A DNA stretch of 64,000 bases from the IMG/VR virus record IMGVR_UViG_3300013830_000002, positions 64,001-128,000 of that record. The stretch is one strand, 5' to 3'. The position numbers and the translations under genes were made by a program. Positions within the stretch are counted from its first letter, which is position 1; every line of letters begins with the position of its first letter. Below are positions 1 through 64,000 of this stretch, piece by piece. This DNA is from a virus (taxonomy: Duplodnaviria; Caudoviricetes). The notes beneath the pieces are model-generated. The model saw nothing but the letters and a program-made list of their open reading frames with translations, searched no databases and was not told the DNA's origin.

Positions 1-1799
1 GTTTCAGTTCCTGGAATATTCCTGAGTACAGAATGAAAATATGTCATTGGTTGCCTGAACATTTCTGATATTGAAGGGACCATACTCTTAATTTGTGTAG
101 AAGGTACTTGAATGTCAGATACTGTAAGAATCTGTCCAACTCGTAAGTCTTTCTATTGAACACGAGTTGTCCTTTTATCAGGAGTTTGCTTAAGTGTAAA
201 CAAAGAGTTCTCCAAAATAGTGGATGAATTGTTGGCAGTTTCAATAGCTTTTTTAGCAGCCTCAATAGTAGGAACAAATTTCATGTGTGCTGGTGGAGAA
301 ATAATGTTTCTTCCAACAGCATAAACAGTCTTACCATTGATTAGTCTTCTATAAATATACATTCCCTGATATTCTCCATTATTAACTCCTTCTTCATTTA
401 CTGGAGAAAACAGATACTCTGTATTATAGCCAAAATCGTAAATCTCTCCTATTGATTCATAAGGGAAACTAAGTGTAATATAAGAAGTAGATTCTCTCGG
501 AGCTACTTTAACTGTTTTAGTCACTATGTAATCATAGTTATAAACAATTTTTCCAGTGCTTCCAAGATGTGCAGTAATTACTCTGGGAAGAATTTGCTTC
601 TCGTCATCTTCAATAGGGATTTCAATTTTATTACTGGTAATAAAGTCAATTTTTTCCTAAGCAGATAACTTATCAAAATCAGAGTACTTTCCCCATAAGT
701 TTTCATTCCACTTTTTCGCAAGCAGCTTTGCACTTACCTATGGACTTCTGTGCTCTGTAATTGTTTTTACTTTATCCTCAGCAGTATCATTAGGCTGACT
801 AAAGGTAATATCTGAAAGGGCTGCTCTTCCTAATTTAGGAAGTCCCAAGAACAAACCTGGATTTTCACCATTTTCATCACTGAATAATAGTTTAGACAAA
901 GTATCGTTATCAGCCTGCTTAAATGCCTCCCATGAAACTTTATCTGCAAAATCAGGAATGTACTTTGCAAGTACATCATAAAAAGCCTTCTTAGGTATTT
1001 TCCAATCAAACTAATTATCTGACTTAACCGTTATCTGCTATAATGCCAACTCTAAATCAGTAAGATTATTATCAGAATTCCAGATACCATTTACTTTAGC
1101 TAGAATATTACCTAAAAGCTTTCTTGAGTTATGCACTTTACCATCACTTCCAACATAATCTGTAATAGAATCTCTGTCGTTAAGATACTGTATCAAAAGT
1201 TTTTCAGGAGTATTTAAATTTTTAGAGGTCTTTTTGTAGTCTACCAATTCCTGAAAAGTTTTCCATAATTCTGGACCAACAATCTGTTCAAGACTTCCAT
1301 CTTTCAGAGCTTGAGCTATTCTCTCCTTAGACTTAAGATACCTTAAAAACTTCTATGCATCATATTTGGATTTAATTACAAAAAGCTCTTTTCCATCAGC
1401 AGTAATAACCCGTCCGTTATATTCAACATTATTCAGTTTGAATTGATTACATCTGACAATATTATACGAGTTGTATAAAGACACATCATTAAACTAAAAT
1501 TCATTTCCTAAACCATATTCATCTAACAGTCCTTGAACCGTTGTATTACCGACTACTTCTCCTGAATTAATCATTTTAATAGTCAATGGTATTGCCTTGG
1601 CTCCTGATAGACTATCAGAAATTTCCTTTAGCTTAACTTTGGATTGGTGGCCCAAAATTTGAGCCACCTATTCCATAGTTAATTTAGTATTTTCGTCAAT
1701 ATCTACACCTTCAATATTATCGAGCTATATGGTTTTAGATTCCCGTTTTTTAGTTTCTTGGTTATATACTGGTATTTGTAAGTTTACTATACATGCCAT
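1..1799 (-). CDS. Third giant virion/cargo protein, N-terminal part (partial, runs off the left edge; TAG=Gln)
   Basis: ATG at 1797-1799 (MACIVNLQIPVY), 1 nt after the RNAP TGA. ORF fragments 1038..1247 and 153..524 are in the same frame and end in TAG. The frame stays open toward position 1. Confidence 0.75.
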
Positions 1800-1800
1800 A

Positions 1801-4800
1801 TCAGCATTTCTTTAATATTAAAATTCTTCCAGACATTGACTGGTCAATCAATGTATCCTTTATCTGTTTAATCTGAGCTTCACTTGGTTCTCCTTCAAAA
1901 ATAAAGGACTTAATCATTGCAATGGTCTTGGCCATTGAAGGCATTTCAAACGGACTATTTTTCATATAATTCATTCGTCTTATTTCCTTCTGCTCTGGAG
2001 TTTCCTCTGTAGATTTAGTAGGAGGAAGTATTGCATAAGGAGAATATGAATTATCAGAATTTCTCTGATATACTATATAGGTCCAAACAGGGTCTTTTAC
2101 TTTAACAAAAGGCTCAGTATGAAATTTCATAGCATATTGTGAAATAAGTGGAGCTGCATTTATCTGGTAGTCAATTAGCTTGTAATCAGGTACAAAGTCA
2201 TAATCATAATCTTTTGTACCAACAAAATTGAAGTACTTGTTCAAAATGCTGGTTTGCCGTGAACAAGCTTTGAAAGCAGTAGTAAGTCTTTCACTTCCAT
2301 ACTGGTTTCTGTTGACAATAATATTATATAATTGCAGGACATCAGCTATAGTCATTGGGTGTTTATTGTCAGGGTAATCAATAAAGTTTTCTCCATTTCC
2401 AAATTCAGTACTCTCAAACCTTGCCATTCCAGTTAAGATTTCTCCATAGTCAACTTCTGATTGAGAAGTAATATTAGGATTCATCAAGTCAATATCTGTA
2501 GTGAGAAGTGGTTGATTTCCTATTTCTGTAAGAGTTAAATGTTTAACCAGTGGATTATTTTTATAATTGTCTCTTAGATACTGTAAGAAAGTAGTCTCAA
2601 CAAAATGTTTGAATCCTGCTATACCTTCCATAGTAGACAAATCATAGCTGTCAACCCCACCTGTAATCTCTGCAAATGAAGAGTCATATCCTACAGAATT
2701 CATGCCTTCAGGTAAAATAAACTAAGGAAGAGACTTACAGAATTCGTAGGAATTAAGTGCATCAACATACCTTATTACTCCCTGAAGTTGTTTATCACTC
2801 AGATAATTTTCATTCTGTGTAAGTTTGATAATCAAACGGCTCTTCATTGCTAAATTATTGGCTGTCACCAATAATTTCAGACAGTTCATAATCTGAGCAT
2901 AATGAGGAATCTGATAAACCATGTCGATAGCATTGACAGTACCCTTAAGTACATCAAGATAATCCTTTGCAATCTTCCTATAATTACTGTCATTCATCAT
3001 TTTAACAGGGTCAAAATTATTGATTATATCTGCTTCATTTGCAGCATCAAAAGCCCTTACTATCTTGTCTTCAGTTAAAGTAGGATTGTTTTCCTGCAGT
3101 CTTTCTACAAGATTCTGCCAAGCAGCAACAATTTTTGCCTGTTTCTTCTCATCATTAGAAGTTTTTGGATATAACTCTGATTTTTTGACCTCAAACAGAT
3201 TTTCCCTGTCAGATATTACCCTCTTTATGCTTCTTATTCGTTTGAGAATGTCCAATTCAGAAGTAGGCAATCCTTGATTTAGACCTAATACTGCTGAAGC
3301 AACAGTGGTCATTTCCTGAGAATAGTTATATATTTTCTGAAATTCATCAGCATCTGCAATCATGTCCTGTTCAGGCATTCCAAGTGCCTTATAGCTTTTG
3401 ACAACATCCTGAAGCTGCAAAGTCAAATCCCAGCAGTTTCTGATGTAATTGACTACCTCAGGGTCGTCATTCAAGGTACTGTCAAAATTCATAAGTTCTG
3501 AGTATAGATTAAATGTCTGATTATATACTTGAATATCTGGCCTTTTAGCTATAGCTTGAATAACACCACTCATAAGAGTATTCAAGTCAATATTGTTGAG
3601 TGCATCAGGGTCAGTCTCACTTCCGTTAAGAAGAGCAATCCTGACCTCCCTTTCAAGTTGGTCATTAGCTTTAATAAAATCAACAAGAGTGTTCCTTACA
3701 ACTTTAGATTTCTAAACTGGAGGATAATAATCCCCTGTTACAGGGTCTTCATATCCAGGATAACTTCCATGAATAAAGTTATTTGCATTAAGAATACCTT
3801 TAGACAATTTAATTGCCGTAGCAGCACTTACATAACCATTTTCCGTTTGGAACATATTTACATTAGACCTGCTGTCAATAAACTCTCCAATAGGAGAAGT
3901 CATAAAGGCAGCAATATCATCAATACTGTATCCTTGAACAATCAAGAATGCATACATTTTAGCATAATTGGTTCCTGCATTAAGTTTGGCAAGAATCAAT
4001 TCCTTAGCGTTCATTTATATTAGTAAATGTATATTTACCATACTTATATTTTCATATAAGATTAGACTATATCATAACTTCTGTTGAAGTTCCTTGTACT
4101 TCGGAAATTTTTCCTACTCTACTCGATTTTATTTCAGTCTTTCGATAGTCGTTGCTCCTTCTTCTTATTTATATTAAGAAGCTTGGGTCAGGGTTGTCCA
4201 ATTTTTAAACTTATTACTATATCTAAACAATTAATTTAGCCCTATAAATATTACTATTTATAGTTAGTATTTAAAACTTTAGGAATTTCCCTGAGTTCAC
4301 AAGGTTTTTTACTACGGACTCCGCTTATTTATATTTTAATTTATCTATGGTAATAATAGTGATTTAATCATCATAACCAAATTCTTTCAGCGCAATATTT
4401 TTCTTAAAAATTGTTAAAAACACTTTAATCCGTAGCGGCTGAAAGCATTTGAGAAATTGCCTGGTCAACATATTTGTAACCAGCCTCTTCAAGTGCTACT
4501 CCAAGTTTCTGAGTTAAAGCACTGTTAATTTGCTCATCAGTTAAATCAAGGTCAGGAAGTACTCGTGTAACACTTTCAATAGGAGCATTTTTTGCTCTGC
4601 CCTTTATTCTGTTCAGAGTTACCTGATACTTGAGGTATTCTATAGCTTTTGGATTTCCAGATTTTAGAATCTTAGTCCAGTAATAATAATCGTTAAACCA
4701 GAATTTTTCTGCATTTGCAAAAATACCAATATCCTTTTTACCTACCAAATTCTGGTATTGCATTACATATTTGGTAAAAGGATTAAGCATATTAAGATGA

Positions 4801-7800
4801 GCGGTCTGCTCCCCTTTTGGTGAATTATCAGCTGCTCTACGTGGGTCACTCATACCGATAGCTGTGTAAGCTTGGTCACGATTTCTGATGTCACTTGATA
4901 CAGCATAGATGTTTGCAGAAGCTACATTCTTGTAAGCTTGTTCTGCTACACTTTCAGGTATTTCATAACTTTCCTGCAGAGCAATGGTTCTCCTAATTTG
5001 GTCTATGACAGACTTGCTTATATTTGAGTCTGAGATAACATAATAACCACCATTTTTCTCTATTTTCAATAAAATATTTTTAAGATGCTTTAGATAATTT
5101 ATTCTTTGTTTTTCAGAGTACATCTCTGAAGGTCTGATATATTGAGTTGGAACTTCCTTTCCATTGCCGTCTACTTCAGAAGATTCAGCATTTTCAAGGA
5201 GTCCTATAACATCCTATGAAATATCCAAGTCTTCTTTGGTGAAATTATCATAAAGGATTTTACCATTTTTACTCATTAAATATGGAGTTCCTGTTTCATC
5301 TAATTGCAGCAAAGTGGTTTTAATACCCTTTGGAATCGGAAGTTTCTTACTTTCCTCAAGAGTTTTCACTGTCGTAAAATCAAAGAAGGGACTCCATTTG
5401 ACATATACAGAATTAGCACTATAATTCTGACCCATTATATAGGCTTTATCAATATCATAGTCAGAACCCTAAAGGTATGTTTGGAAGTGACTTACATAAG
5501 CCATATTTTTACTATTTTCTGTCCATCCTACCAGTTTCATAGTCATAAATGACTGAAGAGTCTGTGCAGGAATACGGGCAGCAATGAACTTCAAAGAGTC
5601 TTGGAATGAAACCCATTTTTTATGAGCTTCTTTTTCTAAATAATCTCTTTTTACATTTACTAAATGCTGTTTCTTTTTAGCATCATCACTGGAGAGCAAG
5701 TCTAACTAGTCTTCAATAGCACTATGAAGATTGGGGTCAAGAGTTCCTTGACCGAGCACTTCAATTAGTGAATTTCTGATAGCATTGACCTTGCCTTTCT
5801 GAAGTCGCTTCTCTCTGTTTATTTCAACATATTTATAATCTCCAGCATTGAAGATAGAAGCAATAATATGTTTTTGCTATCTTAAAGCATCAGTATTTTT
5901 AGTATCATCAGTTACAGTTTTCAGGTCTTTTTCAGTGTATCTAAGAGCTTCCTTAATTTCATCTAATGTAGCAACCTTGTACATTATATTATTTTTAAAG
6001 AAGTCTACTCCTTTAACTGTGCTTTTTGTCTTTATGTTATATCTGGTAACAAAATTTATCTTTCGCTGTACAATTCCGTCTTTTACTCTGTACATAGATT
6101 GGTCAAGTTCCTGATTATCCTTAATAAACTTGCCATCTCTATATTCTACAGAACCATCATTTACCCATCTTCCTATTTTAAATGACTTCTTTCCTCTTTC
6201 TACAGCATATATGTCTGCAAAACCTTCAGCATTATGCTCCTCAGTAGTAATATTGGTAAAGGGAACTTCTGTAACGGTTTGACTATCCTCAGTTACATTT
6301 CCAATAGTAATTAATGTATGTTTTCCATTTTCTCTTAAGAAAGCATAATCGTAAATATTATTTTTAGGGGCTTGTAAATTTTCTGTTTGCCTACGGAAGA
6401 AATCCTCTCCATCACTAAGAATTTGGTCTAATGACTTACCATCAGGAACTCCAAAGGTATTCTTATATGGGTTACTCATTATCAATTCAGCATCCGTATT
6501 CTCTAAAGTGTCTGCTTTCATTCCAGTCAACCACTCAGCATTTTTGTTTAGTTTACTTATAGCATTAAAATTTCCCTCTGATGCATTGTAAACATCATTT
6601 AGAGTGGCTTGAACTTCAGCCCTGTAATTAGGACCTCTGTTCTCCCAGGAATTCTTAATAGCTGGAGTATCAAAAATATTCATCCAGTGGTCAGTACCAT
6701 CAGCTCCAGTGTATTGCCATCTGATAATTGAAGGTCTCAGGTTATTAGGAGCAGTAGTACACTTTTTCAAGACCATATCATGCATTATTATTGTGCCATC
6801 AGGAGCAATTCCTTTCTTGAAATTATAATAGGTTTTTAAATCCTTAATATCAATGATTAAGTCATTGTTATTTTTATCCTTAACAGCTGTACCATCAGCA
6901 TTGAATACTGCTACAATATCAGATGGCATAAAATATTCAAGACTTCTTGCAGGCTCTTTTGCCTATAACTGTTTCAGATAGATTTGAAGCATTTTCATGT
7001 TGGCCTCATGCGCATCATCTACGTTATGAATAGCATCATAATATTTAGGAAGCCTTATTTCTGCAGGAGTGCTTCCATTCTCTGATTTCTTTGATTTATT
7101 CTCCTTGTTTCTTAAGTTAGCAACCTGTTCTGCTTTCTTTTCAAGTTGGGCAATTCTTGCAGTACCAATACCGAAACCTTCTTCATCAGTAGCTTCTTTA
7201 ATAATATTAGTGTTAGCATTACCACTTTCATCAACAGGATGAGTCCCATATTGAATCAGAAAATCCTGAAGTTGTCTTCTGTAGTCCTCTTGAGCAAGTC
7301 TGATTACATCAGAAGCCATAAGTTTTCTGGGCCCATTATCAGTACTTATTTCAAAATACTGTTGCATATTATATGCAGGAGCCATGACAGCACCAGTGCC
7401 TGGATGTTTACGTTTAATAGAATTCTTATTTATAGTTGAAGCAAGGGTAGCAATGAAGTCTGAGTAAATATTAGCATCACTAAATGGAAGCTTGACTTCG
7501 TCTTTTTCATGGTTACTATATTTATTGAATACATGTAAGACTGCCTGTTGGATTATATTGGTCAGATTTTCATTGTCCTTGATAGAACTATTCATAAAGA
7601 TAATTCTGCCAATTGCATCATAAAGGTCTGATTTAGCCTGACTGATTTTGATTTTATTCTTGGCATCAGCTTCCATTGCCTCTGTATCAGTCATTGGTCT
7701 TGTATTTCCCTGTGCATCAGTAATTGTATAATCAGTTTCTGCAGCCAAAGCATCTAAGAATTTATTTACTGCAACCAATGGCTGCTGTGATGCCTGAAAT

Positions 7801-10800
7801 GCAGTTGAGGCAAGGCCTTTAAAGATTTCATTACAGTTATTATAGGTAAATCCATAGGCTGAAGTAGCTGCAATAACCTGACTGAACTCAGTAAGTTCAG
7901 AGTCTACAATATCATGGTCTGCATTCATCTGCATTCCAAGACCATCAGAGTCAACCTCAAACCATGTCAAGTCTTCATCATCTTTCCATCTTTCTTTCTA
8001 ATTTACATTTTTAGCACCATTTTTAACAGCTGAATTGTTCAGGATATATCCTATCTGATACTGTTTCAGAGGTTGCGTATAAGTAGTCTGGTCAATATAT
8101 GGAGTACCTTTAATTCCTGGTTTCTTGCTTCCTATATTGCACATATAATTGCAAACTACCTCATTGTTATATTCACCGAATATACCTTCCTTGTTGCAGC
8201 TGTTTATTCCTCCAAGGGCTGAATGCAGTTCGAACAATGAATTAATGGTGTGAGCCCCCTGATGCTCAGAGACAAATTTAGCTGCTTTTTGATAAGTGTC
8301 GAAAGTATAGTGTTTCGATTTGGTAATGTTTCCGTTTTCATCCACTGAATCATAGAAAATATGGTACTTATTGACAGTGTTACCATAAGAATCCTTTTCA
8401 ACAGTATAGTAATACTTAGCTCCATCTTGTGTAACAGTCCTGTCAAGAAGCTTGATTTCCATTATGTTACCATACTTATCTTTATAGCATAATGGCTGAT
8501 TGCATGTAATATTCTTTGCAAACCACTTTTGAAGAGCCTCTCCTTCAGCTCCTGAAATAGAAGCTTCCATTGTAATAGGTCTGGTCAAATCAATATTGTC
8601 AGCAGGATTCCACTATAAGTTTGTTGCTTTCCTGAACATATTATATAGTCTGACACTTGCGGCAGAAGAGCTTCTCATAGCTTCATTAGTCATTGTATCA
8701 GTAGCAAATTTAGCCAGAAAAGCTGTTCCAGACTCTCTGTCATAGCTGTGCCAAATAGGTTTCTTAATAAATCCTACTGCCTGAGAGCCAAGTGCCCTGT
8801 TTTCCAAAATACATTGGAAAGGAGTAATTTGAGCAGAGCCATCACAAGCATCAATATCACCTTCGTGGTCTCCTCTATAATTATAGACAGGAGCCTGGTC
8901 ATCCTTTACTACTGCACACTTGATTCTTGGTGGAATACCATCACGGGAATTCTGTACACAGTATTGAAGTGTTGCAGGAATGATGACATTACGCTTAAAT
9001 TGTGTACTTTGTCTGTTATTTAAAATCTGAATGTTTGACGTTTCCCATAAATCCTGCAAGAAAGAATGTGCAGAATCTGTTTTCCCTTGCTCAGAATATA
9101 GATAATTTCCCAAATCATTCAGGTCATTGAACCTGAAAGCCTAATGAGCTTGATTAAATATATTGCTGTCAGTTATGAATTTTATGTCAGAATAATTTTT
9201 GTCTCTCTAATTTTTATCAAGCTATGATTGAGAATCTAACCACTATTTTACCTAATCATAGGATGTGAATTTATGTGCAGCAACTCCATTGTATGCTTTA
9301 TGCAGTTTATCAAACCATGTTTTGGTTTTTATAGGATGATTAGTTTCAAATCCAGTAAGTGTATAGCGAAGCTGATTGCTTAGGAATCCTTCAACATAGA
9401 AGAACTTGTCTAATAATGGATTTAGTTCTACTTTTTCATTAGGATTAAATCCATCACTCAAAGACATTATATTTCTGCCATTTTGTTTAGCAATAATCAA
9501 CTTACCAGTAGACTCATCAACCCAATTTTTAAAGAACTCAGTCCTAGCTTTGATTTTATTTTCCTATTTATCACAGTATCCTAAAATAGTCTTAATAATA
9601 GGATTCTTTGATTTTACGTTACTGTCAATAGTATCAGCTTCATATTGGCTAACAGTATCACCATCAGTTAAAACCTGATAAGAGCAATAGTTCTAAAGTA
9701 GTTGCTGAACAAAGATAGCCTTCTGTTTTTCCAAAAGTCTGTCAAGCATTCCTCCTTCAGTTGTGGAGTTATAAAGTTTCTGGTTAAACAGCAATGAACT
9801 GTCCAATTGGCAGAACCCTGATTTTAGTCTGACATAATCATGGTTCAGGGTTACAGAAAGGTTCATTTTCTGTGCTTGTGTCACAAGCTGGCTTTCTGTA
9901 ATATGATGAAGCATAGTATTTAAGTCAGTCTGTGGAGTAGATGTATAGAAAAATCTATTCTCTCCTTGATTCAGGAAATTGTCCAAAGCTACTTGCTTGT
10001 CTTCCTGCTTTTCAGTACTATTTAAAATCTCCAAAGCCTTTGCCTTGACTCCTGTAGCATACGCCTGCACAATTTGATTTAATTTACCTGTGCTGGCATC
10101 AAGAATTCTTTTAGTAGTAATTCCCAAAGTTTCGAAGTACTCATTGAGGAGCTCGCCTTTAGACATTGTCATAAGGTTCTTTCCTTTATAAACAGGGTTT
10201 AGTTCCCAGTTCAGGAAAGTGGTTTTATCCGAATATGTAGTAGGCTGTACAATTACATGTCCAGTAGCCAAATAAGAATCCCAGAATTTATTAAAGATAG
10301 CATGGAAAAATAGCTCTCCGTTTGTGAAATCAGAAATAGCCTTTGTTTCCCCCTCAGTATTAGTAACTTCCAAATCATGAAATGTTTTTACTATCATGTC
10401 TGGATTCTGAGCAAAAAGTAAGAATCGTACCTTTGAGTCTTCAGCAGCTTCTTTCTGTAGATAATAAACAAGGTTTGTACCTAGCTTAGCCACTGTATTA
10501 TTAGGAATTGAATTACCCGCAGAATCTTTAGTGGTAGCTTTTGATGCTTGCCCTGATAAAACAGACTCTGCATCTACCCATTGATTGATTGTCTGGTCAA
10601 AAGTAGTTGCTACTACTGGTCTCAAATCATTGAATACTTCAGTAAATGACCTGTTGGATTTTTTGCTTCTAAGATAAGCCATGTAAGCTGCATTACTTGT
10701 ATCTGACAAATATTTAGCCAAAGGCTTTCCTACTTTATTAGCATCGAGCCTCAATTTTTCAGCATAAGCAGATTTCATCGCCATCCTAAGCAACGGCTGA

Positions 10801-13157
10801 ATGAAATAATGAAATCCTTCTATAGGACTGTAAAGTTGTTGCAGTGTTCCTAAGACCTGAAGATTTTTACTTGGATTGGAAAGCAGGCCAAGTCCTGTGG
10901 TGTCATCAATAAATTGGAGTACCCCATTCAGCAGCCTTGCACCTTCACTTTCAAGTGGAAGGGAGTGCATTTTAGAGTATCTGAAATTAGTTGCAATTCC
11001 TATATTGGGATTTGATATTTTCTGAAAGAATTCAGATGTAACATCTTTTGTTACTTCTTCCCCTTCAGGAGTTATTTCATTTTTTGTTACCTTAAAGTAC
11101 ATTGTGCCTTCCTAACCAGGCCTGACCGTCCCAAATATTCCAGCCTTAATGTTATTAGATACTATTAAGCTGATAGTATAGTCACCTATTTTAACTGAAT
11201 ATTCTGTATTCTTACCTATTTTAGCAAAGGAATCACCAAGCTGTCCTTCAGTAAGTTGATATTTGTCAGCAAGACTTTGAAGCTTGTCTGTAGTCATTGA
11301 GTTTGCAAATCGGTTAACTCTTGTTTTTGTATTGAACTGGTCCTTTACATTGAAGAACTTTTTCTTGGCAGAAAGCTTCATCAGCCCTGTACTGTAATCA
11401 AACTTTGATTCAAGATAGTCAGCAACTGCATTCCTGTCTACATATCCTGCAATCTCTTCAAGAAGCACATTAGCAGCTGCATTTTCACGTCCTGCCTTAT
11501 TAGAGGCTTTTGCAAAAAAGGAATTAGTGTTTTCCCTGTCAAAAACAACATTATACACTGATTTCAGAATATTCAAATCATATCCAGTAATTTGCTGGTT
11601 TTGAATATCAATAGCATCTACAAGAGCTTTTGACATACCAGGTTGCTTTGAGAAAAGCAGTTCAAGGATTTTCTGAAGATTCCCAACAGGATTAGCATGG
11701 AAGTTTCTGGCCAAACTGTATAGCTCATTGGCATAGTCATTTTTATTCTTTCTTCCTTCTCCTGGGGTAGGAATATATTCAGAATCAACCTTAATATCCT
11801 TGAATGTGATATTATGTGTAATCAATGCATCCATAAGATTTCTGGAAGCAACAATCAATGATGTACTATTTACACGTCTATGTGTGTACTCTCCTGTTTT
11901 ATAGTTGAATACACCAATCATATCAAGCACGGTTTTTGTAAATTGTGATGTGTGTTTTTCGGCACCTACATCTTCTGATGTCTGCCACCCCTTAACCTCG
12001 TGCTTTACATCCCTGTGATATGAATATTTGGTATCAGAATCAAATTCTGCATTCTCAAGGCCTTCCTGAATGTCTATATTATCACCAAAAGTTTCCTTTA
12101 TAAGCTGGTCAAAATGAGTAAGCATTGTATAAGCCTATGAAGCACTTAGTAATGACGGAGACTCCTTTTCTATTTCACTAATAGCTTTTTTATCGTCGTC
12201 ACTGCCATATTTCTCAATATATTTTTTCAAGAAAGCATAATACTGAGAGTAATTTTCTCCTTCATATAGCTTTGTAGGTGCCTGTCTAGCCTTGAATCCA
12301 GTAAATTTTTTATCAGCTCTCTTTTTAAATTCATCCGATAAATATAATTTATTCCAAAGAGCTGTATATTTATCAGTTTTTTCCTTCTTTTCCTGTTCAA
12401 GCAAGACATTGTTTTGCTGAGTTTGCAATTGCTCAGAAAAATCGTCTATTTTCTTTACTTTATCATAGAAGAAATTAAGGGCATTATAGTAGTTAATAAG
12501 GTCAAGCTTTCCATCCTCATCATACATTTCTGACTTGAAGTCTGCTGCCTCTTCTCCGTATTGCTGCTTAAGGTATTCCACAAGAGACTTGAACATTCTT
12601 GCTTTTTCATCCATTATTCTAAGATTCAAAGTATGATTGTCAAAGTCAGTCATTTCTCCAGTAAACTGGTCATAATATGTAGCAGTTGAAAGCCTGTCAG
12701 AAAATGTTCTCTGTAATGCCTGAATTATAGTATACGAATCCAGGCCATAAAATTCTTTATAATGCTCAGTAAGGTTTGCCCTGTTTTTATCCTGAGCTTC
12801 AAATTTTGTTTTCGTTTCATTGTCCTAAGACGGAATATCCTCTTGGGTATTGTCCATCTCAAAATTCATGACATCACTGATTTTCTTTTTGATTTCAGAT
12901 ACTGACATATCTCCTGTATATGCAGCCAAGACAGAGTCAATAGTCTTGTCAAAAAGTCTTAATGAGTCAGCAATTTCAATATCATCATCTGCTTTGCCTG
13001 GAGATAATCTAATCTGATTACCAGGATGTCTAAATTGCTTAATGTAAGAAAGGAAACCATTAAGGTCTCCTTTCTTTAGACTTGCATTAAGCTTAATAAC
13101 TACGAATTTAACCTGCTTATCATCAAACAGTTTTAATCCACATATTTCAGCGCTCAT
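1801..13157 (-). CDS. Giant virion-packaged double-psi beta-barrel RNA polymerase, about 3646 aa after splicing (exons 13157-4428 and 4011-1801; TAG=Gln)
   Basis: At least 13 ORF fragments join in frame at TAG. The catalytic motif RIPAQTLQS...YL[Q]GSDYDIDK is at ~5445-5580, and SAATD|NAKEL is rebuilt across the intron. The ATG overlaps the upstream stop (TGATG), and the gene ends in TGA at 1801. Confidence 0.9.
4012..4427 (-). mobile_element. Group I self-splicing intron (416 nt, no ORF) in the RNAP gene
   Basis: The 5' exon ends ...CTACGGAT and pairs with IGS GTCCGTAG (~4312-4319), with a U.G at the splice site. Core elements CAACGACTA and GATATAGTCT (P7) are present and the intron ends in G at 4012. 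Removal restores the frame and D-NAK. Confidence 0.9.
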
Positions 13158-16100
13158 CAGCATTCAGTTAATTTATCAAATAGTTCACTATCTATTTCAG
13201 CTATTGGTTCAAGAATATCAGCATATTCTTCCACCCAATCATTAAACATCTTATCAATCTCAGATTGTGGAAGCTGTGTATTTCCCACTATCTGATTGAT
13301 AGTATCCACAAAATTAGTAAGTCTGTTTTCCTCGATTGAGTATTGCTTAAACTCCTTTGAGTTAACAAGTTGCTCAAGTATCTTTCCAACAGTACTATCC
13401 CTGAAGTTTCTTCTTAAAATTGAGGTATTTTGCTCAGTAGGCTCTGATGGCTACTTGAAGGTATCCTCAAAGCTGGACTTACTAACAACAGTTATATCAT
13501 TTTTATTGATGGAATAGGTGCCTGGCTTTAAACCGTTTGTCTCATTGTCAATTTGCACCTTTATAATTCCATTTTCTAATTTAACGTTTTCTATAGGTAC
13601 ATTGTATTTGGTGGCAATGTATTCTTTATAAGTAACAAACCTATTATTTACGACATCAAATGTTATAAAGCTTGTATCTGACATTAAGTCATCAGCACTC
13701 CCATTTCTGTAAGAGGAGCCAAGCATTTTTTTCATATCTGTCATATAGCTGTTTGCCACATCATTCATGTCCTCAGCATCATCAAAATATGAAGAAAGTG
13801 CAGGATAAATATTTGGATAGTGCTCTTTGAATGTATCAGCCAGTGATTTTGGCTGCTCTCCAGAAGGCCCTGTTTCCTATGGTGTAGTAGTTTCCACAGT
13901 GACAGGATTAGTTGTAGCTTCCATTAATTTTGATAAAGGAATTCTGATTCCAGCTGTTCTCAAGTCAAGGTCTGACGTAAATAATGCAGGATTAGTACCC
14001 AGTTCAAAGAATAAAATAGTAGGCTGTATCTGTCCTTCTTTAGCAGCTGTAACAGTACTGATGTCTGTACTTGCTGTACTTGACTTCTGTCTACTTAAGT
14101 CTGGATTAATAAAGAAGCCATGCTTAAAGTAAGCATCGGTAAGCTACATGACTTTCTTTTGATGAAAGTCTTCAACTGTGCCATGAAAGATAAGATTAAG
14201 CATATCAAACAAGCTATTATCAATAATACCGTTTTTCGTTGGAGAAAGTAACGGTTTAGAGCCAGAATTTCCTGTTAAAAATTCAATTAAGCTTGACTTA
14301 ATCACATGCTCATCCACAGTACTGCCCTGACCGTCACTTGTATAGAATTTACAAGTCACATTTAATTTATCCTCTGGTGTAACGGCCATGACTTCAGGAT
14401 TATGCTGATAATAGGCAATTGTCTTAACCATACCAGAAATCAAAGCAGGAACAGCTGACCAGTATTCGCCCTAAGTGTACATTACCTTTCCTGCCTCACC
14501 TCCAATAGTAATAGTACCACTGTTACCTTTAATATCATTGATGAATCCTGATAACGACCTTCTGACAGCTTTTCGTGTATCAGCTGATTTACTGTTAATA
14601 TCAATATACTCATTGGCAAGGTATGGAGTTTTTGTATCTGTATGCATTAATGCAAGGTGCAATGAATACATTTTTGTGTCAGTACTCAAGCTCTCTCCAT
14701 CATGAGTATCCTTGTCAGTAACCATAGGATTAACCAGGGCATCAAGCATCTGCTTGAATTGTCTTGCTTTATCCAAAGTAATCGAAGCAAGGTTTACATC
14801 AATATCAGGTTTTGTATAAGCAGTTGTTCCCTTAAGGCTGAACCTTTGAATATGGAAACCGTTTATATTTGTATTATACCCTATCCTGAACATAGGAATA
14901 TCCTTACAAGTCTTTTCGGTAAATTCCCTAAATAGTTTATAATAGGAATTTTCCTCTATGTTGTCAGTATTGACATTCCCAAAAGTCTATAAGATTACTA
15001 CTGCTTTCTTAAGAGCCTCAGAAGCTTTTTCCTTATTCTTTTCTGTCTTACTTATATAGATATTGTAATCAGCCTCTGCCAGTTTGTCCATTTGCTCATC
15101 AGTAATATTATTATCTGATTTCCACTTATCATAAGTATTAAGCAGATTGACCAGGGAAGCTCTTGCATTCCATAATGACACAAACATTCTTATACCAGTA
15201 AAATTCTGTCTGTAAGGACGTCTATAGCCCCCTTCACTTCCTTGCATCTGACTTATAAACCTTTTATTTGTCATTTGTGAAAATGATAGTCCGTAATTAT
15301 TAAGAACTACCATTTTTACTACTGGTTTATGATGCATAGGGTCTTTGATTTGCTCTAACCATTTTTGTGCAAGCTGGTCAGACTTCAGTAAAGTGTCAGA
15401 TGTAACAAATATAATAGCCTTGCCTTTTAAGGTTCTGTCTATCTGGAACATCGGGTCATTCAAATCCCTACCTGAGTATGTATAAACAGGAGAAAATACC
15501 ATATTCGGATTATGGTCTATCAAAGTGTCAAGGTCTGTTGCATCCTCAACTTGCTCACCATTCTCAACTGGCTATTTGATAGTATCAGGATTAATTCTTC
15601 CACCAAGTCTTATAGGAACAGTTCTATGTACTGACCAGGTTGTTTCTGTAAGGTATTCAGGATTTACATTTCCCAAATCAACATCATAAGAGCCATTCTG
15701 TCTGAATTTTGTAAGTTGGTCGTTAAACCAGGATGTGTATCTTGTAGCTGCGCTGTTAAGATTATCGGACATTGACTGTAATTTAGCAATATCCTTTTTA
15801 ATTCTTTCAGCAGTTTCAGGTTTAATATCAGGAGCTTTAAGCTTATTCTACAAATTACTTATTTTTGCTGCCAATGACTTAGTCAGTTTTCCATCAGGTC
15901 TTGCATTTTCCATGAATGTCTTAGGGTCAGTAAGGCCAGCTAAGTCAATTTTACATATACGACCTTCATCGTTTTTGCACTCAAATACTATATTAACATA
16001 GTATGGAACAGGCTTTCCTCCTTCATCAATATTAATCACTCCGTCAAGCATCCAAGGAGCTTTTACACTATCATCAGCAAGTCTTATTTCAAGTTTGAGT

Positions 16101-19100
16101 TTTCCTGCTTCCCAATTTTTTCTTGAAATCTAAGACTGCACTGATGGAGGGAGCTCATTCCAATCATGCCCAAATAAAATAGCAGATTTGGTAGCATACA
16201 AATCCTTTAACAGAGACTGTTTATCACTGTAAGTATGATATTCATTTCCATCTTCCCTTTCAAGAGTTATTGCCTGTAGATTACGTAATACTCCTGTTTT
16301 AGGGAATTCTACTTTCCAAGGCTGTCTTTTCCCTTTGTGCTGAACACCATTTACAGTGTATGTAAATTCTTCTTCAGGAAGTACTGTTACAGACGTGACA
16401 GTTACTTTTCCATAGCTTTCAATTGGATAATCCTGCCATCCTTCTGCACTATTTGTATCAGGAATGACCTCATTGCTTTGCTCTTCAGTATCAGCCTGTG
16501 CACCCAATGTATGCAACACTTTTTCAGAATCAGTATCTATTGTCTTTGTGTCTGGGTCAGCCATATCATCAGCTGTAACAATTTCCTCTTTAGTGTGGTC
16601 TTGACCGTCATTAGTGTCATTGCCCTGTGCAGGTTGAGGTTCCTTCTACTTAGGTGCTTCTGGAGTTTTATCTTCTTTCTTTTGTGCTGTAGGCTCTTCC
16701 TTTTCCTCTTCATCCTGCTCGAATGTAAGCTGATTAAGAACACGTTTTTTAGCTTCAATCAAATCTTTTATACCAGCTTTAATGGAAGGAGCAGGGGTTT
16801 TCTGATTGGATATGACATTTTTTCCAATTATATCAGAAAGTCCATTATCAATAAAAATTGAAGCTTCCCTTGCACGGGTCATAAGAGTATACAGTTTCTG
16901 CAGCTCTTGATAAGCAGGACCAGTGGAATTAGGTTTAGTGAACTTTTCATCAATAACCACATAATCAAATTCCTGTCCCTACATTTCCTTCATGCTCATT
17001 ATATTTTCCTTTGGTATGTTTATTCCTGCTTCAATAAGTCTCTGTAGGTGGGCAGAAGAAGTACTTCCAATGAAAGCAATAGTAGGCATTGTACCGTCTG
17101 CCTTCTTTGTAGCTAAAGATGCCTTTATTTTATTTATGGTGTCTTCATCTAAATCTTTAGTAATAAGGTCTCCGTTCAGAACTGTGCTTCTGTAGATTCT
17201 GAAGTTCAATTTGGACATTTTAGCCTGAATTTTTGGAAACAGACTTTCATATTCTGCCTGAGTAGAGTAATTCCAGGCTTCAAGTACTTCATTTAATAAA
17301 CCTCTTACATCATCTTGATTTTGGGTTTTCTGCAGATTAGCATCCCTGAGTGATACAGACAGCTAAGGAGTCCTGACTGCCCATACAGAACCGACACCTA
17401 TATTGGAAACTTTATTATTCCCATTATATGCACCATTTTGTGCAGGGTCTCCTGTCATAAATACTTGAGCTCCTGTTTGTCTAGCATATTCACTTATAAT
17501 TTCAGCTTCTGCAGTGCTTAACTAAGTTGCCTCATCAATATAAATAACTGATGGAGTATCATCAATTTTATTGAAATGAATTTCATCTTTATGCAGCTCA
17601 ACTGTGTTGATTGCAAAAGGTGATTCAAATACCTTAAAGTATTTACTACTTTTTCCTTCAGGAACTTTCCTGAAGTCATCCATTATTTCCTTATATTGTT
17701 CCTTGCCTAAGATTTTTTCAAAAAGTTCCTTAAATGTTATGGATGAATCTCTGCCCATAGATTTTTGCATAGCTAACGCCTGTGTTGCAGTAGGCCCTGC
17801 AACAAAAGCAGTTTTATCCTTGAAATTCTAGTCAATTGTCTTTAAAACAACCTAAGTCTTTCCAGCACCAGCAACACCAGGAATAATGGTTACATTATCC
17901 AAGAAAGGAATGTTTGTCTTACTTTGGTTATATGCCTGTTTTACAATTTGCCTAAAAGTGTCCGTGGTAGAGGCAATGGCTACACGAGTATCGTATTCCT
18001 AAACTGTAATAGGAGCAATTGTCTCATTTGACTTTACTCTTGCTGCTAGTTTTGAGAAGAATGTATTTGGATTGTATGAAAACAGAGTTGCAAAATAAAC
18101 CAACTTGTCGTAGTCAGACATTGAATCCAGCTTAATTTTATCATTTATTTCTGAACTCTGCTGTCTTGCTGTCTTACTAATATCAGGAATTATTTTCTGA
18201 ATCAGATTACTCTTTTTAATGAATTCCTCAGTTGATAATCCAGAGTCTTTTAGAGCATTCTAAAAATTTCTGTGAATTATCTTTTCCATTTCAAAAAGAG
18301 GAATCTGAACTTCATCAGTAGAAGCCTTTGAAGTATCTATAGAAGAAGCCCCATCTATTAAATCATATTCCTTGTCACCTACTTTTACTTTCAAATCAGT
18401 ATTAGAAACCAAATCCCATAAAGCCTTATTCAAGATAGCATCTGTACGGGCCATCTTTTTGAGCTTGTTGGCAGTATTCTCATCACTGAATTTTACCCAC
18501 CTTTTAGCTTCTTCCTCATATTTATCAAGTTCAGAGCTAAACAATGTAGCATAATCATCCCTTAACTCTGGAAGTGGTTTCCACTCTGTCCTGAGCTTAT
18601 CAGCATGAGCTTTGGCAAAATCATTGATAGTTGCATTATGGCCAATAGGTGACATACCAGTTAATCGTTTAGTAGTTGCAGAAGCTATGTATGCCTTGAC
18701 AAGATGGAAATAGTTTATTGCCTTTTCTATGTCACTCTTTTCAGCGTCATTGAGTTGTAACTACTGAATATCATTAATATTATCATAATTATCCTAAATA
18801 GTGGAAATAATCTTTTCAAGATTAGGAAGGTTATCACCAGCAGAAGCTGCTACTTGTTGAATAAACTCTGTAATAGGATTTTTGATAGAGGTATTTATTT
18901 TCTCCTGAAGCTTTACTAGTGGATTGTTCTTGACATTAGCTACTATATTGTCTATCTGAGATTGTGCAAATGAGGTATTTTTGCTTGCCTGTTTAATAAT
19001 GGCATCCTAGAACATTCCAGCACTGATAGTTCCTTGAGCTAAATCTCCTAAGGTTATAGTAGCTATATTCTCTACCCCACTATTAAGTAATGCCTCAATA

Positions 19101-22100
19101 TGAGAATTTAAACTTTTTACTGTATCCTCGTCAAGATTAACAGCATTGCCATCTAAAACTTCCTGAAGTGTTAGATATGAGTCCTCCCCCTCATTAGCTA
19201 ATTCATCATTATTTTGAGCTATAGTAGAAATAGCATTTAATTCATTTTCTATATTACTGGTAAGCTATTTTACTTCAGTATTTGAAATTTGCTGCTTAAT
19301 ATCCTGAGTATTATTAAGCTCTGTAGTCAGTCCATAGGCAATGGCTTTCTACTTATCATTAAGCCCAGATAACTAAATTTCCCTTGATAACTTGTCCTTT
19401 ATTCTTTCAGGTAGAATATTTTTTATATATCTAGCTGTAATTGGGTCTACTTTATAACCAACTTTTTTAAGTTCATCATCAATTTTAGCTGCAAATTCAG
19501 CATCCAGATTTTCATTATATGCTTTAATTTTAGCAGCTCTAGTTGTCCGGCTGTTAGCTCCAGTAGTTTCATCAATGGTAGCAGTATTTCTGTTTTGGAA
19601 CTCTTCATCGGATTCATCATCTAATTTGTCATCCCAGCCCTTATATTTTTCTACTTGTTTTTGAGGATTAAATTCATCAGAAGTAAATAGCTTTTCTATA
19701 TTCTGTCTCCATGTTTCATATTGAGGAACTTCCTGTGACACTTGCTCCAAATGTGGATTAACAAGTTTTTCCACTTCCTTGTATTTCTTCCATGCATCGT
19801 CAAGCTTTGTTGGAAGTTGCTCTTTGACATAAATCCCCCACTGTTGGGCAGCATCTGCAAATTCATCAGGACTTAACTGACTTAATGGTTTGCTGTATTT
19901 ATTTTGTATCCAGTTTTCCATGTCCAACCCCATGAATTCCTGATGGATTTGGTCATCCATAGCAAAATTCATTTTACGAACATAGTCAACTGAATTTTCT
20001 CCTGCCAGAAAATCATCCACTGCTTTTTTGGCAGTATCTCTCTTTTCCTGCATTTCCTGTAAATTAGCCAGTCTAGCTTGCTATTGCTGTTCAGTAAGTT
20101 TATTTAAAGAAGTGTCCTGCAGAATAGGCTTACCATTTGGCAGGCCATCCATTGTGTTCTGAGCTTGTTTTAACTGCTGCTCAGCTTTAATCAGATTATC
20201 AAGAACTTGAGCAAAATCATTGTAATAATTTGTTAATGGTGCAATGTCCTTATACCTATTGAACCTTCTTTCAGATAAAACCATATTATCAAAAAGCTAA
20301 TCATCAGAAAGATTAAATCTATCCCCAACAATTACCTCTTCGATGCCGTCAATTTTATCTCTGACAAGATTGGCAACAGCTTGACTCTATGATTTTGATT
20401 CATCATCAGTTGTTTTCCAAGTCAAATTATTGTCATCACCTACTTCATACTCTGTAGCAGAAAGTGATTTACTTGCACCAGTTTTTCCTTCTTTTTGTAG
20501 CTAATCAACTTGGTCTCTAAGCTCATCCGCATGACCATTTCTAATTAAAGTAGCAAAATCCTTATCAAGGTTTCTTGACATTGCTCCTGGATTTTGAACA
20601 GCTTCTACGCCATAGAATAATCCTCCACCAGCAGCACCACCTGAGAAGTCCATTAGATACTTTTCCTGCCAGTTATCCCAAGCACCAACATCTTTGGCAG
20701 AAGTATCAAACCCAAACTTGCCTGCAAGTTGATAGGTTTGCTTGGCAAGGTCAGCAATAACATCCTCACCAACCTCTTCAATACCTTCACCAAAAGATTT
20801 TTCGGCAAAATTAGTAGTGTGATACTTTACATCTTCAAGAAATTTTCCAAAGCCTTTCTTACTAACATCAGAAGCTTTATGAATTAGCTTCAGAAATTTG
20901 TTTCTTTCAGGAACACTAGCTGTTTGAATAGCATTAAATGATTCTCTAGCTTTTGCAAACTCATCCTTGACTGCTTTTCTTGCAGCCTTTGTTACATCGC
21001 CAGTGGCATCGTCAAAAAACAATTCACCAATACCAGTTTTATCAAATTTGTACATTCCAAGAGTACTTCCCAATGCAACTGCAGCTGCATCAAGTTTAGA
21101 AGCACCGTGGTCAAGCATATCCTGATATACGTCTGTATTGCTTACAATTGCCATATAAGCAAGGGATAAATCTCTTCCAAGCTGGCCTGATTTAGCAGCT
21201 ATTTTTTCTGCTTCAGGCATAAACTTATTCAAGCAAGCTTGTCTAAGCTCCTCACTTGGACCAAGTTCAGCAGCTTTTGCCATATACAGATTTGCAGCAT
21301 TTTCCTGTGCTTCCTTAATAGCTTCAGGGCCAGCTTTTTTAAGCTTATTAAATGTGTTGGCAATTACTTTTTGTTGCCCCCATTGAACAGCTACATCAGC
21401 CATCAGGTTTCCAAAATTCTCAAATGAGAAGGCATTTTGCTGAGCATAGTCAGACGTAGAAGTTGTCCCTGCCTATGCTTTAGCAGCAATGGTGTTTATC
21501 CATGAAGGAGTTTCTGAGTCTGAAAAAGCAGTAACCATTCCATAAAGCATTGGCAAGGATTTAGCCATTTCACGACCAATCAATGCAGCGGAGTATACTG
21601 TACCAGCAGGCCCCATGAAAAGTGGTGCAACTGCTGCAATGCTTTTTGCAATAGTTCCTGGGATTGACTTCTCCAAATCATCTGAATCAAAGAAATCATA
21701 TTTGTTTAATCCCTTTCCATCAACAGTAAGAACATCTGTTGCTGCCAGTACATCCTTTCCAAGAGGAGACCTTCCTCCAAGGGTTTCATAATAATATGTA
21801 CCCTCATTGTTAAGCTTTGGGTCTCCTTTTTTATGTTCCATTGTCTCGCCTGTAACAGGGTCAATGTGTGTACCATCATTATCCCATGTAGCAAGTACAA
21901 GAGGGTCTTTAGTAAACATGTCTTTCAGGAACTCAAGTGGTTGCTCAAATAAGGCATGGTCATTTGGTGAGTAATTCTCATACTTTCCAGTAGAATAATT
22001 GAATACCTTACTATTTTCAGCAATTTCCCTTCTACTAAGTTCAGGGTCTGACACTATGTTTACTCCCTCAATACCAATGGCCTGCCTATCAGGATTATAA

Positions 22101-22438
22101 CCTCTTTTTACAGAAAAATGTACATCAACTACAGGAGTCTCATTAGTTCTGTCTATGTCAAACATGTCTAGTGCAGGCCCCTTATAGTAGTCACCTTTTT
22201 GGAACTCCCCAAACTCCGATACCTTCTTTTTATAGAAGGTATCGAATTTTGATTTAGAAAACTTGCCGTTTTCATCCTTAAAGGCATCGTTGTTTTTAAT
22301 GAAATTTGACTTTAGATATTCATCCTCACTGAGAAGCTGAGTATTATCTACAGTCATATCAGCAATATTGCTGAAATCTTTGACAGTGAAATCAGGATTG
22401 TTAAGTCCTGCAACTATCCAATCGTTTGCCTTTGCCAT
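13157..22438 (-). CDS. Giant virion cargo/ejection protein (~3093 aa) with N-terminal hydrophobic segments and an internal superfamily-1 helicase domain (TAG=Gln)
   Basis: 15 ORF fragments share one frame, each ending in TAG, with a true TGA at 13157. Helicase motifs in order: GVAGAGKT (17855-17878), AGPT, YIDEAT, TGDPAQ, M[Q]GQEFDYVVID, LYTLMTRA. EGIEE and GGAAGGGLF segments lie near the N-terminus. Confidence 0.85.
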
Positions 22439-22446
22439 AGTTTATA

Positions 22447-24381
22447 TTAATTATTAAGTACATCTGAAGAATTTCCTGCTGCCCTGCCATCCCTGACATA
22501 CCATTTATTTTGATTCCTTCTTTCCATTTCAGAAGCTTCATCATAATAATCAAGTTTCTGTCCATCAGTTCTAGCTGCAGTGACAACACTGTCATCAATA
22601 GGAATGTAGATTGCTGCCTTATACACTTTATCGTAATTATAGCCAGCCCGTTCAACAGGATTCCACCAGTTCTTTTCATCAATGTCAGGAACATTAAGTT
22701 TCTTTCCATCAGCTGTTTTAGTAGCTAAGCTATCCTTGATAAGCTATACTGCAGAATCAGTATCTCCTCTGTACTCTTTAACAAATGAGGAATCTTTGAC
22801 TCCAGAAAGTTTATCTGTAGTGTAGCCCTCAGTTACCAAGAATATTCCGAATTTATGCTCATTAAGACTTCCATCAGCCTTGAATACATCATACAAACCG
22901 TATTTTCTTGCCAGAGCATTTTTCTGAGTAGTGCTCATTCTCGGACTAAGAGCTAATTGAGCTTCAAATTTACGATATTTGTCAAGCAAACTAAAATCAA
23001 CACTTCCATCACTCTTGATAGGAAGAATTGCCCTTGTTATACCGGTATCGTTATATGTAATATTTTTGAGTTTATCAGGAGATATTTTCTGGTCTCCAAA
23101 TGTGATACTCTGATTATTTTTGACCAAATTAGCAATGCCTGATTTAGTCATCATATCACGCAAAGAAGTATTTCCTACTGCCTTACCATCAAGGTCAGTA
23201 ACCATACCCCAGGTTTTTCCTGTAACGGACATTTGTACTCCATCACCTCTGTCAACTGTGATAGGCTGTTCAACACCTCCGATACCTTTAACAAATTCTA
23301 TAAGCTAAGAGTCCTTAAAGTTATCCATGCCTTCATTGTCTTCAGAGCTTTTTCCTGACTTTCCTTTCTTACCTGATTTTGTACCATCATCATGTGCAGT
23401 AAAATCAAGGTCAAATTGCGTAGTAGTACTAAGCTGTGAAGCTATCAGTGTTTGTATTAGTTTTTTTGCACCTTCATCAGTTAAGTCCGACTTTGACTTC
23501 AGAAGAGCTTTTGCGTTGACTGGAAGTGTATTGTATATATAGGCAAATGCCTCTGCTGCCTATTGCTTTTGGTCTTTGGTAAGATACTTTGATTTATAAA
23601 GTTCATTTACTGTTCCATCATAGGTTTGTCCATCAGCTTCTTGAACAGCTTTTGCAAAATCTTTAAGTCCACGAATTATCCTGCCTTGCTTTGTACTAGT
23701 GTAACCTTCCTCTGAAGCTTCAGAAGTTCCAAGTTTTCCAAGGGCTTGATTAATCATGTTTGTAACAGTCTCCATTCCTATACCATTTTGTACTACAGAA
23801 AGAAGCTGATTTTTGTTGGCTAAAGTAACATCCTGAGCACGTTGATAAAGAAGCTCTGAATTAGTAAGTGGAGTGTATTTTCCACTTGATTTTCTGAGTT
23901 CTTCAGGGGTCATTGTTTTGAATTCACCCTTTTTGTTCATACAGATAAACTATCCTCTGTCAGTAATAGCATACTCATTTAAACCACCTTTTGACTCAAC
24001 ATGTTTATAAGCATTATCATATTCCTACTTGTTAAACTTGGCAACTTTAAGTTGATTAATGATTCCTAAATATCTGACGGCAATATTGGAAGTGTTTATT
24101 GTATTTCCACCCAGACCAGGTAAATCATTGGACAAATAGAAGTTTTGCAGCTTGTTTGTCAAAACAGCCATATCACTTGGAAGGCCATCCATATCTTTCA
24201 ATAGCTGAACAATGTCTTTATCAGTAAGATTTTCAGATTTTCCTGAAGAAGATGACTTTGATGATTTATCAGAGTCACTTACTGCAACATTTTCTGAAGC
24301 TGTTGAAAGTGGTGTATAAACAGCATAAGGAGGAGTCCATGCTCCCCCTTGCTGTAATTTTTCAATAAAATTCAGTTTCAT
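22447..24381 (-). CDS. Putative virion cargo protein (~644 aa; TAG=Gln)
   Basis: Fragments 24025.., 23560.. and 22744.. share a frame, with TAA at 22447. Starts MKLNFIEKLQQGG. Confidence 0.8.
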
Positions 24382-24382
24382 T

Positions 24383-27300
24383 TTATTTAGTTTTCATTCC
24401 TCTGATATAATCACGTGCAGTCTTGACAGAACGGTCTTGGTCTTTTTGATAGTTTTTCATTCTGTCTTTTACTGCGTTCTAAAAAATCTCTAATTTTTTA
24501 ACCCTTCCACGAAGTTTCTAAATAGCAACTTTTTCAGGGTCTCCAAACACTCCACCTTGCCTTGCCGAAGCCACTTCAGTACTTAATTCTGTAGGAGTAT
24601 ATCCTGTACCTCCTGTAGGAGCAAATGGATGATATTCAAACCCCCTTGACTTATAGTAGAGCTGCAATGATTTATCTTTGATTGCAGACATAATAGATAT
24701 ATATCTATTACGTTCATCATCAGTGAGGGTTTCAGATTTCTTCTTTCCTGTCATTATGTCATTGACAAGTTGCTGGTCAGCTTCTGTAGCAGGAGCACCT
24801 TGAACCATAACACCATATTGAGACAAGTTTGCAGTAACGGCATTTTGAATATTTGACTTGTTAAGAGCATCTGCTGTTGCCTGATTTTCAACTTGCTTAT
24901 TTCTTGCTTCCTGCTCGAATTGTGCAAGAAGTCCGTTAAGGGATTCATAATTTGCTCTCTTATAAGCAGCAAGTGCTTGTAAATCAGAAACTTGCTTATT
25001 AAATATATTAGTTCTATTAGTCATTGCAGTTTGCCATCTGTTATCATGGTTAATCATTTCCTGCTGGACTTGTCGGTTACGTGTATCTTGCTGAGCTGCC
25101 CAATCCTTATCATAACCTTGGTTTACATAATCGTTACCTTTCATAGCAGCTTCAAGATTACCAGCAGTATATTGTTCACCACTTGAAGTTACCGGAATCG
25201 AAGCCATGTGCTGAAGGTTTCCACGGTTTGCATATCCGTTCTGAACAGCAGTCTGATTGCCCATTACCCAAAGCTAATCTTCTTTAGGGTCTTTAAGCAA
25301 AGTTGGTAATCTTCTTGCTATATCAAGTTGTTGCTTGTTATGGCTTCTTGATGCTAAATACCTGCTGAAAGCAAGCATGTTAGGAAGCAATCCTCTTACT
25401 TCAGCAGCAATGTTCAATGGAGACTTTGCTGGAGTTTTCTCCTGTTCAAGAACTTCTTCGGTCTTCTTTGGGCCAGAAGGAGTTCCATCTTCTGGATTTG
25501 ATGGGGTAGAAGGTGAATTGGGACTTGCTGGAGTTTTTGAATATAATCGTCCAGTAGGGTCTTTCACTATTTGCCCTAAAAATTTAACTACATCTGCTTG
25601 TTCAGGAGTAGCATATTTTTCTAAATTAGGAATAACATCCTAATCAGTAATATCAATACCTCTCTGAGCAGTGGTTCCACCATTCCAAGATTCCTGTTTT
25701 TCTGAGTAACCAAATACTTTATGTTCTGGATTATCATCCACAGGACTGTCATTAGCAGTAGAATAAATGCTTCTGTGAGTTCTATTGAAATCAGTAACTT
25801 CCTGACCATGTCTATAAGCATTTTCACCGCTGTTTTCTGGCAGTGACATGTCATGCTTATACTGATACATACTGTCAATACTGTTATTATAGTTTGCAAG
25901 CAATTGGTCAATAGTACCCTTAGGATTATCTTTGAGCCATTTCGAAGCATAATTTAATAAAGCAACTTCACGAGCTCCAGGAATAGCCTGCCATTTAGCC
26001 CTTGCTACATCAGTGTTTTTTTGAGCATTTGTATAGTCAGAATTTTCTCTGTTTACTGTAGGCCACAGATTAGTATCCCTTGCGTTGTTTCTTGCATTTT
26101 TTATTCCAATGATATTTACAGGACTAGAACTTCCATACTCAGAACCTCTGGTATCAAAAAGATAGGGGCTATAACCAGTACCATAATTCCTTGGACCACT
26201 ATACTAAATTCCTGCCTTATTCATAATTTTGTCAGCTTGCTGAGCAAGGGAGGCAGTTGCTTTATTCCAATCAACCTTTCCATCTTGTCCAAAAATAGAA
26301 TCTTGGTTTTGCTATTGCTGCTGCTTTTTAAACTCATCAGTATTTACTCCCCACTAAGCTTTAGCAATTTGTCTTACTTTTAAAAACTTTCCTCCTTTTT
26401 TCTGATATTTGATTCCAAAGAAATTATTAGCAAAGAAATCCTAATAAATTTGTCTTGTATCATTAGGATTTTCCCTCATCATTCGAACAATATTTTCTAA
26501 GTCTTCTTCTGTTAAAGGCTTTCCTGTCTTAGGGTTAGTAGGAGTAATCCTAAATCCATGTGGATTCATTATTCTTCTAGCAGTTTCGGCAGGATTAAAG
26601 TGAGGGTTAGCTTGGGGTTGCTGTTTGGGTTCCTAAGCAACAACTGTAGCAGGCTTAGGAGTTGGCACTGACTCATTAGCTAAAGTAGAACTAGGAGTAG
26701 GCTCAGGAGCTGAAGTAGAACTAGGAGCAGGTTTAACAGCTGCTGTAGGCAAACCTACGTCATCAATAATATCAGCCCTATTTTGTGCAGCTTTTACAGC
26801 TCCATTAAATCTATATAGTCTTCCATATTTTTGCCTTAAACCAGCAAAATCAAGATACTCTGTTTCTCTGACTGCTCCAGGTTTTATTTTGTCAGTCTTA
26901 ACGGCTTCTCTGTTCCAAGGAAGTTTACTCTTCCATCCAGTAACACCTTCTTTAGCCTATGTCCCAGTTTTTACTGAATTGGATAACACATCATAGTCTT
27001 GATAAGAATTATGGGAATGAATAACATCATTTACAGTCTTAACATCCTTCGCTTTTTTTAAAGCCTCAACATCTTTTTTTCCTGTAAATAATAAAGTTTT
27101 ATTTTCCCCGTTTTTATTAGTAACATGTACTCGTACAGCACTTGTGGAGAACCCATTTCTAGCTTGTTTGGTAGCCCTAGTGGTACGATATATATTGCTT
27201 CCTCCAAGAGCAAGTGTAATTAAAGTTCCTATATTTCTCCAGTCCTATACAGTCATTTCATTCTATGGGCCTGGTTTTCCTATTTTACTAAGGGATTTTG

Positions 27301-29359
27301 TATATTCTCTGGCATTTGAGAGTACTCCAGCAGCACCTGCAGCTAAGGCTACCTTGCCTAGCTTAGGAATATACTTTGTAACAGTCCGAATAATTTTAGT
27401 CCCACTCCCTAAAGCATCACCAACAATAGGAATTGCTCCTAAAAGACTTAATCCTGTATTTGCAGCAAAATTACCAAGAGCAGCTCCTGTGCTTACTCCG
27501 TCTTTTAAATCTGCATAAAGGTTTGCTCCACTACTGGCAAGTCCTAAACCAGTAGCTGAAATAGCCTCAGGGTCAACAAGTGCAGCAATATCGGCACCTA
27601 TAGCACCGAGTCTTGCATAATCAGCAGATGTCCATCCTACATTAAATGTATTATGTTCAGTATTTCCAAATGGCTTTCTGTTCTGAGGATTAGACTAAAA
27701 ATTCTTTACTGCTGTTTTTACAGAATTTGAATTGGCAGTAAATCCTGGATTAGCAACTTCAATTAATGAAGCATCCTTTAGATTGATTCCACCACCTTGC
27801 TGATACTCAATGGTTCCACCTTCTTTTTTAAGAACATATCCAGCATAATTTCCAGTACTAAAATCCTGCTGTGCTTCATTCTGCTTTCCTTTATTATAGA
27901 TAGCTTTGATTTTATCAAAGTATAAGTTTCTTCCTGTTACATCAGTATCATAAAGACTGATACGTCTTACATAACCTGTAACAGGATTGTATGCTGGGAC
28001 TGAACCAGTGTAAGGATTAAAGTAATTTGGAAGGTATTTCCAACCATTCCATTTTCCGCCAACCACAGTTTTTGCAGAAGGAGAAAGACTTATAAACTGT
28101 CCTAATTCTGTAGCTATAGAATGATAACCTTTATCGTTGTTTACTGATTGTGATAAATCTCCCTGCATTAATGCACTGTTATTACCATAAAATAAAGGGT
28201 ACATTCCATTAGAATTTATAGCCAGTTTATAACTTTCCAATAGCTTTGTTGGGTCACTGGTATCATAACTAATATAATGTCCTCTATTCTTCCAGCCTAA
28301 AGCCCTATTCCCTGAATAATGCTGAGCTTCATAAGTATGCCAGTTGTTATACATTTCCTGACCTAAATCAAGAAGGCCTTTTTTAAGAGCAGCAGCATCT
28401 CTTGCTGCTTGGGCTTCTTGAGCTTTTTTCTACTTTTCAAGCTCAGCTTGCTTGGCAGCCTCAGCTTTTTGCTCATCAGTCATTCCTTCTGTGCTGTCAG
28501 CAGCAGGCTAAGCAGTGGCAGGCTGAGCAGCAGGGGCAGCACCCCCTTCAGTGGGTTCAACATAGGTTTTGCCAGTAGTAAAAAGCCTGTTATAAATTGA
28601 TGGGTCCATTCCCAAATTATTCATCAATGCTCTTGCCTTTGGTCCTACTCCACCATTTGCCATTTCAGTCTGAAGTGCATGAAGTGCATCAATATAAGCC
28701 TCTCTTGTCTTGTATTTAGTATCAGAGAAATCAAGGTTATTGGGAATATCATTAATATACTAATTAATTGATTTACTGAAAAGATTGGCTCTGTTTACTG
28801 TAGAACGTCTCTTTGCTTTATCATTATAAGCATCATTTGCATACCAAGCATCATAGTCAGGTTCACCACCGGGAAAAAGATACTTGCTTGCAATAGTGTC
28901 GAGTCCGTTGGAATCAAAGTCAAATTTTGTCTTTGGTTTATTTGCTTCTTCTTGTTGATGTTTATAAAGACCTCCGGCAATGCTGTTTACAAAGTTGGCA
29001 ACATATCTGTTAGGATAGAATTTAAGCTGATATTTGTCTCCTTTCGGATGTTTTGCAAAGTATGCGTCAGCTACTTCCCTTGAGACAAAGTTGCCATGTC
29101 TATCCTCATAATCTGAAGGGCCATTATCAAGCTATCCAGCACTGTCTATCAGGCTATGGTCCTAATCTGTAGAAATTCTTCCTTCTCCAATAGCCTTTTC
29201 GTAATTTCCAAGAGCATCATAAAAAGCATTTGCTCTTACTTCATCCCAGTTATTATATTTGACAAAAGATTGGGCATTGTGTTTTAGATTCTTTAAGAGT
29301 AAATCCCTGTCAATGTCTGTGTCAATATACCTGTATGTATTTTTTGTAGTATCTGCCAT
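24383..29359 (-). CDS. Large putative cargo/ejection protein (~1658 aa) with a Gly/Ala hydrophobic membrane-like segment and low-complexity linkers (TAG=Gln)
   Basis: Fragments at 29162, 27695, 25640, 25274 and 24518 share a frame, with TAA at 24383. A hydrophobic stretch ...GLSLLGAIPIVGDALG...VALAAGAAGVL lies at ~27320-27620. Several [QK]xGG motifs are present. Confidence 0.75.
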
Positions 29360-29393
29360 AATTTTTAATTTGAATTACTTTACAAAAATGAAA

Positions 29394-29436
29394 AAGTGGG
29401 AATGTCTAATAGACATTTCCATTGACATTCCCACTT
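29394..29436 (-). terminator. Rho-independent terminator
   Basis: 13-bp stem AAGTGGGAATGTC/GACATTCCCACTT followed by a T run on the minus strand, just after the 29444 stop. Confidence 0.7.
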
Positions 29437-29443
29437 ATCATAA

Positions 29444-29740
29444 TTACGCTTTAATTCTACGAGAAAGCTTTCCACCCATCTTGAATACAGGTTCACCTTC
29501 TGCAGGGGTTTGCTCTGCAGGAGCTCCACCTTCTTCAGCAGGAGCCTGCTGCTGTTGGGCAGCTTCCTGTGCAGCTTGAACAAGGTTCTGGCATACTTGC
29601 AATGCAAGTTGGCCATCATTATTCTGAACTGCCTGTGCAGCCATCTGTACAAGTTGCTGCATTGGGTCTTGTGCTTGCTGTTCCTGTGTACCAGCCTCAG
29701 CAGGCATTTCGCCTCCTTCTTGTAAAAATTTTAACTTCAT
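29444..29740 (-). CDS. Small Gln/Ala/Glu-rich protein (98 aa), likely internal virion protein
   Basis: Clean ORF flanked by LQEGG (N-terminal) and FKMGG (C-terminal) motifs and followed by a terminator. Confidence 0.8.
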   Translation of the reverse strand: MKLKFLQEGGEMPAEAGTQEQQAQDPMQQLVQMAAQAVQNNDGQLALQVCQNLVQAAQEAAQQQQAPAEEGGAPAEQTPAEGEPVFKMGGKLSRRIKA

Positions 29741-29791
29741 TTCTGTTAAATAATTAAGTTGATAAATTGCAATTCATCTTAGTTAATAAAA

Positions 29792-30412
29792 TCAGGATTT
29801 CTTACCCTTATTTTTATCCTCAGGAAGTGACACATACTGAGGGTCTCTATGGTCTTGTGCATAAAGCTCCTTGAAAACAATCTTGCCTAAACGTTTGCAG
29901 TCACTTTCATAGAGCTCTTTATCGTTTCTGTGAGCAAAGGCTTTTTTAGCCCTGCTTATAAGTTTACGAGTTGAGATTCTGGAGAAAATTCTTTCACCTC
30001 CCTGTAGCATACCTTGTGCAGTACCATCAGGAGCGAGAATTTTCATCACATATTTATCCAAGTCAGTGTCTTCATCAAGTTCAAAATCGTCACCTTCCCT
30101 GATTCCTGAATCAGCACTAACTTCAAGTATATATTTGACATTAGGATAAGGAATAAGCTCTTCAGATTCTGGTTTAGGAGTATATACTTGACTAACCATA
30201 TCAAACTTATCAATTCCTATAATGTCAAGAGGAATTTTTGTGTTTTTCATCCACATTTCCGGTGTTTCATCAGTGTCAGAAAAATCAAACAGCATTCCTT
30301 CATCAGGAGCAAGATGCTCTCTTCCACTCAGGCCCTTATGCCTGTCTTCAGAGGATTTAGCAAACTCACACCTATAAGTTTTATCACCAATATTTACCAA
30401 AACTTTGTTCAT
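29792..30412 (-). CDS. DUF192-family protein with a C-terminal extension
   Basis: The motif GLSGREHL..DEGMLF...MWMKNTKIPLDII...YILEV is characteristic of DUF192. Confidence 0.8.
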   Translation of the reverse strand: MNKVLVNIGDKTYRCEFAKSSEDRHKGLSGREHLAPDEGMLFDFSDTDETPEMWMKNTKIPLDIIGIDKFDMVSQVYTPKPESEELIPYPNVKYILEVSADSGIREGDDFELDEDTDLDKYVMKILAPDGTAQGMLQGGERIFSRISTRKLISRAKKAFAHRNDKELYESDCKRLGKIVFKELYAQDHRDPQYVSLPEDKNKGKKS

Positions 30413-31556
30413 GTAGATTTCTTAAATAAGTAAATTTACCACCCTGTTTTGCAGAAGGACGAAGATAGCTTTGAATTCTGTCAGCAGTACCCGCAATGCT
30501 TGCATAATACTAATCAGGTGTTTGTGATGGATTATATTTATAATTTCCAATATAAAGGCTGTTCACAAAATCCTTTAAAGACCTTGCTGACATAATCGGC
30601 CATTTGTTAAGTGTTTTCAGATGAGCTTTTACAAAGTCATCAAGAGAGCCATAATACACTGTCTGCCCATTAACTTTATGGCCACCATAGTTGAATCCAT
30701 TTGCTTTTTCCCCATAGCCACTTTCCAATGCAGCTTGTTCTGTCATATATGATGCAATTCTATTATATGTGCTATCAGTATAATAGTTACCATATTCTGA
30801 CTTTAATCCTCGTTTGAATGCATTGAAAACAGTATTTGTCCACTGTGCTTTTTTATCTCCTGAATAGATTTTAGGATTATTACCAGTATTTCCAAGCCAT
30901 TGGTTCCATGTCAGAACAGCGTTTGAATCTGGTCCTATATGGAAATGCTTTCCAGTTGCTCCTGTTTGTCTCATGGTAGCAGGATTTGTCTCATCCAGAA
31001 CTCCAAGACTGTTATACTTGAAGAAATTTCTGACGTTATCATTAGACAGCATTGCCTGCTTGAGCTAGTCAAAAGTCTGCCCTTCCACTGGAACAATGTC
31101 CACTGCATTTCCATAAACATGATTGCTTCTCACTCCTGCTTTCCCTGCCTAACCAGGCTTACGTTTTCCAGAAGTAATTCTTGCCTGAATACCATTTTTA
31201 TCGAAAAGTTTCTGGATTTCAGAAGCAAGATTACCCCTGTTGTAACGGGTAATTGAAGCATTGTCAATCATGCCTTGCTCATCGTAGTCATTGAGGTCTT
31301 TCAAAAGCCAGTCAAGATTACCATAATCAGGTTCAGCCTCATATTCCTATTGCTGCTGTTCCTGCTCTTGGGCAAGAGCCTGTTCTTCTGCTTGTCTCTC
31401 TTTTTCAAGCCGTTCATTTTCTGCATCTTCAAAAGCCTGTAATCTGCTTTTTACACTGGGTGCTATTGTTGCTGTATTTTGCACAGCCGTTTCATCTTCT
31501 GGGTTACTTGGTGCCACACTCTTATATGATACAAATAAATCTGCCAGTGTTGCCAT
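30384..31556 (-). CDS. Virion-associated peptidoglycan hydrolase (~390 aa): M15-type Zn peptidase plus glucosaminidase/lysozyme-like domain (TAG=Gln)
   Basis: ITSGKR...SNHVYGNAVD...HFHIG matches the M15 H-D-H ligands, followed by QAALESGYG...NYGGHK. The frame joins 31347.. and 30510.. and ends in TGA at 30384. Confidence 0.75.
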
Positions 31557-31564
31557 TATTTTTG

Positions 31565-32071
31565 TTATTGTGGTAATTCTACAGGATGATAGCTTTGACC
31601 AGATATAGTAGAAGTAATTAATAAAGCTTTATTGAGGGCCTTAGCAAGTACTTCTGTTTGTTTGGTCAAAGTTACAACCTTCTGTTCTAATTGGACTACA
31701 TAGTCATACAGTTTATTGTCCTGAACACTTTCATCAGCTTTGTCCACTTTAGGTACTATGGCTTTTTGTACTGCAAGTTCTTCTTTCTGTTTATGTGAAA
31801 GTTGTTCATCTAAAAAAGCATAGGAGGATGCTTCAAACCCTGCATTGAGCTTGTAAACATTATCCCTTCCTCTTTTTTCAGTAACTATATATCCTAAATC
31901 AGAAAGCCTTTTTATACTTGTCAGTACTGTTACAGGAGAAGAACTTGTAAGCTTAGCCATTTTAGAGACTGAGACAGTTGATTCCCCTGTAACACTATTC
32001 TTATACCTGCTTAAACAAAGATAGACTAGTAAATCTCCAGGACTAATTGCTTTTACATTTTTACTAATCAT
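31565..32071 (-). CDS. Winged helix-turn-helix DNA-binding protein with a C-terminal coiled coil
   Basis: LLVYLCL...SVSKMAKLT..SPVTVLTSIKRLSDLGYI...RGRDNVY fits a wHTH pattern. It has its own upstream promoter-like motif. Confidence 0.7.
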   Translation of the reverse strand: MISKNVKAISPGDLLVYLCLSRYKNSVTGESTVSVSKMAKLTSSSPVTVLTSIKRLSDLGYIVTEKRGRDNVYKLNAGFEASSYAFLDEQLSHKQKEELAVQKAIVPKVDKADESVQDNKLYDYVVQLEQKVVTLTKQTEVLAKALNKALLITSTISGQSYHPVELPQ

Positions 32072-32109
32072 TGTTACAAAATTTTTAAATCATTACAGTT
32101 TTCTAAATA

Positions 32110-32142
32110 CAATAATAACGATTTTCAATATTTACCCCAAGG
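32110..32142 (-). promoter_or_regulatory. Conserved promoter-like motif, copy 1 (CCTTGGGGT-N10-AATCGNTATTATTG)
   Basis: Shared with 57641-57673 at identical spacing. Resembles the Bacteroidota TTTG-N19-21-TAnnTTTG promoter and is intergenic, upstream of the HTH gene. Confidence 0.65.
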
Positions 32143-32151
32143 AAAAATTGC

Positions 32152-33750
32152 TTATTTTTTATTCTCCTTAGGAGGAAGTACTGCAAGGCCATCACCATTA
32201 AGATAAAGGCCATTTCCATTTGAGTCCTTTCCGACAGGTTTTCTGCCCTATCTTTGGTCATCACTTATATCAGAAAGTATTAGTTCCTTTTCTTCATAGG
32301 TCTTGATAGTAAATCCCCCTCCGGGATTTTTGATCAAAGGCTTAAGTTGCCCTCCCTATTTAAGAGTATCTATCAGCCCTGCCCTGTCATCAGTATTAAG
32401 CATTATTTCCTTAGTAAGAAGCTTTCCTGCTTCAATGGCAAGCTCATCCTTCCTCTTTTGAGTAGTTTCTTCATTATAGAATTCGTGATAGAGTTCCTCA
32501 AGTTTAGTAGTAACTTCCTTAGTAAAAATTATTTCCTCTTTTTCAATTTCAGCCTGCTGATTATGCTCATCATCAACTACTGGAATACCTTTTTTAGTAA
32601 GGTCTTCAGCATCTTCCATGTGATGCTTGTTTTTATGTAAAGCACCCTCAGGAATCAAATTCTTCTGCTCAGTAGGCTCTGTTTCAGGAGCATCAAGCTT
32701 CCTTTCAATAGCTCCACCTTGCTTATGCTATTCAACAGGCTCGGTAATCAGTTCTGGAGACCAAGGTTCGATTGTTCCTGTATCAGGATTTATCTTTTCA
32801 TTAAGTAATCCACCTTCTTTATTTTCAGGAACTATTTTTTCAATATTCAGTATAAGGTCTGGTTTGAATTCAGGTTCAGGAAGCTGACCACCATTTTTTG
32901 CACGCATAAATCTTTGGTCGTAGCCTCCATTCATGCTATACAGATATGCCTGACTCATTTCATCACCCATATTATCTGCCAAAGCATGTTGGTCAGAAGA
33001 GGTCTTAGCAATATTAGCCATTAAATTCTGTTTTTGTCTGGTGTTGTTGATAAACCTATTCATTCTGTTCTTAGCCCCCTGGCTAAACAAGCCATAGCTT
33101 TTTCCTGACTCATTAACTGCCTTATTTATATCAGCAGCAGTACCTCCATAAGAGCCACCAACTTGCTCAAGGGTTTTAGTGTCAGCTGCAAAATCCTAAG
33201 TTTTCGATGCACCTATGTCATTAGCAAGTCCCACTGGAGTAAGTTTAAGAAGTTTACTGTCCATGATTTTGTCAGTCATTGTTTTCTAATCAGTCTTGAC
33301 TCCAAAAGCAGTAAGAGTGTCACTTGCAAATCCTGCACCTCTCATAATCATTCCAGCCAAAGGATTTATTTTATCAATAAGACCATTAGCCATATCATAA
33401 CCCTGATTAATGCCCTGTGTAGTATTACTTTGCTCATTAATGTTAGGGTTACTGGCAAGCAGAGATTCACCAATATTAAAAACTTCATTAGCACCCTAAA
33501 CATAAGAGCCAGTTATTCCAGCTTTACTAATCACTCCATCAAGGTCTGTTTTCTGCTAATCAGTAAGATTTACTGTATTTCCTAATTTATCCTTAAAATT
33601 AGTTCCATCCCAAGTCCATCCATGTGATGAGGCAAAATCATTATGTGCCTTATCAAGGAAATATTGTTGTGTTTTTGAAGGAGCAGAGCCCCCCTGTTGG
33701 CATTTTACTGCCACAGAGGAAACTCTTCTTCTAAGTTCATTGTTTATCAT
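32152..33750 (-). CDS. Putative virion cargo protein (~532 aa) with multiple [QK]xGG motifs (TAG=Gln)
   Basis: Fragments 33556, 32728 and 32356 share a frame, with TAA at 32152. ATGA overlap with the upstream gene. Confidence 0.75.
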
Positions 33751-36700
33751 GCGTAACTAAGTTGATATATTGTATTGATGAAATCTATGAGTGCCAAATC
33801 CTTACCAGTGTAACGGATTCTGACCTTAACGAATTTATCTCTGATGGGAACTTCTTCCCTATTGGCATTTGTGCCAGTACCTCCCCAACTATAACCATGA
33901 ATATCAACATCATCCAGCCAACTGTCTGTGTCAAAGTCATCAATGGTATATCCTATAGCCTGAAGGTCTTTTGGAATGTTATCATTAGTTACTGATGGAT
34001 TATCAGTAAATAATGGGATATTATTATCATCGTATGGCAGAGGGCTGTTTAGTACGGGAAGTTTAGGGAATTTTCCAATATCAGTTCCTGTTGAATCAGT
34101 ATGTTCAAGCCATGTTGAGTTGGACGGAACAAGTGAAGCAGCATTACCGGCAATATTATCAATCGGATTATACTCATTTTTATAACACACTACAATCGGG
34201 TTTATCACTACATGCCATCTGTCTTCAAGATATTTGCAGTTGCTGGCAATCAGGGCTCTTGCACCTTCCCAACCGTCATCGTCTTGCTTGTAACCATCAA
34301 AGTCATCAACAGAGACGGCTTTCTGATGAGTCCATACAGCATATTCATTCCTTGTTGGATAGTAAACAATTTCAGAGCCAGTTAAATGGTCATAATCTTT
34401 ATTAACCAAACCAACACACTGCTTATAGCTGTCATAGATTTCATTGAATGTGTCCTGTCTTGCATAATACTTATGTGGAAAATCTGCTGATACTTTATTC
34501 TGCTCTGGCTGAGTTTCAAGGAAGTTTCTGTTATAGATAATATCAGCACCATTGTACTGATAGAAATCTTTCATTGCCTCTTGTCGGAAATACATATTTT
34601 TCTTATCAGGGGCAAAGTCATAAACATCACCCATAACTTCAAAGTGGAATGAATCAGGTTTAACCTTATTGGATACTATTTGAAGATTGGTGAAAATCTT
34701 ATGCATTGACGGATTGTCAGCTACAACGAATTCAAACTCAAATGGATGTTGTTCTCCAAACCAGTAAGCAGGGTAGATTTTATCTGCAATATCCATAAGT
34801 CCTGCTTGACCATGTTTCCAGAAATCAGTAGAAAGGAATTGCATATTCCATCTTGTAATAACTGCTACTACAGATTCATAATATCCACAACTTACCCATC
34901 CTGAGCTGTCTTTTGCAATTTCAGAAGGAGTATTACTGTTTTGCTTGGCATAATTGTAAAAGTGCTCATCAAGAGTTTCATTATCTGTAGACAAATTCTT
35001 TGCATAGATTTCTGCCCTAATATTAAGCAACCTTACTATATGTTCAGGATTAACCATCTCACCAGCATCTCTGTTAAGCATTTCCCTCTTGCCATATCTA
35101 TCCTTAAAGATAGGGAGATTTTGTTCAATAATCTCCTGAATATTTGAATTGGTTCCCCCTAACTTACGTTCGATATAATCATAATGCTAAATTTGACCAT
35201 CAACAGTCATTTGCTTAGATGAAGTAATACGACTAAGCTCAGTATAGTAATTACTTCCTTTTTTAACTTTTATCCTGTTTTCAGTCCAATCAGCATAAGA
35301 ATGCTTAACTTTATTTCTGTAGTATAGTTCAGATTGTAAATCAATTGCTGAGACAGTATAAGTATTCTTAGTCAGTGTCTTAAGGATTTTGTTTCCTTTA
35401 CTATCCAGTATATAGTTTCCTTTATCATCTGTCTGGTATTCACTGATTGTTTCGACCCTTGTCTAAGGATTAAAATATAATCCATATACAGGAACTAAAA
35501 TGTTTCCTGTTTTATACCAGCCAGCTTCCTTGATTTCAAAGAACTTGTAATTCTGGAAATTATCTCTTTGAAGAGAGAAAATTGCCTTATAGACAATATT
35601 CTTTCCTTCAGGAAGATTAATCCCTGTTACTCCTAAAATTCCTATCAAGCCTTTTCTGGCATCAGTATTCATTTGCCAGTGAGGAACATTATCTTTAGCA
35701 TTTTCTTTAAGCTCTTTTTCAACAAATCTTCCATTAGAATCAAGCACATGTACCTTAATAGTTAATGCATTAGTTCCTTCAGTGTCATTTGTCCAATTAT
35801 TTTCGACAATATTATTTGTCAGGGTTATACCATCAGCAAATGAATTATCAGCATGACTTATTCCTAATTTTGCTATCCATTTAGCAGTATTCCTGTTAAA
35901 CGAGAAAGGAATATTGTTTATATTTTCCATTACAGAGGGAACCCAACTGTAGAAGGTTACAAACATTTGCTAAAGCTCATTCCAACAGAGATTCCATACT
36001 TTTTCCTCAAATCCTTGAAGATTGTCATAGAAGGTAAAAAGTACATCACGTTTAAAGGAATTATAGAAGGTCTTCACATTCCTAATACCTATAACAGGAG
36101 TGTTTTCCCGTTCACCAAGAGTAATATTATTATTAAGAAATTCCTGAACTCTCATATCAGAAATTGTCTCTACAGAAGTGCCATTACACCTCCATATTCT
36201 TTTGGCTACAGTATCAACTCCATATACAAAGTTAATTCCATCACCAAAATTGCCAGGAGTCTTGATAATACTGTCTTTCCATTGAGAACCTATTACATCA
36301 GAAAGCATTACTGGCTATGAAAGTACTTTATAAGGAGCAATTTGCTCATGACCTGCCTAAAGATTTTTTGCAACTGCAGTAGGGTCAACTTTAATCAACC
36401 CAATACCGTGCTCAAACACAACAATCAGGTCCCCTTTATATTCAACAAGTTTTGTTATTTCTCCATAAGTTCTTGGACAATCAATAAAACTGGTGCCCTT
36501 AAATACCCTGAACCCGTTTTTATAGGCATCATTTATATGTATGTCAGAATACAGGATTCTTGTACCAAACCAATTTTTAATATAAGGTACATCTGGAACA
36601 GCAAAATTATATCTTTCACTGACAGACTTTTTGAATCCAGTATTTTGAATCTCTGTTTCAGGAGTTTTAAAGCATCCTTCAGTACTCATTGGAAGCACAG

Positions 36701-39700
36701 GATAGTAACCTCTTCCATGTCCACACATTAGTTTCTCATCTGTAAATGAATCATCAACAGACCTGATATTAAGATTATAAGTACTTCTTATTTTAAATGT
36801 AACCCACATTCCAAGTCTTACAGCATTAACATCACCAAGGTTAATCTCATTGAGCTTATCAGCCTCGTCTGGGTCATAGTTTTCTTTCCATGTTTCCTTG
36901 TCAACTATTTTGTCATTATATGGAGCAGACGGGTCATTAAAATTTCTATTTATTCTATGAGTAACCTGACAAATGTAACAATCACCTCGGTACAACTCCC
37001 ATGAATAGCCACCAGTTCTGTCTTCAGCTCCCTTAATTCGTGCCAATGGATTAATAAGATTCTCATCAATGTCAGACATTGCAAATCTATCAGAAATTGC
37101 AAAGAAACTTGAGTTATCATCCATTCTAATAGATATATACTCCTCAGTATTACTGTCTGAGTATCCAGGAATCATTATATTAACAGTATCACAGGGTCTT
37201 TGGGGGTAGCCGACCATAGCAACATAAGGACCAAAACTTCCTCTGATTATATCAGAGTTTATTTTCTTGTCATCATCCTTATACTCCTCACCTACCTGCT
37301 CATAACGAAATGCCTCTTCTGCATTACCTGCCCTGCTTCTGAAAGTATTTTCATCGATTCCAACCATAGGGCTATCATCAGGAACACCTTGTATCCTGAC
37401 TGTATATTCACTTTGTTTATCAGTATCATAATACGATGGAATAAAGAAGTGATTTTCATTATTACTGAAGAAGTCAGATGAATACCCTTTTAATCTATTT
37501 GTTGACTATGATTTTGCTGTAATTAAAGTATGCTCATTACCTGTAAAAATCTGATTATAAAAGGCCTGATTAACTTCATACTCAGGACATATCAATGCAG
37601 ATACAGAATTCTTGACAGGGTCTTTAATTATAATCCTGTCTCTGAAATCCTCACTTATTTGTCTTGATTGCTCATTTTCTGAGCGTTTATAATTAGACGG
37701 AATATGAGTATTTCTTCCTTCAAGTTTTTTCTTTGCAAGTGTTCTTCCAACTGCAACACTACCTTCAATGAGGCCACCAGTAACAGCTCCTGTAACAGCA
37801 ACCCCTGCAATAGCAATCCCCCCTACAATGGCGGTAGTAGTAGCTGCAGATGTAACGGCAGCAGCTGTCACCAATCCAGCACCAACAGCAGCAGTACCAG
37901 CAGTAACTACTGTAGCAGCAGCAACAACTGCAACCACAGCAACCCCAAGTACCACTTTTCCAAGTTTACTCCAAAAACCAGTTCCTTTTGGTTTTAGAGT
38001 AAACGAATATCTTGACAAAAATCCTTCACTTATATAATTGACACCGTTAATGTCATCAACCTGAACATAAGTACTTCCATCAAGATTATCTGCCATTTCA
38101 GTAAGAAATCCTCCCTATGTAGGAATGGTAGGAGTGTGTGCAACATTATCAATTCCAATTGTGATTCCCTGGCAAAGAGTTGTAGGTATTCTTTCTTGTC
38201 TTACAAAGAAGTATCCTTTTACATATTTCTTAAGTTCCTGAACAGTGTCATCATCAACTCTTATATCAAGGGCATAAATTTTGTCAGTGTCATATTCAGG
38301 AGCCAAGGAGATTACTCCCTTTGCATTCTCATAGTAGCTTCCATCAATTGCACTGATGCCTTCATCATTTGTATTTGTTTGCTCAGGAGCTAAAGTATAG
38401 AATGTTTTCTCGTTTATATTTATTTTCACTCTTTGTACTACACCATCCTTAGTTTGATATACTTTGTAATGGTTGTACTGACCATCATTAAACAGTTGTC
38501 CATTTTTGTAAAGAGGATTATTACCTTCAGATAAAAATTTACTGTCTTTGTTAAAGGGTTTTACATTAGCCCTGCCTCTGATATTAAATACAGGGGACAG
38601 CTCATTGTTCGGGAGAATATAGACAATTCCAAGCCTATAAAACTCACGATTCCAGTAACCTACTTTACTGTATATGAATTTAGGGTCATAATAGCCCCTG
38701 TTATTTGAGCTGATAACATAGTTCTCATTCATATCAACTCCATAGGTTACTTCTTTTACATAAGGCAGGAATCTCAATGACAAATCAGTAAGCTCCTCAT
38801 AAGGAATTTCTGGTCGGTGGATATTGCCCATCATCAACATATTCTGACATGAAGCAGTAGTTTCTACTGCACTGGCCACATTATATTGAAGATTAATATC
38901 TGCAGCAGAAACATCTACAGTATTCTCAAAACCAGTAATTAGAATATTGCACTGATTTGCATTATTAACAGTAAAATTCTTATCAATTTTGCAATACTGT
39001 GTAAATGCCTGAGTGTTCATCCTGCTTTGTCCTTGTGCAGTACTTCTTGAATAGTATACATGAACATAGTTATAGGAGGCATCAATATTGGTCATAAAGA
39101 ACCTTACCGCCTTGACACTGTTTTCATCCTGCATACCAGTGCTTATTGCGGAAGGAATATCATATCCCTTAAATACACTTACCAAACCAGATTCTGCCAC
39201 AAAGTCTGTCTCATTTCCGTCAGCATCTGCAAACTTAAAATAAAAATGATAGTTTCCTATCTTTAAATTTCCTCCTGCCTAAACTCCAGAGAACTCAAGT
39301 TTAGGAATCTTTGTAGTACGTTTATATAAAGAAGTGTCTATATCGAACTGCTCCCCTTGGTCATAAATATTAGTATCATTATCCCCTTTTCTGTCAACAA
39401 TTTCATAAGTATCCTTTCCAGTAGTGCTAAACCTGGTATTAATAAGTCTTGGGATATTAATTCCATCATTCAAAATGAGGTTCACTGACCCATCATAACT
39501 TGGCTGAGGGGTAATTTGTACAGGATGATTTACTGAAAAATTAAGTTCATCGGTAATAAAATCAACCAGCTCTCCTTTTTCATGAAGAATTGGATTTGTA
39601 ACATCTGAAGGAACTCCTGTAAATTCATATTTTCCTCCATTACTTAATGCTTCATTAAAACTGTTTTTGCTTACTTCATGATTTTGCTCAAAACAGTAGA

Positions 39701-39992
39701 TAAGTTCATCTTCTATAGAAGAGACTGGTTCATAACCATTTATCTAAGTAGCTGAATAATATCTTGCTCCAGCACTGTTTTTTACAAATAAGGCTGTCGA
39801 AATGAGAATATGGAATTTCTTATATAGGTCATAGACATTATAATAAGAGCCTTGATATTCAAATTCAGGGGAAGACAACCTATAATTTCTAAGTGGATTA
39901 TACTCCCATGCCATCTTTCCTTTAGTAGGAAGAGTCTTCAACATAACCCCAAAATTAATGCTGTTTGAGAGTACAGGTTTCCATGCTGCCAT
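33747..39992 (-). CDS. Tail muzzle/stabilisation-like protein, about 2081 aa (TAG=Gln)
   Basis: Eight fragments share a frame and end in TGA at 33747. The protein is beta-rich with YGVDTVAKRIWR, LFTFYD..WNLCWNE and TFYSWVP motifs, as in crAss stabilisation/muzzle proteins. TAATG coupling to the upstream gene. Confidence 0.7.
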
Positions 39993-42900
39993 TATTTACC
40001 TGGATTATATAAGTTAAAGAAAGATATGTTAGGAATATCCGTGAAATGTGGATTATCTCCTTCACCATCATAATCTAAATTATAAGTTGAATTCCATGTA
40101 CTGAATTTATTAAATCCACCAAATTCAACTTCTCCGTTTGTGTAGCTTATGACCTTGGCAAGAGTACCAAAACTGTCAGATTTCATTGCCTGAGTACCTT
40201 TTACCATGTAAATCCTATCACCCTTAGTAACGAATTTAGAGGGTAGCATAAGCTGTACGCCAGACCCAAATTCAGAAACATCTGTTCCATTCCATGCATA
40301 TAGTTTTCCTGATTGAATATTATTCTTGAAATTTTCAATGGAAGGATTATCACCTTCAGCATTCAAAACTCCTAATTCAATTTTATTTGCAGACTCTCCT
40401 TTCTAAGAATATTCATACTGAAGAGATTTAATATTGTAAGGAACAGCATATTGGAATTTGATTACCTTTTGTACACCTAAAAGATTAATCTTTATATTGT
40501 TATTATTTGAACCAGTAACTGCAAAATCATATTTATCAATTCCACAGTTATCTTTTATATGAGAAATGTATTTCTCTATCGTCTGAGTGTGAATAGTAAT
40601 AAGACGGTTTATATCTGAAATCTAATAACTTTCCTCTTTAGTTCTATTAATATCAGCATCTATAATAAGGTCCTTATTCCAATATTCATTATAGCTTTCA
40701 CAAGTTACATAATTCTTGTAAAGACCTCTGTCTGTAGATGCACTGCTGTCAAGAACATAAAGCTGTGAGAATAGACTGCCAAACATATCAGCAAGAGTAG
40801 TAGTTACTGCACTTCCACCTGCTTTTTCCTGTGAATTATATTTTGATATAAAGTAATCTGAGATAGGTACAACCAAGCCTTGCTCTACATCCTGTATTGC
40901 AATACAGTTAATCATCCACACATTACTATCATTATTTTTCCACTCAGAAGGTACACCACTTGGACAATTGCCTCTTTCAGGATAAACTACGGAACCATCA
41001 CCTGAATTTTTTCCAAAAGCCCTTTTGATAGCAGCAAAAGAAGCATTTGAAGTCACTTTTTTTATTTTACCATTAGAAGAAGTGCTTCTACCAGGTACAA
41101 ATAATGAGGGTTTAGTAATATAGGCTTTCCAAATTTTCTGATAATTCTCATTATTCCATGAAATGCTTCGTCCATCCCCTCCTGAATGCCCATAATTGTT
41201 AGCTTCATTCTCAGCAGATGTCCAAGCTCCATTATTACTTTCCAGCTTTCCGCAGTAAGCACCATACCTTGTGTCATGGCCTTTTGACTCTCCCATATAT
41301 TCAGTCGCAACCTGAGTAAAATAAAGATGATTTGCAATCCCTGAACTGGCATAGGCCAGACCGAGATTACTTAAGCTGTTAACATGTTTATCTGCACTCC
41401 AGTATTGTAGAATAGGCTTCAAAACTTTGGAATTTACGTCTTTTGTCATTTCAGCAGCAAAAATTTTGCTATACTGAATTCCAGTAAGAACCAATTTAAA
41501 GCCTTTATCCATTGCCTCTGCTAAAGTCTTGGTAGCGCTAACAAAATGTTTTAGTTCCTGTTTATTACCATTTATATCAGTATAAGTAAAATCCTTAGAG
41601 CTTAGGGAACTCCCTACTACATTCAATGAGAATGAATCTATATAGTTTTCATAGGCTTTTTCCGAAGCATATAACTCTACAGAAGTAGGATTGCCTGCAA
41701 GGGGAGCATCTATACTAGATGAATATGCTTTAAAAGAAGCATTGTCAGATATAAGAAGCTTAAGTAAAGATTCACTTATTTTTCTATTGTTAGCACCATA
41801 ACTATATTGGGCATATCCTGAGTAATCCCATCCATTAGCACTATGACTGTCCAAAGTTTCTGCAGTAATAGGCTGAATACAATCGTCATATTGTGTGGAA
41901 ATCTCACCATCAGAGTGAATAAGACCTGGAGAGTCATTGTCTCTTGTAATTGATGATTTTCCCATTGTCAGAGTAACATTTTCAAGTAAATTGAGTTTAC
42001 CCTTATTAAGATTAAATGTATTATAGCCAGAAGATAGAGTAGGAGTAACCTGCATTAAAATATTTCCTGCATCCTCAGAGCCATCCTGATTAACAAAATA
42101 AACATTGGTTCCAAGAGACATATATTGTTTATCCTTTGCTTCTGTGTACTGCAGTTCATCAGAGTTGTAATACTGAACAATTTTTGGAGTTAATGGTGTT
42201 GAAGTTCCTTTTGAGTTAAAGGTAACTCCAAAATCAAGTCCTAATTGAGGTCTTAATACTTTAAAGTCAGGGACACTATAATAATTATCATTAAACAATC
42301 CATTTGTCCAATACCATCTGTAGAAAGTTTTATAGTCTTTTATGTCATCAGTATTGAACTCTCCTAAAATGTTTTTAGTACAATACTTGACTGTAATTCT
42401 CACAAAATATAATATATTTGGATATAGTGTACCTACATCATTTGTATATCTTGTTGCCCCCTGATTAGTATCTTCTTTATATAGCTGAGGCTTATTATTG
42501 CTGTCAAGAATAATAGTGCCTTCATCATCTTCCAGACCAGCATGAATATAGTCAGACTTTCCATAGGCATCAACAGCACTCATTTTATAGCTTGAATTTT
42601 GCTGTCCTAAGATAATCTATTCAGTAAAGGTACCAGCATAAGAAGATTTCCCCGTTACATGCCAACTTGCTGCAAATCCTTGATTATCGAAAAAATCAAA
42701 TACTACTTCAGCAATTCCCTTGTTAGGTTCAGAATAAGCATTAAGACCCCAAGTTAAAGTTGATACGTTTCCTGAATTATAATATCTCCATTGGGTCAAA
42801 TCAATATCTCCAGTACCAATTTTACTGAAATCAATACTTCCAGAAACTGCCAGATAATCAAGTACCCCATAAGGCATGGCAGGAGCTATTTTATAGTCCC

Positions 42901-44398
42901 AAATCATTTTTGACAAATCATTGGCCACAGATACTTTATTTACAGTAGTTGACTTGGATATATTTACTGTTCCAATTTTCTTTGGTATGTCCTTATGGAA
43001 ATAATTATTTACTATATCATCATTAATATCAACAGATTTAATCTCCACCATTTCACCAGTACTTGCTTTCGTTTTATAAGCAAGCTCTCCAGTATCAGAT
43101 TTTTCAACCTCATCAAGGTTAAACAGGTAGCTAGCCTGCTGACTGTTGTTTATAACAGGAGTCTATTTAAAGTTACCAGAATCCGCAAGTTTTAAAGTTA
43201 TTCTCGTAATAGGTCGTAAATTAGAGACATCACTTACACCTGCTTTTGTCCAGTTTATAATTTGGGTCTCAAGATTCTCAATTCTGCAACCAGTGCCTGT
43301 ACCATTAAAATTCTCATAACTTCCAGGCTCCTCAATTTTATAGGACCTTGAATAAAGTAGGACTTTATCAGCAGCATATTTGCCGTCTGAGTACCCAGAT
43401 TCATAAGGCAATGCAGTTTTTATCTTATCATAATTATACTTGTAACTCTGTTTTTGCTCATCCCACTCTGGAATACCAATAGTGCCTTCCCAAGATGATT
43501 CAGTAAAAATAAATCCCATTGGATTTACATTAAGATTATCAGTATCCCAAGATGTGTAAAAATAAACCAAATACTATGTATCACCACCTTCAGAAGGAGT
43601 AAAAGTATAAACATCATACGTGCAGCTAAAACCATTGATAGTTTCAAGTTCAGCAAGAATAGCCAGCTTTCCAGAAACTTTTGACTAAAAAACTGAATAA
43701 GCAGAAGATAGCATTTTTCTGTAAGAATCAATATCAGGTTTTTCAGTTACAGTTTTTGCTAAATTAGCAATGTAGTAATTAGGAGTATTATACCATTTTA
43801 CAGTAGAATCCAAATCGACTATTTTACCTGAATCCTCAATAGACACTATTTTCAGTTTAAGCATTTTTGGCCACTCATTATGAGTATGCTTTTTATTGCC
43901 ATAGTCTGACAGCTAATTTGCATTACCATCTATGCTTTGGTCCGAATATACAATATATTTATCCCCAGGATTCAGATTTTTATCACCAAACAGTATTTTT
44001 TTAATTGATACTGCTGAAACTACACCAGTTTCAGGATTGGCAAACATGTCTGCTGCTAATCCATTTTCGAGTGATGAGGTTTCCTCACTTGAAATATTCC
44101 TTTCTGGAGAAGGAAAACATCCTATTTGAGATTTGTTTTCCAAAGGATTATAGCTGACTATGTAAATAATGTCACCATACTCACATGAACCAACAGGTAT
44201 ATATCCCTCAGGAAGCATTGCAGCTTCAACACGACCATTACCCATATCCTGCTGAAGCTACATTTCATTACCATTGAAAGTAAGCAAAGTTGCATTCAAT
44301 GCATCAGTGAGACAGTCGTTTTTTGCTACCATAGGATTAAAGTCCATTATTAATCCTTTAGTAAAAGTATTAGTTGCTGCCTAACGAGTTTGTGCCAT
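39992..44398 (-). CDS. Large tail protein (muzzle N-terminal-like), about 1468 aa (TAG=Gln)
   Basis: Starts MAQTR[Q]AATNTFTKGLIMDFNP...LTDALNAT...GNGRV, which resembles a crAss muzzle N-terminus. Five fragments share a frame and end in TAA at 39992. Confidence 0.7.
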
Positions 44399-44416
44399 CT
44401 TAATATCAGTTAATTA

Positions 44417-45535
44417 TTAATTATTCATCTTATTCTTGTAGTAAGTTTTCATTCTGGACTTAGCTACAGAAGCTTTTCTATTATCTTTATATAACTTTCT
44501 GACATATTCAGAGCTTCTTAATAAAGTTTGAAAATGCCTGTTATTGTATTGTAAACTATTCAAGCTTGCCTATAAAGTAATATCCACACACTCTGCTGAA
44601 TTAGAGATTAACACCTGATAATTAAAAAATCTTGTAGTTTCATCTCCAGCTTTTACTTTTAAAATAGCAGAGTTTGAAATATTATTAAGATAGGCTTCAT
44701 CATAGCATTTGAATAATTGTACTTTTCCAAAATCAATAGTTTTATGTGTTTCTATATCAGTTTTCAGAAGTTTATACTTATTAATAGGGATTCCAAAATA
44801 ACAATAGCCGTCCCAAACATATCTAAGCCTTCTGTACATTACATGTATCTTAGTCGTGAGTTTTTTCTTAACATAAGGAATCATAGCTGTAGGATTTCTG
44901 AAGATTATTCCAGTTTGAAATATAAATTGCCTACTTTTGATAAGTACATCACCCTCATAACTAATAATACGGCTTATTGCCCCAAAACCAAACCTCATAA
45001 TATAAAAAAGTTCACTTCTTTTAATTAGGGGGTATTTTTCACTAACTATATCTACAAAATCCCTTGTAGATTTTACTTTGCCGGCTTTTATTTTTCCTAA
45101 TTTTGTAAGCTCAGCTATTCTTTGAGTCCTATATTTATCAAGATGTATTTCTGTATAAAAAGGTATTGATACTCCAACAGTATGCCTGAATATTAACTAA
45201 TAAGCACTGAAATCAGTTTCAAAAGGGTCAAAATCCTTAAATGCCCCATGTTTTCTAGCTTCTATATACTTATTGCCAGTAACTCTATCCAAGCACATAT
45301 CAGAATAATATCTGGCCTTGGAGTCAAAACGAAACTATGTTCCATTTTCAATAATATCATCTACTACAGTCTATACAGCATATCGAAACACTTTTATAAT
45401 GAAATCAAACTTCTTTCCATGTGAGTCCATCAGTGTTATATCTTTTACTGATAAGTGTACCTTATCAATAGGAAAAGTTACGAATAAATCCTGAAGTTTA
45501 AATGTATGGAAAGAATAAGCATTGTGCATTGCCAT
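44417..45535 (-). CDS. Basic protein (~372 aa), possibly the crAss IHF/HU-like family (TAG=Gln)
   Basis: Runs from ATG at 45535 to TAA at 44417 through TAGs. Lys-rich, and located between ring and muzzle genes as in crAss-like genomes. Confidence 0.5.
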
Positions 45536-45540
45536 AAAAC

Positions 45541-45590
45541 AAAAAAAGAGAGTTCTTATAACAGGAATAAATCTGAAATAAAAACTCTCC
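45541..45590 (-). terminator. Terminator-like hairpin
   Basis: Imperfect GAGAGTT...AACTCTC stem followed by a T7 run on the minus strand. Confidence 0.45.
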
Positions 45591-45598
45591 TATATTAA

Positions 45599-46303
45599 TT
45601 ATAATGTAGGTTTGTAACTGAAGTGATACTTCTTTCTGTTCCATGAAGTTTTAGCGTCAAGAATTTTATCCATATCATTCTGACTTATATATTCAGGAAC
45701 TCTGGCAGCATCACAATGAAACAGCCACTTTTTCTCTATCTACTAAGCAAGTGAGAAAAGAAACTAGTCCCTATCTCTTTTAGCTTGCTTAAATGTCTGA
45801 CTATATGCCAGATAGTCTGCTATTGCAGTAGCTTCCTTGTTAGTCAAATAAGGAAGCCCATTATCATCAAGTAGTTCACCATGATATAAGACTGTAACCA
45901 TACCTGAAGCTTTGTCAACATGAAGTTTATCTCCTTCACGTCTATATTTTACAAAAGAACCACTCTGATAAAGAGGGTCAGTAAAATGTTTATTAGCTTC
46001 AATATAACCTTCAACGTACCTTGATTGCTGGTTTCCATATTCGTGGTCATCGCTGGAGTTTTCCCAGTCTTCCCTGCAATTATAGGTAACTGCTTCTATG
46101 TAAAGCACATTGCATGGAAGGTCGATAGTCTGTGTTTGGCAATCAATAGGCTCAGTTACTTTATAAAGTCTGGTTCTATGATTTCCAATCAGTCTGTAAG
46201 CCTCAAGACCAAGTTCTTCGGCATCCTCAACATCCTTGAAATCAACATCCCATTTTTGCTGGGCAAGTGATATAGCATAGTGAAAATCATTTAATCCTTC
46301 CAT
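45599..46303 (-). CDS. Tail ring/tubular protein (~234 aa; TAG=Gln)
   Basis: ORF 45764..46303 extends through TAG to TAA at 45599 (…FSYKPTL). The LDDNGLPYL motif and position fit a crAss ring protein. Confidence 0.65.
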
Positions 46304-47004
46304 TAGTTACCAGTTAAATATTGTTGATTATTAGGTAATGCAGGGGGTGCAAGCTGCCTGTAATACTTTATTTTATCTTGTGTAAGTTTGTCCTTAATAA
46401 GCTGGCTTATATATGAGAAGTTATTATCAGGTCCAGTTGTCTGGTATTCAGGAGTTATGCAGCATTGATACTTTTCTATCTGTCTTGGGTCCTTAAACAC
46501 TCCTACTACAGATACTTGTTTTATAAATGGAGCATTAAAGATAAAACAGTCAAGCATTCCATTTTGATTAGGTGCATAATCTATCCATACATAAGGTTTA
46601 TTCTTTCCACGTTTTCTATAACGTTTCATTCTAAGCTAAGATAGTGACCTTATTATGGTAAAATCCTGCATTCTGTCAACAGAGCCAATATAGTCAATAG
46701 CTTCTGGACCAATGTCATTCATTAACTAAGGAATTTGAAAGTGAGCAGTTGGAGTGCCACAGACATCATTGCTGCATCTACACCTCTCAAGGTTTTCACA
46801 ATCTACATTCACACAATTAATAGCTACAAGTAAATCCTTTATAGGAATAGCTCCTTTACCAATTAAATTCTTGATAATCAGAAGCCTTGTTTGTACTACT
46901 TCGTCTTCAAGTTGTGGAATATTCATTCCTAAATTATGATGATAGCCCTTTAAGCCAGAAAGGACATCGTTTTTTATCTAACTTGCAATTTTTTCAATAT
47001 ACAT
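46303..47004 (-). CDS. Tail ring protein (~233 aa; TAG=Gln)
   Basis: Joins 46726.. and 46303... Has a Cys cluster and a VGVFKDP motif, with TAATG coupling to the next gene. Confidence 0.65.
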
Positions 47005-47015
47005 AGCAGAGAGTT

Positions 47016-47471
47016 TTATTTAGTTTCTGAATTATCTGCCTCTGCAAAAGTATTTTTAAGATGCTAATCTATTTTATCGGGGTCAAGTTTTCTTCTTGGG
47101 CACAGTGTATCATAGCATCTTATGCCTTTAAGATAGGCTACTTTTGATTTAAGTATAGCAAGTTCCTCTCTTTTCTTACTTACTTTGTCTTCAAAATACT
47201 CCTCTTTTTCACGGGCATTTTCCCTGAACTTTCTATAATCATCAGAGAGAGTAGTATAGTCTAAAAGACATTTGTTTAACTATTGATACATCGTATCAAA
47301 AGCATCCTGCTTATTATCCTGTTTTTTGCGATTAACATCTTCTTCTGCTGATGCAGTCTCAACTACAAGTTTTTGTTTACTTATCCTGGCAGTATATAGC
47401 TACATTAATCCTGCTCCTAAACCTCCTCCAATAAGTAAGCCAATTATTTGAACAATTAAGTTTGCATCCAT
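47016..47471 (-). CDS. Single-TM coiled-coil protein, holin-like (~151 aa; TAG=Gln; missed by the ORF track)
   Basis: MDANLIVQIIGLLIGGGLGAGLM forms a TM helix, followed by a coiled coil and a C-terminal RCYDTLCPRR. Ends in TAA at 47016. Confidence 0.6.
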
Positions 47472-47502
47472 TATTGTTAGATTTATAATTAGAAGTTAAA
47501 CT

Positions 47503-47534
47503 AAAAAGGGAGGGAGCTTATTTGTTCCCTCCCT
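47503..47534 (-). terminator. Rho-independent terminator
   Basis: GGGAGGGA/TCCCTCCC stem followed by TTTTT on the minus strand. Confidence 0.8.
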
Positions 47535-47565
47535 AGTATTTTAATTACCTGTCTAGCAAAATGAA

Positions 47566-48576
47566 TCAATGATTCTGGTCTTCACCACCTGTAGAATCTT
47601 TACCACCAGTAGAAGATGTTGCTGCATCAGAGTCTTTTACTTCCTCAAATACAGCAGTTCTGTCATTAGCAACAGGAGCAGAGCCAACTACTTCTGTGAT
47701 TACAGTTTCAAAGGCTTTGCTGAAATCCTGACGTACCCAGAAACTGTGAACAGTTTCTGAATCTGTTTTATGGCCTACAGCTACAAGTGATGGGTTAGTG
47801 CCACTTGGAGCTTTGTAATAGATAAGATACTGGTCATAAAGAGCACCAGGAACTGGGCGTTCCTCAAGTCTGAGTGCAGTCCAACTTGTATTAACGGCAG
47901 TCGGAAGTCTGAGGTCTTTAACAATGTGACTGAATGTACCAAAGCCGTTCTTACCTCTGTGGACAACAGTAATAACTTTCTGAGTATTGTCAGTTTCACC
48001 ATCAAAAAGATGAGCAAGCTCTGTTTCTTCCTCACCATTATCAAGCAAGATAACAATGCCCTTGAAACGAGAATACTCTTCAGTTGCCTTAAGAGTTACA
48101 ACTGCTTCCTTAGTATCAGCAGTAAATACATTTCTGCCAATGTTTCCGATAGCAAATCTGTTAATGCTCTTTTTAATCTGAGCAGCAACTTCAGAAGCAG
48201 TTACCTGAGCATTGTCAAGCTTAAATCCTACAGAGAAAGGATGGCCTTTCTGCATAAAATCATTGGCAAAGATAGACTCCTCACTTCCTTCAAGTGCTAC
48301 ATACAAAGAGATTCTACCAATTACAGGATAGATTGCTGTAGCAGGAATAGCTGAAAGCAGAGCTGTACAATCAATTGTAATCTCACCTTTTACAGGCTCA
48401 TTGGCTACTTTCTTAAATACTTTTACAATATGCTTTTTCTCAAAAGTAAAATCTCTCTTAATTTTAAGAATAGCATCATGTTTTCCCTTCTCTTCAGCAA
48501 TACTTGAGAAAAGGGCCTTTCCTGACTGAATATCTTTGTCAGAATTGATAATGGTTGTAGTTACGAAATTAAACAT
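47566..48576 (-). CDS. Conserved crAss-like structural protein (auxiliary capsid / gene-73-like), 336 aa, no TAG
   Basis: Intact ORF, third gene after MCP, followed by a strong terminator. Confidence 0.6.
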   Translation of the reverse strand: MFNFVTTTIINSDKDIQSGKALFSSIAEEKGKHDAILKIKRDFTFEKKHIVKVFKKVANEPVKGEITIDCTALLSAIPATAIYPVIGRISLYVALEGSEESIFANDFMQKGHPFSVGFKLDNAQVTASEVAAQIKKSINRFAIGNIGRNVFTADTKEAVVTLKATEEYSRFKGIVILLDNGEEETELAHLFDGETDNTQKVITVVHRGKNGFGTFSHIVKDLRLPTAVNTSWTALRLEERPVPGALYDQYLIYYKAPSGTNPSLVAVGHKTDSETVHSFWVRQDFSKAFETVITEVVGSAPVANDRTAVFEEVKDSDAATSSTGGKDSTGGEDQNH

Positions 48577-48600
48577 AATTTATTAGTTTAAATTACAGGC

Positions 48601-49722
48601 TTATCGGGCTGCCTGTGTTCCCTGTCCTGCAGCCTGCTGAGGTCTTGCAATAGACTGATTTATCTGAATATTATTAGCTAAGCGTGGGTCAGCAGTCCTT
48701 TCCATAATAAGCTTAACTAAATTATTTGTAATTTCCTGACATATATAGTCAGGCCATTCAAGCATTTGAGAAACATCTTGAGTAAGGTCAAGCTGCTCTT
48801 GTGTAAGTCTAATATGCTGTGGTACTTTAATATAGTCAACTCTTACCTGACGTAATTTGAATAAAGTGTCATCCCTACCATATCTGATTTCCATTCTTAC
48901 ATTTGACGGATTACCAATACGTGATGCTGCTGTAGGCTCTACAAGAGACATTTTATAACCATTCTTAAAGGTAAATGTTCTCTTAAAATTACCTCCTTTG
49001 GTATTTCCTTTTGCAAGAACGTCACTGTCATACTTAGTAACACCATACTCACCATCAATATCGGAACCAGAGATTTGTGCTCTGCCTTGACCTGCAGCCT
49101 CATTCTCATAAGTGATAGGAGTTACAGGGTCAGTAGGAAGAACATCTGTGAGTGTTCTATTTTGATTGTAAATCTGGAAATAAGGCTTCTCAGGAGAAGG
49201 ACGATTGTAAATATCATCCATAATCAAGGGCCAGGAATCAGCAGTAAGACGAGTAGCAGGTTTTGCAATAAATGTTCCTGCATCATAACAATCATAAGGC
49301 TTTGTTACTTCAAAGATACAAACACAATTAAGAACATGAAGATAATCCATTGGAAGCCAACATTCATAGGCAGCACCATCAATGCTTGAAAGTTGATTAT
49401 GTGCTGCAGTAAGGTAGTTTACATCATTAGCATTTCCGTCTTCATCCTTAGTCATTTGACTTGCAAGTGTTGCTTTTTCATCATCAGTAATCAGGCCTAA
49501 TGAAGAATTCTTCACCTTTTTAGGTGTCAGTGTTACTGAGCCCTGAAGGACTCTTAGGTCATCGGTAGTCTGCTGATTTACGTCATAAATATTGTAGACC
49601 TGATTTACATATTGGTCTACTGCTTTATTAAAGTAGTAATTAAACTCATAAAGCTTGAGGGCTGGTGCATTAACTTTACTTAACTCAATTAAAGTATTTT
49701 TGAATATCTATTTCGCCGTCAT
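48601..49722 (-). CDS. Conserved crAss-like head-tail/ring protein (gene-74-like), about 373 aa
   Basis: N-terminus MTAK[Q]IF...EFNYYFNKAVDQYV...QTTDDLRVL. An alternative start lies at 49728. Confidence 0.65.
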
Positions 49723-49772
49723 TGCCATGTGTGTGTATTTTTTGAGTTAATTAAAGATGAGTTTATCTATTA

Positions 49773-50642
49773 TTACTCATCACCTACATACATTTCAGGA
49801 TACGTATCCTGTCTGATAAGCTGTAATGTCTTCTGGTTACGAGAACTTTTCATCCAGTCAATAACAGCTTCATCTGAAGCACCTAAAGTTACATTACCAT
49901 CTTCACCATAAATGTAAAGACCATTCTCTTTTCTGATAATTCTCTTTTCCTTTGCTGTAATAAGCAGTAATCTGAGAGATAAATCTCCTCCTGTGTAAAG
50001 CTCGATGATTTTGTTCGGGTCTTTTTCTGCAAAAGATAGCAAATAGTCCTCGACATCTGCAGCAGGCTGATTGGTCATATTTCTGCCAAGAACCTTTGCA
50101 ATTAGAAGCTGACCATCATATCCACGTTCATCATTGATAATAAAGCTTTGAGCTCTGTTAACAAGTTTCTTACGAGTAACTCGTTTAGCAGCAAATACTC
50201 CTGGCTTATCTACATAAAGTTCAGCAATTCCATATCTTGGATGCTTGGATTGTGGGTCAGTTGTGCCATCAATAAGATAGTCTCCGTTTTGTCCTTTAGC
50301 ATCTCTGCTTGGAGCAATCAATGGGCAATGCTTTATTGCCTCCCACTCTGCCCTTTCAGCGGGCTTTTTTAAATCAAAAGTGGTGCCATCCCTGACAACA
50401 AATACGTGGTCTTCAGGAATAAAGACTGTATTTGGGTCATTCATAGCAATTCTGTCATCTGCAGAAAGAATCATGTCACCGTGGGAATCCACCCTTCGTA
50501 CACAAGAAGGCAACATGCCTGTATTCGGGTCACGTTGTGGCTGCATAAGATAGTTTTGGCCAACTTTGCCAAACACACTTCTTAGCACAATAATGTCAGC
50601 TTTAACGTCTCCGTTTTGAAAGTCATTGACTTTTTTAACCAT
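49773..50642 (-). CDS. Conserved crAss-like protein following MCP (gene-75-like), 289 aa
   Basis: Intact ORF directly downstream of MCP. C-terminal GLYIYG..VTLGASDEAVIDWMK pattern. Confidence 0.65.
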   Translation of the reverse strand: MVKKVNDFQNGDVKADIIVLRSVFGKVGQNYLMQPQRDPNTGMLPSCVRRVDSHGDMILSADDRIAMNDPNTVFIPEDHVFVVRDGTTFDLKKPAERAEWEAIKHCPLIAPSRDAKGQNGDYLIDGTTDPQSKHPRYGIAELYVDKPGVFAAKRVTRKKLVNRAQSFIINDERGYDGQLLIAKVLGRNMTNQPAADVEDYLLSFAEKDPNKIIELYTGGDLSLRLLLITAKEKRIIRKENGLYIYGEDGNVTLGASDEAVIDWMKSSRNQKTLQLIRQDTYPEMYVGDE

Positions 50643-50670
50643 AGAACATTAGTATATTAACAAAAATATA

Positions 50671-50694
50671 GCAAGGGTATATTTCAACCCTTGC
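50671..50694 (-). terminator. Terminator/attenuator hairpin after the MCP gene
   Basis: GCAAGGGT/ACCCTTGC stem followed by TATATTTTT. Confidence 0.6.
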
Positions 50695-50725
50695 CTATAT
50701 CTAAAAAATAAAGTTTATCTTAAAA

Positions 50726-53700
50726 TCAATAAGCGGTTTCTGTACTATAAAGTAAGAACGACTTATAAGGATTAGTTACTGCAATAGATGCATAGCCCTG
50801 TGCAGTAATTGCACCACCTGCTACTAATGTAGCAACATCCCCGTCTTCAATTCCAACCCCTCGTAAGGTATTGAATATAAAGTCTTTACCCTTAAGAGTA
50901 AATAGGTTAATGGCAGGATTGCCATTAGTTTTACCTGCTGTTAAGTCGATGCACATAGCAAACGGCATTGGATATTCTCTTGTAAGAGTTCTATCAGCAG
51001 TAAAAACTATAGTATTTCCCAAATTTATGTTAATCTAAGTATTTCTACCTAGTTCAGACTATATCTTTATCTTTAAATTTAAAAACAAATCCTTTATGTG
51101 AGTGAATAATATTTCTGAGAACCCTATTTATCTAAGATACATTTAATTCAGGATGCTGTTTTTTACAGTCCTGAGCATTATCATACTCTCCTATTTTGTT
51201 TCCCTTTTTGTCATACATAACAATTTGTTTATAAGGAATTTTTAGAGGGCCACCAATATAAGGCTCAATATCAGAATCATTACCAGTGTATCTTCTCCAC
51301 TAATAGCCAGCTGCTAGACAGTGCTTCATAACTGCCTAATTAATAGTGCATACTTGCATAGCTAAATCAGCTTCTTCTATACTATTAAAAGTTCTTAAAA
51401 ATTTTCCACTTAAAGTATACTGTGCTACAGGAGTAATATTTCTATTTTTATATCCTGGAAATTTATTATTTCTAGACCAGATATAATCACAAGCGGATGA
51501 TGTTCTTCCTGCACAATTATTTTTTATAGCCTATTTAACACTTTCATAATTGTCGGCATTAATAGAATGAGCAGCTATTCCTATTGAAGGATAGGCAGAA
51601 ACAAACTTTCCTTCTTTTGTATACTGGTAAACTGTGTGCATATATTCAGGATTAACTCCTCCTTGACCTCCTACACTTGTATTATAGCACTATTTGCTTC
51701 TAAGTACTGTAGGAGTCACAAGCTCTGCTTCTAATTGATAGGCCTGTTTCTTTCCTTCTTCTGTGTGAGGAAATATCCTAAGTGTAGTACGCTTAAATTT
51801 ATCATATCCATATTTCCTAACAGCAGAATGAAATGCAAACTTTTTATTGGCATTACTTAATCTATATACCCCGCATCCTATATAACCATCAAACACATCT
51901 GGATTTGTTTCATGTACACCTATGTAGAATTTACCATTACATAAGTTTATTGTTATATAAACAATATATTTCAATTCCATAAGATAATTACCATTTCGAT
52001 TATATTAATAATCTATGCCCATAAAGGGACTTACTAGTCGTTGAACTTCACTCATACTTAAAAGCTAAGAGTTTTAGCTGCTGATTATCCAATCTCTATT
52101 ATTTTTCAGCATTATATTTAATTTCCATTAATATTTTAGCTAATAGAGCTCTAAGGAACTTCCAGCAATTAAATAATTTTTATTAAGCCACAGATTTCTC
52201 TGCGTTTCGCCAGAAATAAATTAGTTTAGCGAATTCATAAGCACTAAATGTGCTTCCAACTTTATAATATTTACCGTCTTGTTTTGAGTAAAGATAAGCA
52301 CCATCAGTCTTGAAGTCTGCAAGGTACTTAAACAGTACTCTGTTAAAGATTGCCCACATTTGTTCATTTGCCACAAAAACAAACTGGTTACCAGTAGGAG
52401 TATCAGCCTTCTGGACCATTTGAGAAATAACGGTCTGGAAAGTGTTGATAGTAATCTTACTAGCAACATATTTAGAAGCAAATCTTTCTATCTATGGAAT
52501 TAAGCCCTCCGAAATTGTTAATCTTCATATTACTACGAAGTTCAGACTATATTTTTAACTTGTATTGTTTTATCCTCTACAAGTTACTTCCTCTTTCCAC
52601 CAATTTAAATAGTGTACTCTACTCAGTTATAATTATTAGTTTTTCTCTAATAATTTCTTTTCGATAGTCGTTGAACCTTACTAACATTAGTATTGGCTGC
52701 TGATTGTCCTATAGTAGCTAAATAGGAGATTCCAGCAATTAAAGAAGTTTTATATTGGCAAGAGTTTATCCAACCAATAGGAATAGGTCTACCAGTCTGT
52801 CTATCAGAAAGTGTAGGCTTGCCGTCCCTGCCAATGTTACCTTTAGAAAGGAGCAACATTTGCTCACGAGCTTGCATGAAGTTATCAATAAGATTTTTCT
52901 TCATTGGGTCAAGCTTGTAAATGGTTTCTGTCAGACAACCTTGATTTTGACCTTGACCAATTTTAATGAGAGTATCCTCCATAAGAGCATACTTTGAACT
53001 GTATGTGTCATCACATCTGATGAGGGTCATACAGTTACGCATCTTTTCAACATTCATATTATTGCCTTATAGTTTCCTATAAGATTAGACTATATCATTA
53101 ATTTACTTTATATTTAAAAATAAATCCTTTACACTGTTGTTGTACTCCTTTTAATACCTTCTAAACTCCTCTTGTGTACTTATGTATAGTACAAGCCAAA
53201 GATGGACATTCTTCTATAAAAGTACCATCAGTTTTATAGACTAAAACTGGACGTTTAAAATACTTTAACTTTATAAGGATTCATTTTTTCTAATTTAGTT
53301 AATGAAAATTGGTATGATTTATAATTTTTATTTTTTCTGATTGACACTGTTATAGGATTAGTGCTGTTAATATTAAAAAACTTTTTAATTTCTTTTCCAT
53401 TATATAAAACAGTTAAAAATTTACCTTGTAAATCGTAAACATATAAAGGTTTATTCTTTATATGAATATGTTCAATAGGCTTATACTCTTCTACCAATTT
53501 GGAAGAAAAATAGTAGTTTTTTATTTTATATCCAGTAGACATAGCATTTCCTACACTCTAAGGAGTAACCCCAATACTAGTAGCTGCTTCCTTAATAGAA
53601 TTGTATGAAGCTACAAATTTGAGTGTAATTGCATCGTACTAAAAGCATTTTTGCTCTAGGCACGTAAATTCCTTAGTGTTAATACTTGTATCTTTAGACC

Positions 53701-56481
53701 AATAAAAATTTTTGCAGCGATTTTTATAATTAACTGCATTCCTGATAGCAGTATGTGATACACAATAAAAGTCAGCTGCTTCCTACATAGTATTCCAGGT
53801 TTTAATGTACTTACCACCAGTTGTAAATTGGTTTACAGGCAAGTATTTATAACCTGTCATACCACCTAGCTAAGCATTATATGTATCCTTCCGTTTAATA
53901 AAATTATAATCTACTAATCTTGATTCTTCTTTTAATGCTTCATCTAATGAGTCACATACTTTTAAAGTAATTCTTTTAAAATTTTTAACCCCATATTTTT
54001 TGACTGCATATTGTAAAGGAGATGAAGGATTCATATAACTACTTGGCATATTTACTTTTATTCCACATCCGAGATACTAATCAAAAACATCTGGATTTTC
54101 TGTCTTATGCTATCCAATATAAATTTTTCCATTAACTAAATTTTTTGTCAAATATATTATATATTTCATTATTTAGTAAATTAGCTTCCATTTCGATTAA
54201 TCTTTTAATCTACTCTCTCCCGAGATAGTCGTTGAACTTTTCTTGGTACTCCAGTCATAACTTTCAGTATAATCCAAGACTTAGCTGCTGATTACCATTT
54301 CACAGGTTTCCAGCAATTAAAAAGCTTGTGCTTGTAGCTTAAGCTACAAGGAGCAATGTTAGTTTACTCTGGTACTTAACGAACATTTTGTTAATCACTA
54401 TATTACTATAGTGTTCAGACTATATCTTAATTTATATAAAATAAATTCACTCTTTTTCAGCTATTACAGCTTACTCCGTAAAGGATAGTCGTTGAACATT
54501 CTAAAATAAAAATTTTAGCTTTGCTGCTGATTGTCCTAATTAGTAGCTGACTTAGGATTTCCAGCAATTTAAAGTGTTTTTATTATTGACTGAGGCAACG
54601 TTAAAAGTACCAATAAAATTTTAATATTTTCACCACAGTCATTAAGCTCCGGCTTGGCATTTCCTACCCATCGGGTAAGACCGCCAATATGGCAAGCATC
54701 CACATCAAGAACTGAGCTATAATCATCGTCAACAAGACGGACCATTACAGACCATCTATTGTCAGCTTTTCTTACAGGCGGGGCCACGACAAAGCATTGC
54801 TGGCCGGATTCCTCAATCTTGAAGATTTCATGAAGTTGGTAATAGTTCTCTGGGAATACCATTTCAATTTCAGAACCATCTGCACCATTCTCAACAGGAA
54901 CTTCTGCAAACGGAATTCTCTTGATTTGATTGGTTTCGATTTCCCCAATTTAATTGTTATCAACATGTTACCATGTTGTTCAGACTATATCATTTACTAT
55001 ACTTAAACACATAACCATTACATTCAGTAATCTAATTGATTACTTTGTTCATTTGTGTATGTGTTAATCCATACTTAACCCGGCACTCTTTAAAAGTATT
55101 AAATTCTTCAATCAAAGTGCCATTTTTGTCATAAACTTTTAGTGTGACAGGATTCAATTTTCTACTTGGCAATTCAGTAATTTGTTTTGTACTAATATAG
55201 AAATTCTTAAACCAACCGTCATTGTCATGTATGATTTTGTCCAATTTGGCAAACGAGAATACCTTTAGCTGTTTAAATATTTCTTTTCCTACAAATGTTC
55301 CGATAAATTTATATGGAATACTGTACAAAAAGAACTGACAGCTTTTTAATTGTACTCTTGGTTTTGGTTTAAATTCGTCTGTATTAATGTTTGACACATA
55401 ATGGTTGCATAGTAGTTGTTGGTTTCTGCAGGCATGACTGACTGCTTGTGGAGTACATCCTAAATATTGAGCACACTCTTTTCTTGTGCCAAATACAGCA
55501 ACCTGACTACCATCCTTTGTATAAACAAATGTTTTTTGTTTGCGATGGTTAATGTTAAAAATCTGTGGTTGTCTACTCCAGTAGAATCCAGCGTAAGTAA
55601 TACCGTCAGTAGAAGCTCTCTGTAACCTTATTAAGTTCAAACCCAGAGAATCAGCTGCCTCAACCGTACTGTTCCACGTTTTTATTAAATTACCATCGTA
55701 GTCAAATTGATTGATTGGTTTGGAATGCCAAGTTCTGTCTTGCTGGCCTTTAAAATATCCACCAAGACCTCCTACAGCTACATTATATACATGAGCTTGA
55801 CGAATAAACTATTCAGTCACAATACTCTCTTCAATGGCTGATGCCTCTTCAATAGTATCCACTATTTGAATAGTGTATCGAGTGAAAGCATTTGGCCCAT
55901 ACTTTTTAACTGCCTTTTGAAAAGGAGTTGTAGGCTGCATATATGTAGCAGGTTTTTGTGCATAGACTCCACAACCTAAATACCCGTCAAAAATTTCTGG
56001 GTCTTCGGTTTTATGGTAGCCTATATAAATTTTGTTCAGTCCATTCTTTTTGGACTTGTTGTTTACAGTTAAGTATATGATATATTTCATAGTAATCCAA
56101 TTTTTCACCATAAGGTTTAGAACGCATCTTAGTCGTTGAACATTACTCTGAACCAGAGTCGTGCTGCTGATTGTCTTGTAGTAGCATCAAGAGTTCCCAG
56201 CAATTTAAAGGATTTTTCACAGTAGCTTACACTACTGAGGAGCAGGAATTTTACTCATAGAATTCAGAGTCAATTGAAGTAAAGCTACCAAGCTTTTTCT
56301 TCTCCTGACCCATCCAAACATTACCAAGTAAGTCAGTTAATGCACTCAAAGTGTTTTGCGGATAAAGCTTAGCAAGAATACCGAGCTTATATGTTTTAGT
56401 ACCAAGGAACTTACCAAAATCCTCAACGGTACGTGTACCACCCATATTAGGGTTATTAGTTACAAAATTAGCTACTAACAT
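50726..56481 (-). CDS. Major capsid protein, 472 aa after removal of five group I introns (exons 56481-56253, 54945-54632, 54383-54366, 53054-52773, 52509-52228, 51019-50726)
   Basis: Exons sum to 1419 nt in one frame. Junctions rebuild FYE-W-EIETN, NDCG-FVKYQS-NVEKMRN, PIG-EGLIP[Q]IE and YEFA-GNTI, all crAss MCP-like motifs. Confidence 0.9.
51020..52227 (-). mobile_element. Group I intron 5 of MCP (1208 nt) with homing endonuclease
   Basis: Exon TTCGCT pairs with IGS GGCGAA, and P10 is ATTTCT/GGAAAT. CAACGACTA and GATATAGTC core elements present; ends in G. Confidence 0.9.
51054..51980 (-). CDS. GIY-YIG homing endonuclease with NUMOD1-like repeats (~308 aa; TAG=Gln)
   Basis: YIVYITINLCNGKFYIGVH...DGYIGCG. 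The C-terminus KDKDIV* is encoded by the intron core sequence AAAGATATAGTCTGA. Confidence 0.85.
52510..52772 (-). mobile_element. Group I intron 4 of MCP (263 nt, no ORF)
   Basis: Exon TATTGGT pairs with IGS GCCAATA. Core elements CAACGACTA and ATATAGTCTGAAC present; ends in G at 52510. Confidence 0.9.
53055..54365 (-). mobile_element. Group I intron 3 of MCP (1311 nt) with homing endonuclease
   Basis: Exon GAGT pairs with IGS GCTC, and P10 AACATT pairs with the next exon AATGTT. Core motifs present; ends in G. Confidence 0.9.
53255..54169 (-). CDS. GIY-YIG homing endonuclease (TAG=Gln), last NUMOD repeat frameshifted
   Basis: MKYIIYLTKNLVNGKIYIG[Q]HKTENPDVFD[Q]YLGCG, ending in TAA at 53255. 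A further repeat continues in another frame. Confidence 0.8.
54384..54631 (-). mobile_element. Group I intron 2 of MCP (248 nt, no ORF)
   Basis: Exon GACTGTGGT pairs with IGS GCCTCAGTC. Core elements CAACGACTA and AAGATATAGTCTGAAC present; ends in G at 54384. Confidence 0.9.
54946..56252 (-). mobile_element. Group I intron 1 of MCP (1307 nt) with homing endonuclease
   Basis: Splits a TGG codon (T|GG). IGS GCTC pairs with GAGT and P10 is ATTCC/GGAAAT. Core motifs present; ends in G. Confidence 0.9.
54990..56090 (-). CDS. GIY-YIG homing endonuclease with NUMOD1-like repeats (~366 aa; TAG=Gln)
   Basis: MKYIIYLTVNN...KIYIGYHKT...DGYLGCG. Fragments 55809.. and 55032.. share a frame, and the TGA overlaps the intron core ATGATATAGTC. 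Confidence 0.85.
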
Positions 56482-56515
56482 TTTGTAATTCTTTTAATAA
56501 TATTATAATTGGTAA

Positions 56516-57565
56516 TCACTGTACATCCAAAGATGCTGCAGAATTAAATTGCTGATTACCTCCATTGGGCTTGTTATCTTTACGATTGGCATTTATTTCC
56601 AGCTGAGATTGCCCTTTTTTCCCAGCTGCCAAGCCTTTTTCATAAGCCAGTTTTAACTGGCCAGAAATCTCACTTAAAATTTTGTCACCATTTAATGCCC
56701 AAAAAGCTACCTTAGTAAAGGTCTCTGGGTCATTCATTGCTTTTCCAAATTCTGACTCTCCATTTTCATCCCTTGTAAGAATGTAATTTGCAAGGTCATT
56801 CATATCGTCGGAAGAGAGTTCAATATTTTGTCCGGCAATATTATTAAGTGACTGAATCTACTCCAGGATAGAGGAGCTAAAATTATCAAAATCTTGTTCT
56901 TGTTGTGCAGCAGCTTCCTGCTGTTTCTGAAGTTTAAGGTCGTCCTCCCTTTGTTTATATTGAGCACGTAAGCTCTCAATTGCATGTTTATAGAGGTCAG
57001 GGTCAGACTTAGCATCATTTAGCAGTTTTTCAAGCTGCTCATCAGTAACATTTTCCTCTCCTAGTTCATCTAGTTTATCTAACATATATAGCTCATCATC
57101 ACTTAGTCCGTCTACCTCATAAGTAGGGGGCTGAGCATTGATAGCATGGTTTTGAACAGCTTCCATATATTCTGATGGAGACATATTACTATTTCTGATA
57201 GCATCAAGTAATTCTTGCTCCTCATCAGTTACATTATTAATTTCTGGAATCTGTTCACTTTGTCCTGAGGACAAAAGAATATTTTTTTTCTCTTCACGGG
57301 TCAAATCTTTCCAAGCACGCTCAGAAACTTGCCCATCATCTCCGTCAAACTTAATTTTTGATGAATCAGTAATTCCTGCATCAGCAATAAGCTCATTGAT
57401 GACACTTTCATCAGAGTTATCAGGATTATTGTTGTCAGGACTATCATTTCCACCAGGATTATCATTTGAAGGAGGATTGTCATTGTGATTTTCTTCACTG
57501 CCTGCAGGGGGATTATCTCCAAAGAAATCATCCATTGCTGCAGCAGCACTTCCTTCTTGTGGCAT
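56516..57565 (-). CDS. Acidic scaffold-like protein preceding MCP (~349 aa; one TAG)
   Basis: 56858.. and 56516.. join at TAG. Highly acidic, helical/coiled-coil, immediately upstream of MCP. Confidence 0.65.
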
Positions 57566-57640
57566 TAAACATAAACATTAAAAATTAGAACAATTATCTA
57601 TAATAGAATAGTAAGCAAATAATGATTTACTTGCTATTAT

Positions 57641-57673
57641 CAATAATATCGATTGTTATTAAAAACCCCAAGG
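57641..57673 (-). promoter_or_regulatory. Conserved promoter-like motif, copy 2, upstream of the scaffold-MCP operon
   Basis: CCTTGGGGTTTTTAATAACAATCGATATTATTG matches 32110-32142. It is followed by a hairpin (~57608-57637). Confidence 0.65.
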
Positions 57674-57689
57674 TTTTTTATAACAAAAT

Positions 57690-59681
57690 TTAATCAATTT
57701 CCGTCTCATCAAGATTAAGAGTACTAAACACCTTTGTTATCTTCTTTTCAAGTAAAGCAACTCTGTCTGTAAGTTTGATAATGTTGTCCTATAAAGCACT
57801 GAGTTCTTTCTTTAATTCATCACTGCTATTTCCTGCTAATTTTTTAACCATTTCAATGTCAGGAATTACTTTGGCCATATCATCAGTAATTTCATCAGGA
57901 ATAGTGAGCTTATCACTATACTTCGGATATTCAGTACCAGTTACTCCGGTGAATGTTCCACCAATAAGTAATGGATTAACTCCGACAAAATTATCAGAAT
58001 ATATACCGAAACCAGAATAGGTTTCATTACTCTCACGTACTTTCCTATAATCTTTATAAATACCTGATAAATCACCAAATCTTGAATGAATTTTAGATGG
58101 GAGGAATTCCATCTAATCAAGTACTTCCTAAAGCGTAATTTTATTTTTATAATATGTAATGACAGTATCAGTAGCTTTAGTAGGGCTTAGTCTATGAATA
58201 GTTGAATATGTCAGATTAGCAAGAATTGACTATGATTTATTATCCTGATTCTTAACTTTGATTATAAACGGGTCAACCGATTCAACAGTGGCATAGTATC
58301 CTAAAGGAAGTGCTACTCCTGGAGAATCAGATGACTCATAATAAACGTCATTATCACCAGAAATAACTTTAACTGATATAATTTCAGACAGCTCTTCCTC
58401 TGCTGAATTAAAGGCTGCTCCTTCTGCATAATTGGAGCCTGCTTTAATAGTAACTTGTTGAGTATATTCAGAAACAGAGCCATCCGTACTATTTTCAGTT
58501 TGAAATTTTACTTCAATAACAGTATCTTGCTATACATTACTTCTAGTCTGTACTGCTATGGTTTTTCCAAGGTCTTCTGTAGTTTCCTCGTCTGATGTAA
58601 TACTTGCTTCACTTACAGTAAATGCATTTCCACCACTTAAAAAGATAAGTACCCAATCACCTACATTGAACTCATTTTTATATTTTAATGAAAGCTTTAT
58701 TCTACTGACATCAGTAACTTCATCGGATGCAGTATCATCAGTGTTATTATCAGAAGCCTTTGAATCTTCAGCCCACTAAGCCTTTGTTACCAAGTTTGTT
58801 ACAGGAGAGCCTATTTTCAGTGGAAAATACTATGGCGTATAAGAGTCCTATGATGATTGGTTGTGTACTATAAGATTGTCAACTTCAAGCCATGTTTCAT
58901 CATTTTCTGTATAAAGCATATAACCAGATTCTCCTTTAACAGCCCCTTCAGATGAAGTTGTCTGAGCTTTATTTAATATAACATCGTTGTTTACATATAT
59001 TTTTCCATTACGAATTGCAAGTATATTTTGTCCGCCAATGTTAAAGGTAAGTTCATCACCATCTACAGACATTTGATTGCCATCAATTAGTAATCCTCCT
59101 ATCTGTAGTGGATTTGGAATTTCAGTAGTCTATGAATCATCAGTACTTCCTGAATTTTCGGATGAATCGTTATTTGAAACAGCTTCTGTGATAGGAGTGA
59201 ATTGCCCATTAATTACTTTATACAGAATTCCTGTATCTAAGGTATATACAAGTCCATTCTGTATTCCAAAACTTTGGGCTGTAGAAAGAGTATCAAAATA
59301 CAGTCCTATGTTTGTCAATGCCTGAATAAACTATTCAGGTTTAAGTTCCTGAACTGCTGAATATGAGATATATCCATCAGAACTAGATGTAAGTAGTATT
59401 TTAGTACCATCAATATTAAGATATACTTGCTGACTTTCCTCTCCACTATCAGAAGTACTGTCAACTAAATAAATACCTGTTTTCTTTATTTCCTCTTCAG
59501 AGGAAACTTCAAAAATTTCTGAAGTGTCATCAACATTAAGCTTTCCGTTTTTGAATATTGTAATGTACCTGTTTGGGGTTTTTATCTTGACATCCCCCTT
59601 AGTCTATAAGATAAGATTGACAGAAGTACTGCCTACTTTATCATAGACTTTTCCAAAAGCAAGTTCCTTGTCTTCTGTCAT
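57690..59681 (-). CDS. Putative fibre/structural protein (~663 aa; TAG=Gln)
   Basis: Fragments 59130, 58848 and 57789 share a frame, from ATG at 59681 to TAA at 57690. Beta-rich with a C-terminal coiled coil. Confidence 0.6.
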
Positions 59682-59688
59682 AATTATA

Positions 59689-59799
59689 TCAGTTTTTAGA
59701 TAATAGATTCCTAAAATGATTACGGAGCTCAATATCTCTCTGTTTTACAAAAGCAAAAAACCTATCAAGCTCTTTTATCTATTCATTTATACCATTCAT
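59689..59799 (-). CDS. Small 36-aa protein (TAG=Gln)
   Basis: ATGA overlap with the upstream stop; fills the gap between two genes. MNGINE[Q]IKELDRFF... Confidence 0.4.
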
Positions 59800-60392
59800 T
59801 TTACTACATTTACAACTCTACTTTCTCCTGTTTTTATTAAAGGATTTGAATTATCTATAGTAAATTTTTGTCTCTAGGTTTTCTTAAAGTTAAAATGAAA
59901 CAATCTGCTGAAAAATGTTTTGTATTTATATTGTTTTTCAGTATAAACTAAAACTGTCTGATTGTTCTGTATATCAGGAATTATACTAATAGTGTTGTTG
60001 GTTCTTTCTACAGTAATTTTAGTCTGACTGTTTGGTGTAAATACCTTCTTAAAGTCAGCAGTCTATTGAACAGGAACATTAATTGTGTCTCGTAAAGTGT
60101 CTCGTATTCCAGATGATACATAGAATACTTGCTTTATGCTCTTAGGTTTAATGTCTAAAGCATTACGTAGGGAATCTACTCTGCTAAGTATACTGTCCTT
60201 TGAATTTCTTAGTTCTTTGACAGTGTTTAGTAGAACTATATTGCTACTGTCCTTGTCTTGATAGTATTCTATATTGTTCTTCAATCTGGAATTTTCTTCC
60301 ATTGTAGATTGGTATTTGTGGTAACATGTGATTCCCGAAATCAGGAGACCCAATACAGCCAGAATCAACCCAATCCTTAAGTAATTCTTCAT
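59796..60392 (-). CDS. Membrane-anchored coiled-coil protein, Rz/i-spanin-like (~198 aa; TAG=Gln)
   Basis: N-terminal TM (RIGLILAVLGLLISGITCY) followed by a coiled coil. Extends through TAG at 60063 to TGA at 59796. Confidence 0.55.
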
Positions 60393-61413
60393 CAATAACT
60401 TCGTTTAATTTTCTAAATGATTTAAACAAGCTAAGCTTGTTACCATAAACATATCTCAATAAGTGCATACAATCTCCATGCTTGCCCCAACCCAAATAGC
60501 TTGCAGCTTTACGTTGGAATAACTTATTAGAAGCATTATAATATCTTCGTACACGTTTTTTCATCCTGCGCTTTATAGAATTTCTCAGTAAAATATAATG
60601 TGGATAGAACTTATATCCTACAAATTCTATTCCATATTTAATTGGAGCAATCCTATAGTTAGGCTTAATAATTAATTTAAGTTTATTTGCTACATACTCA
60701 TTTACTGCCTTATACACTGCCTGTGCTTCTTCTTTTGTCTTCACGAGAAATAACATATCATCCATATATCTGAAATACCCTTTAACATGAAGTACTTCCT
60801 TAACATAGTGGTCAAGCCCACAAAGATTGAAATTAGCAAAATACTAAGATGGCCATACTCCAATGGCCATTCCAGGACCGTAGGCATCAATAATAGCATC
60901 AATTAATCTTAAAGTTTTCTTGTCCCGTATAAGCCTTCTAAACTAAGCCTTCAGTACTTCATGATTTATGGACGGATAAAATTTCCTAATATCTATCTGC
61001 AAAAAATACCAGTCAGGATGATTGTGCAAAAACGGTTTTAAATTCCTTATAATACTGCATATTCCCCTGCCTTTTATACTGCCATAAGTATCAGCAGTAA
61101 ACCTTTTCAAAAAGATAGGAACTAAAGGAATTAAAAGACAGCAGTGATATACCCTGTCTATAAAATGTTTTGGATGATGAATAATTCTTTCTTTTGGCTC
61201 GTGCACAACAAAAGAAGTCATTTCTCCAAATTTATAGGTCTCAGAAATAAGATTATTTCTGACCATTTCTACTGCTTCGTCGAAATGGTTTACAAACCAT
61301 TTCATTTCTTTATTATAATGGTCTACAGGTTTTGCCTATAGTGCCTTATGAATAGCAGCAGCAACATTGTCTTTGGAAGTAATTAAATGCCACAAATACC
61401 CAGAGGTTTTCAA
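60163..61413 (-). CDS. DGR reverse transcriptase (TAG=Gln)
   Basis: Motifs EPKERII, DRVYH, QIDIRKFYPSINH, GMAIGVWPS[Q]YFAN (DGR-type SQ motif), YFRYMDD and GIEFVGY. TTG start at 61413. The first TAA is at 60163, and the end is uncertain because it overlaps the spanin-like gene. Confidence 0.92.
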
Positions 61414-61561
61414 GGCGTATTATTTTTAATTACCAAAGTTCGGAATGAAGTCTCCTACTGTCAAGTAACTTAGTTCAATATTCTGGCTGCGTTTACAGCA
61501 AAGATAATCCACTTTCTAATCTGCAGTAATCTAATTGCAGAAGTTGAAAATAATAATACTT

Positions 61562-61662
61562 AAAACAGGAATGACTGGACAAACTGTACACGTTGTTGTC
61601 GTTGTTAACGTTAGCATTGCTAGCGTTGTTAGCATTGTTGGCTGAGCTGACTCCAGCTAAAT
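61562..61662 (-). repeat. DGR template repeat (TR)
   Basis: 101-nt AAC-rich noncoding copy of 63436-63536. 18 of 19 mismatches fall at TR adenines. Confidence 0.95.
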
Positions 61663-61765
61663 GCTATTTTTTTTTATTTTAACTGAACGAATGCAGCTAG
61701 GCAATCAACCATAATGGATTAACTTTCTTCCACTATCTGGAAAGTTATAAGTACTGAGATTTCTC

Positions 61766-62032
61766 TCAGTACTTATAGTTAACAATATCTCCTTGATGTC
61801 TCTCAAATTTACCCAAGTCATCATTCCAACCAGTTCTACCAAGAGAAATTGACTGAACAATTTCAGTTTGTGATGCTGGAGGAAAGAACATTCCAAGTGA
61901 TATAGACTGTAATATTCCAACTGGATAAACAGGAGGATAAAAAATTCCTAAAGAGAATGATGAAAGCAGGGTTGTGTTAGTATCCTTTACATCATTGGAA
62001 ACTCTTTTTACAACACTACTGTCAAATTTCAT
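61766..62032 (-). CDS. Small 88-aa protein between the DGR target and TR, with internal SxSLG(xFxPP) repeats
   Basis: ATGA overlap with the target stop. Contains three SxSLG units. Confidence 0.55.
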   Translation of the reverse strand: MKFDSSVVKRVSNDVKDTNTTLLSSFSLGIFYPPVYPVGILQSISLGMFFPPASQTEIVQSISLGRTGWNDDLGKFERHQGDIVNYKY

Positions 62033-63876
62033 ACTCTCTTAGCATAAATTCTAAACTGGCAATATCTAAAATTCAGAGGAGTTCCAATTGAGCCATATCT
62101 ACTTTGCCATGATTTATAATTTCCTGACCCGTAAGGGATTCCATCCTCATCGGTTTTAATAGTGCCAAATTGCTTAGCAACAAAATATTGTCCCCAGAAT
62201 GAAGCAGGAATCCACTCAAATGTTGGAACTCTTGTATCATCAAACATAACAGCTATTTCGTAGTCTGAACTAGGAGCAGTGAATGTATCAGTACTATTAG
62301 TTGCAATAAAACTTTCTCCTGGTGTAATAGTCCTGTTGGCATAAGTAATAGGCATCGTGCCATTATTGTAATAAGTAGCACCTTTCTGCAAGCCTTCAGA
62401 AGCCTTGATAGTTCGGTATATTACATTACTGCTTCTCACATAGATAGCATCCTCTATATTAACGTCATGCAATAGTGACAATGTCCCTGCACCATTATTA
62501 TCATCAGCAACTGAGTAAGTAGTATCAGCAGAAGTCACATTAATTATAATGCCATTTGTATAATTTACATTCTTATACATTATACTGCCATTCACCTTAT
62601 ATCTTCCAACAGGAAGAGTTTCTCCTGGATTATAAGTACTTTCTATAAACTTCCTTGTGTTGGCAAGTACACCAAAAGCAGGAAGTTTTGACTCAAACAA
62701 TCCCCAAATTGCATTTACATAATAACTATTTACATCCAACTTAATGATTTTACTAAGAATCTCTCCTTCAGTAAATGTAGCATCTTCATTAAGGTAAATT
62801 GAGTTATCCTTAATTCCCAAAATACCAGAAATACTATGCTCATCCCAAGTTTGAGGAATACCATCACTGCTTGCAAGAATAGGAATATTAATTGAAGGCT
62901 GCAAAGCACCATAGTATTGCTGTTTATTATCCTTATCATAATAAAAGGCTTCTGCAGTTAGCTTAAGGGTAAAGTCTCCATGAGTAGGATTATTGAATGT
63001 CTCTTCAGCAGTCTTTGTTCCAAAAACACAACTATTAAATGTGGTTTTTTCACCAGAAGTAATCTGTGCTTGCATAGCTTGAATAGTGGCAAGCCTTTCT
63101 TCTTGAGTTCCTGACATTTCAATTTTTGTACCATCGGATTTATAGAAATTACAATCTGATGTAAAATAACAGTTATTGAAAGTCATTCTTTCATTAATCC
63201 AGAAATCACATTTTGCATAAATATTATAGCTATGACTTGGTCTGCAATTATTCAGACCTCGGTCACTATTATTTATTCTATCAGCTAATGCTACATTATA
63301 TACAGTACTATGTTCCATATATCCTCCAAAATAAAGTTTATATGAAGTACTCATATATTTTGGCGTATCGTATATTTCATAGTTATTATTATTGTAGCCA
63401 CCAATGCATCCAATATATACTGGACTGTTTTGGACAAAACAGGAATGACCGGACAAACCGTACACGTTGGCGTCGAAGTCAACGACAGCATAGTTAGCGC
63501 CGTAAGCATTGTCGGCCGAGCCGACCCCAGCCAAATCAGCACGAGTATTTACACTAAAATCACCACTTAAAGGCAGGTTCTTGATAATCATTTTTGTATG
63601 TCTGAATCCATATAGCATATACGTACTTAGCCCATCAAAAACAGCAGCACCATAGTAGTCTCCTTGAATAGTGGCAGCATGGTTTCCGTCAGCCATATCT
63701 TCGGCAAAATACCCACGGCAAGTTATAGTGCTAGGCTTGCTTGAACTACCTCTCCAAGCACGTCCTAAAGACTGGTATGGATTTTGGGCAGTTCCATCAC
63801 CATTATAATCGTCTCCTATAAAAGAATCTACATACGTTCCACCATTGCTGGTTCTCCAATATAAAGTATTATTCAT
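62029..63876 (-). CDS. DGR target protein (615 aa), likely receptor-binding/fibre protein with an N-terminal beta-helix-like region
   Basis: Contains the VR at aa ~114-147. The N-terminus YVDSFIGDDYNGDGTAQNPYQSL resembles a DUF1565/beta-helix cap. No TAG codons. Confidence 0.8.
   Translation of the reverse strand: MNNTLYWRTSNGGTYVDSFIGDDYNGDGTAQNPYQSLGRAWRGSSSKPSTITCRGYFAEDMADGNHAATIQGDYYGAAVFDGLSTYMLYGFRHTKMIIKNLPLSGDFSVNTRADLAGVGSADNAYGANYAVVDFDANVYGLSGHSCFVQNSPVYIGCIGGYNNNNYEIYDTPKYMSTSYKLYFGGYMEHSTVYNVALADRINNSDRGLNNCRPSHSYNIYAKCDFWINERMTFNNCYFTSDCNFYKSDGTKIEMSGTQEERLATIQAMQAQITSGEKTTFNSCVFGTKTAEETFNNPTHGDFTLKLTAEAFYYDKDNKQQYYGALQPSINIPILASSDGIPQTWDEHSISGILGIKDNSIYLNEDATFTEGEILSKIIKLDVNSYYVNAIWGLFESKLPAFGVLANTRKFIESTYNPGETLPVGRYKVNGSIMYKNVNYTNGIIINVTSADTTYSVADDNNGAGTLSLLHDVNIEDAIYVRSSNVIYRTIKASEGLQKGATYYNNGTMPITYANRTITPGESFIATNSTDTFTAPSSDYEIAVMFDDTRVPTFEWIPASFWGQYFVAKQFGTIKTDEDGIPYGSGNYKSWQSRYGSIGTPLNFRYCQFRIYAKRV
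63436..63536 (-). repeat. DGR variable repeat (VR)
   Basis: Ungapped alignment to TR with A-to-N substitutions concentrated in AAC codons. Confidence 0.95.
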
Positions 63877-63886
63877 AAATCATTAT

Positions 63887-64000
63887 TTATTTTTGTGAAA
63901 TAGTAACAATATCCTTATCCTTAGCCCACGTTTTATTTCTGTAGACTCTTTCAACCATTACTGTAAATGTATCTTCATCTATAGTCCATTTTGATGGGCG
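63887..64000 (-). CDS. C-terminal end of an upstream gene (partial)
   Basis: Open frame ...EDTFTVMVERVYRNKTWAKDKDIVTISQK ending in TAA at 63887. Confidence 0.5.
   Translation of the reverse strand, partial: RPSKWTIDEDTFTVMVERVYRNKTWAKDKDIVTISQK

Follow-up and report, generated by a model that had tools for sequence, protein, structure and literature searches.

Paired terminal cysteines at the junctions of crassvirus cargo proteins suggest a head-to-tail chain

In the genome of an uncultured crAss-like gut phage, four consecutive genes, including that of a putative virion RNA polymerase, encode proteins that carry a cysteine at every end facing a neighbour in the series, whereas the outer ends of the first and last proteins lack one, and this terminal cysteine rule suggests, as read from sequence, that the proteins may be tied end to end into one thread before injection. 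The window analysed is a stretch of 64,000 nucleotides, positions 64,001 to 128,000 of the IMG/VR record IMGVR_UViG_3300013830_000002 (Table 1). An earlier note on this DNA had already proposed that its giant ejected proteins might form a disulfide chain, and the pattern is stronger than first described there.

Table 1. Features of the cargo block; the features inside the window lie on the minus strand and were translated with TAG = Gln.
Feature	Coordinates	Strand	Description
Cargo protein 1 (P0001)	13157..22438	-	3093-aa giant
RNA polymerase exon 1	4428..13157	-	2910 codons, MSAEIC...SAATD
Group I intron in RNA polymerase gene	4012..4427	-	416 nt
RNA polymerase exon 2	1801..4011	-	736 codons, NAKELILAK...ILILKKC, plus TGA stop
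Cargo protein 3 (N-terminal 599 residues; full length 911 aa)	3..1799	-	MACIVNLQ...; gene runs past window edge
Cargo protein 4	G000:C1:58464-63071 (locus L017), outside window		1535 aa, begins MPKC

Cargo protein 1, which has an SF1 helicase domain at residues 1514-1862, the only domain that Pfam detected, begins MAKANDWI and has its first cysteine at residue 402, in line with the statement of the earlier note that the first protein has no N-terminal cysteine, and it ends ...DKLTEC, with Cys3093 as its last residue (TGC 13162-13160, TGA stop 13159-13157). The polymerase ATG (13157-13155) overlaps this stop as TGATG and opens the N-terminus MSAEIC, where the Cys6 codon lies at 13142-13140; a second possible start, an in-frame ATG at 13163, two codons upstream, would give MLMSAEIC. 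The C-terminus of the polymerase ends in a cysteine codon TGC at 1806-1804, followed by TGA at 1803-1801, and one base separates this stop from the ATG of cargo protein 3 (1799-1797), whose Cys3 codon is found at 1793-1791. Both junctions, LTEC*/MSAEIC and ILKKC*/MAC, are thus read directly from the minus strand just as they had been described. In the full 911-aa cargo protein 3, an HExxH motif is located at residue 765 and the C-terminus reads ENCNA*, and the 3' end of its gene overlaps the start of the gene of the 1535-aa protein by 8 nt. This third junction, ENCNA*/MPKC, sits just outside the window, and therefore the series consists of four proteins and not of the three giants first counted, with no cysteine either at the N-terminus of cargo protein 1 or at the C-terminus of the 1535-aa protein. 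Because cysteine makes up only 0.41% of the residues (38 in 9185), terminal cysteines in all six junction-facing windows, defined as the last 3 residues or positions 2-6, are highly improbable by chance, with a joint probability of about 1.6e-11. A short conserved hydrophobic motif adjoins the single conserved cysteine at each junction-facing end.

The polymerase does have the two termini ascribed to it, although its gene is not one open reading frame. As judged by a covariance-model match together with an exact exon junction, the 416-nt insert in this gene is a group I intron: Rfam RF00028 matches at 4043-4328 over the full model length with 42.9 bits (E 1.9e-9), a score below the gathering score of 50. 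The first triplet of the intron is an in-frame UAA, and its last base is the G of an ATG called by ORF finders as the exon 2 start. Exon 1 closes with ...GAU, which places the expected U in front of the 5' splice site, and the intron closes with ...AUG, which provides the terminal G. Across the exon junction, 117 of 120 uninterrupted homologues read SAATDNAKELILAK, and the spliced polymerase has 3646 aa.

From synteny and weak homology, we infer that the four proteins of this phage are located in the virion. This genome and nine relatives share one gene order, namely helicase giant, polymerase, ~900-aa protein and ~1500-aa protein, so that other giant genes border that of the polymerase where the structural block ends, in a conserved synteny. 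The putative catalytic motif GSDYDIDKAYIM at polymerase residue 2566 compares with GSDFDVDKLYIM in crAss001 gp50, with 37% identity over 59 aa in a local BLASTP alignment, and a polymerase profile of 13 homologues gave three collinear marginal matches to the same protein (domain E 0.02-0.08). Cargo protein 4 is matched through its profile to IAS gp057 (E 1e-8) and to crAss001 gp49 (E 8e-4), while the match for the HExxH region of cargo protein 3 lies in crAss001 gp47, towards its C-terminus. PHROGs returned nothing for the polymerase, the other three proteins or six neighbouring proteins, and PDB searches by sequence and by profile gave no match for the polymerase or the other cargo proteins. 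We also considered cargo proteins 3 and 4 as a split form of phi14:2 g065 or crAss001 gp49 and rejected this, as only protein 4 is weakly homologous to them, and hence there is no case for a split having created a new cysteine pair. Single-sequence AlphaFold2 models of the C-terminal 238 aa of the polymerase and of the first 300 aa of cargo protein 3 reached mean pLDDT values of 34 and 42, respectively, which makes them unusable, and the strands drawn beside the cysteines in these models are no evidence.

Conservation of the terminal cysteines had been proposed earlier as a check, with its absence as a refutation, and this refutation clearly fails: nearly all relatives, at identities of 24-47%, have the cysteine pairs, which also occur in cultured crassviruses of other families. 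The homologues were drawn from protein collections, where hundreds of them keep the pattern; close relatives of the junction region were absent from both the GenBank phage collection and IMG/VR. All 120 unsplit full-length polymerase homologues have the C-terminal cysteine within the last 5 residues, 118 of these 120 have the N-terminal one, and in fragments the C-terminal cysteine is the last residue in 96 of 108. Among 131 representatives of the cargo protein 3 family, chosen at 50% clustering, 129 carry the N-terminal cysteine and 129 the C-terminal one, and both N-terminal exceptions are start miscalls hiding MKCK... and (GTG)SKCK.... Both cysteines are present at 26/26 readable junctions in the fetched loci of nine syntenic relatives, a count that uses the corrected L008 start, MKQC. 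The only long polymerase match lacking a terminal cysteine, P0111, lies in an unrelated gene context and was set aside as not being an orthologue. The cysteine codons of the relatives are TGT and TGC, their stops are TAA or TGA, and their gene spacing goes from -10 to +3 nt, and this variability shows that the amino acid is what selection acts on. Moreover, crAss001, DAC15 and cr116_1 encode the first protein on the opposite strand and retain its lone cysteine at -2 or -3. On this comparative evidence, the pairing tracks protein junctions and not gene adjacency or nucleotide signals. The translational coupling that had been presented as part of the arrangement is not required, because the first protein of crAss001 and DAC15 is on the other strand, and in this phage the polymerase needs intron splicing.

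The same terminal cysteine rule holds in cultured crassviruses, phi14:2 (g067-g066-g065) and crAss001 (gp47-gp50-gp49), which have giants around a DxDxD RNA polymerase at the end of the structural module. The sequence similarity of their cargo to that of this phage is marginal. The 5,398 residues of the three phi14:2 proteins contain no cysteines other than the four at the junctions: g067 has one, Cys1797, as its last residue, g066, with 2180 residues, has two, at positions 3 and 2179, and the single one of g065 is at position 3. In crAss001, gp47 has one cysteine (-3), gp49 has one (5), and gp50 has Cys5 and Cys-9, the latter, 9 residues from the end, being looser than elsewhere and counting against the proposed chain. 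The crAss001 proteins gp47, gp49 and gp50 are cargo detected by mass spectrometry and placed in the capsid interior (PMC10172136), where the structural atlas of this phage could not resolve them; the phi14:2 cargo was also seen in virions by mass spectrometry, and it is for these two phages only that virion presence is known in this way. Both cultured phages differ from it in having three cargo proteins instead of four, polymerase genes free of introns, no recoding of TAG, and the HExxH domain in a different protein. The phi14:2 and crAss001 papers do not mention these cysteines, and we found no published description of a terminal-cysteine chain in crassviruses.

A test is offered by cr53_1, the one clean fusion that was mapped, where the first protein and the polymerase are joined in the 4645-aa gp57. 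This protein is free of cysteine between residues 1782 and 2918, a span that includes the fusion point (about 2220-2400), while it retains Cys4644, and the next protein, gp56, begins MQC. Fused crassvirus polyproteins of this kind have the same modules in the same order as our phage, with a peptide bond where our phage has a cysteine pair, and they are probably cleaved later (Drobysheva et al.). The fused form is covalent by translation, whereas in our phage, with separate genes, a link would be post-translational and reversible. Judging from these sequences, only junction pairing fits the separate, opposite-strand and fused architectures.

A structural precedent exists outside the crassviruses, in cyanophage A4, a member of the Saffermanviridae. 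In the Anabaena phage A-4L, gp27 (1717 aa) has a single cysteine at 1715, 3 residues from the C-terminus, and gp26 (1114 aa) has a single cysteine at 5 (MSKHC). The cryo-EM structure of the A4 pre-ejectosome reveals that this gp27-gp26 cysteine pair forms an inter-protein disulfide, by which the C-terminal helix of gp27 is held fast in gp26, a feature that its authors do not extend to other phages (PMC12002296). The proteins of our phage match this signature, namely a C-terminal cysteine upstream, a cysteine at about positions 3-6 downstream, and a cysteine-poor composition. Unlike the chain of three links considered here, A4 has one link between two proteins, and its ejection pair involves no RNA polymerase or helicase. 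Profiles of cargo proteins 3 and 4 detected no homology to A-4L gp26, gp27 or gp28 (E >= 0.16).

A disulfide chain is the best reading of these data because in A4, where the signature is the same, cryo-EM shows the pair to be a disulfide, and by this analogy we lean towards the four cargo proteins being docked head-to-tail with their junction cysteine pairs as inter-protein disulfides. The block would encode the helicase giant, the RNA polymerase, the 911-aa HExxH protein and the 1535-aa protein as cargo of the virion; each would dock by its C-terminal end onto the N-terminus of its successor, and after assembly or release of the particle the two junction cysteines would oxidise to a disulfide between the proteins. 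A single head-to-tail concatemer of ~9,200 residues would result, with all its members oriented N-to-C in the same sense. It would be the covalent counterpart of the polyprotein fused in some crassviruses, and its likely benefits would be the 1:1:1:1 co-packaging of the cargo proteins and the passage of partly unfolded cargo as one thread along the narrow tail, with the disulfide links being reduced in the host cytoplasm. Of the chain proposed in the earlier note, the putative end-to-end link of consecutive cargo proteins is well supported by the conservation of the cysteines, the way they follow the junctions, their absence from the fusion and the A4 disulfide, while disulfide chemistry in crassviruses, ordered threading and reductive release are what we infer beyond it. 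Only tentatively do we propose the complete picture, in which one disulfide-stitched thread of ~1 MDa and 9,200 residues, uniform in its N-to-C polarity, would leave the capsid by way of the tail as if it were one polypeptide, cytoplasmic reduction would yield active proteins, the redox state would thereby switch on their release and activation for early transcription, and gene fusion or splitting would swap a peptide bond for a cysteine pair.

The junction could instead be held by a shared metal ion, or by a non-covalent clasp having the thiol as one contact, with no disulfide at all. Any chemistry that bridges the junctions would agree equally well with the conservation and fusion data, and the C-terminal cysteine mostly follows a D, E or N (KDC, ENC, EEC), which could serve as an extra ligand. 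The gut habitat is also reducing, its lumen being anoxic, and small reductants there could keep exposed thiols reduced, which speaks against disulfides. We nevertheless regard a metal or clasp as unlikely, since one cysteine per terminus offers two thiolates, too few for the usual zinc site, no conserved histidine or second cysteine is found near the terminal one in the polymerase and cargo protein 3 homologues, the identical A4 signature is a disulfide by cryo-EM (PMC12002296), and crAss001 virions do contain many structural disulfides, including inter-subunit ones (PMC10172136). These virions were purified aerobically, so the disulfides seen there could have formed outside the gut. A search for an Erv-type sulfhydryl oxidase (PF04777) had no match, but as the control genomes had none either, this negative carries no weight.

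Rather less probable still is a different pairing of the same cysteines, in which the polymerase and the 911-aa protein would each close N-to-C into a ring and the outer proteins would pair with each other, or the termini would be bonded to portal or capsid as an anchor. Cysteine counts alone would permit the ring topology in three- and four-protein systems, and the structural proteins of crAss001 are rich in inter-subunit disulfides (PMC10172136), but the cr53_1 fusion lost both cysteines of its internal junction and kept a C-terminal one that no N-terminal cysteine of that chain could pair with, the sole matched partner being Cys3 of the next protein; furthermore, the outer ends never carry a cysteine, and the A4 pairing is junction-wise (PMC12002296). 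Finally, a by-product of nucleotide signals for coupling at stop/start overlaps, or mere chance, has practically no probability left, for although both C-terminal cysteine codons in the window lie within AATGCTGAT, adjoining the next start codon, such an origin is refuted by the variation of codons, stops and spacing in the relatives, by the persistence of the rule with the first gene on the opposite strand, and by the chance value obtained in this genome alone.

Among the viruses of the human gut, crassviruses are the most abundant, and the head-to-tail disulfide chain proposed here bears on the packing of their megadalton cargo, which includes the infection-starting RNA polymerase, and on its passage through a narrow tail. 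A conserved rule that can be read from sequence and names the ends that touch would turn this question into a concrete model, and it could be used to infer the order of the chain and the gene starts in uncultured genomes. The tie to the disulfide of cyanophage A4 hints at a wider principle among short-tailed phages that eject proteins.

The window spans bases 64001-128000 of one virus record, which is 166,778 bp long, has 35% G+C and is estimated to be complete. When TAG is read as glutamine, the window's first 22 kb hold very long genes in a row on the minus strand (see table). We found that the consecutive cargo proteins encoded there carry a cysteine at each end facing a neighbour. At the first junction, LTEC-stop of the helicase giant overlaps M(LM)SAEIC of the polymerase within TGATG, and at the second, ILKKC-stop of the polymerase is followed, after one base, by MAC of the third protein, while the helicase giant begins MAKANDWI and has its earliest cysteine at residue 402. 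All these termini read as the earlier note gave them, and both of its junctions hold; the series of three proteins that it described extends, however, to a fourth, since the 911-aa protein runs on past the window edge to ENCNA-stop and there overlaps by 8 nt a 1535-aa protein beginning MPKC, whose own C-terminus lacks cysteine.

Table. Coordinates of the giant genes, the intron and nearby features
Feature	Coordinates	Strand	Remarks
P0001, helicase giant, 3093 aa	13157..22438	minus	SF1 helicase domain at residues 1514-1862; first in transcription order
P0002, first polymerase piece, 2910 aa	4425..13157	minus	second in transcription order
Group I intron, 416 nt	4427..4012	minus	between P0002 and P0003
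P0003, second polymerase piece, 737 aa	1801..4014	minus	downstream of P0002
P0004, third cargo protein	crosses left window edge	minus	911 aa in the whole record
Fourth giant, 1535 aa	G000:C1:58464-63071		downstream of P0004, outside the window
1658-aa protein	24383-29359	minus	just upstream of the cargo chain
644-aa protein	22447-24381	minus	just upstream of the cargo chain
Thioredoxin-fold protein	G000:C1:49483-49713	plus	locus L021, outside the window

The 1658-aa and 644-aa proteins have zero and one cysteine, respectively, and no terminal one; a PHROG search gave no match for either, and by position they may correspond to the crAss001 cargo proteins gp45 and gp46. The likely partner of the thioredoxin-fold protein (PF00085, 43 bits), which is encoded in an early or replication block, is ribonucleotide reductase.

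The earlier statement that the polymerase ends in ILKKC at 1801 is right once splicing is allowed for. The bases between P0002 and P0003 fit the Rfam model of group I introns from end to end (42.9 bits, E 1.9e-9, under the curated cut-off of 50) and contain no ORF. P0002 runs to SAATD and an in-frame TAA, P0003 starts M-NAKELILAK, and 117 of 120 uninterrupted homologues read continuously ...SAATDNAKELILAK... across the splice point, which sets the exon junction exactly at SAATD/NAKELILAK, with exon 1 ending at 4428 after U and the intron ending at 4012 with the G of the apparent start codon ATG, for a spliced polymerase of 3646 residues. Several relatives share the site, because the fragments P0006, P0008 and P0011 begin at the same point. 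In other phages an insertion lies within the polymerase catalytic motif itself (relatives L002, L007, L008 and L009, ~8900-10000; cr131_1, L014, 10296-11091; cr116_1, L019, 12773-13614). The relatives have the motif split as GSDY/DIDKAYIMGQ, and many of these insertions come with a gene for a LAGLIDADG endonuclease; exon 2 of cr131_1 begins MFDIDHLY downstream of a different endonuclease-like ORF. The most conserved polymerase codons seem to be a repeated target of mobile introns in separate families.

No close relatives were found in the GenBank phage collection or IMG/VR, and homologues were drawn from large protein collections. With the C-terminal polymerase exon as query, 108 homologues were collected at 24-47% identity; cysteine is the last residue in 96 and mostly lies 1-4 residues before the end in the remainder, and full-length unsplit polymerases (3300-3680 aa) have one in the last five residues in 120/120 and in the first ten in 118/120. 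For the third protein, the hits of a profile search that reached 700 aa or more yielded 131 representatives after clustering at 50% identity, and 129 have the N-terminal and 129 the C-terminal cysteine, many with no other; inspection of the DNA showed the two N-terminal exceptions to be start-codon miscalls, with true starts MKCKITF... and (GTG)SKCKVLF.... Conservation of the termini, the check proposed in the earlier note, is thereby borne out. In nine contigs of 147-185 kb the helicase giant is again followed by the polymerase, a ~900-aa protein and a ~1500-aa protein, with both cysteines at all 26 junctions readable in the fetched loci (the L004 locus stops short of its first junction) and none at the last protein's C-terminus. 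An apparent exception in L008 was rejected as a miscalled start, the true one being MKQC. Gene callers often misplace these starts (window 13155-13163; L008 2006-2054; L022 about 2516; L023 about 3980), either at an extra in-frame ATG (the MLM... starts), which arises where the upstream Cys codon, TGC or TGT, follows a codon with A as its third base, or at internal Met codons instead of true ATG or GTG starts; the cysteine rule predicted the correct start in 3/3 cases checked.

The rule extends far beyond this lineage. In phi14:2, g067 (1797 aa) has a single cysteine, with which the protein ends, residues 3 and 2179 are the two cysteines of the polymerase g066 (2180 aa), and residue 3 is the only one of g065 (1421 aa); in crAss001, gp47 (2341 aa) has a single cysteine three residues before its end, gp49 (1349 aa) a single one at position 5, and the polymerase gp50 has Cys5 and another nine residues before its end. 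DAC15, IAS virus, cr111_1 and cr116_1 likewise obey it. An HExxH (zincin-like) motif at residue 765 of the 911-aa protein (L017 6064-8799, minus; the motif itself falls outside the window) is kept in nearly all 131 representatives. Other lineages carry this motif in a different cargo protein: in crAss001 it lies towards the C-terminal end of gp47 (2157), and in phi14:2 g065 (245), cr53_1 gp56 (205) and cr131_1 gp47 (343) towards the N-terminal end. The cargo modules are shuffled, with the terminal rule retained. Residues 242-314 of g065 (L011), which hold the motif, match a gene of Presley, an N4-like Acinetobacter phage, that encodes its virion RNA polymerase (E 5e-5, 36% over 73 aa), which suggests a peptidase-like module common to crass-like and N4-like ejected proteins.

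The best explanation is that consecutive cargo proteins are linked end to end, most likely by disulfides, given the cyanopodophage A4, in which the gp27-gp26 cysteine pair is a disulfide in cryo-EM (PMC12002296). A-4L gp27 (1717 aa) has exactly one cysteine, at 1715, and gp26 (1114 aa, MSKHC...) exactly one, at 5, a terminal signature identical to that of crassviruses in proteins with no detectable homology to their cargo. The crAss001 particle has many inter-subunit disulfides, and its gp47, gp49 and gp50 were assigned to an unresolved capsid cargo zone and argued to need partial unfolding for tail passage (PMC10172136); that atlas does not mention their terminal cysteines, the words cysteine and disulfide are absent from the preprint version of the phi14:2 polymerase study, and full-text literature searches turned up no account of such cysteines in crassviruses. 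That the four proteins of this uncultured phage lie in the virion is suggested by synteny, by the catalytic motif and by weak matches of profiles. A metal-bridged or non-covalent clasp at each junction is the rival to a disulfide.

Schemes in which the cysteines pair otherwise, or tether the cargo to fixed parts of the virion, are disfavoured; cysteine counts alone permit ring closure of the middle proteins, but the bare outer ends and a natural fusion speak against them. According to Drobysheva et al., these proteins are joined as a single polyprotein in some crass-like phages. In cr53_1, a member of the Suoliviridae, gp57 is 4645 residues long and its catalytic motif lies at 3711. Its residues 2169-2245 align with crAss001 gp47 2144-2219 and its polymerase matches start near 2900, placing the fusion point at about 2220-2400; there is no cysteine between 1782 and 2918 and none at the N-terminus. 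Cys4644 is retained and the next protein begins MQC, its only matched partner, because the chain itself offers no N-terminal one. cr131_1, with an equally fused layout, keeps the last junction pair intact, and its fused protein is Cys-rich. Junction-wise pairing is the sole scheme fitting two-, three- and four-protein architectures.

Chance and nucleotide signals are refuted, the former by a computed probability of ~1.6e-11 for cysteine in all six junction-facing windows (38 cysteines in 9185 residues, 0.41%), the latter by relatives that differ in whether Cys is encoded by TGT or TGC, in whether the gene stops at TAA or TGA, and in their spacing (10-nt overlap to 3-nt gap). Translational coupling, which the earlier note had attached to the pattern, fails as its reason, since the rule holds in other crassviruses, including crAss001 with gp47 on the opposite strand. 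The rule acts at the protein level, where a hydrophobic stretch and (K/E)(D/E/N)C mark the C-terminus and M-x-C followed by alternating hydrophobic residues the N-terminus.

Of the covalent linkage proposed earlier, the end-to-end arrangement gains support from junction-wise pairing, conservation and the fusion case, whereas disulfide chemistry, a fixed threading order and reductive release are what we infer. In such a linkage, the conserved terminal motifs of neighbouring proteins would dock first and be oxidized afterwards, giving a concatemer some 9,200 residues long and uniform in polarity, the equivalent of the fused polyprotein of other crassviruses. If the proteins are so linked, equal capsid stoichiometry, delivery as a single thread and release once the proteins reach the reducing cytoplasm are plausible pay-offs.

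Follow-up and report, generated by a model that had tools for sequence, protein, structure and literature searches.

The window, a 64,000-nt stretch of a 167-kb crAss-like gut phage genome (166,778 bp), contains a capsid locus of 5756 nt on the minus strand (56481–50726), in which six exons alternate with five group I introns (Table 1). The exon map was built from the ORF listing, Rfam matches, and tblastn with an uninterrupted homolog, the 473-aa capsid ORF of MT835470 (locus L001 hereafter). This is one of two GenBank gut-phage records in which relatives of the window phage are present. The exons are spread over three reading frames and the introns account for 4337 of the 5756 nt (75.3%). 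Every figure of the initial annotation, which had read a capsid gene of 1419 coding nt, three-quarters of it intron, was reproduced.

Table 1. Exons, introns, and endonuclease ORFs of the capsid locus. Positions are those of the window; exons are compared with the L001 capsid protein, introns with RF00028, and endonuclease ORFs with PHROG and the NUMOD1 profile.
Feature	Positions	Strand	Size	Content	Comparison	Junction or guide G
Exon 1	56253..56481	−	229 nt	aa 1–76 and first base of Trp77; ATG start	tblastn match to residues 1–75	3′ end UAUGAGU
Intron 1	54946..56252	−	1307 nt	group I, carries HE1	5′ half (56055–56261) 35.7 bits; 3′ half (54961–55086) 23.6 bits	guide G 56243; P1 5/6, P10 5/6
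HE1	54990..56090	−	366 aa	GIY-YIG + NUMOD1; 2 TAG codons	phrog_314 homing endonuclease, E = 2.5e-20; NUMOD1 32 bits, above cut-off	stop UGA in the J8/7-P7′ core motif of intron 1
Exon 2	54632..54945	−	314 nt	aa 77–181	59% identity, residues 77–180	3′ end UGUGGU
Intron 2	54384..54631	−	248 nt	group I, without ORF	71.2 bits, E = 4e-17	guide G 54596; P10 starts with two mismatches
Exon 3	54366..54383	−	18 nt	micro-exon, encodes FVKYQS	YVKYQS, residues 181–186	
Intron 3	53055..54365	−	1311 nt	group I, carries HE3	5′ part 58.1 bits, E = 4e-13; 3′ part 29.2 bits	guide G 54354; P10 7/7
HE3	53255..54169	−	304 aa	GIY-YIG + NUMOD1; 6 TAG codons	phrog_314, E = 1.5e-28	
HE3 C-terminal DNA-binding module	53098..53253	−		+1 frame		
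Exon 4	52773..53054	−	282 nt	aa 188–281	49% identity, residues 187–280	3′ end AUUGGU
Intron 4	52510..52772	−	263 nt	group I, without ORF	66 bits, E = 2e-15	guide G 52759; P1 6/6, P10 5/6
Exon 5	52228..52509	−	282 nt	aa 282–375; in-frame TAG at 52494–52492	tblastn match to residues 279–372	
Intron 5	51020..52227	−	1208 nt	group I, carries HE5	5′ part 36.4 bits; 3′ part 27.5 bits	guide G 52211; P1 6/6, P10 7/7
HE5	51054..51980	−	308 aa	GIY-YIG + NUMOD1; 5 TAG codons	phrog_314, E = 7e-24; NUMOD1 46.9 bits	stop codon inside the P7′ motif
Exon 6	50726..51019	−	294 nt	aa 376–472, TGA stop included in length	45% identity, residues 375–470	

The exons are all open, the junctions are all in frame, and the joined product aligns end to end with the L001 protein at 51% identity, with no gap at any junction. 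The 472-aa capsid protein proposed in the initial annotation therefore runs contiguously along its uninterrupted homolog. Of the 89 positions at which 105 full-length homologs show conservation of at least 98%, the product retains 77. With respect to identity, the L001 capsid ORF matches Pfam Crass_capsid (PF23898) at 52.2 bits against a cut-off of 27, and it also matches phrog_11589, major head protein. Single exons of the window gave no capsid match in PHROG or Pfam. A megablast search of GenBank phages with the locus returned no match, and neither did phmmer of the capsid homolog against the PDB. The genes flanking the locus stand in the same order as in L001, and a second capsid copy was not found in the genome, for which the completeness estimate is 100%.

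Only one in-frame TAG interrupts the capsid exons. It lies in exon 5, where the L001 protein has the Gln of its IPQVERF motif, and a tRNA(CUA) is encoded at genome positions 158340–158415. A TAG at a Gln position and a tRNA(CUA) are the two marks of TAG-to-Gln recoding; both are present, which, as far as sequence can indicate, points to read-through of this codon as Gln and agrees with the read-through assumed in the initial annotation. The three endonuclease ORFs are likewise open solely when TAG is read through.

All five inserts matched RF00028. The curated cut-off of this model, a gathering score of 50, was passed by introns 2, 3, and 4 only, while introns 1 and 5 were recovered as split, sub-threshold halves (E = 1e-6 to 8e-3, with 6.4 kb searched); the model cannot span the ORF of ~1 kb in each of these two introns. 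The core motifs of introns 1 and 5 align with those of introns 2 and 4, and the blocks AAUUGCUGG, CAAUCAGCAG, GUUCAACGACUA, and GAUAUAGUCU are common to the five introns. Because the core and a 3′ tail motif are shared, the five introns belong to one family. P7.1/P7.2-like hairpins separating P7 from P3′, as read by eye, suggest the phage IA type. An intein reading was ruled out, as the exons occupy three frames, stops fill the inserts, and there was no Hint match.

We placed the junctions by pairing. An exon-final U is found at five of five 5′ junctions and an intron-terminal G at five of five 3′ junctions. The guide G, located 10–36 nt inside each intron, is in every case the position with the top combined P1 and P10 score (9–12 of 12); for P1 itself, 4–6 of 6 pairs form across the five introns and the guide G is the best of all candidates. 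At the chosen 3′ sites, P10 comprises 5–7 of 7 pairs, and in introns 1, 3, 4, and 5 the chosen site has the longest unbroken P10 run among nearby G positions. Rfam puts the 5′ splice site of intron 2 behind GGUACU, and all five of its models stop at least 10 nt short at the 3′ end; these positions were dropped because they break the frame and the colinearity with homologs. Beyond P9, each intron continues in a tail of 10–15 nt. Four of the five tails read (A/U)UAACA...G, and the tail is also seen in introns from relatives and from large phages that are unrelated. Reading on from the upstream exon reaches TAA or TGA after 0, 20, 8, 49, and 14 codons in introns 1–5, respectively, the intron 1 junction itself creating an in-frame TAA. 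The 49-codon run of translation from exon 4 into intron 4 could disturb the folding of intron 4.

Endonuclease ORFs are confined to introns 1, 3, and 5, which confirms the alternation described in the initial annotation. By our own reading of the Rfam alignments, each ORF begins beyond P3′, within the P8 loop, and its last codons overlap P8′/J8/7; the stop codons sit in or adjoining the P7′ motif. The GIY-YIG identity given to these ORFs in the initial annotation is borne out by the phrog_314 matches, by NUMOD1 matches above the cut-off in three of three (32–47 bits), and by a structural model of the HE3 N-domain (AlphaFold2, pLDDT 93.4). The top Foldseek matches of this model were 1MK0 and 1LN0, the I-TevI catalytic domain (probability 1.00, TM 0.62–0.71), followed by the GIY-YIG domains of UvrC and Slx1; the HE3 N-domain is thus modeled with a GIY-YIG α/β fold resembling that of I-TevI. 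Y6, Y17, G19, R66, E82, and N98 are invariant in 12 of 12 aligned endonucleases, and we infer from the alignment that the invariant Tyr, Tyr, Arg, Glu, and Asn are equivalent to I-TevI active-site residues. The gathering score of the Pfam GIY-YIG profiles (PF01541/PF19835) was not reached (17.9–23.5 bits against 22.6–25, with no match for HE1), and phmmer of HE3 against the PDB gave no match. The three proteins form a divergent GIY-YIG subfamily. At only 31–36% mutual identity, they are old paralogs rather than recent copies. In HE3, the C-terminal module is displaced into the +1 frame after UUU UAA (53255–53260), while the ortholog in L238 has one frame of 357 aa; judging from this comparison, the frameshift may have left at least one endonuclease dead.

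We examined intron presence and absence in 66 IMG/VR relatives, sampled by a search anchored on exon 4. This search replaced one with a full-length profile, which yields almost only uninterrupted genes because its ranking favors contiguous matches. Fifty-four short exon-4-like proteins were also found. No intron was present in 55 of the 66 relatives, one in six, and two in three; L249 has at least three, and L252 (IMGVR_UViG_3300045988_100068) has six gaps, five of which match RF00028, with a 57-nt exon between two short introns. The initial annotation had called the intron density of the window gene extreme. Among near relatives, five introns do mark the upper end of the range; the number is high but neither the record nor unique, because L252 has six gaps. 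High intron density in Zeta-group crAss-like phages was described by Yutin et al. 2021 (PMC7886860), together with a capsid gene of the same visible architecture.

Across the clade, IMG/VR capsid genes have introns at ~15 different sites (near aa 15, 28–34, 79–82, 171, 176, 181, 188, 199, 279–283, 321, 375, 414, 430, and 454), and several window introns have counterparts in place. An ortholog of intron 3, 73.6% identical, occupies the same site in L238, and orthologs of intron 5, 68–75% identical, occupy the same site in L129, L230, and L240. The intron-2 site is also filled in L003, L227, and L229. In one pair, L005 and L006, the capsid exon translations are identical, and at a single site one has 1301 nt with an endonuclease and the other 261 nt without; L004 has no intron at that site. 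This is the polymorphism that mobile introns should show.

The 18-nt exon 3 determines whether the gene has four introns or five. Positioned between the terminal G of intron 2 and P1 of intron 3, it is flanked by two complete tandem ribozyme cores (71 and 58 bits) and supplies exactly the six residues absent from the large exons, with no indel; four of the six are invariant among 10 homologs. Eighteen nucleotides are long enough to hold both the P10 partner of intron 2 (CGUU) and the P1 partner of intron 3 (CAGAGU). Micro-exons of 22 nt or 30 nt were ruled out, since each gives a stop or an insertion of 5–16 aa.

Splicing here might be partly alternative, with exon 3 skipped in some transcripts to give a second capsid isoform that lacks the six residues. 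Joining exon 2 to exon 4 keeps the reading frame, and by our own count the AACGUU flank of the intron 2 guide pairs 7 of 7 with the start of exon 4 and 5 of 7 with exon 3. Introns 2 and 3 also have core sequences in common, and group I precedents for skipping, in Twort and Bastillevirinae, are cited in PMC3073962 and PMC11878797. However, the case for a second isoform is one of pairing arithmetic, and the residues that it would lose rank among the most conserved in the family; we consider such an isoform unlikely. The same 7-of-7 pairing would suit a gene with four interruptions, in which 54631–53055 forms a composite insert, either a twintron or one long intron, and no exon exists between the two ribozyme cores. 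That arrangement would also agree with the protein-level view, in which no more than five fragments are visible, the number published for the Zeta-group gene. It is very improbable given the two complete cores in tandem and the exact fit of the 18 nt to an otherwise missing, conserved hexapeptide. Moreover, the intron-2 and intron-3 sites are occupied independently, because L238 carries intron 3 alone and L003 carries an intron at the intron-2 site alone. The least credible reading is that the phage is defective and the locus either a pseudogene in decay or a chimera of the assembly, from which no functional capsid protein is made: insert makes up most of the locus and HE3 is frameshifted, but the gene is the sole capsid copy of a genome that is complete by estimate, its exons are open and its junctions in frame with most near-invariant residues kept, its flanking genes are syntenic with those of relatives, and orthologous introns sit at the same sites in relatives.

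We conclude, with high confidence, that a Zeta-like crAss phage has its single major capsid protein gene at this locus and that the gene carries five related mobile group I introns. In the mechanism that we propose, one precursor transcript of ~5.8 kb would cover the whole capsid gene. Each intron would fold such that its guide pairs with the last ~six exon bases, closing in a U·G pair, and would be removed by the usual two transesterifications, in which exogenous G acts first and the terminal G second, with P10 aligning the next exon. Five independent self-splicing events, two of which flank the 18-nt exon, would then yield a 1419-nt mRNA; the phage tRNA(CUA) would decode its single UAG as Gln, and translation would be suppressor-dependent. 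It is improbable, in our estimation, that the 18-nt exon makes splicing order-dependent or leaky, such that exon 3 is skipped or intron 3 must leave first. If it does, the exon skipping or the set order would be a natural instance, in the gene for a virion protein, of group I splicing that is alternative or ordered.

For the spread of the introns, we draw on the established course of I-TevI-type homing. HE1, HE3, and HE5 presumably cut intron-less capsid alleles during co-infection, and repair would copy the intron in. Introns 2 and 4 have no ORF and lie 18–282 bp from their neighbors, a distance over which they would be carried along by co-conversion. One possibility is that these two introns persist only by co-conversion with the endonuclease-bearing introns next to them.

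If the gene is spliced as read here, the most abundant virion protein needs five splicing events and the read-through of one stop codon. This phage group is abundant in the human gut. Because of these requirements, gene callers miss or fragment the capsid gene, with consequences for the annotation of gut viromes. Inspection at the protein level, moreover, undercounts the introns because an 18-nt exon is invisible to it. The locus is a compact setting in which to ask how group I introns that lie so close together avoid exon skipping, how introns without ORFs hitch-hike, and how TAG-rich endonucleases are linked to late, suppressor-dependent translation.

An intron-laden capsid gene of the Zeta group is already published, and the window gene is a further example, not new in kind. 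In Fig. 7a of Yutin et al. 2021 (PMC7886860), the capsid ORF of cMAG OLRF01000054 is in five fragments with four segments between them, of which three encode intron-type endonuclease domains. Both are from crAss-like gut phages (145–192 kb), and the window shows the same pattern at the protein level. With OLRF01000054 taken from its published description, the two differ in the following respects. One intervening segment in the window proves to be two ribozymes in tandem with an 18-nt exon between them, which brings the introns to five. The capsid fragments occupy three frames in the window and two in OLRF01000054, for which no in-frame TAG is reported (PMC7886860), while the window gene has one. 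Finally, the window junctions are mapped by P1 and P10. What the window adds is thus the division of one segment into two tandem introns and a micro-exon, base-exact junctions, the endonuclease fold, and orthologs at the same sites in relatives.

Another close parallel is the T4 td intron with I-TevI, also a phage group I intron with a GIY-YIG endonuclease and a separate C-terminal DNA-binding module. The ORF of the td intron sits in P6, whereas those of the window lie in the P8 loop and overlap P8′/J8/7. The window endonucleases further differ from I-TevI in that they carry NUMOD1 repeats, with no zinc finger detected, and hmmsearch finds marginal sequence similarity between the two (E = 0.15). 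Twort orf142 and the DNA polymerase and terminase genes of Bastillevirinae also have several similar group I introns in a single structural or core phage gene; the risk of exon skipping in these multi-intron genes is documented (PMC3073962, PMC11878797), and up to three introns per gene are documented in cultured phages. Splicing of these genes, with three introns at most, has been shown experimentally, whereas the five introns of the window gene are predicted from sequence.

A parallel within the same capsid family is L252, with its six gaps and short exon between short introns; its insertion sites are mostly other than those of the window, and we found no publication describing its capsid gene. 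A pattern scan of IMG/VR for a group I 3′ core followed by a 5′ core within 72–102 nt found 28 stretches. Tandem introns with very short exons are therefore not peculiar to this locus. The 28 stretches fall into about nine sequence families, and many come from phages of 200–380 kb.

The capsid locus of the window, six exons and five group I introns, is not the most interrupted of its kind. A relative in IMG/VR (L252) carries its capsid gene with six gaps, one more than the five introns of the window gene; five of the six gaps match the Rfam group I intron model (RF00028), and a 57-nt exon is flanked by two short introns. We additionally found 28 IMG/VR stretches (L163-L190) in which a group I 3' core is followed by a 5' core within 72-102 nt. 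The stretches fall into about nine sequence families, and many of the stretches come from phages of 200-380 kb. Their introns stand in tandem, separated by very short exons, and share a UAACA...G tail after P9.

Related capsid genes also differ from one another in their introns. At the site after aa 171, L004 has no intron, while L005 and L006 have a long and a short intron, respectively, and identical capsid exon translations despite this difference (coordinates in the table). Intron gain and ORF loss are captured side by side in these three loci. A second L006 intron is 68-71% identical to window intron 1 over ~340 nt and is inserted after Val79, 8 nt downstream of the window site, which lies inside Trp77. 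Thus, related introns sit at neighbouring yet different positions.

Two features could affect splicing in the window gene itself. With TAG read as Gln, 49 codons of intron 4 are open in the exon-4 frame and span P3-P7, and therefore translating ribosomes could disturb the ribozyme; in the remaining four introns, the upstream frame closes within 0-20 codons. In intron 2, the guide flank (AACGUU) pairs with the 5' end of exon 4 at seven of seven positions, compared with only five of seven for exon 3, a preference that would make it easier for the 18-nt exon 3 to be skipped in frame.

The endonuclease of intron 3 (HE3) is split. Its main frame breaks off after ...KVKVF, at UUU UAA, and the conserved C-terminal DNA-binding module resumes in the +1 frame past this point, whereas the L238 orthologue is a single 357-aa ORF. 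HE3 is either a recent pseudogene or the product of a +1 slip at the four-U run preceding the stop, as in RF2. A fourth GIY-YIG relative immediately adjoins the gene for the suppressor tRNA(CUA). RF00028 also has at least six matches outside the capsid gene across the whole genome (genome positions 10565, 14361, 21207, 30173, 46531, and 68043); the one in the window lies in the region of the giant RNA-polymerase-cassette genes.

Coordinates of the features compared
Feature	Location	Strand	Remarks
Exon-4 frame extension into intron 4	window 52623-53066	minus	TAG read as Gln
L252 capsid gene	L252:6827-12539		seven colinear pieces, six gaps; IMG/VR relative
Intron 2 guide flank	window 54589-54604		compared with 53048-53054 (exon 4 start) and 54377-54383 (exon 3)
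L005 intron	L005:3160-4460		1301 nt, endonuclease-bearing; after aa 171 of capsid
L006 intron	L006:4348-4608		261 nt, ORF-less; after aa 171 of capsid, same site as L005
Intron-1-like intron	L006:2805/4069		compared with window 56253/54945
HE3 split region	window 53098-53262	minus	C-terminal module out of frame
Extra RF00028 match	window 4043-4328	minus	42.9 bits, below cut-off
Fourth GIY-YIG relative	genome C1:158340-158800, outside window		31% identity with HE3 across 116 aa

Follow-up and report, generated by a model that had tools for sequence, protein, structure and literature searches.

Organization of the MCP gene

The window, by which we mean the whole 64-kb stretch of DNA analysed, comes from a gut crAss-like phage of 166.8 kb in which TAG is read as Gln; no tRNA genes, and hence no suppressor tRNA, were found within it. 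Its minus strand carries an MCP gene in which five group I introns separate six exons (Table 1). Spliced together, the exons make up a frame of 1419 nt whose single stop is terminal. The gene was assigned to the Pfam family Crass_capsid (PF23898) through an intron-less homologue, L003, which scored 37.2 bits (cut-off 27) and is 67% identical to the spliced MCP of the window; the individual exons of the window are too short for a score of their own. Sequence comparison of the MCP with the PDB returned chance-level matches only, and the AlphaFold model of a homologous MCP had a mean pLDDT of 59, falling to <50 at residues 172-194.

Table 1. Predicted features of the MCP locus, with positions counted from the first letter of the window
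Feature	Description	Position	Strand	Basis
MCP gene	six exons and five group I introns	50726..56481	-	
Intron 1	group I	54946-56252	-	
Exon 2	aa 77-181	54632..54945	-	tblastn against intron-less MCPs; P1 search
Intron 2	group I, 248 nt, without ORF, 3' end AAAATG	54384..54631	-	RF00028; homologue boundaries
Intron 2 guide, P10 strand		54599..54611	-	joint P1+P10 search
Intron 2 guide, P1 strand	GCCUCAGUC, intron nt 36-44	54588..54596	-	joint P1+P10 search
Micro-exon (exon 3)	18 nt, FVKYQS, aa 182-187	54366..54383	-	homologues and spliced frame
Intron 3	group I, 1311 nt, homing-endonuclease ORF in peripheral loop, 3' end AATATG	53055..54365	-	
Intron 3 internal guide	UAACAUU (nt 5-11) and GCUC (nt 12-15)	54351..54361	-	
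Intron 3 endonuclease ORF	304 aa, six in-frame TAG	53255..54169	-	
Exon 4	aa 188-281, first bases AATGTTGAAAAG	52773..53054	-	homologue alignment
Intron 4	group I	52510-52772	-	
Intron 5	group I	51020-52227	-	

An 18-nt coding exon between introns 2 and 3

When two intron-less MCPs (L001 and L002) were aligned to the window by tblastn, the match to exon 2 stopped at 54632 (reference aa 180) and resumed at 53054 (reference aa 187). The gap amounts to exactly six residues, which read YVKYQS or YCKYQS in the references, and the 18 bases between the two introns (TTCGTTAAGTACCAGAGT on the minus strand) supply FVKYQS, so that the predicted spliced product contains the segment ...CGFVKYQSNVEK.... Across the intron-less homologues these six positions read [FYW]VKYQS, and the alignment is ungapped there. 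Among 57 distinct MCP homologues K184, Y185, Q186 and S187 are invariant, and the segment is absent from none of them.

A previous reading of this DNA, made from the letters of the window only (the sequence-only reading), had proposed an 18-nt coding micro-exon flanked by two group I introns. This proposal is borne out by RF00028 matches on both sides, by the homologues and by the open spliced frame, and the hexapeptide stands at its expected place in the intron-less MCP homologues rather than being missing from them. Moreover, five independent assemblies (contigs L204-L207 and L202) show the 18 bases unchanged, bounded by the same two intron ends, with 99-100% identity, and because the layout is repeated in this way it is not an assembly artefact. 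The two introns would have inserted after Gly181 and after Ser187, in a conserved stretch of the crAss-like MCP gene; nucleotide conservation at the two insertion sites ranked 214 and 90 among 1387 windows, which is above average and not exceptional.

Guide pairing at the two introns

Intron 2 matched the Rfam model RF00028 (gathering threshold 50 bits) with 71.2 bits at 54396-54615, over the full model (1-253). The 5' part of intron 3 also exceeded the threshold, with 58.1 bits at 54149-54375, and its 3' part (P7'-P9, beyond the ORF) gave a separate match of 29.2 bits. P1 and P10 were assigned by a weighted joint P1+P10 search, in which each of the five MCP introns had one clear best arrangement. 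Both introns 2 and 3 have a U.G wobble in P1, a terminal G and a P10 with the 3' exon, and by core and P1/P10 they are predicted group I self-splicing introns. At the 5' junctions, TGTGGT/G for intron 2 and CAGAGT/A for intron 3 (the slash marks the splice site), the exon base before the splice site is U, and the introns end in G as AAAATG/ and AATATG/, respectively.

In the P1 of intron 2, the guide pairs over 9 positions, with one U-U mismatch, with GACUGUGGU, the final 9 nt of exon 2 (whose 3' end is ...GACTGTGGT). The P10 of this intron is formed by UUUAACG (intron nt 27-33) and micro-exon nt 3-9, 7 bp, and GGUAC (intron nt 21-25) can lengthen the helix past a 2-nt bulge to micro-exon nt 13, for a total of 11 bp. 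Thus extended, the predicted P10 is unusually long. RNAduplex gave -13.3 kcal/mol for the micro-exon with the 5' region of intron 2, a value matched by 6 of 2000 shuffles, and the helix was also seen in the MFE fold. Relatives with an intron at the same site (site 2) vary in step on both strands. In L028, the P1 GACACUGGU with GCCUGUGUC keeps the same architecture with two compensatory double changes relative to GACUGUGGU with GCCUCAGUC in the window, and P10 covaries from CGUUAAG with UUUAACG in the window to UGUAAAG with CUUUACA in L028 and UGUAAAA with UUUUACA in L040.

The Rfam alignment sets the P1 of intron 2 at an internal UAUUGGU/A, 23 nt into the intron. We rejected the corresponding arrangement, in which the first 23 nt would be a 'mini-intron' with its P1 at UAUUGGU: it shifts the frame, no homologue has an insertion there, and it scored 19 in the joint search against 33 for TGTGGT/. 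The internal site may nevertheless serve as a cryptic 5' splice site, the use of which would shift the frame.

For intron 3, UAACAUU and AAUGUUG of exon 4 form a P10 of 7 bp, and GCUC pairs with GAGU of the micro-exon (nt 15-18) in a P1 with only four exon base pairs and the U.G wobble at the splice site. A compensatory change is present in the P10 of introns at the same site (site 3) in L049 and L201, where the guide is UUACAUU and the exon AAUGUAG.

The joint search thus agrees with the sequence-only reading in giving the micro-exon two roles, as 3' exon (P10 partner) of intron 2 and as P1 substrate for intron 3. That reading had further held that this double use implies ordered splicing or possible exon skipping. 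An obligatory order does not follow: the guide of intron 2 takes micro-exon nt 3-9 (to 13) and that of intron 3 takes nt 15-18, so the two helices occupy separate, adjacent bases without overlap. Because no bases are shared, either intron could in principle splice first. Each would splice independently with its own internal guide, that of intron 2 holding exon 2 in P1 and the micro-exon in P10, and that of intron 3 pairing with the 3'-terminal four bases of the micro-exon (P1) and with exon 4 (P10). Intron 2 is short and would be fully transcribed ∼1.1 kb ahead of the 3' half of the intron 3 core, and intron 2 is probably the first to splice, co-transcriptionally.

Intron occupancy in relatives

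The ORF of intron 3 has a putative GIY-YIG-like N-terminus followed by a NUMOD1 DNA-binding module. NUMOD1 exceeded its cut-off with 41.1 bits, SegE_GIY-YIG fell short of the required 25 bits with 18.8, and the ORF matched PHROG 314 'homing endonuclease' with an E-value of 1e-28; a PDB sequence search with this protein found no match. Over its full length intron 3 is 73.6% identical in nucleotides to the site-3 intron of L049, and it is probably orthologous to the solitary site-3 intron of three other contigs. BLAST of intron 2 against the site-2 intron family aligned the final 54 nt only (81-85%), and the core of intron 2 is nearer to that of MCP intron 4 (76%). Intron 2 may have arisen from an endonuclease-bearing site-2 intron by loss of the ORF, or may have replaced such an intron.

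Intron occupancy was determined in the best 80 of 205 MCP relatives. At least four loci (L028, L040, L058 and L068) have a site-2 intron by itself, encoding a 238-aa GIY-YIG endonuclease, and at least three contigs (L049, L201 and L203) have a site-3 intron by itself, likewise with a GIY-YIG gene. L130 and L146 have a solitary site-2 intron as well, in this case an ORF-less one. An IMG/VR pattern search for site-2 and site-3 introns together found nothing beyond the present phage lineage.

DISCUSSION

Our data suggest, with a probability of roughly 85%, that the 18 nt are an ordinary coding exon, whose small size results from insertion of two mobile group I introns, independent of each other, at sites 18 bp apart. 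The sequence-only reading had supposed co-conversion or collaborative homing of the two introns and had proposed their co-occurrence in relatives as a check. Outside this lineage we met the two introns only separately, in the best 80 of 205 relatives as well as in the IMG/VR pattern search, and since relatives carry the introns singly, each with an endonuclease, joint homing is needless to explain either of them. For the spread of the ORF-less intron 2 here, linked or collaborative homing is a possible route.

The endonuclease I-TevI binds at the intron insertion site and cleaves some 20-25 bp upstream. If the putative GIY-YIG enzyme of intron 3 did likewise, the DNA would be cut just 5' of the intron 2 site and both introns would be copied during repair; they would then constitute one mobility unit with the ORF-less intron 2 persisting as a hitch-hiker. 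We consider this unlikely, although several observations are consistent with it: the predicted order of domains in the intron 3 enzyme is I-TevI-like, intron 2 lacks the endonuclease gene that site-2 introns of relatives have, the block of intron 2, micro-exon and intron 3 is 99% identical between samples, and another contig, L187, likewise has an ORF-less intron followed, across a 33-nt exon, by one that carries an endonuclease gene. Against it, ORF-less site-2 introns exist without a site-3 intron beside them, relatives carry each intron singly, and the IMG/VR pattern search turned up no second genetic background with the pair. A stricter form, in which intron 2 spreads only through the upstream cut of the intron 3 enzyme, as one cassette, and its long P10 evolved against exon skipping, seems improbable to us.

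Skipping of the micro-exon would proceed if the freed 3' end of exon 2 attacked the 3' splice site of intron 3, giving a functional MCP isoform without FVKYQS. As the earlier reading had pointed out, loss of 18 nt would keep the frame. In addition, the first 10 nt of exon 4 can pair with UUUUAACGUU in the intron 2 guide, adjoining the P1 strand, at -7.5 kcal/mol (83 of 2000 shuffles did equally well or better in the control for the first 9 nt), and group I introns of the three-intron gene of phage Twort offer a precedent in the account given in PMC3073962. However, the cognate P10 of intron 2 with the micro-exon is far stronger, and relatives with a single intron are unable to skip, yet keep the same protein. 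The useful skipped isoform is unlikely, because its product would lack the invariant K-Y-Q-S that every homologue has, and we regard this pathway as very improbable.

That the 18 nt are no exon, and belong to a composite or nested intron or to a decaying MCP pseudogene, is scarcely credible: gene callers report fragments only and Rfam mis-places the P1 of intron 2, but the 18 nt encode in frame six residues common to all homologues, each intron exists alone at exactly these sites, and the six exons are intact in a locus conserved at 99-100% in several samples.

Intron-split MCP genes of crAss-like phages are already published: the example given for the Zeta and Delta groups is one MCP ORF that lies in five fragments, with group I introns that carry endonuclease domains (Yutin et al. 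2021, PMC7886860). From what that paper reports, the present phage resembles them in its size class (145-192 kb), TAG recoding and many group I introns. Their introns were found through protein domains and ORF fragments; exons below ORF-fragment size, pairing of guide sequences and site-by-site occupancy do not appear in the portion of its text available to us. In phage Twort, skipped transcripts of a three-intron gene were observed (Landthaler and Shub 1999, in the summary given in PMC3073962). Judging from this summary, both phages have several related group I introns in one structural gene; skipping was observed in Twort transcripts, and for the internal exon of our locus it is mechanistically possible. 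Placozoan mitochondrial cox1 has a 1-nt micro-exon between two group IB introns, with RNA-seq support (PMC5436844). The likeness is that a second group I intron beside an existing one leaves a very short exon, each intron having its own core; the differences are that cox1 is an organelle gene with a 1-nt exon seen in RNA-seq, and ours is a phage gene with an 18-nt exon predicted from sequence.

Exons of 18-41 nt escape ORF-based gene callers, and therefore intron-rich crAss-like MCP genes are annotated as fragmented or as missing at least six residues. P1/P10 guide pairing together with intron-less homologues recovers such tiny exons exactly. Small and naturally occurring, the present locus could serve to study how two ribozymes share one very short exon and how adjacent homing sites hinder or aid one another.

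Short exons between tandem introns recur in many phages and are common. The corresponding region holds exons of 32-33 nt in other MCP lineages, and a further exon of 41 nt is present in one strain. When IMG/VR was scanned for a 3' core less than ∼100 nt from the next 5' core, at least 52 of the 89 matches listed had intron cores on both sides, and ∼20 loci among the pattern matches listed were crAss-like MCP genes. Compared with other tandem-intron loci of phages, both sites of the present one can be traced singly in relatives, and the extended P10 of its upstream intron covers most of the micro-exon.

A six-residue coding exon in the MCP gene

Exons were mapped by tblastn of two intron-less major capsid proteins (MCPs), L001 (MT835470) and L002 (MT835492), against the window, followed by inspection of the junctions. 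When joined, the six exons give a 1419-nt frame whose sole stop is the terminal one, and all five introns have a U before the 5′ splice site and a G before the 3′ splice site. Exon 2 aligns to reference residues 77–180 and exon 4 begins at residue 187, leaving exactly six residues, YVKYQS in L001 and YCKYQS in L002; the 18-nt micro-exon encodes FVKYQS in the same frame.

Map of the interrupted MCP gene (window coordinates)
Feature	Coordinates	Strand	Remarks
Exon 1	56481-56253	minus	
Intron 1	56252-54946	minus	GIY-YIG ORF (54990-56111), two in-frame TAG codons
Exon 2	54945-54632	minus	
Intron 2	54631-54384	minus	248 nt, without ORF
Exon 3 (micro-exon)	54383-54366	minus	18 nt
Intron 3	54365-53055	minus	1311 nt; GIY-YIG-like ORF (54169-53255), six in-frame TAG codons
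Exon 4	53054-52773	minus	
Intron 4	52772-52510	minus	without ORF
Exon 5	52509-52228	minus	
Intron 5	52227-51020	minus	GIY-YIG ORF (51054-51980), five in-frame TAG codons
Exon 6	51019-50726	minus	

In closer intron-less relatives the segment reads ...HDTG FVKYQS NVEKMRN..., compared with ...NDCG FVKYQS NVEKMRN... in the window. In 57 distinct homologues, all of them intron-less, the hexapeptide is F/Y/W, then V (one C), then an invariant KYQS, and the segment is never missing, which upholds the proposal of the sequence-only reading that these 18 nt encode FVKYQS. Moreover, Rfam places an above-threshold intron core on both sides, and the identical 18 nt lie between the same intron ends in the metagenome contig L202 and in four short contigs from independent assemblies (L204–L207, 99–100% identity). 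Homology, together with the covariation described below, makes this anatomy well supported, and on these sequence grounds we regard the micro-exon as real. The gene itself (50726–56481, minus strand) is assigned by homology as the MCP gene. Among intron-less homologues L003 is the nearest (67% identity to the spliced product) and scores 37.2 bits against Pfam PF23898 (‘Crassvirus major capsid protein’; cut-off 27); L001 matches a PHROG ‘major head protein’ family.

Guide pairing around the micro-exon

P1 (guide helix with the 5′ exon) and P10 (guide helix with the 3′ exon) were searched jointly, and one clearly best solution was obtained for each of the five introns. In intron 2, the P1 guide (intron nt 36–44) pairs with exon 2 with one U-U mismatch, and the P10 guide (nt 27–33) pairs with micro-exon nt 3–9, with a 2-nt spacer after P1. 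This P10, which is also found in the minimum-free-energy fold, can be extended past a 2-nt bulge by pairing of GGUAC (nt 21–25) with GUACC, so that micro-exon nt 3–13 are covered; the extended duplex has −13.3 kcal/mol, a value that only 6 of 2000 shuffled versions of the intron segment attain. Intron 3 forms P1 between GCUC (nt 12–15) and micro-exon GAGU, with a U.G wobble at the splice site, and its P10 guide (nt 5–11) pairs with exon 4.

Guide strands covary with exon strands among relatives. At site 2 (after aa 181), P1 of the relative L028 differs from that of the window by two double changes and retains the U-U mismatch, and P1 and P10 comprise 9 and 8–9 bp, respectively, in the relatives L058, L068 and L086. 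These covarying solutions bear out the suggested dual role of the micro-exon, as 3′ exon of intron 2 and P1 substrate of intron 3.

Exon and guide strands of P1 and P10 in the window and in relatives
Helix	Source	Exon strand	Guide strand
Site-2 P1	window	GACUGUGGU	GCCUCAGUC
Site-2 P1	L028	GACACUGGU	GCCUGUGUC
Site-2 P10	window	CGUUAAG	UUUAACG
Site-2 P10	L028	UGUAAAG	CUUUACA
Site-2 P10	L040	UGUAAAA	UUUUACA
Site-3 P10	window	AAUGUUG	UAACAUU
Site-3 P10	L049, L201	AAUGUAG	UUACAUU

Mobility of introns 2 and 3

Occupancy was surveyed in the best 80 of 205 MCP relatives from IMG/VR, of which the majority are intron-less and 13 have one or more insertions. Site 2 is singly occupied in L028, L040, L058 and L068 by introns of 991–1002 nt encoding a 238-aa GIY-YIG protein, and site 3 (after aa 187) in L049 by a 1332-nt intron with 73.6% identity to window intron 3 over its full length. 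The metagenome contigs L201 and L203 have site 3 occupied and site 2 not, and the site-2 introns of L130 and L146, which are ORF-less, also stand alone. None of L028, L040, L058, L068, L049, L201 and L203 carries both introns, and an IMG/VR pattern search for the site-2 and site-3 pair returned nothing further than the phage's own lineage (L202, L204–L207).

Co-conversion or collaborative homing had been suggested for the two introns, with their co-occurrence in relatives as the check. Because relatives carry each alone and, in the relatives and IMG/VR records searched, the pair was not found outside the phage's own lineage, obligatory co-mobility is not borne out, and introns 2 and 3 are separate mobile elements with adjoining homing sites. 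Hitch-hiking of intron 2 with intron 3 would have the putative intron 3 enzyme cut upstream of both sites in an I-TevI-like manner, and the domain layout of the intron 3 ORF is compatible with this idea; I-TevI cuts upstream of its intron insertion site. BLAST aligns window intron 2 with the site-2 family over no more than its last 54 nt, although the guide architecture is common to both, and its core is closer to intron 4; loss of the ORF from a site-2 intron, or recombination, could have produced it.

Splicing order and exon skipping

Ordered splicing, thought to be implied by the shared micro-exon, does not follow: the two guide helices occupy different bases (nt 3–13 versus nt 15–18), thus the sequence forces no order. 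Intron 2 would normally splice before intron 3, since it is complete after 248 nt and the 3′ half of the intron 3 core lies ∼1.1 kb downstream, past the ORF.

Skipping of the micro-exon would, as proposed, be in frame (18 nt), and an MCP isoform without FVKYQS is conceivable if exon 4 pairs with the intron 2 guide. The first 10 nt of exon 4 can pair beside the P1 strand of this guide at −7.5 kcal/mol, and the first 9 nt at −5.8 kcal/mol, equalled by 83 of 2000 shuffles; exon skipping by group I introns of phage Twort, as summarised in PMC3073962, offers a precedent. However, the cognate P10 of intron 2 with the micro-exon is much stronger, and the product would lose four invariant residues from a segment that no homologue lacks.

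The Rfam alignment sets intron 2 P1 at an internal UAUUGGU/A (54609–54615, intron 2 nt 17–23). The exon upstream of intron 4 ends in the same heptamer (UAUUGGU/U; 52773–52779), with the same spacing to the GCC guide, 12 nt on, and the internal copy may be a fossil P1 from an ancestor resembling intron 4, or else a cryptic 5′ splice site. Splicing there would leave 23 extra nt in the message and put the frame out of register, and the homologues exclude it as the functional site.

Recoding and phage type

The source IMG/VR virus record (166,778 bases, of which the window is bases 64001–128000) is rated complete by CheckV, and the group I intron model matches it at 11 or more places. Many frames open once TAG is read as Gln, e.g. 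a 680-aa ORF with 11 TAG codons, and due to their in-frame TAGs the three predicted intron-borne GIY-YIG endonucleases could be made only under this reading. Independent support for TAG as Gln in this phage group comes from the micro-exon of the relative L187, where TAG takes the place of the Gln codon in KYQS, a residue that is invariant elsewhere. No suppressor tRNA was found within the 64-kb window. In genome size, recoding and intron load the phage is in keeping with the Zeta/Delta-type crAss-like phages described by Yutin et al. 2021 (PMC7886860), who already show an MCP ORF that group I introns split into five fragments.

Other micro-exons

An IMG/VR scan for tandem introns, in which the 3′ core of one is succeeded within 80–110 nt by the 5′ core of the next, gave at least 117 stretches; among the matches listed, 52/89 have further core motifs on both flanks, and crAss-like MCP genes make up about 20 of the loci retrieved. 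In other lineages, the MCP region that contains the 18-nt exon here has 32-nt micro-exons encoding (F)TKYQSNIEKH in five loci (L116, L118, L131, L198, L085) and 33-nt ones in three (L086, L176, L187). In organelles, micro-exons between group I introns are as short as 1 nt (PMC5436844), and the literature searched gave no description of micro-exons in phage MCP genes. A micro-exon between tandem phage introns is not very unusual, being a known arrangement that is common in metagenomes.

L202 (REGX01021666.1), 99% identical to the window here, aligns with 53026–54497 and beyond. Its exon 4 is interrupted after 41 nt by one more group I intron, which bears a GIY-YIG ORF (5′ splice site following ...ATCCGTGT; P1 GUGU/GCAC), giving consecutive exons of 18 and 41 nt in that strain. 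The 12 exon bases adjoining this intron differ from the window only synonymously, a pattern resembling a co-conversion tract. In L086 and L130, Rfam intron pairs lie 13–17 nt apart at a different MCP site. The MCP family (L003–L082, L085–L198) has at least 10 intron sites, at approximately aa 28, 76, 181, 187, 192, 201, ∼250, 271–283, 375 and 413; aa 181–201 form an insertion hot spot, and several tandem intron pairs occur in the family. Among the IMG/VR loci L083–L199, many jumbo-phage contigs (200–380 kb) have near-identical junctions between tandem introns, where the apparent exons measure ∼10–20 nt, and one repeated junction is common to L088, L109, L115, L123 and L139.
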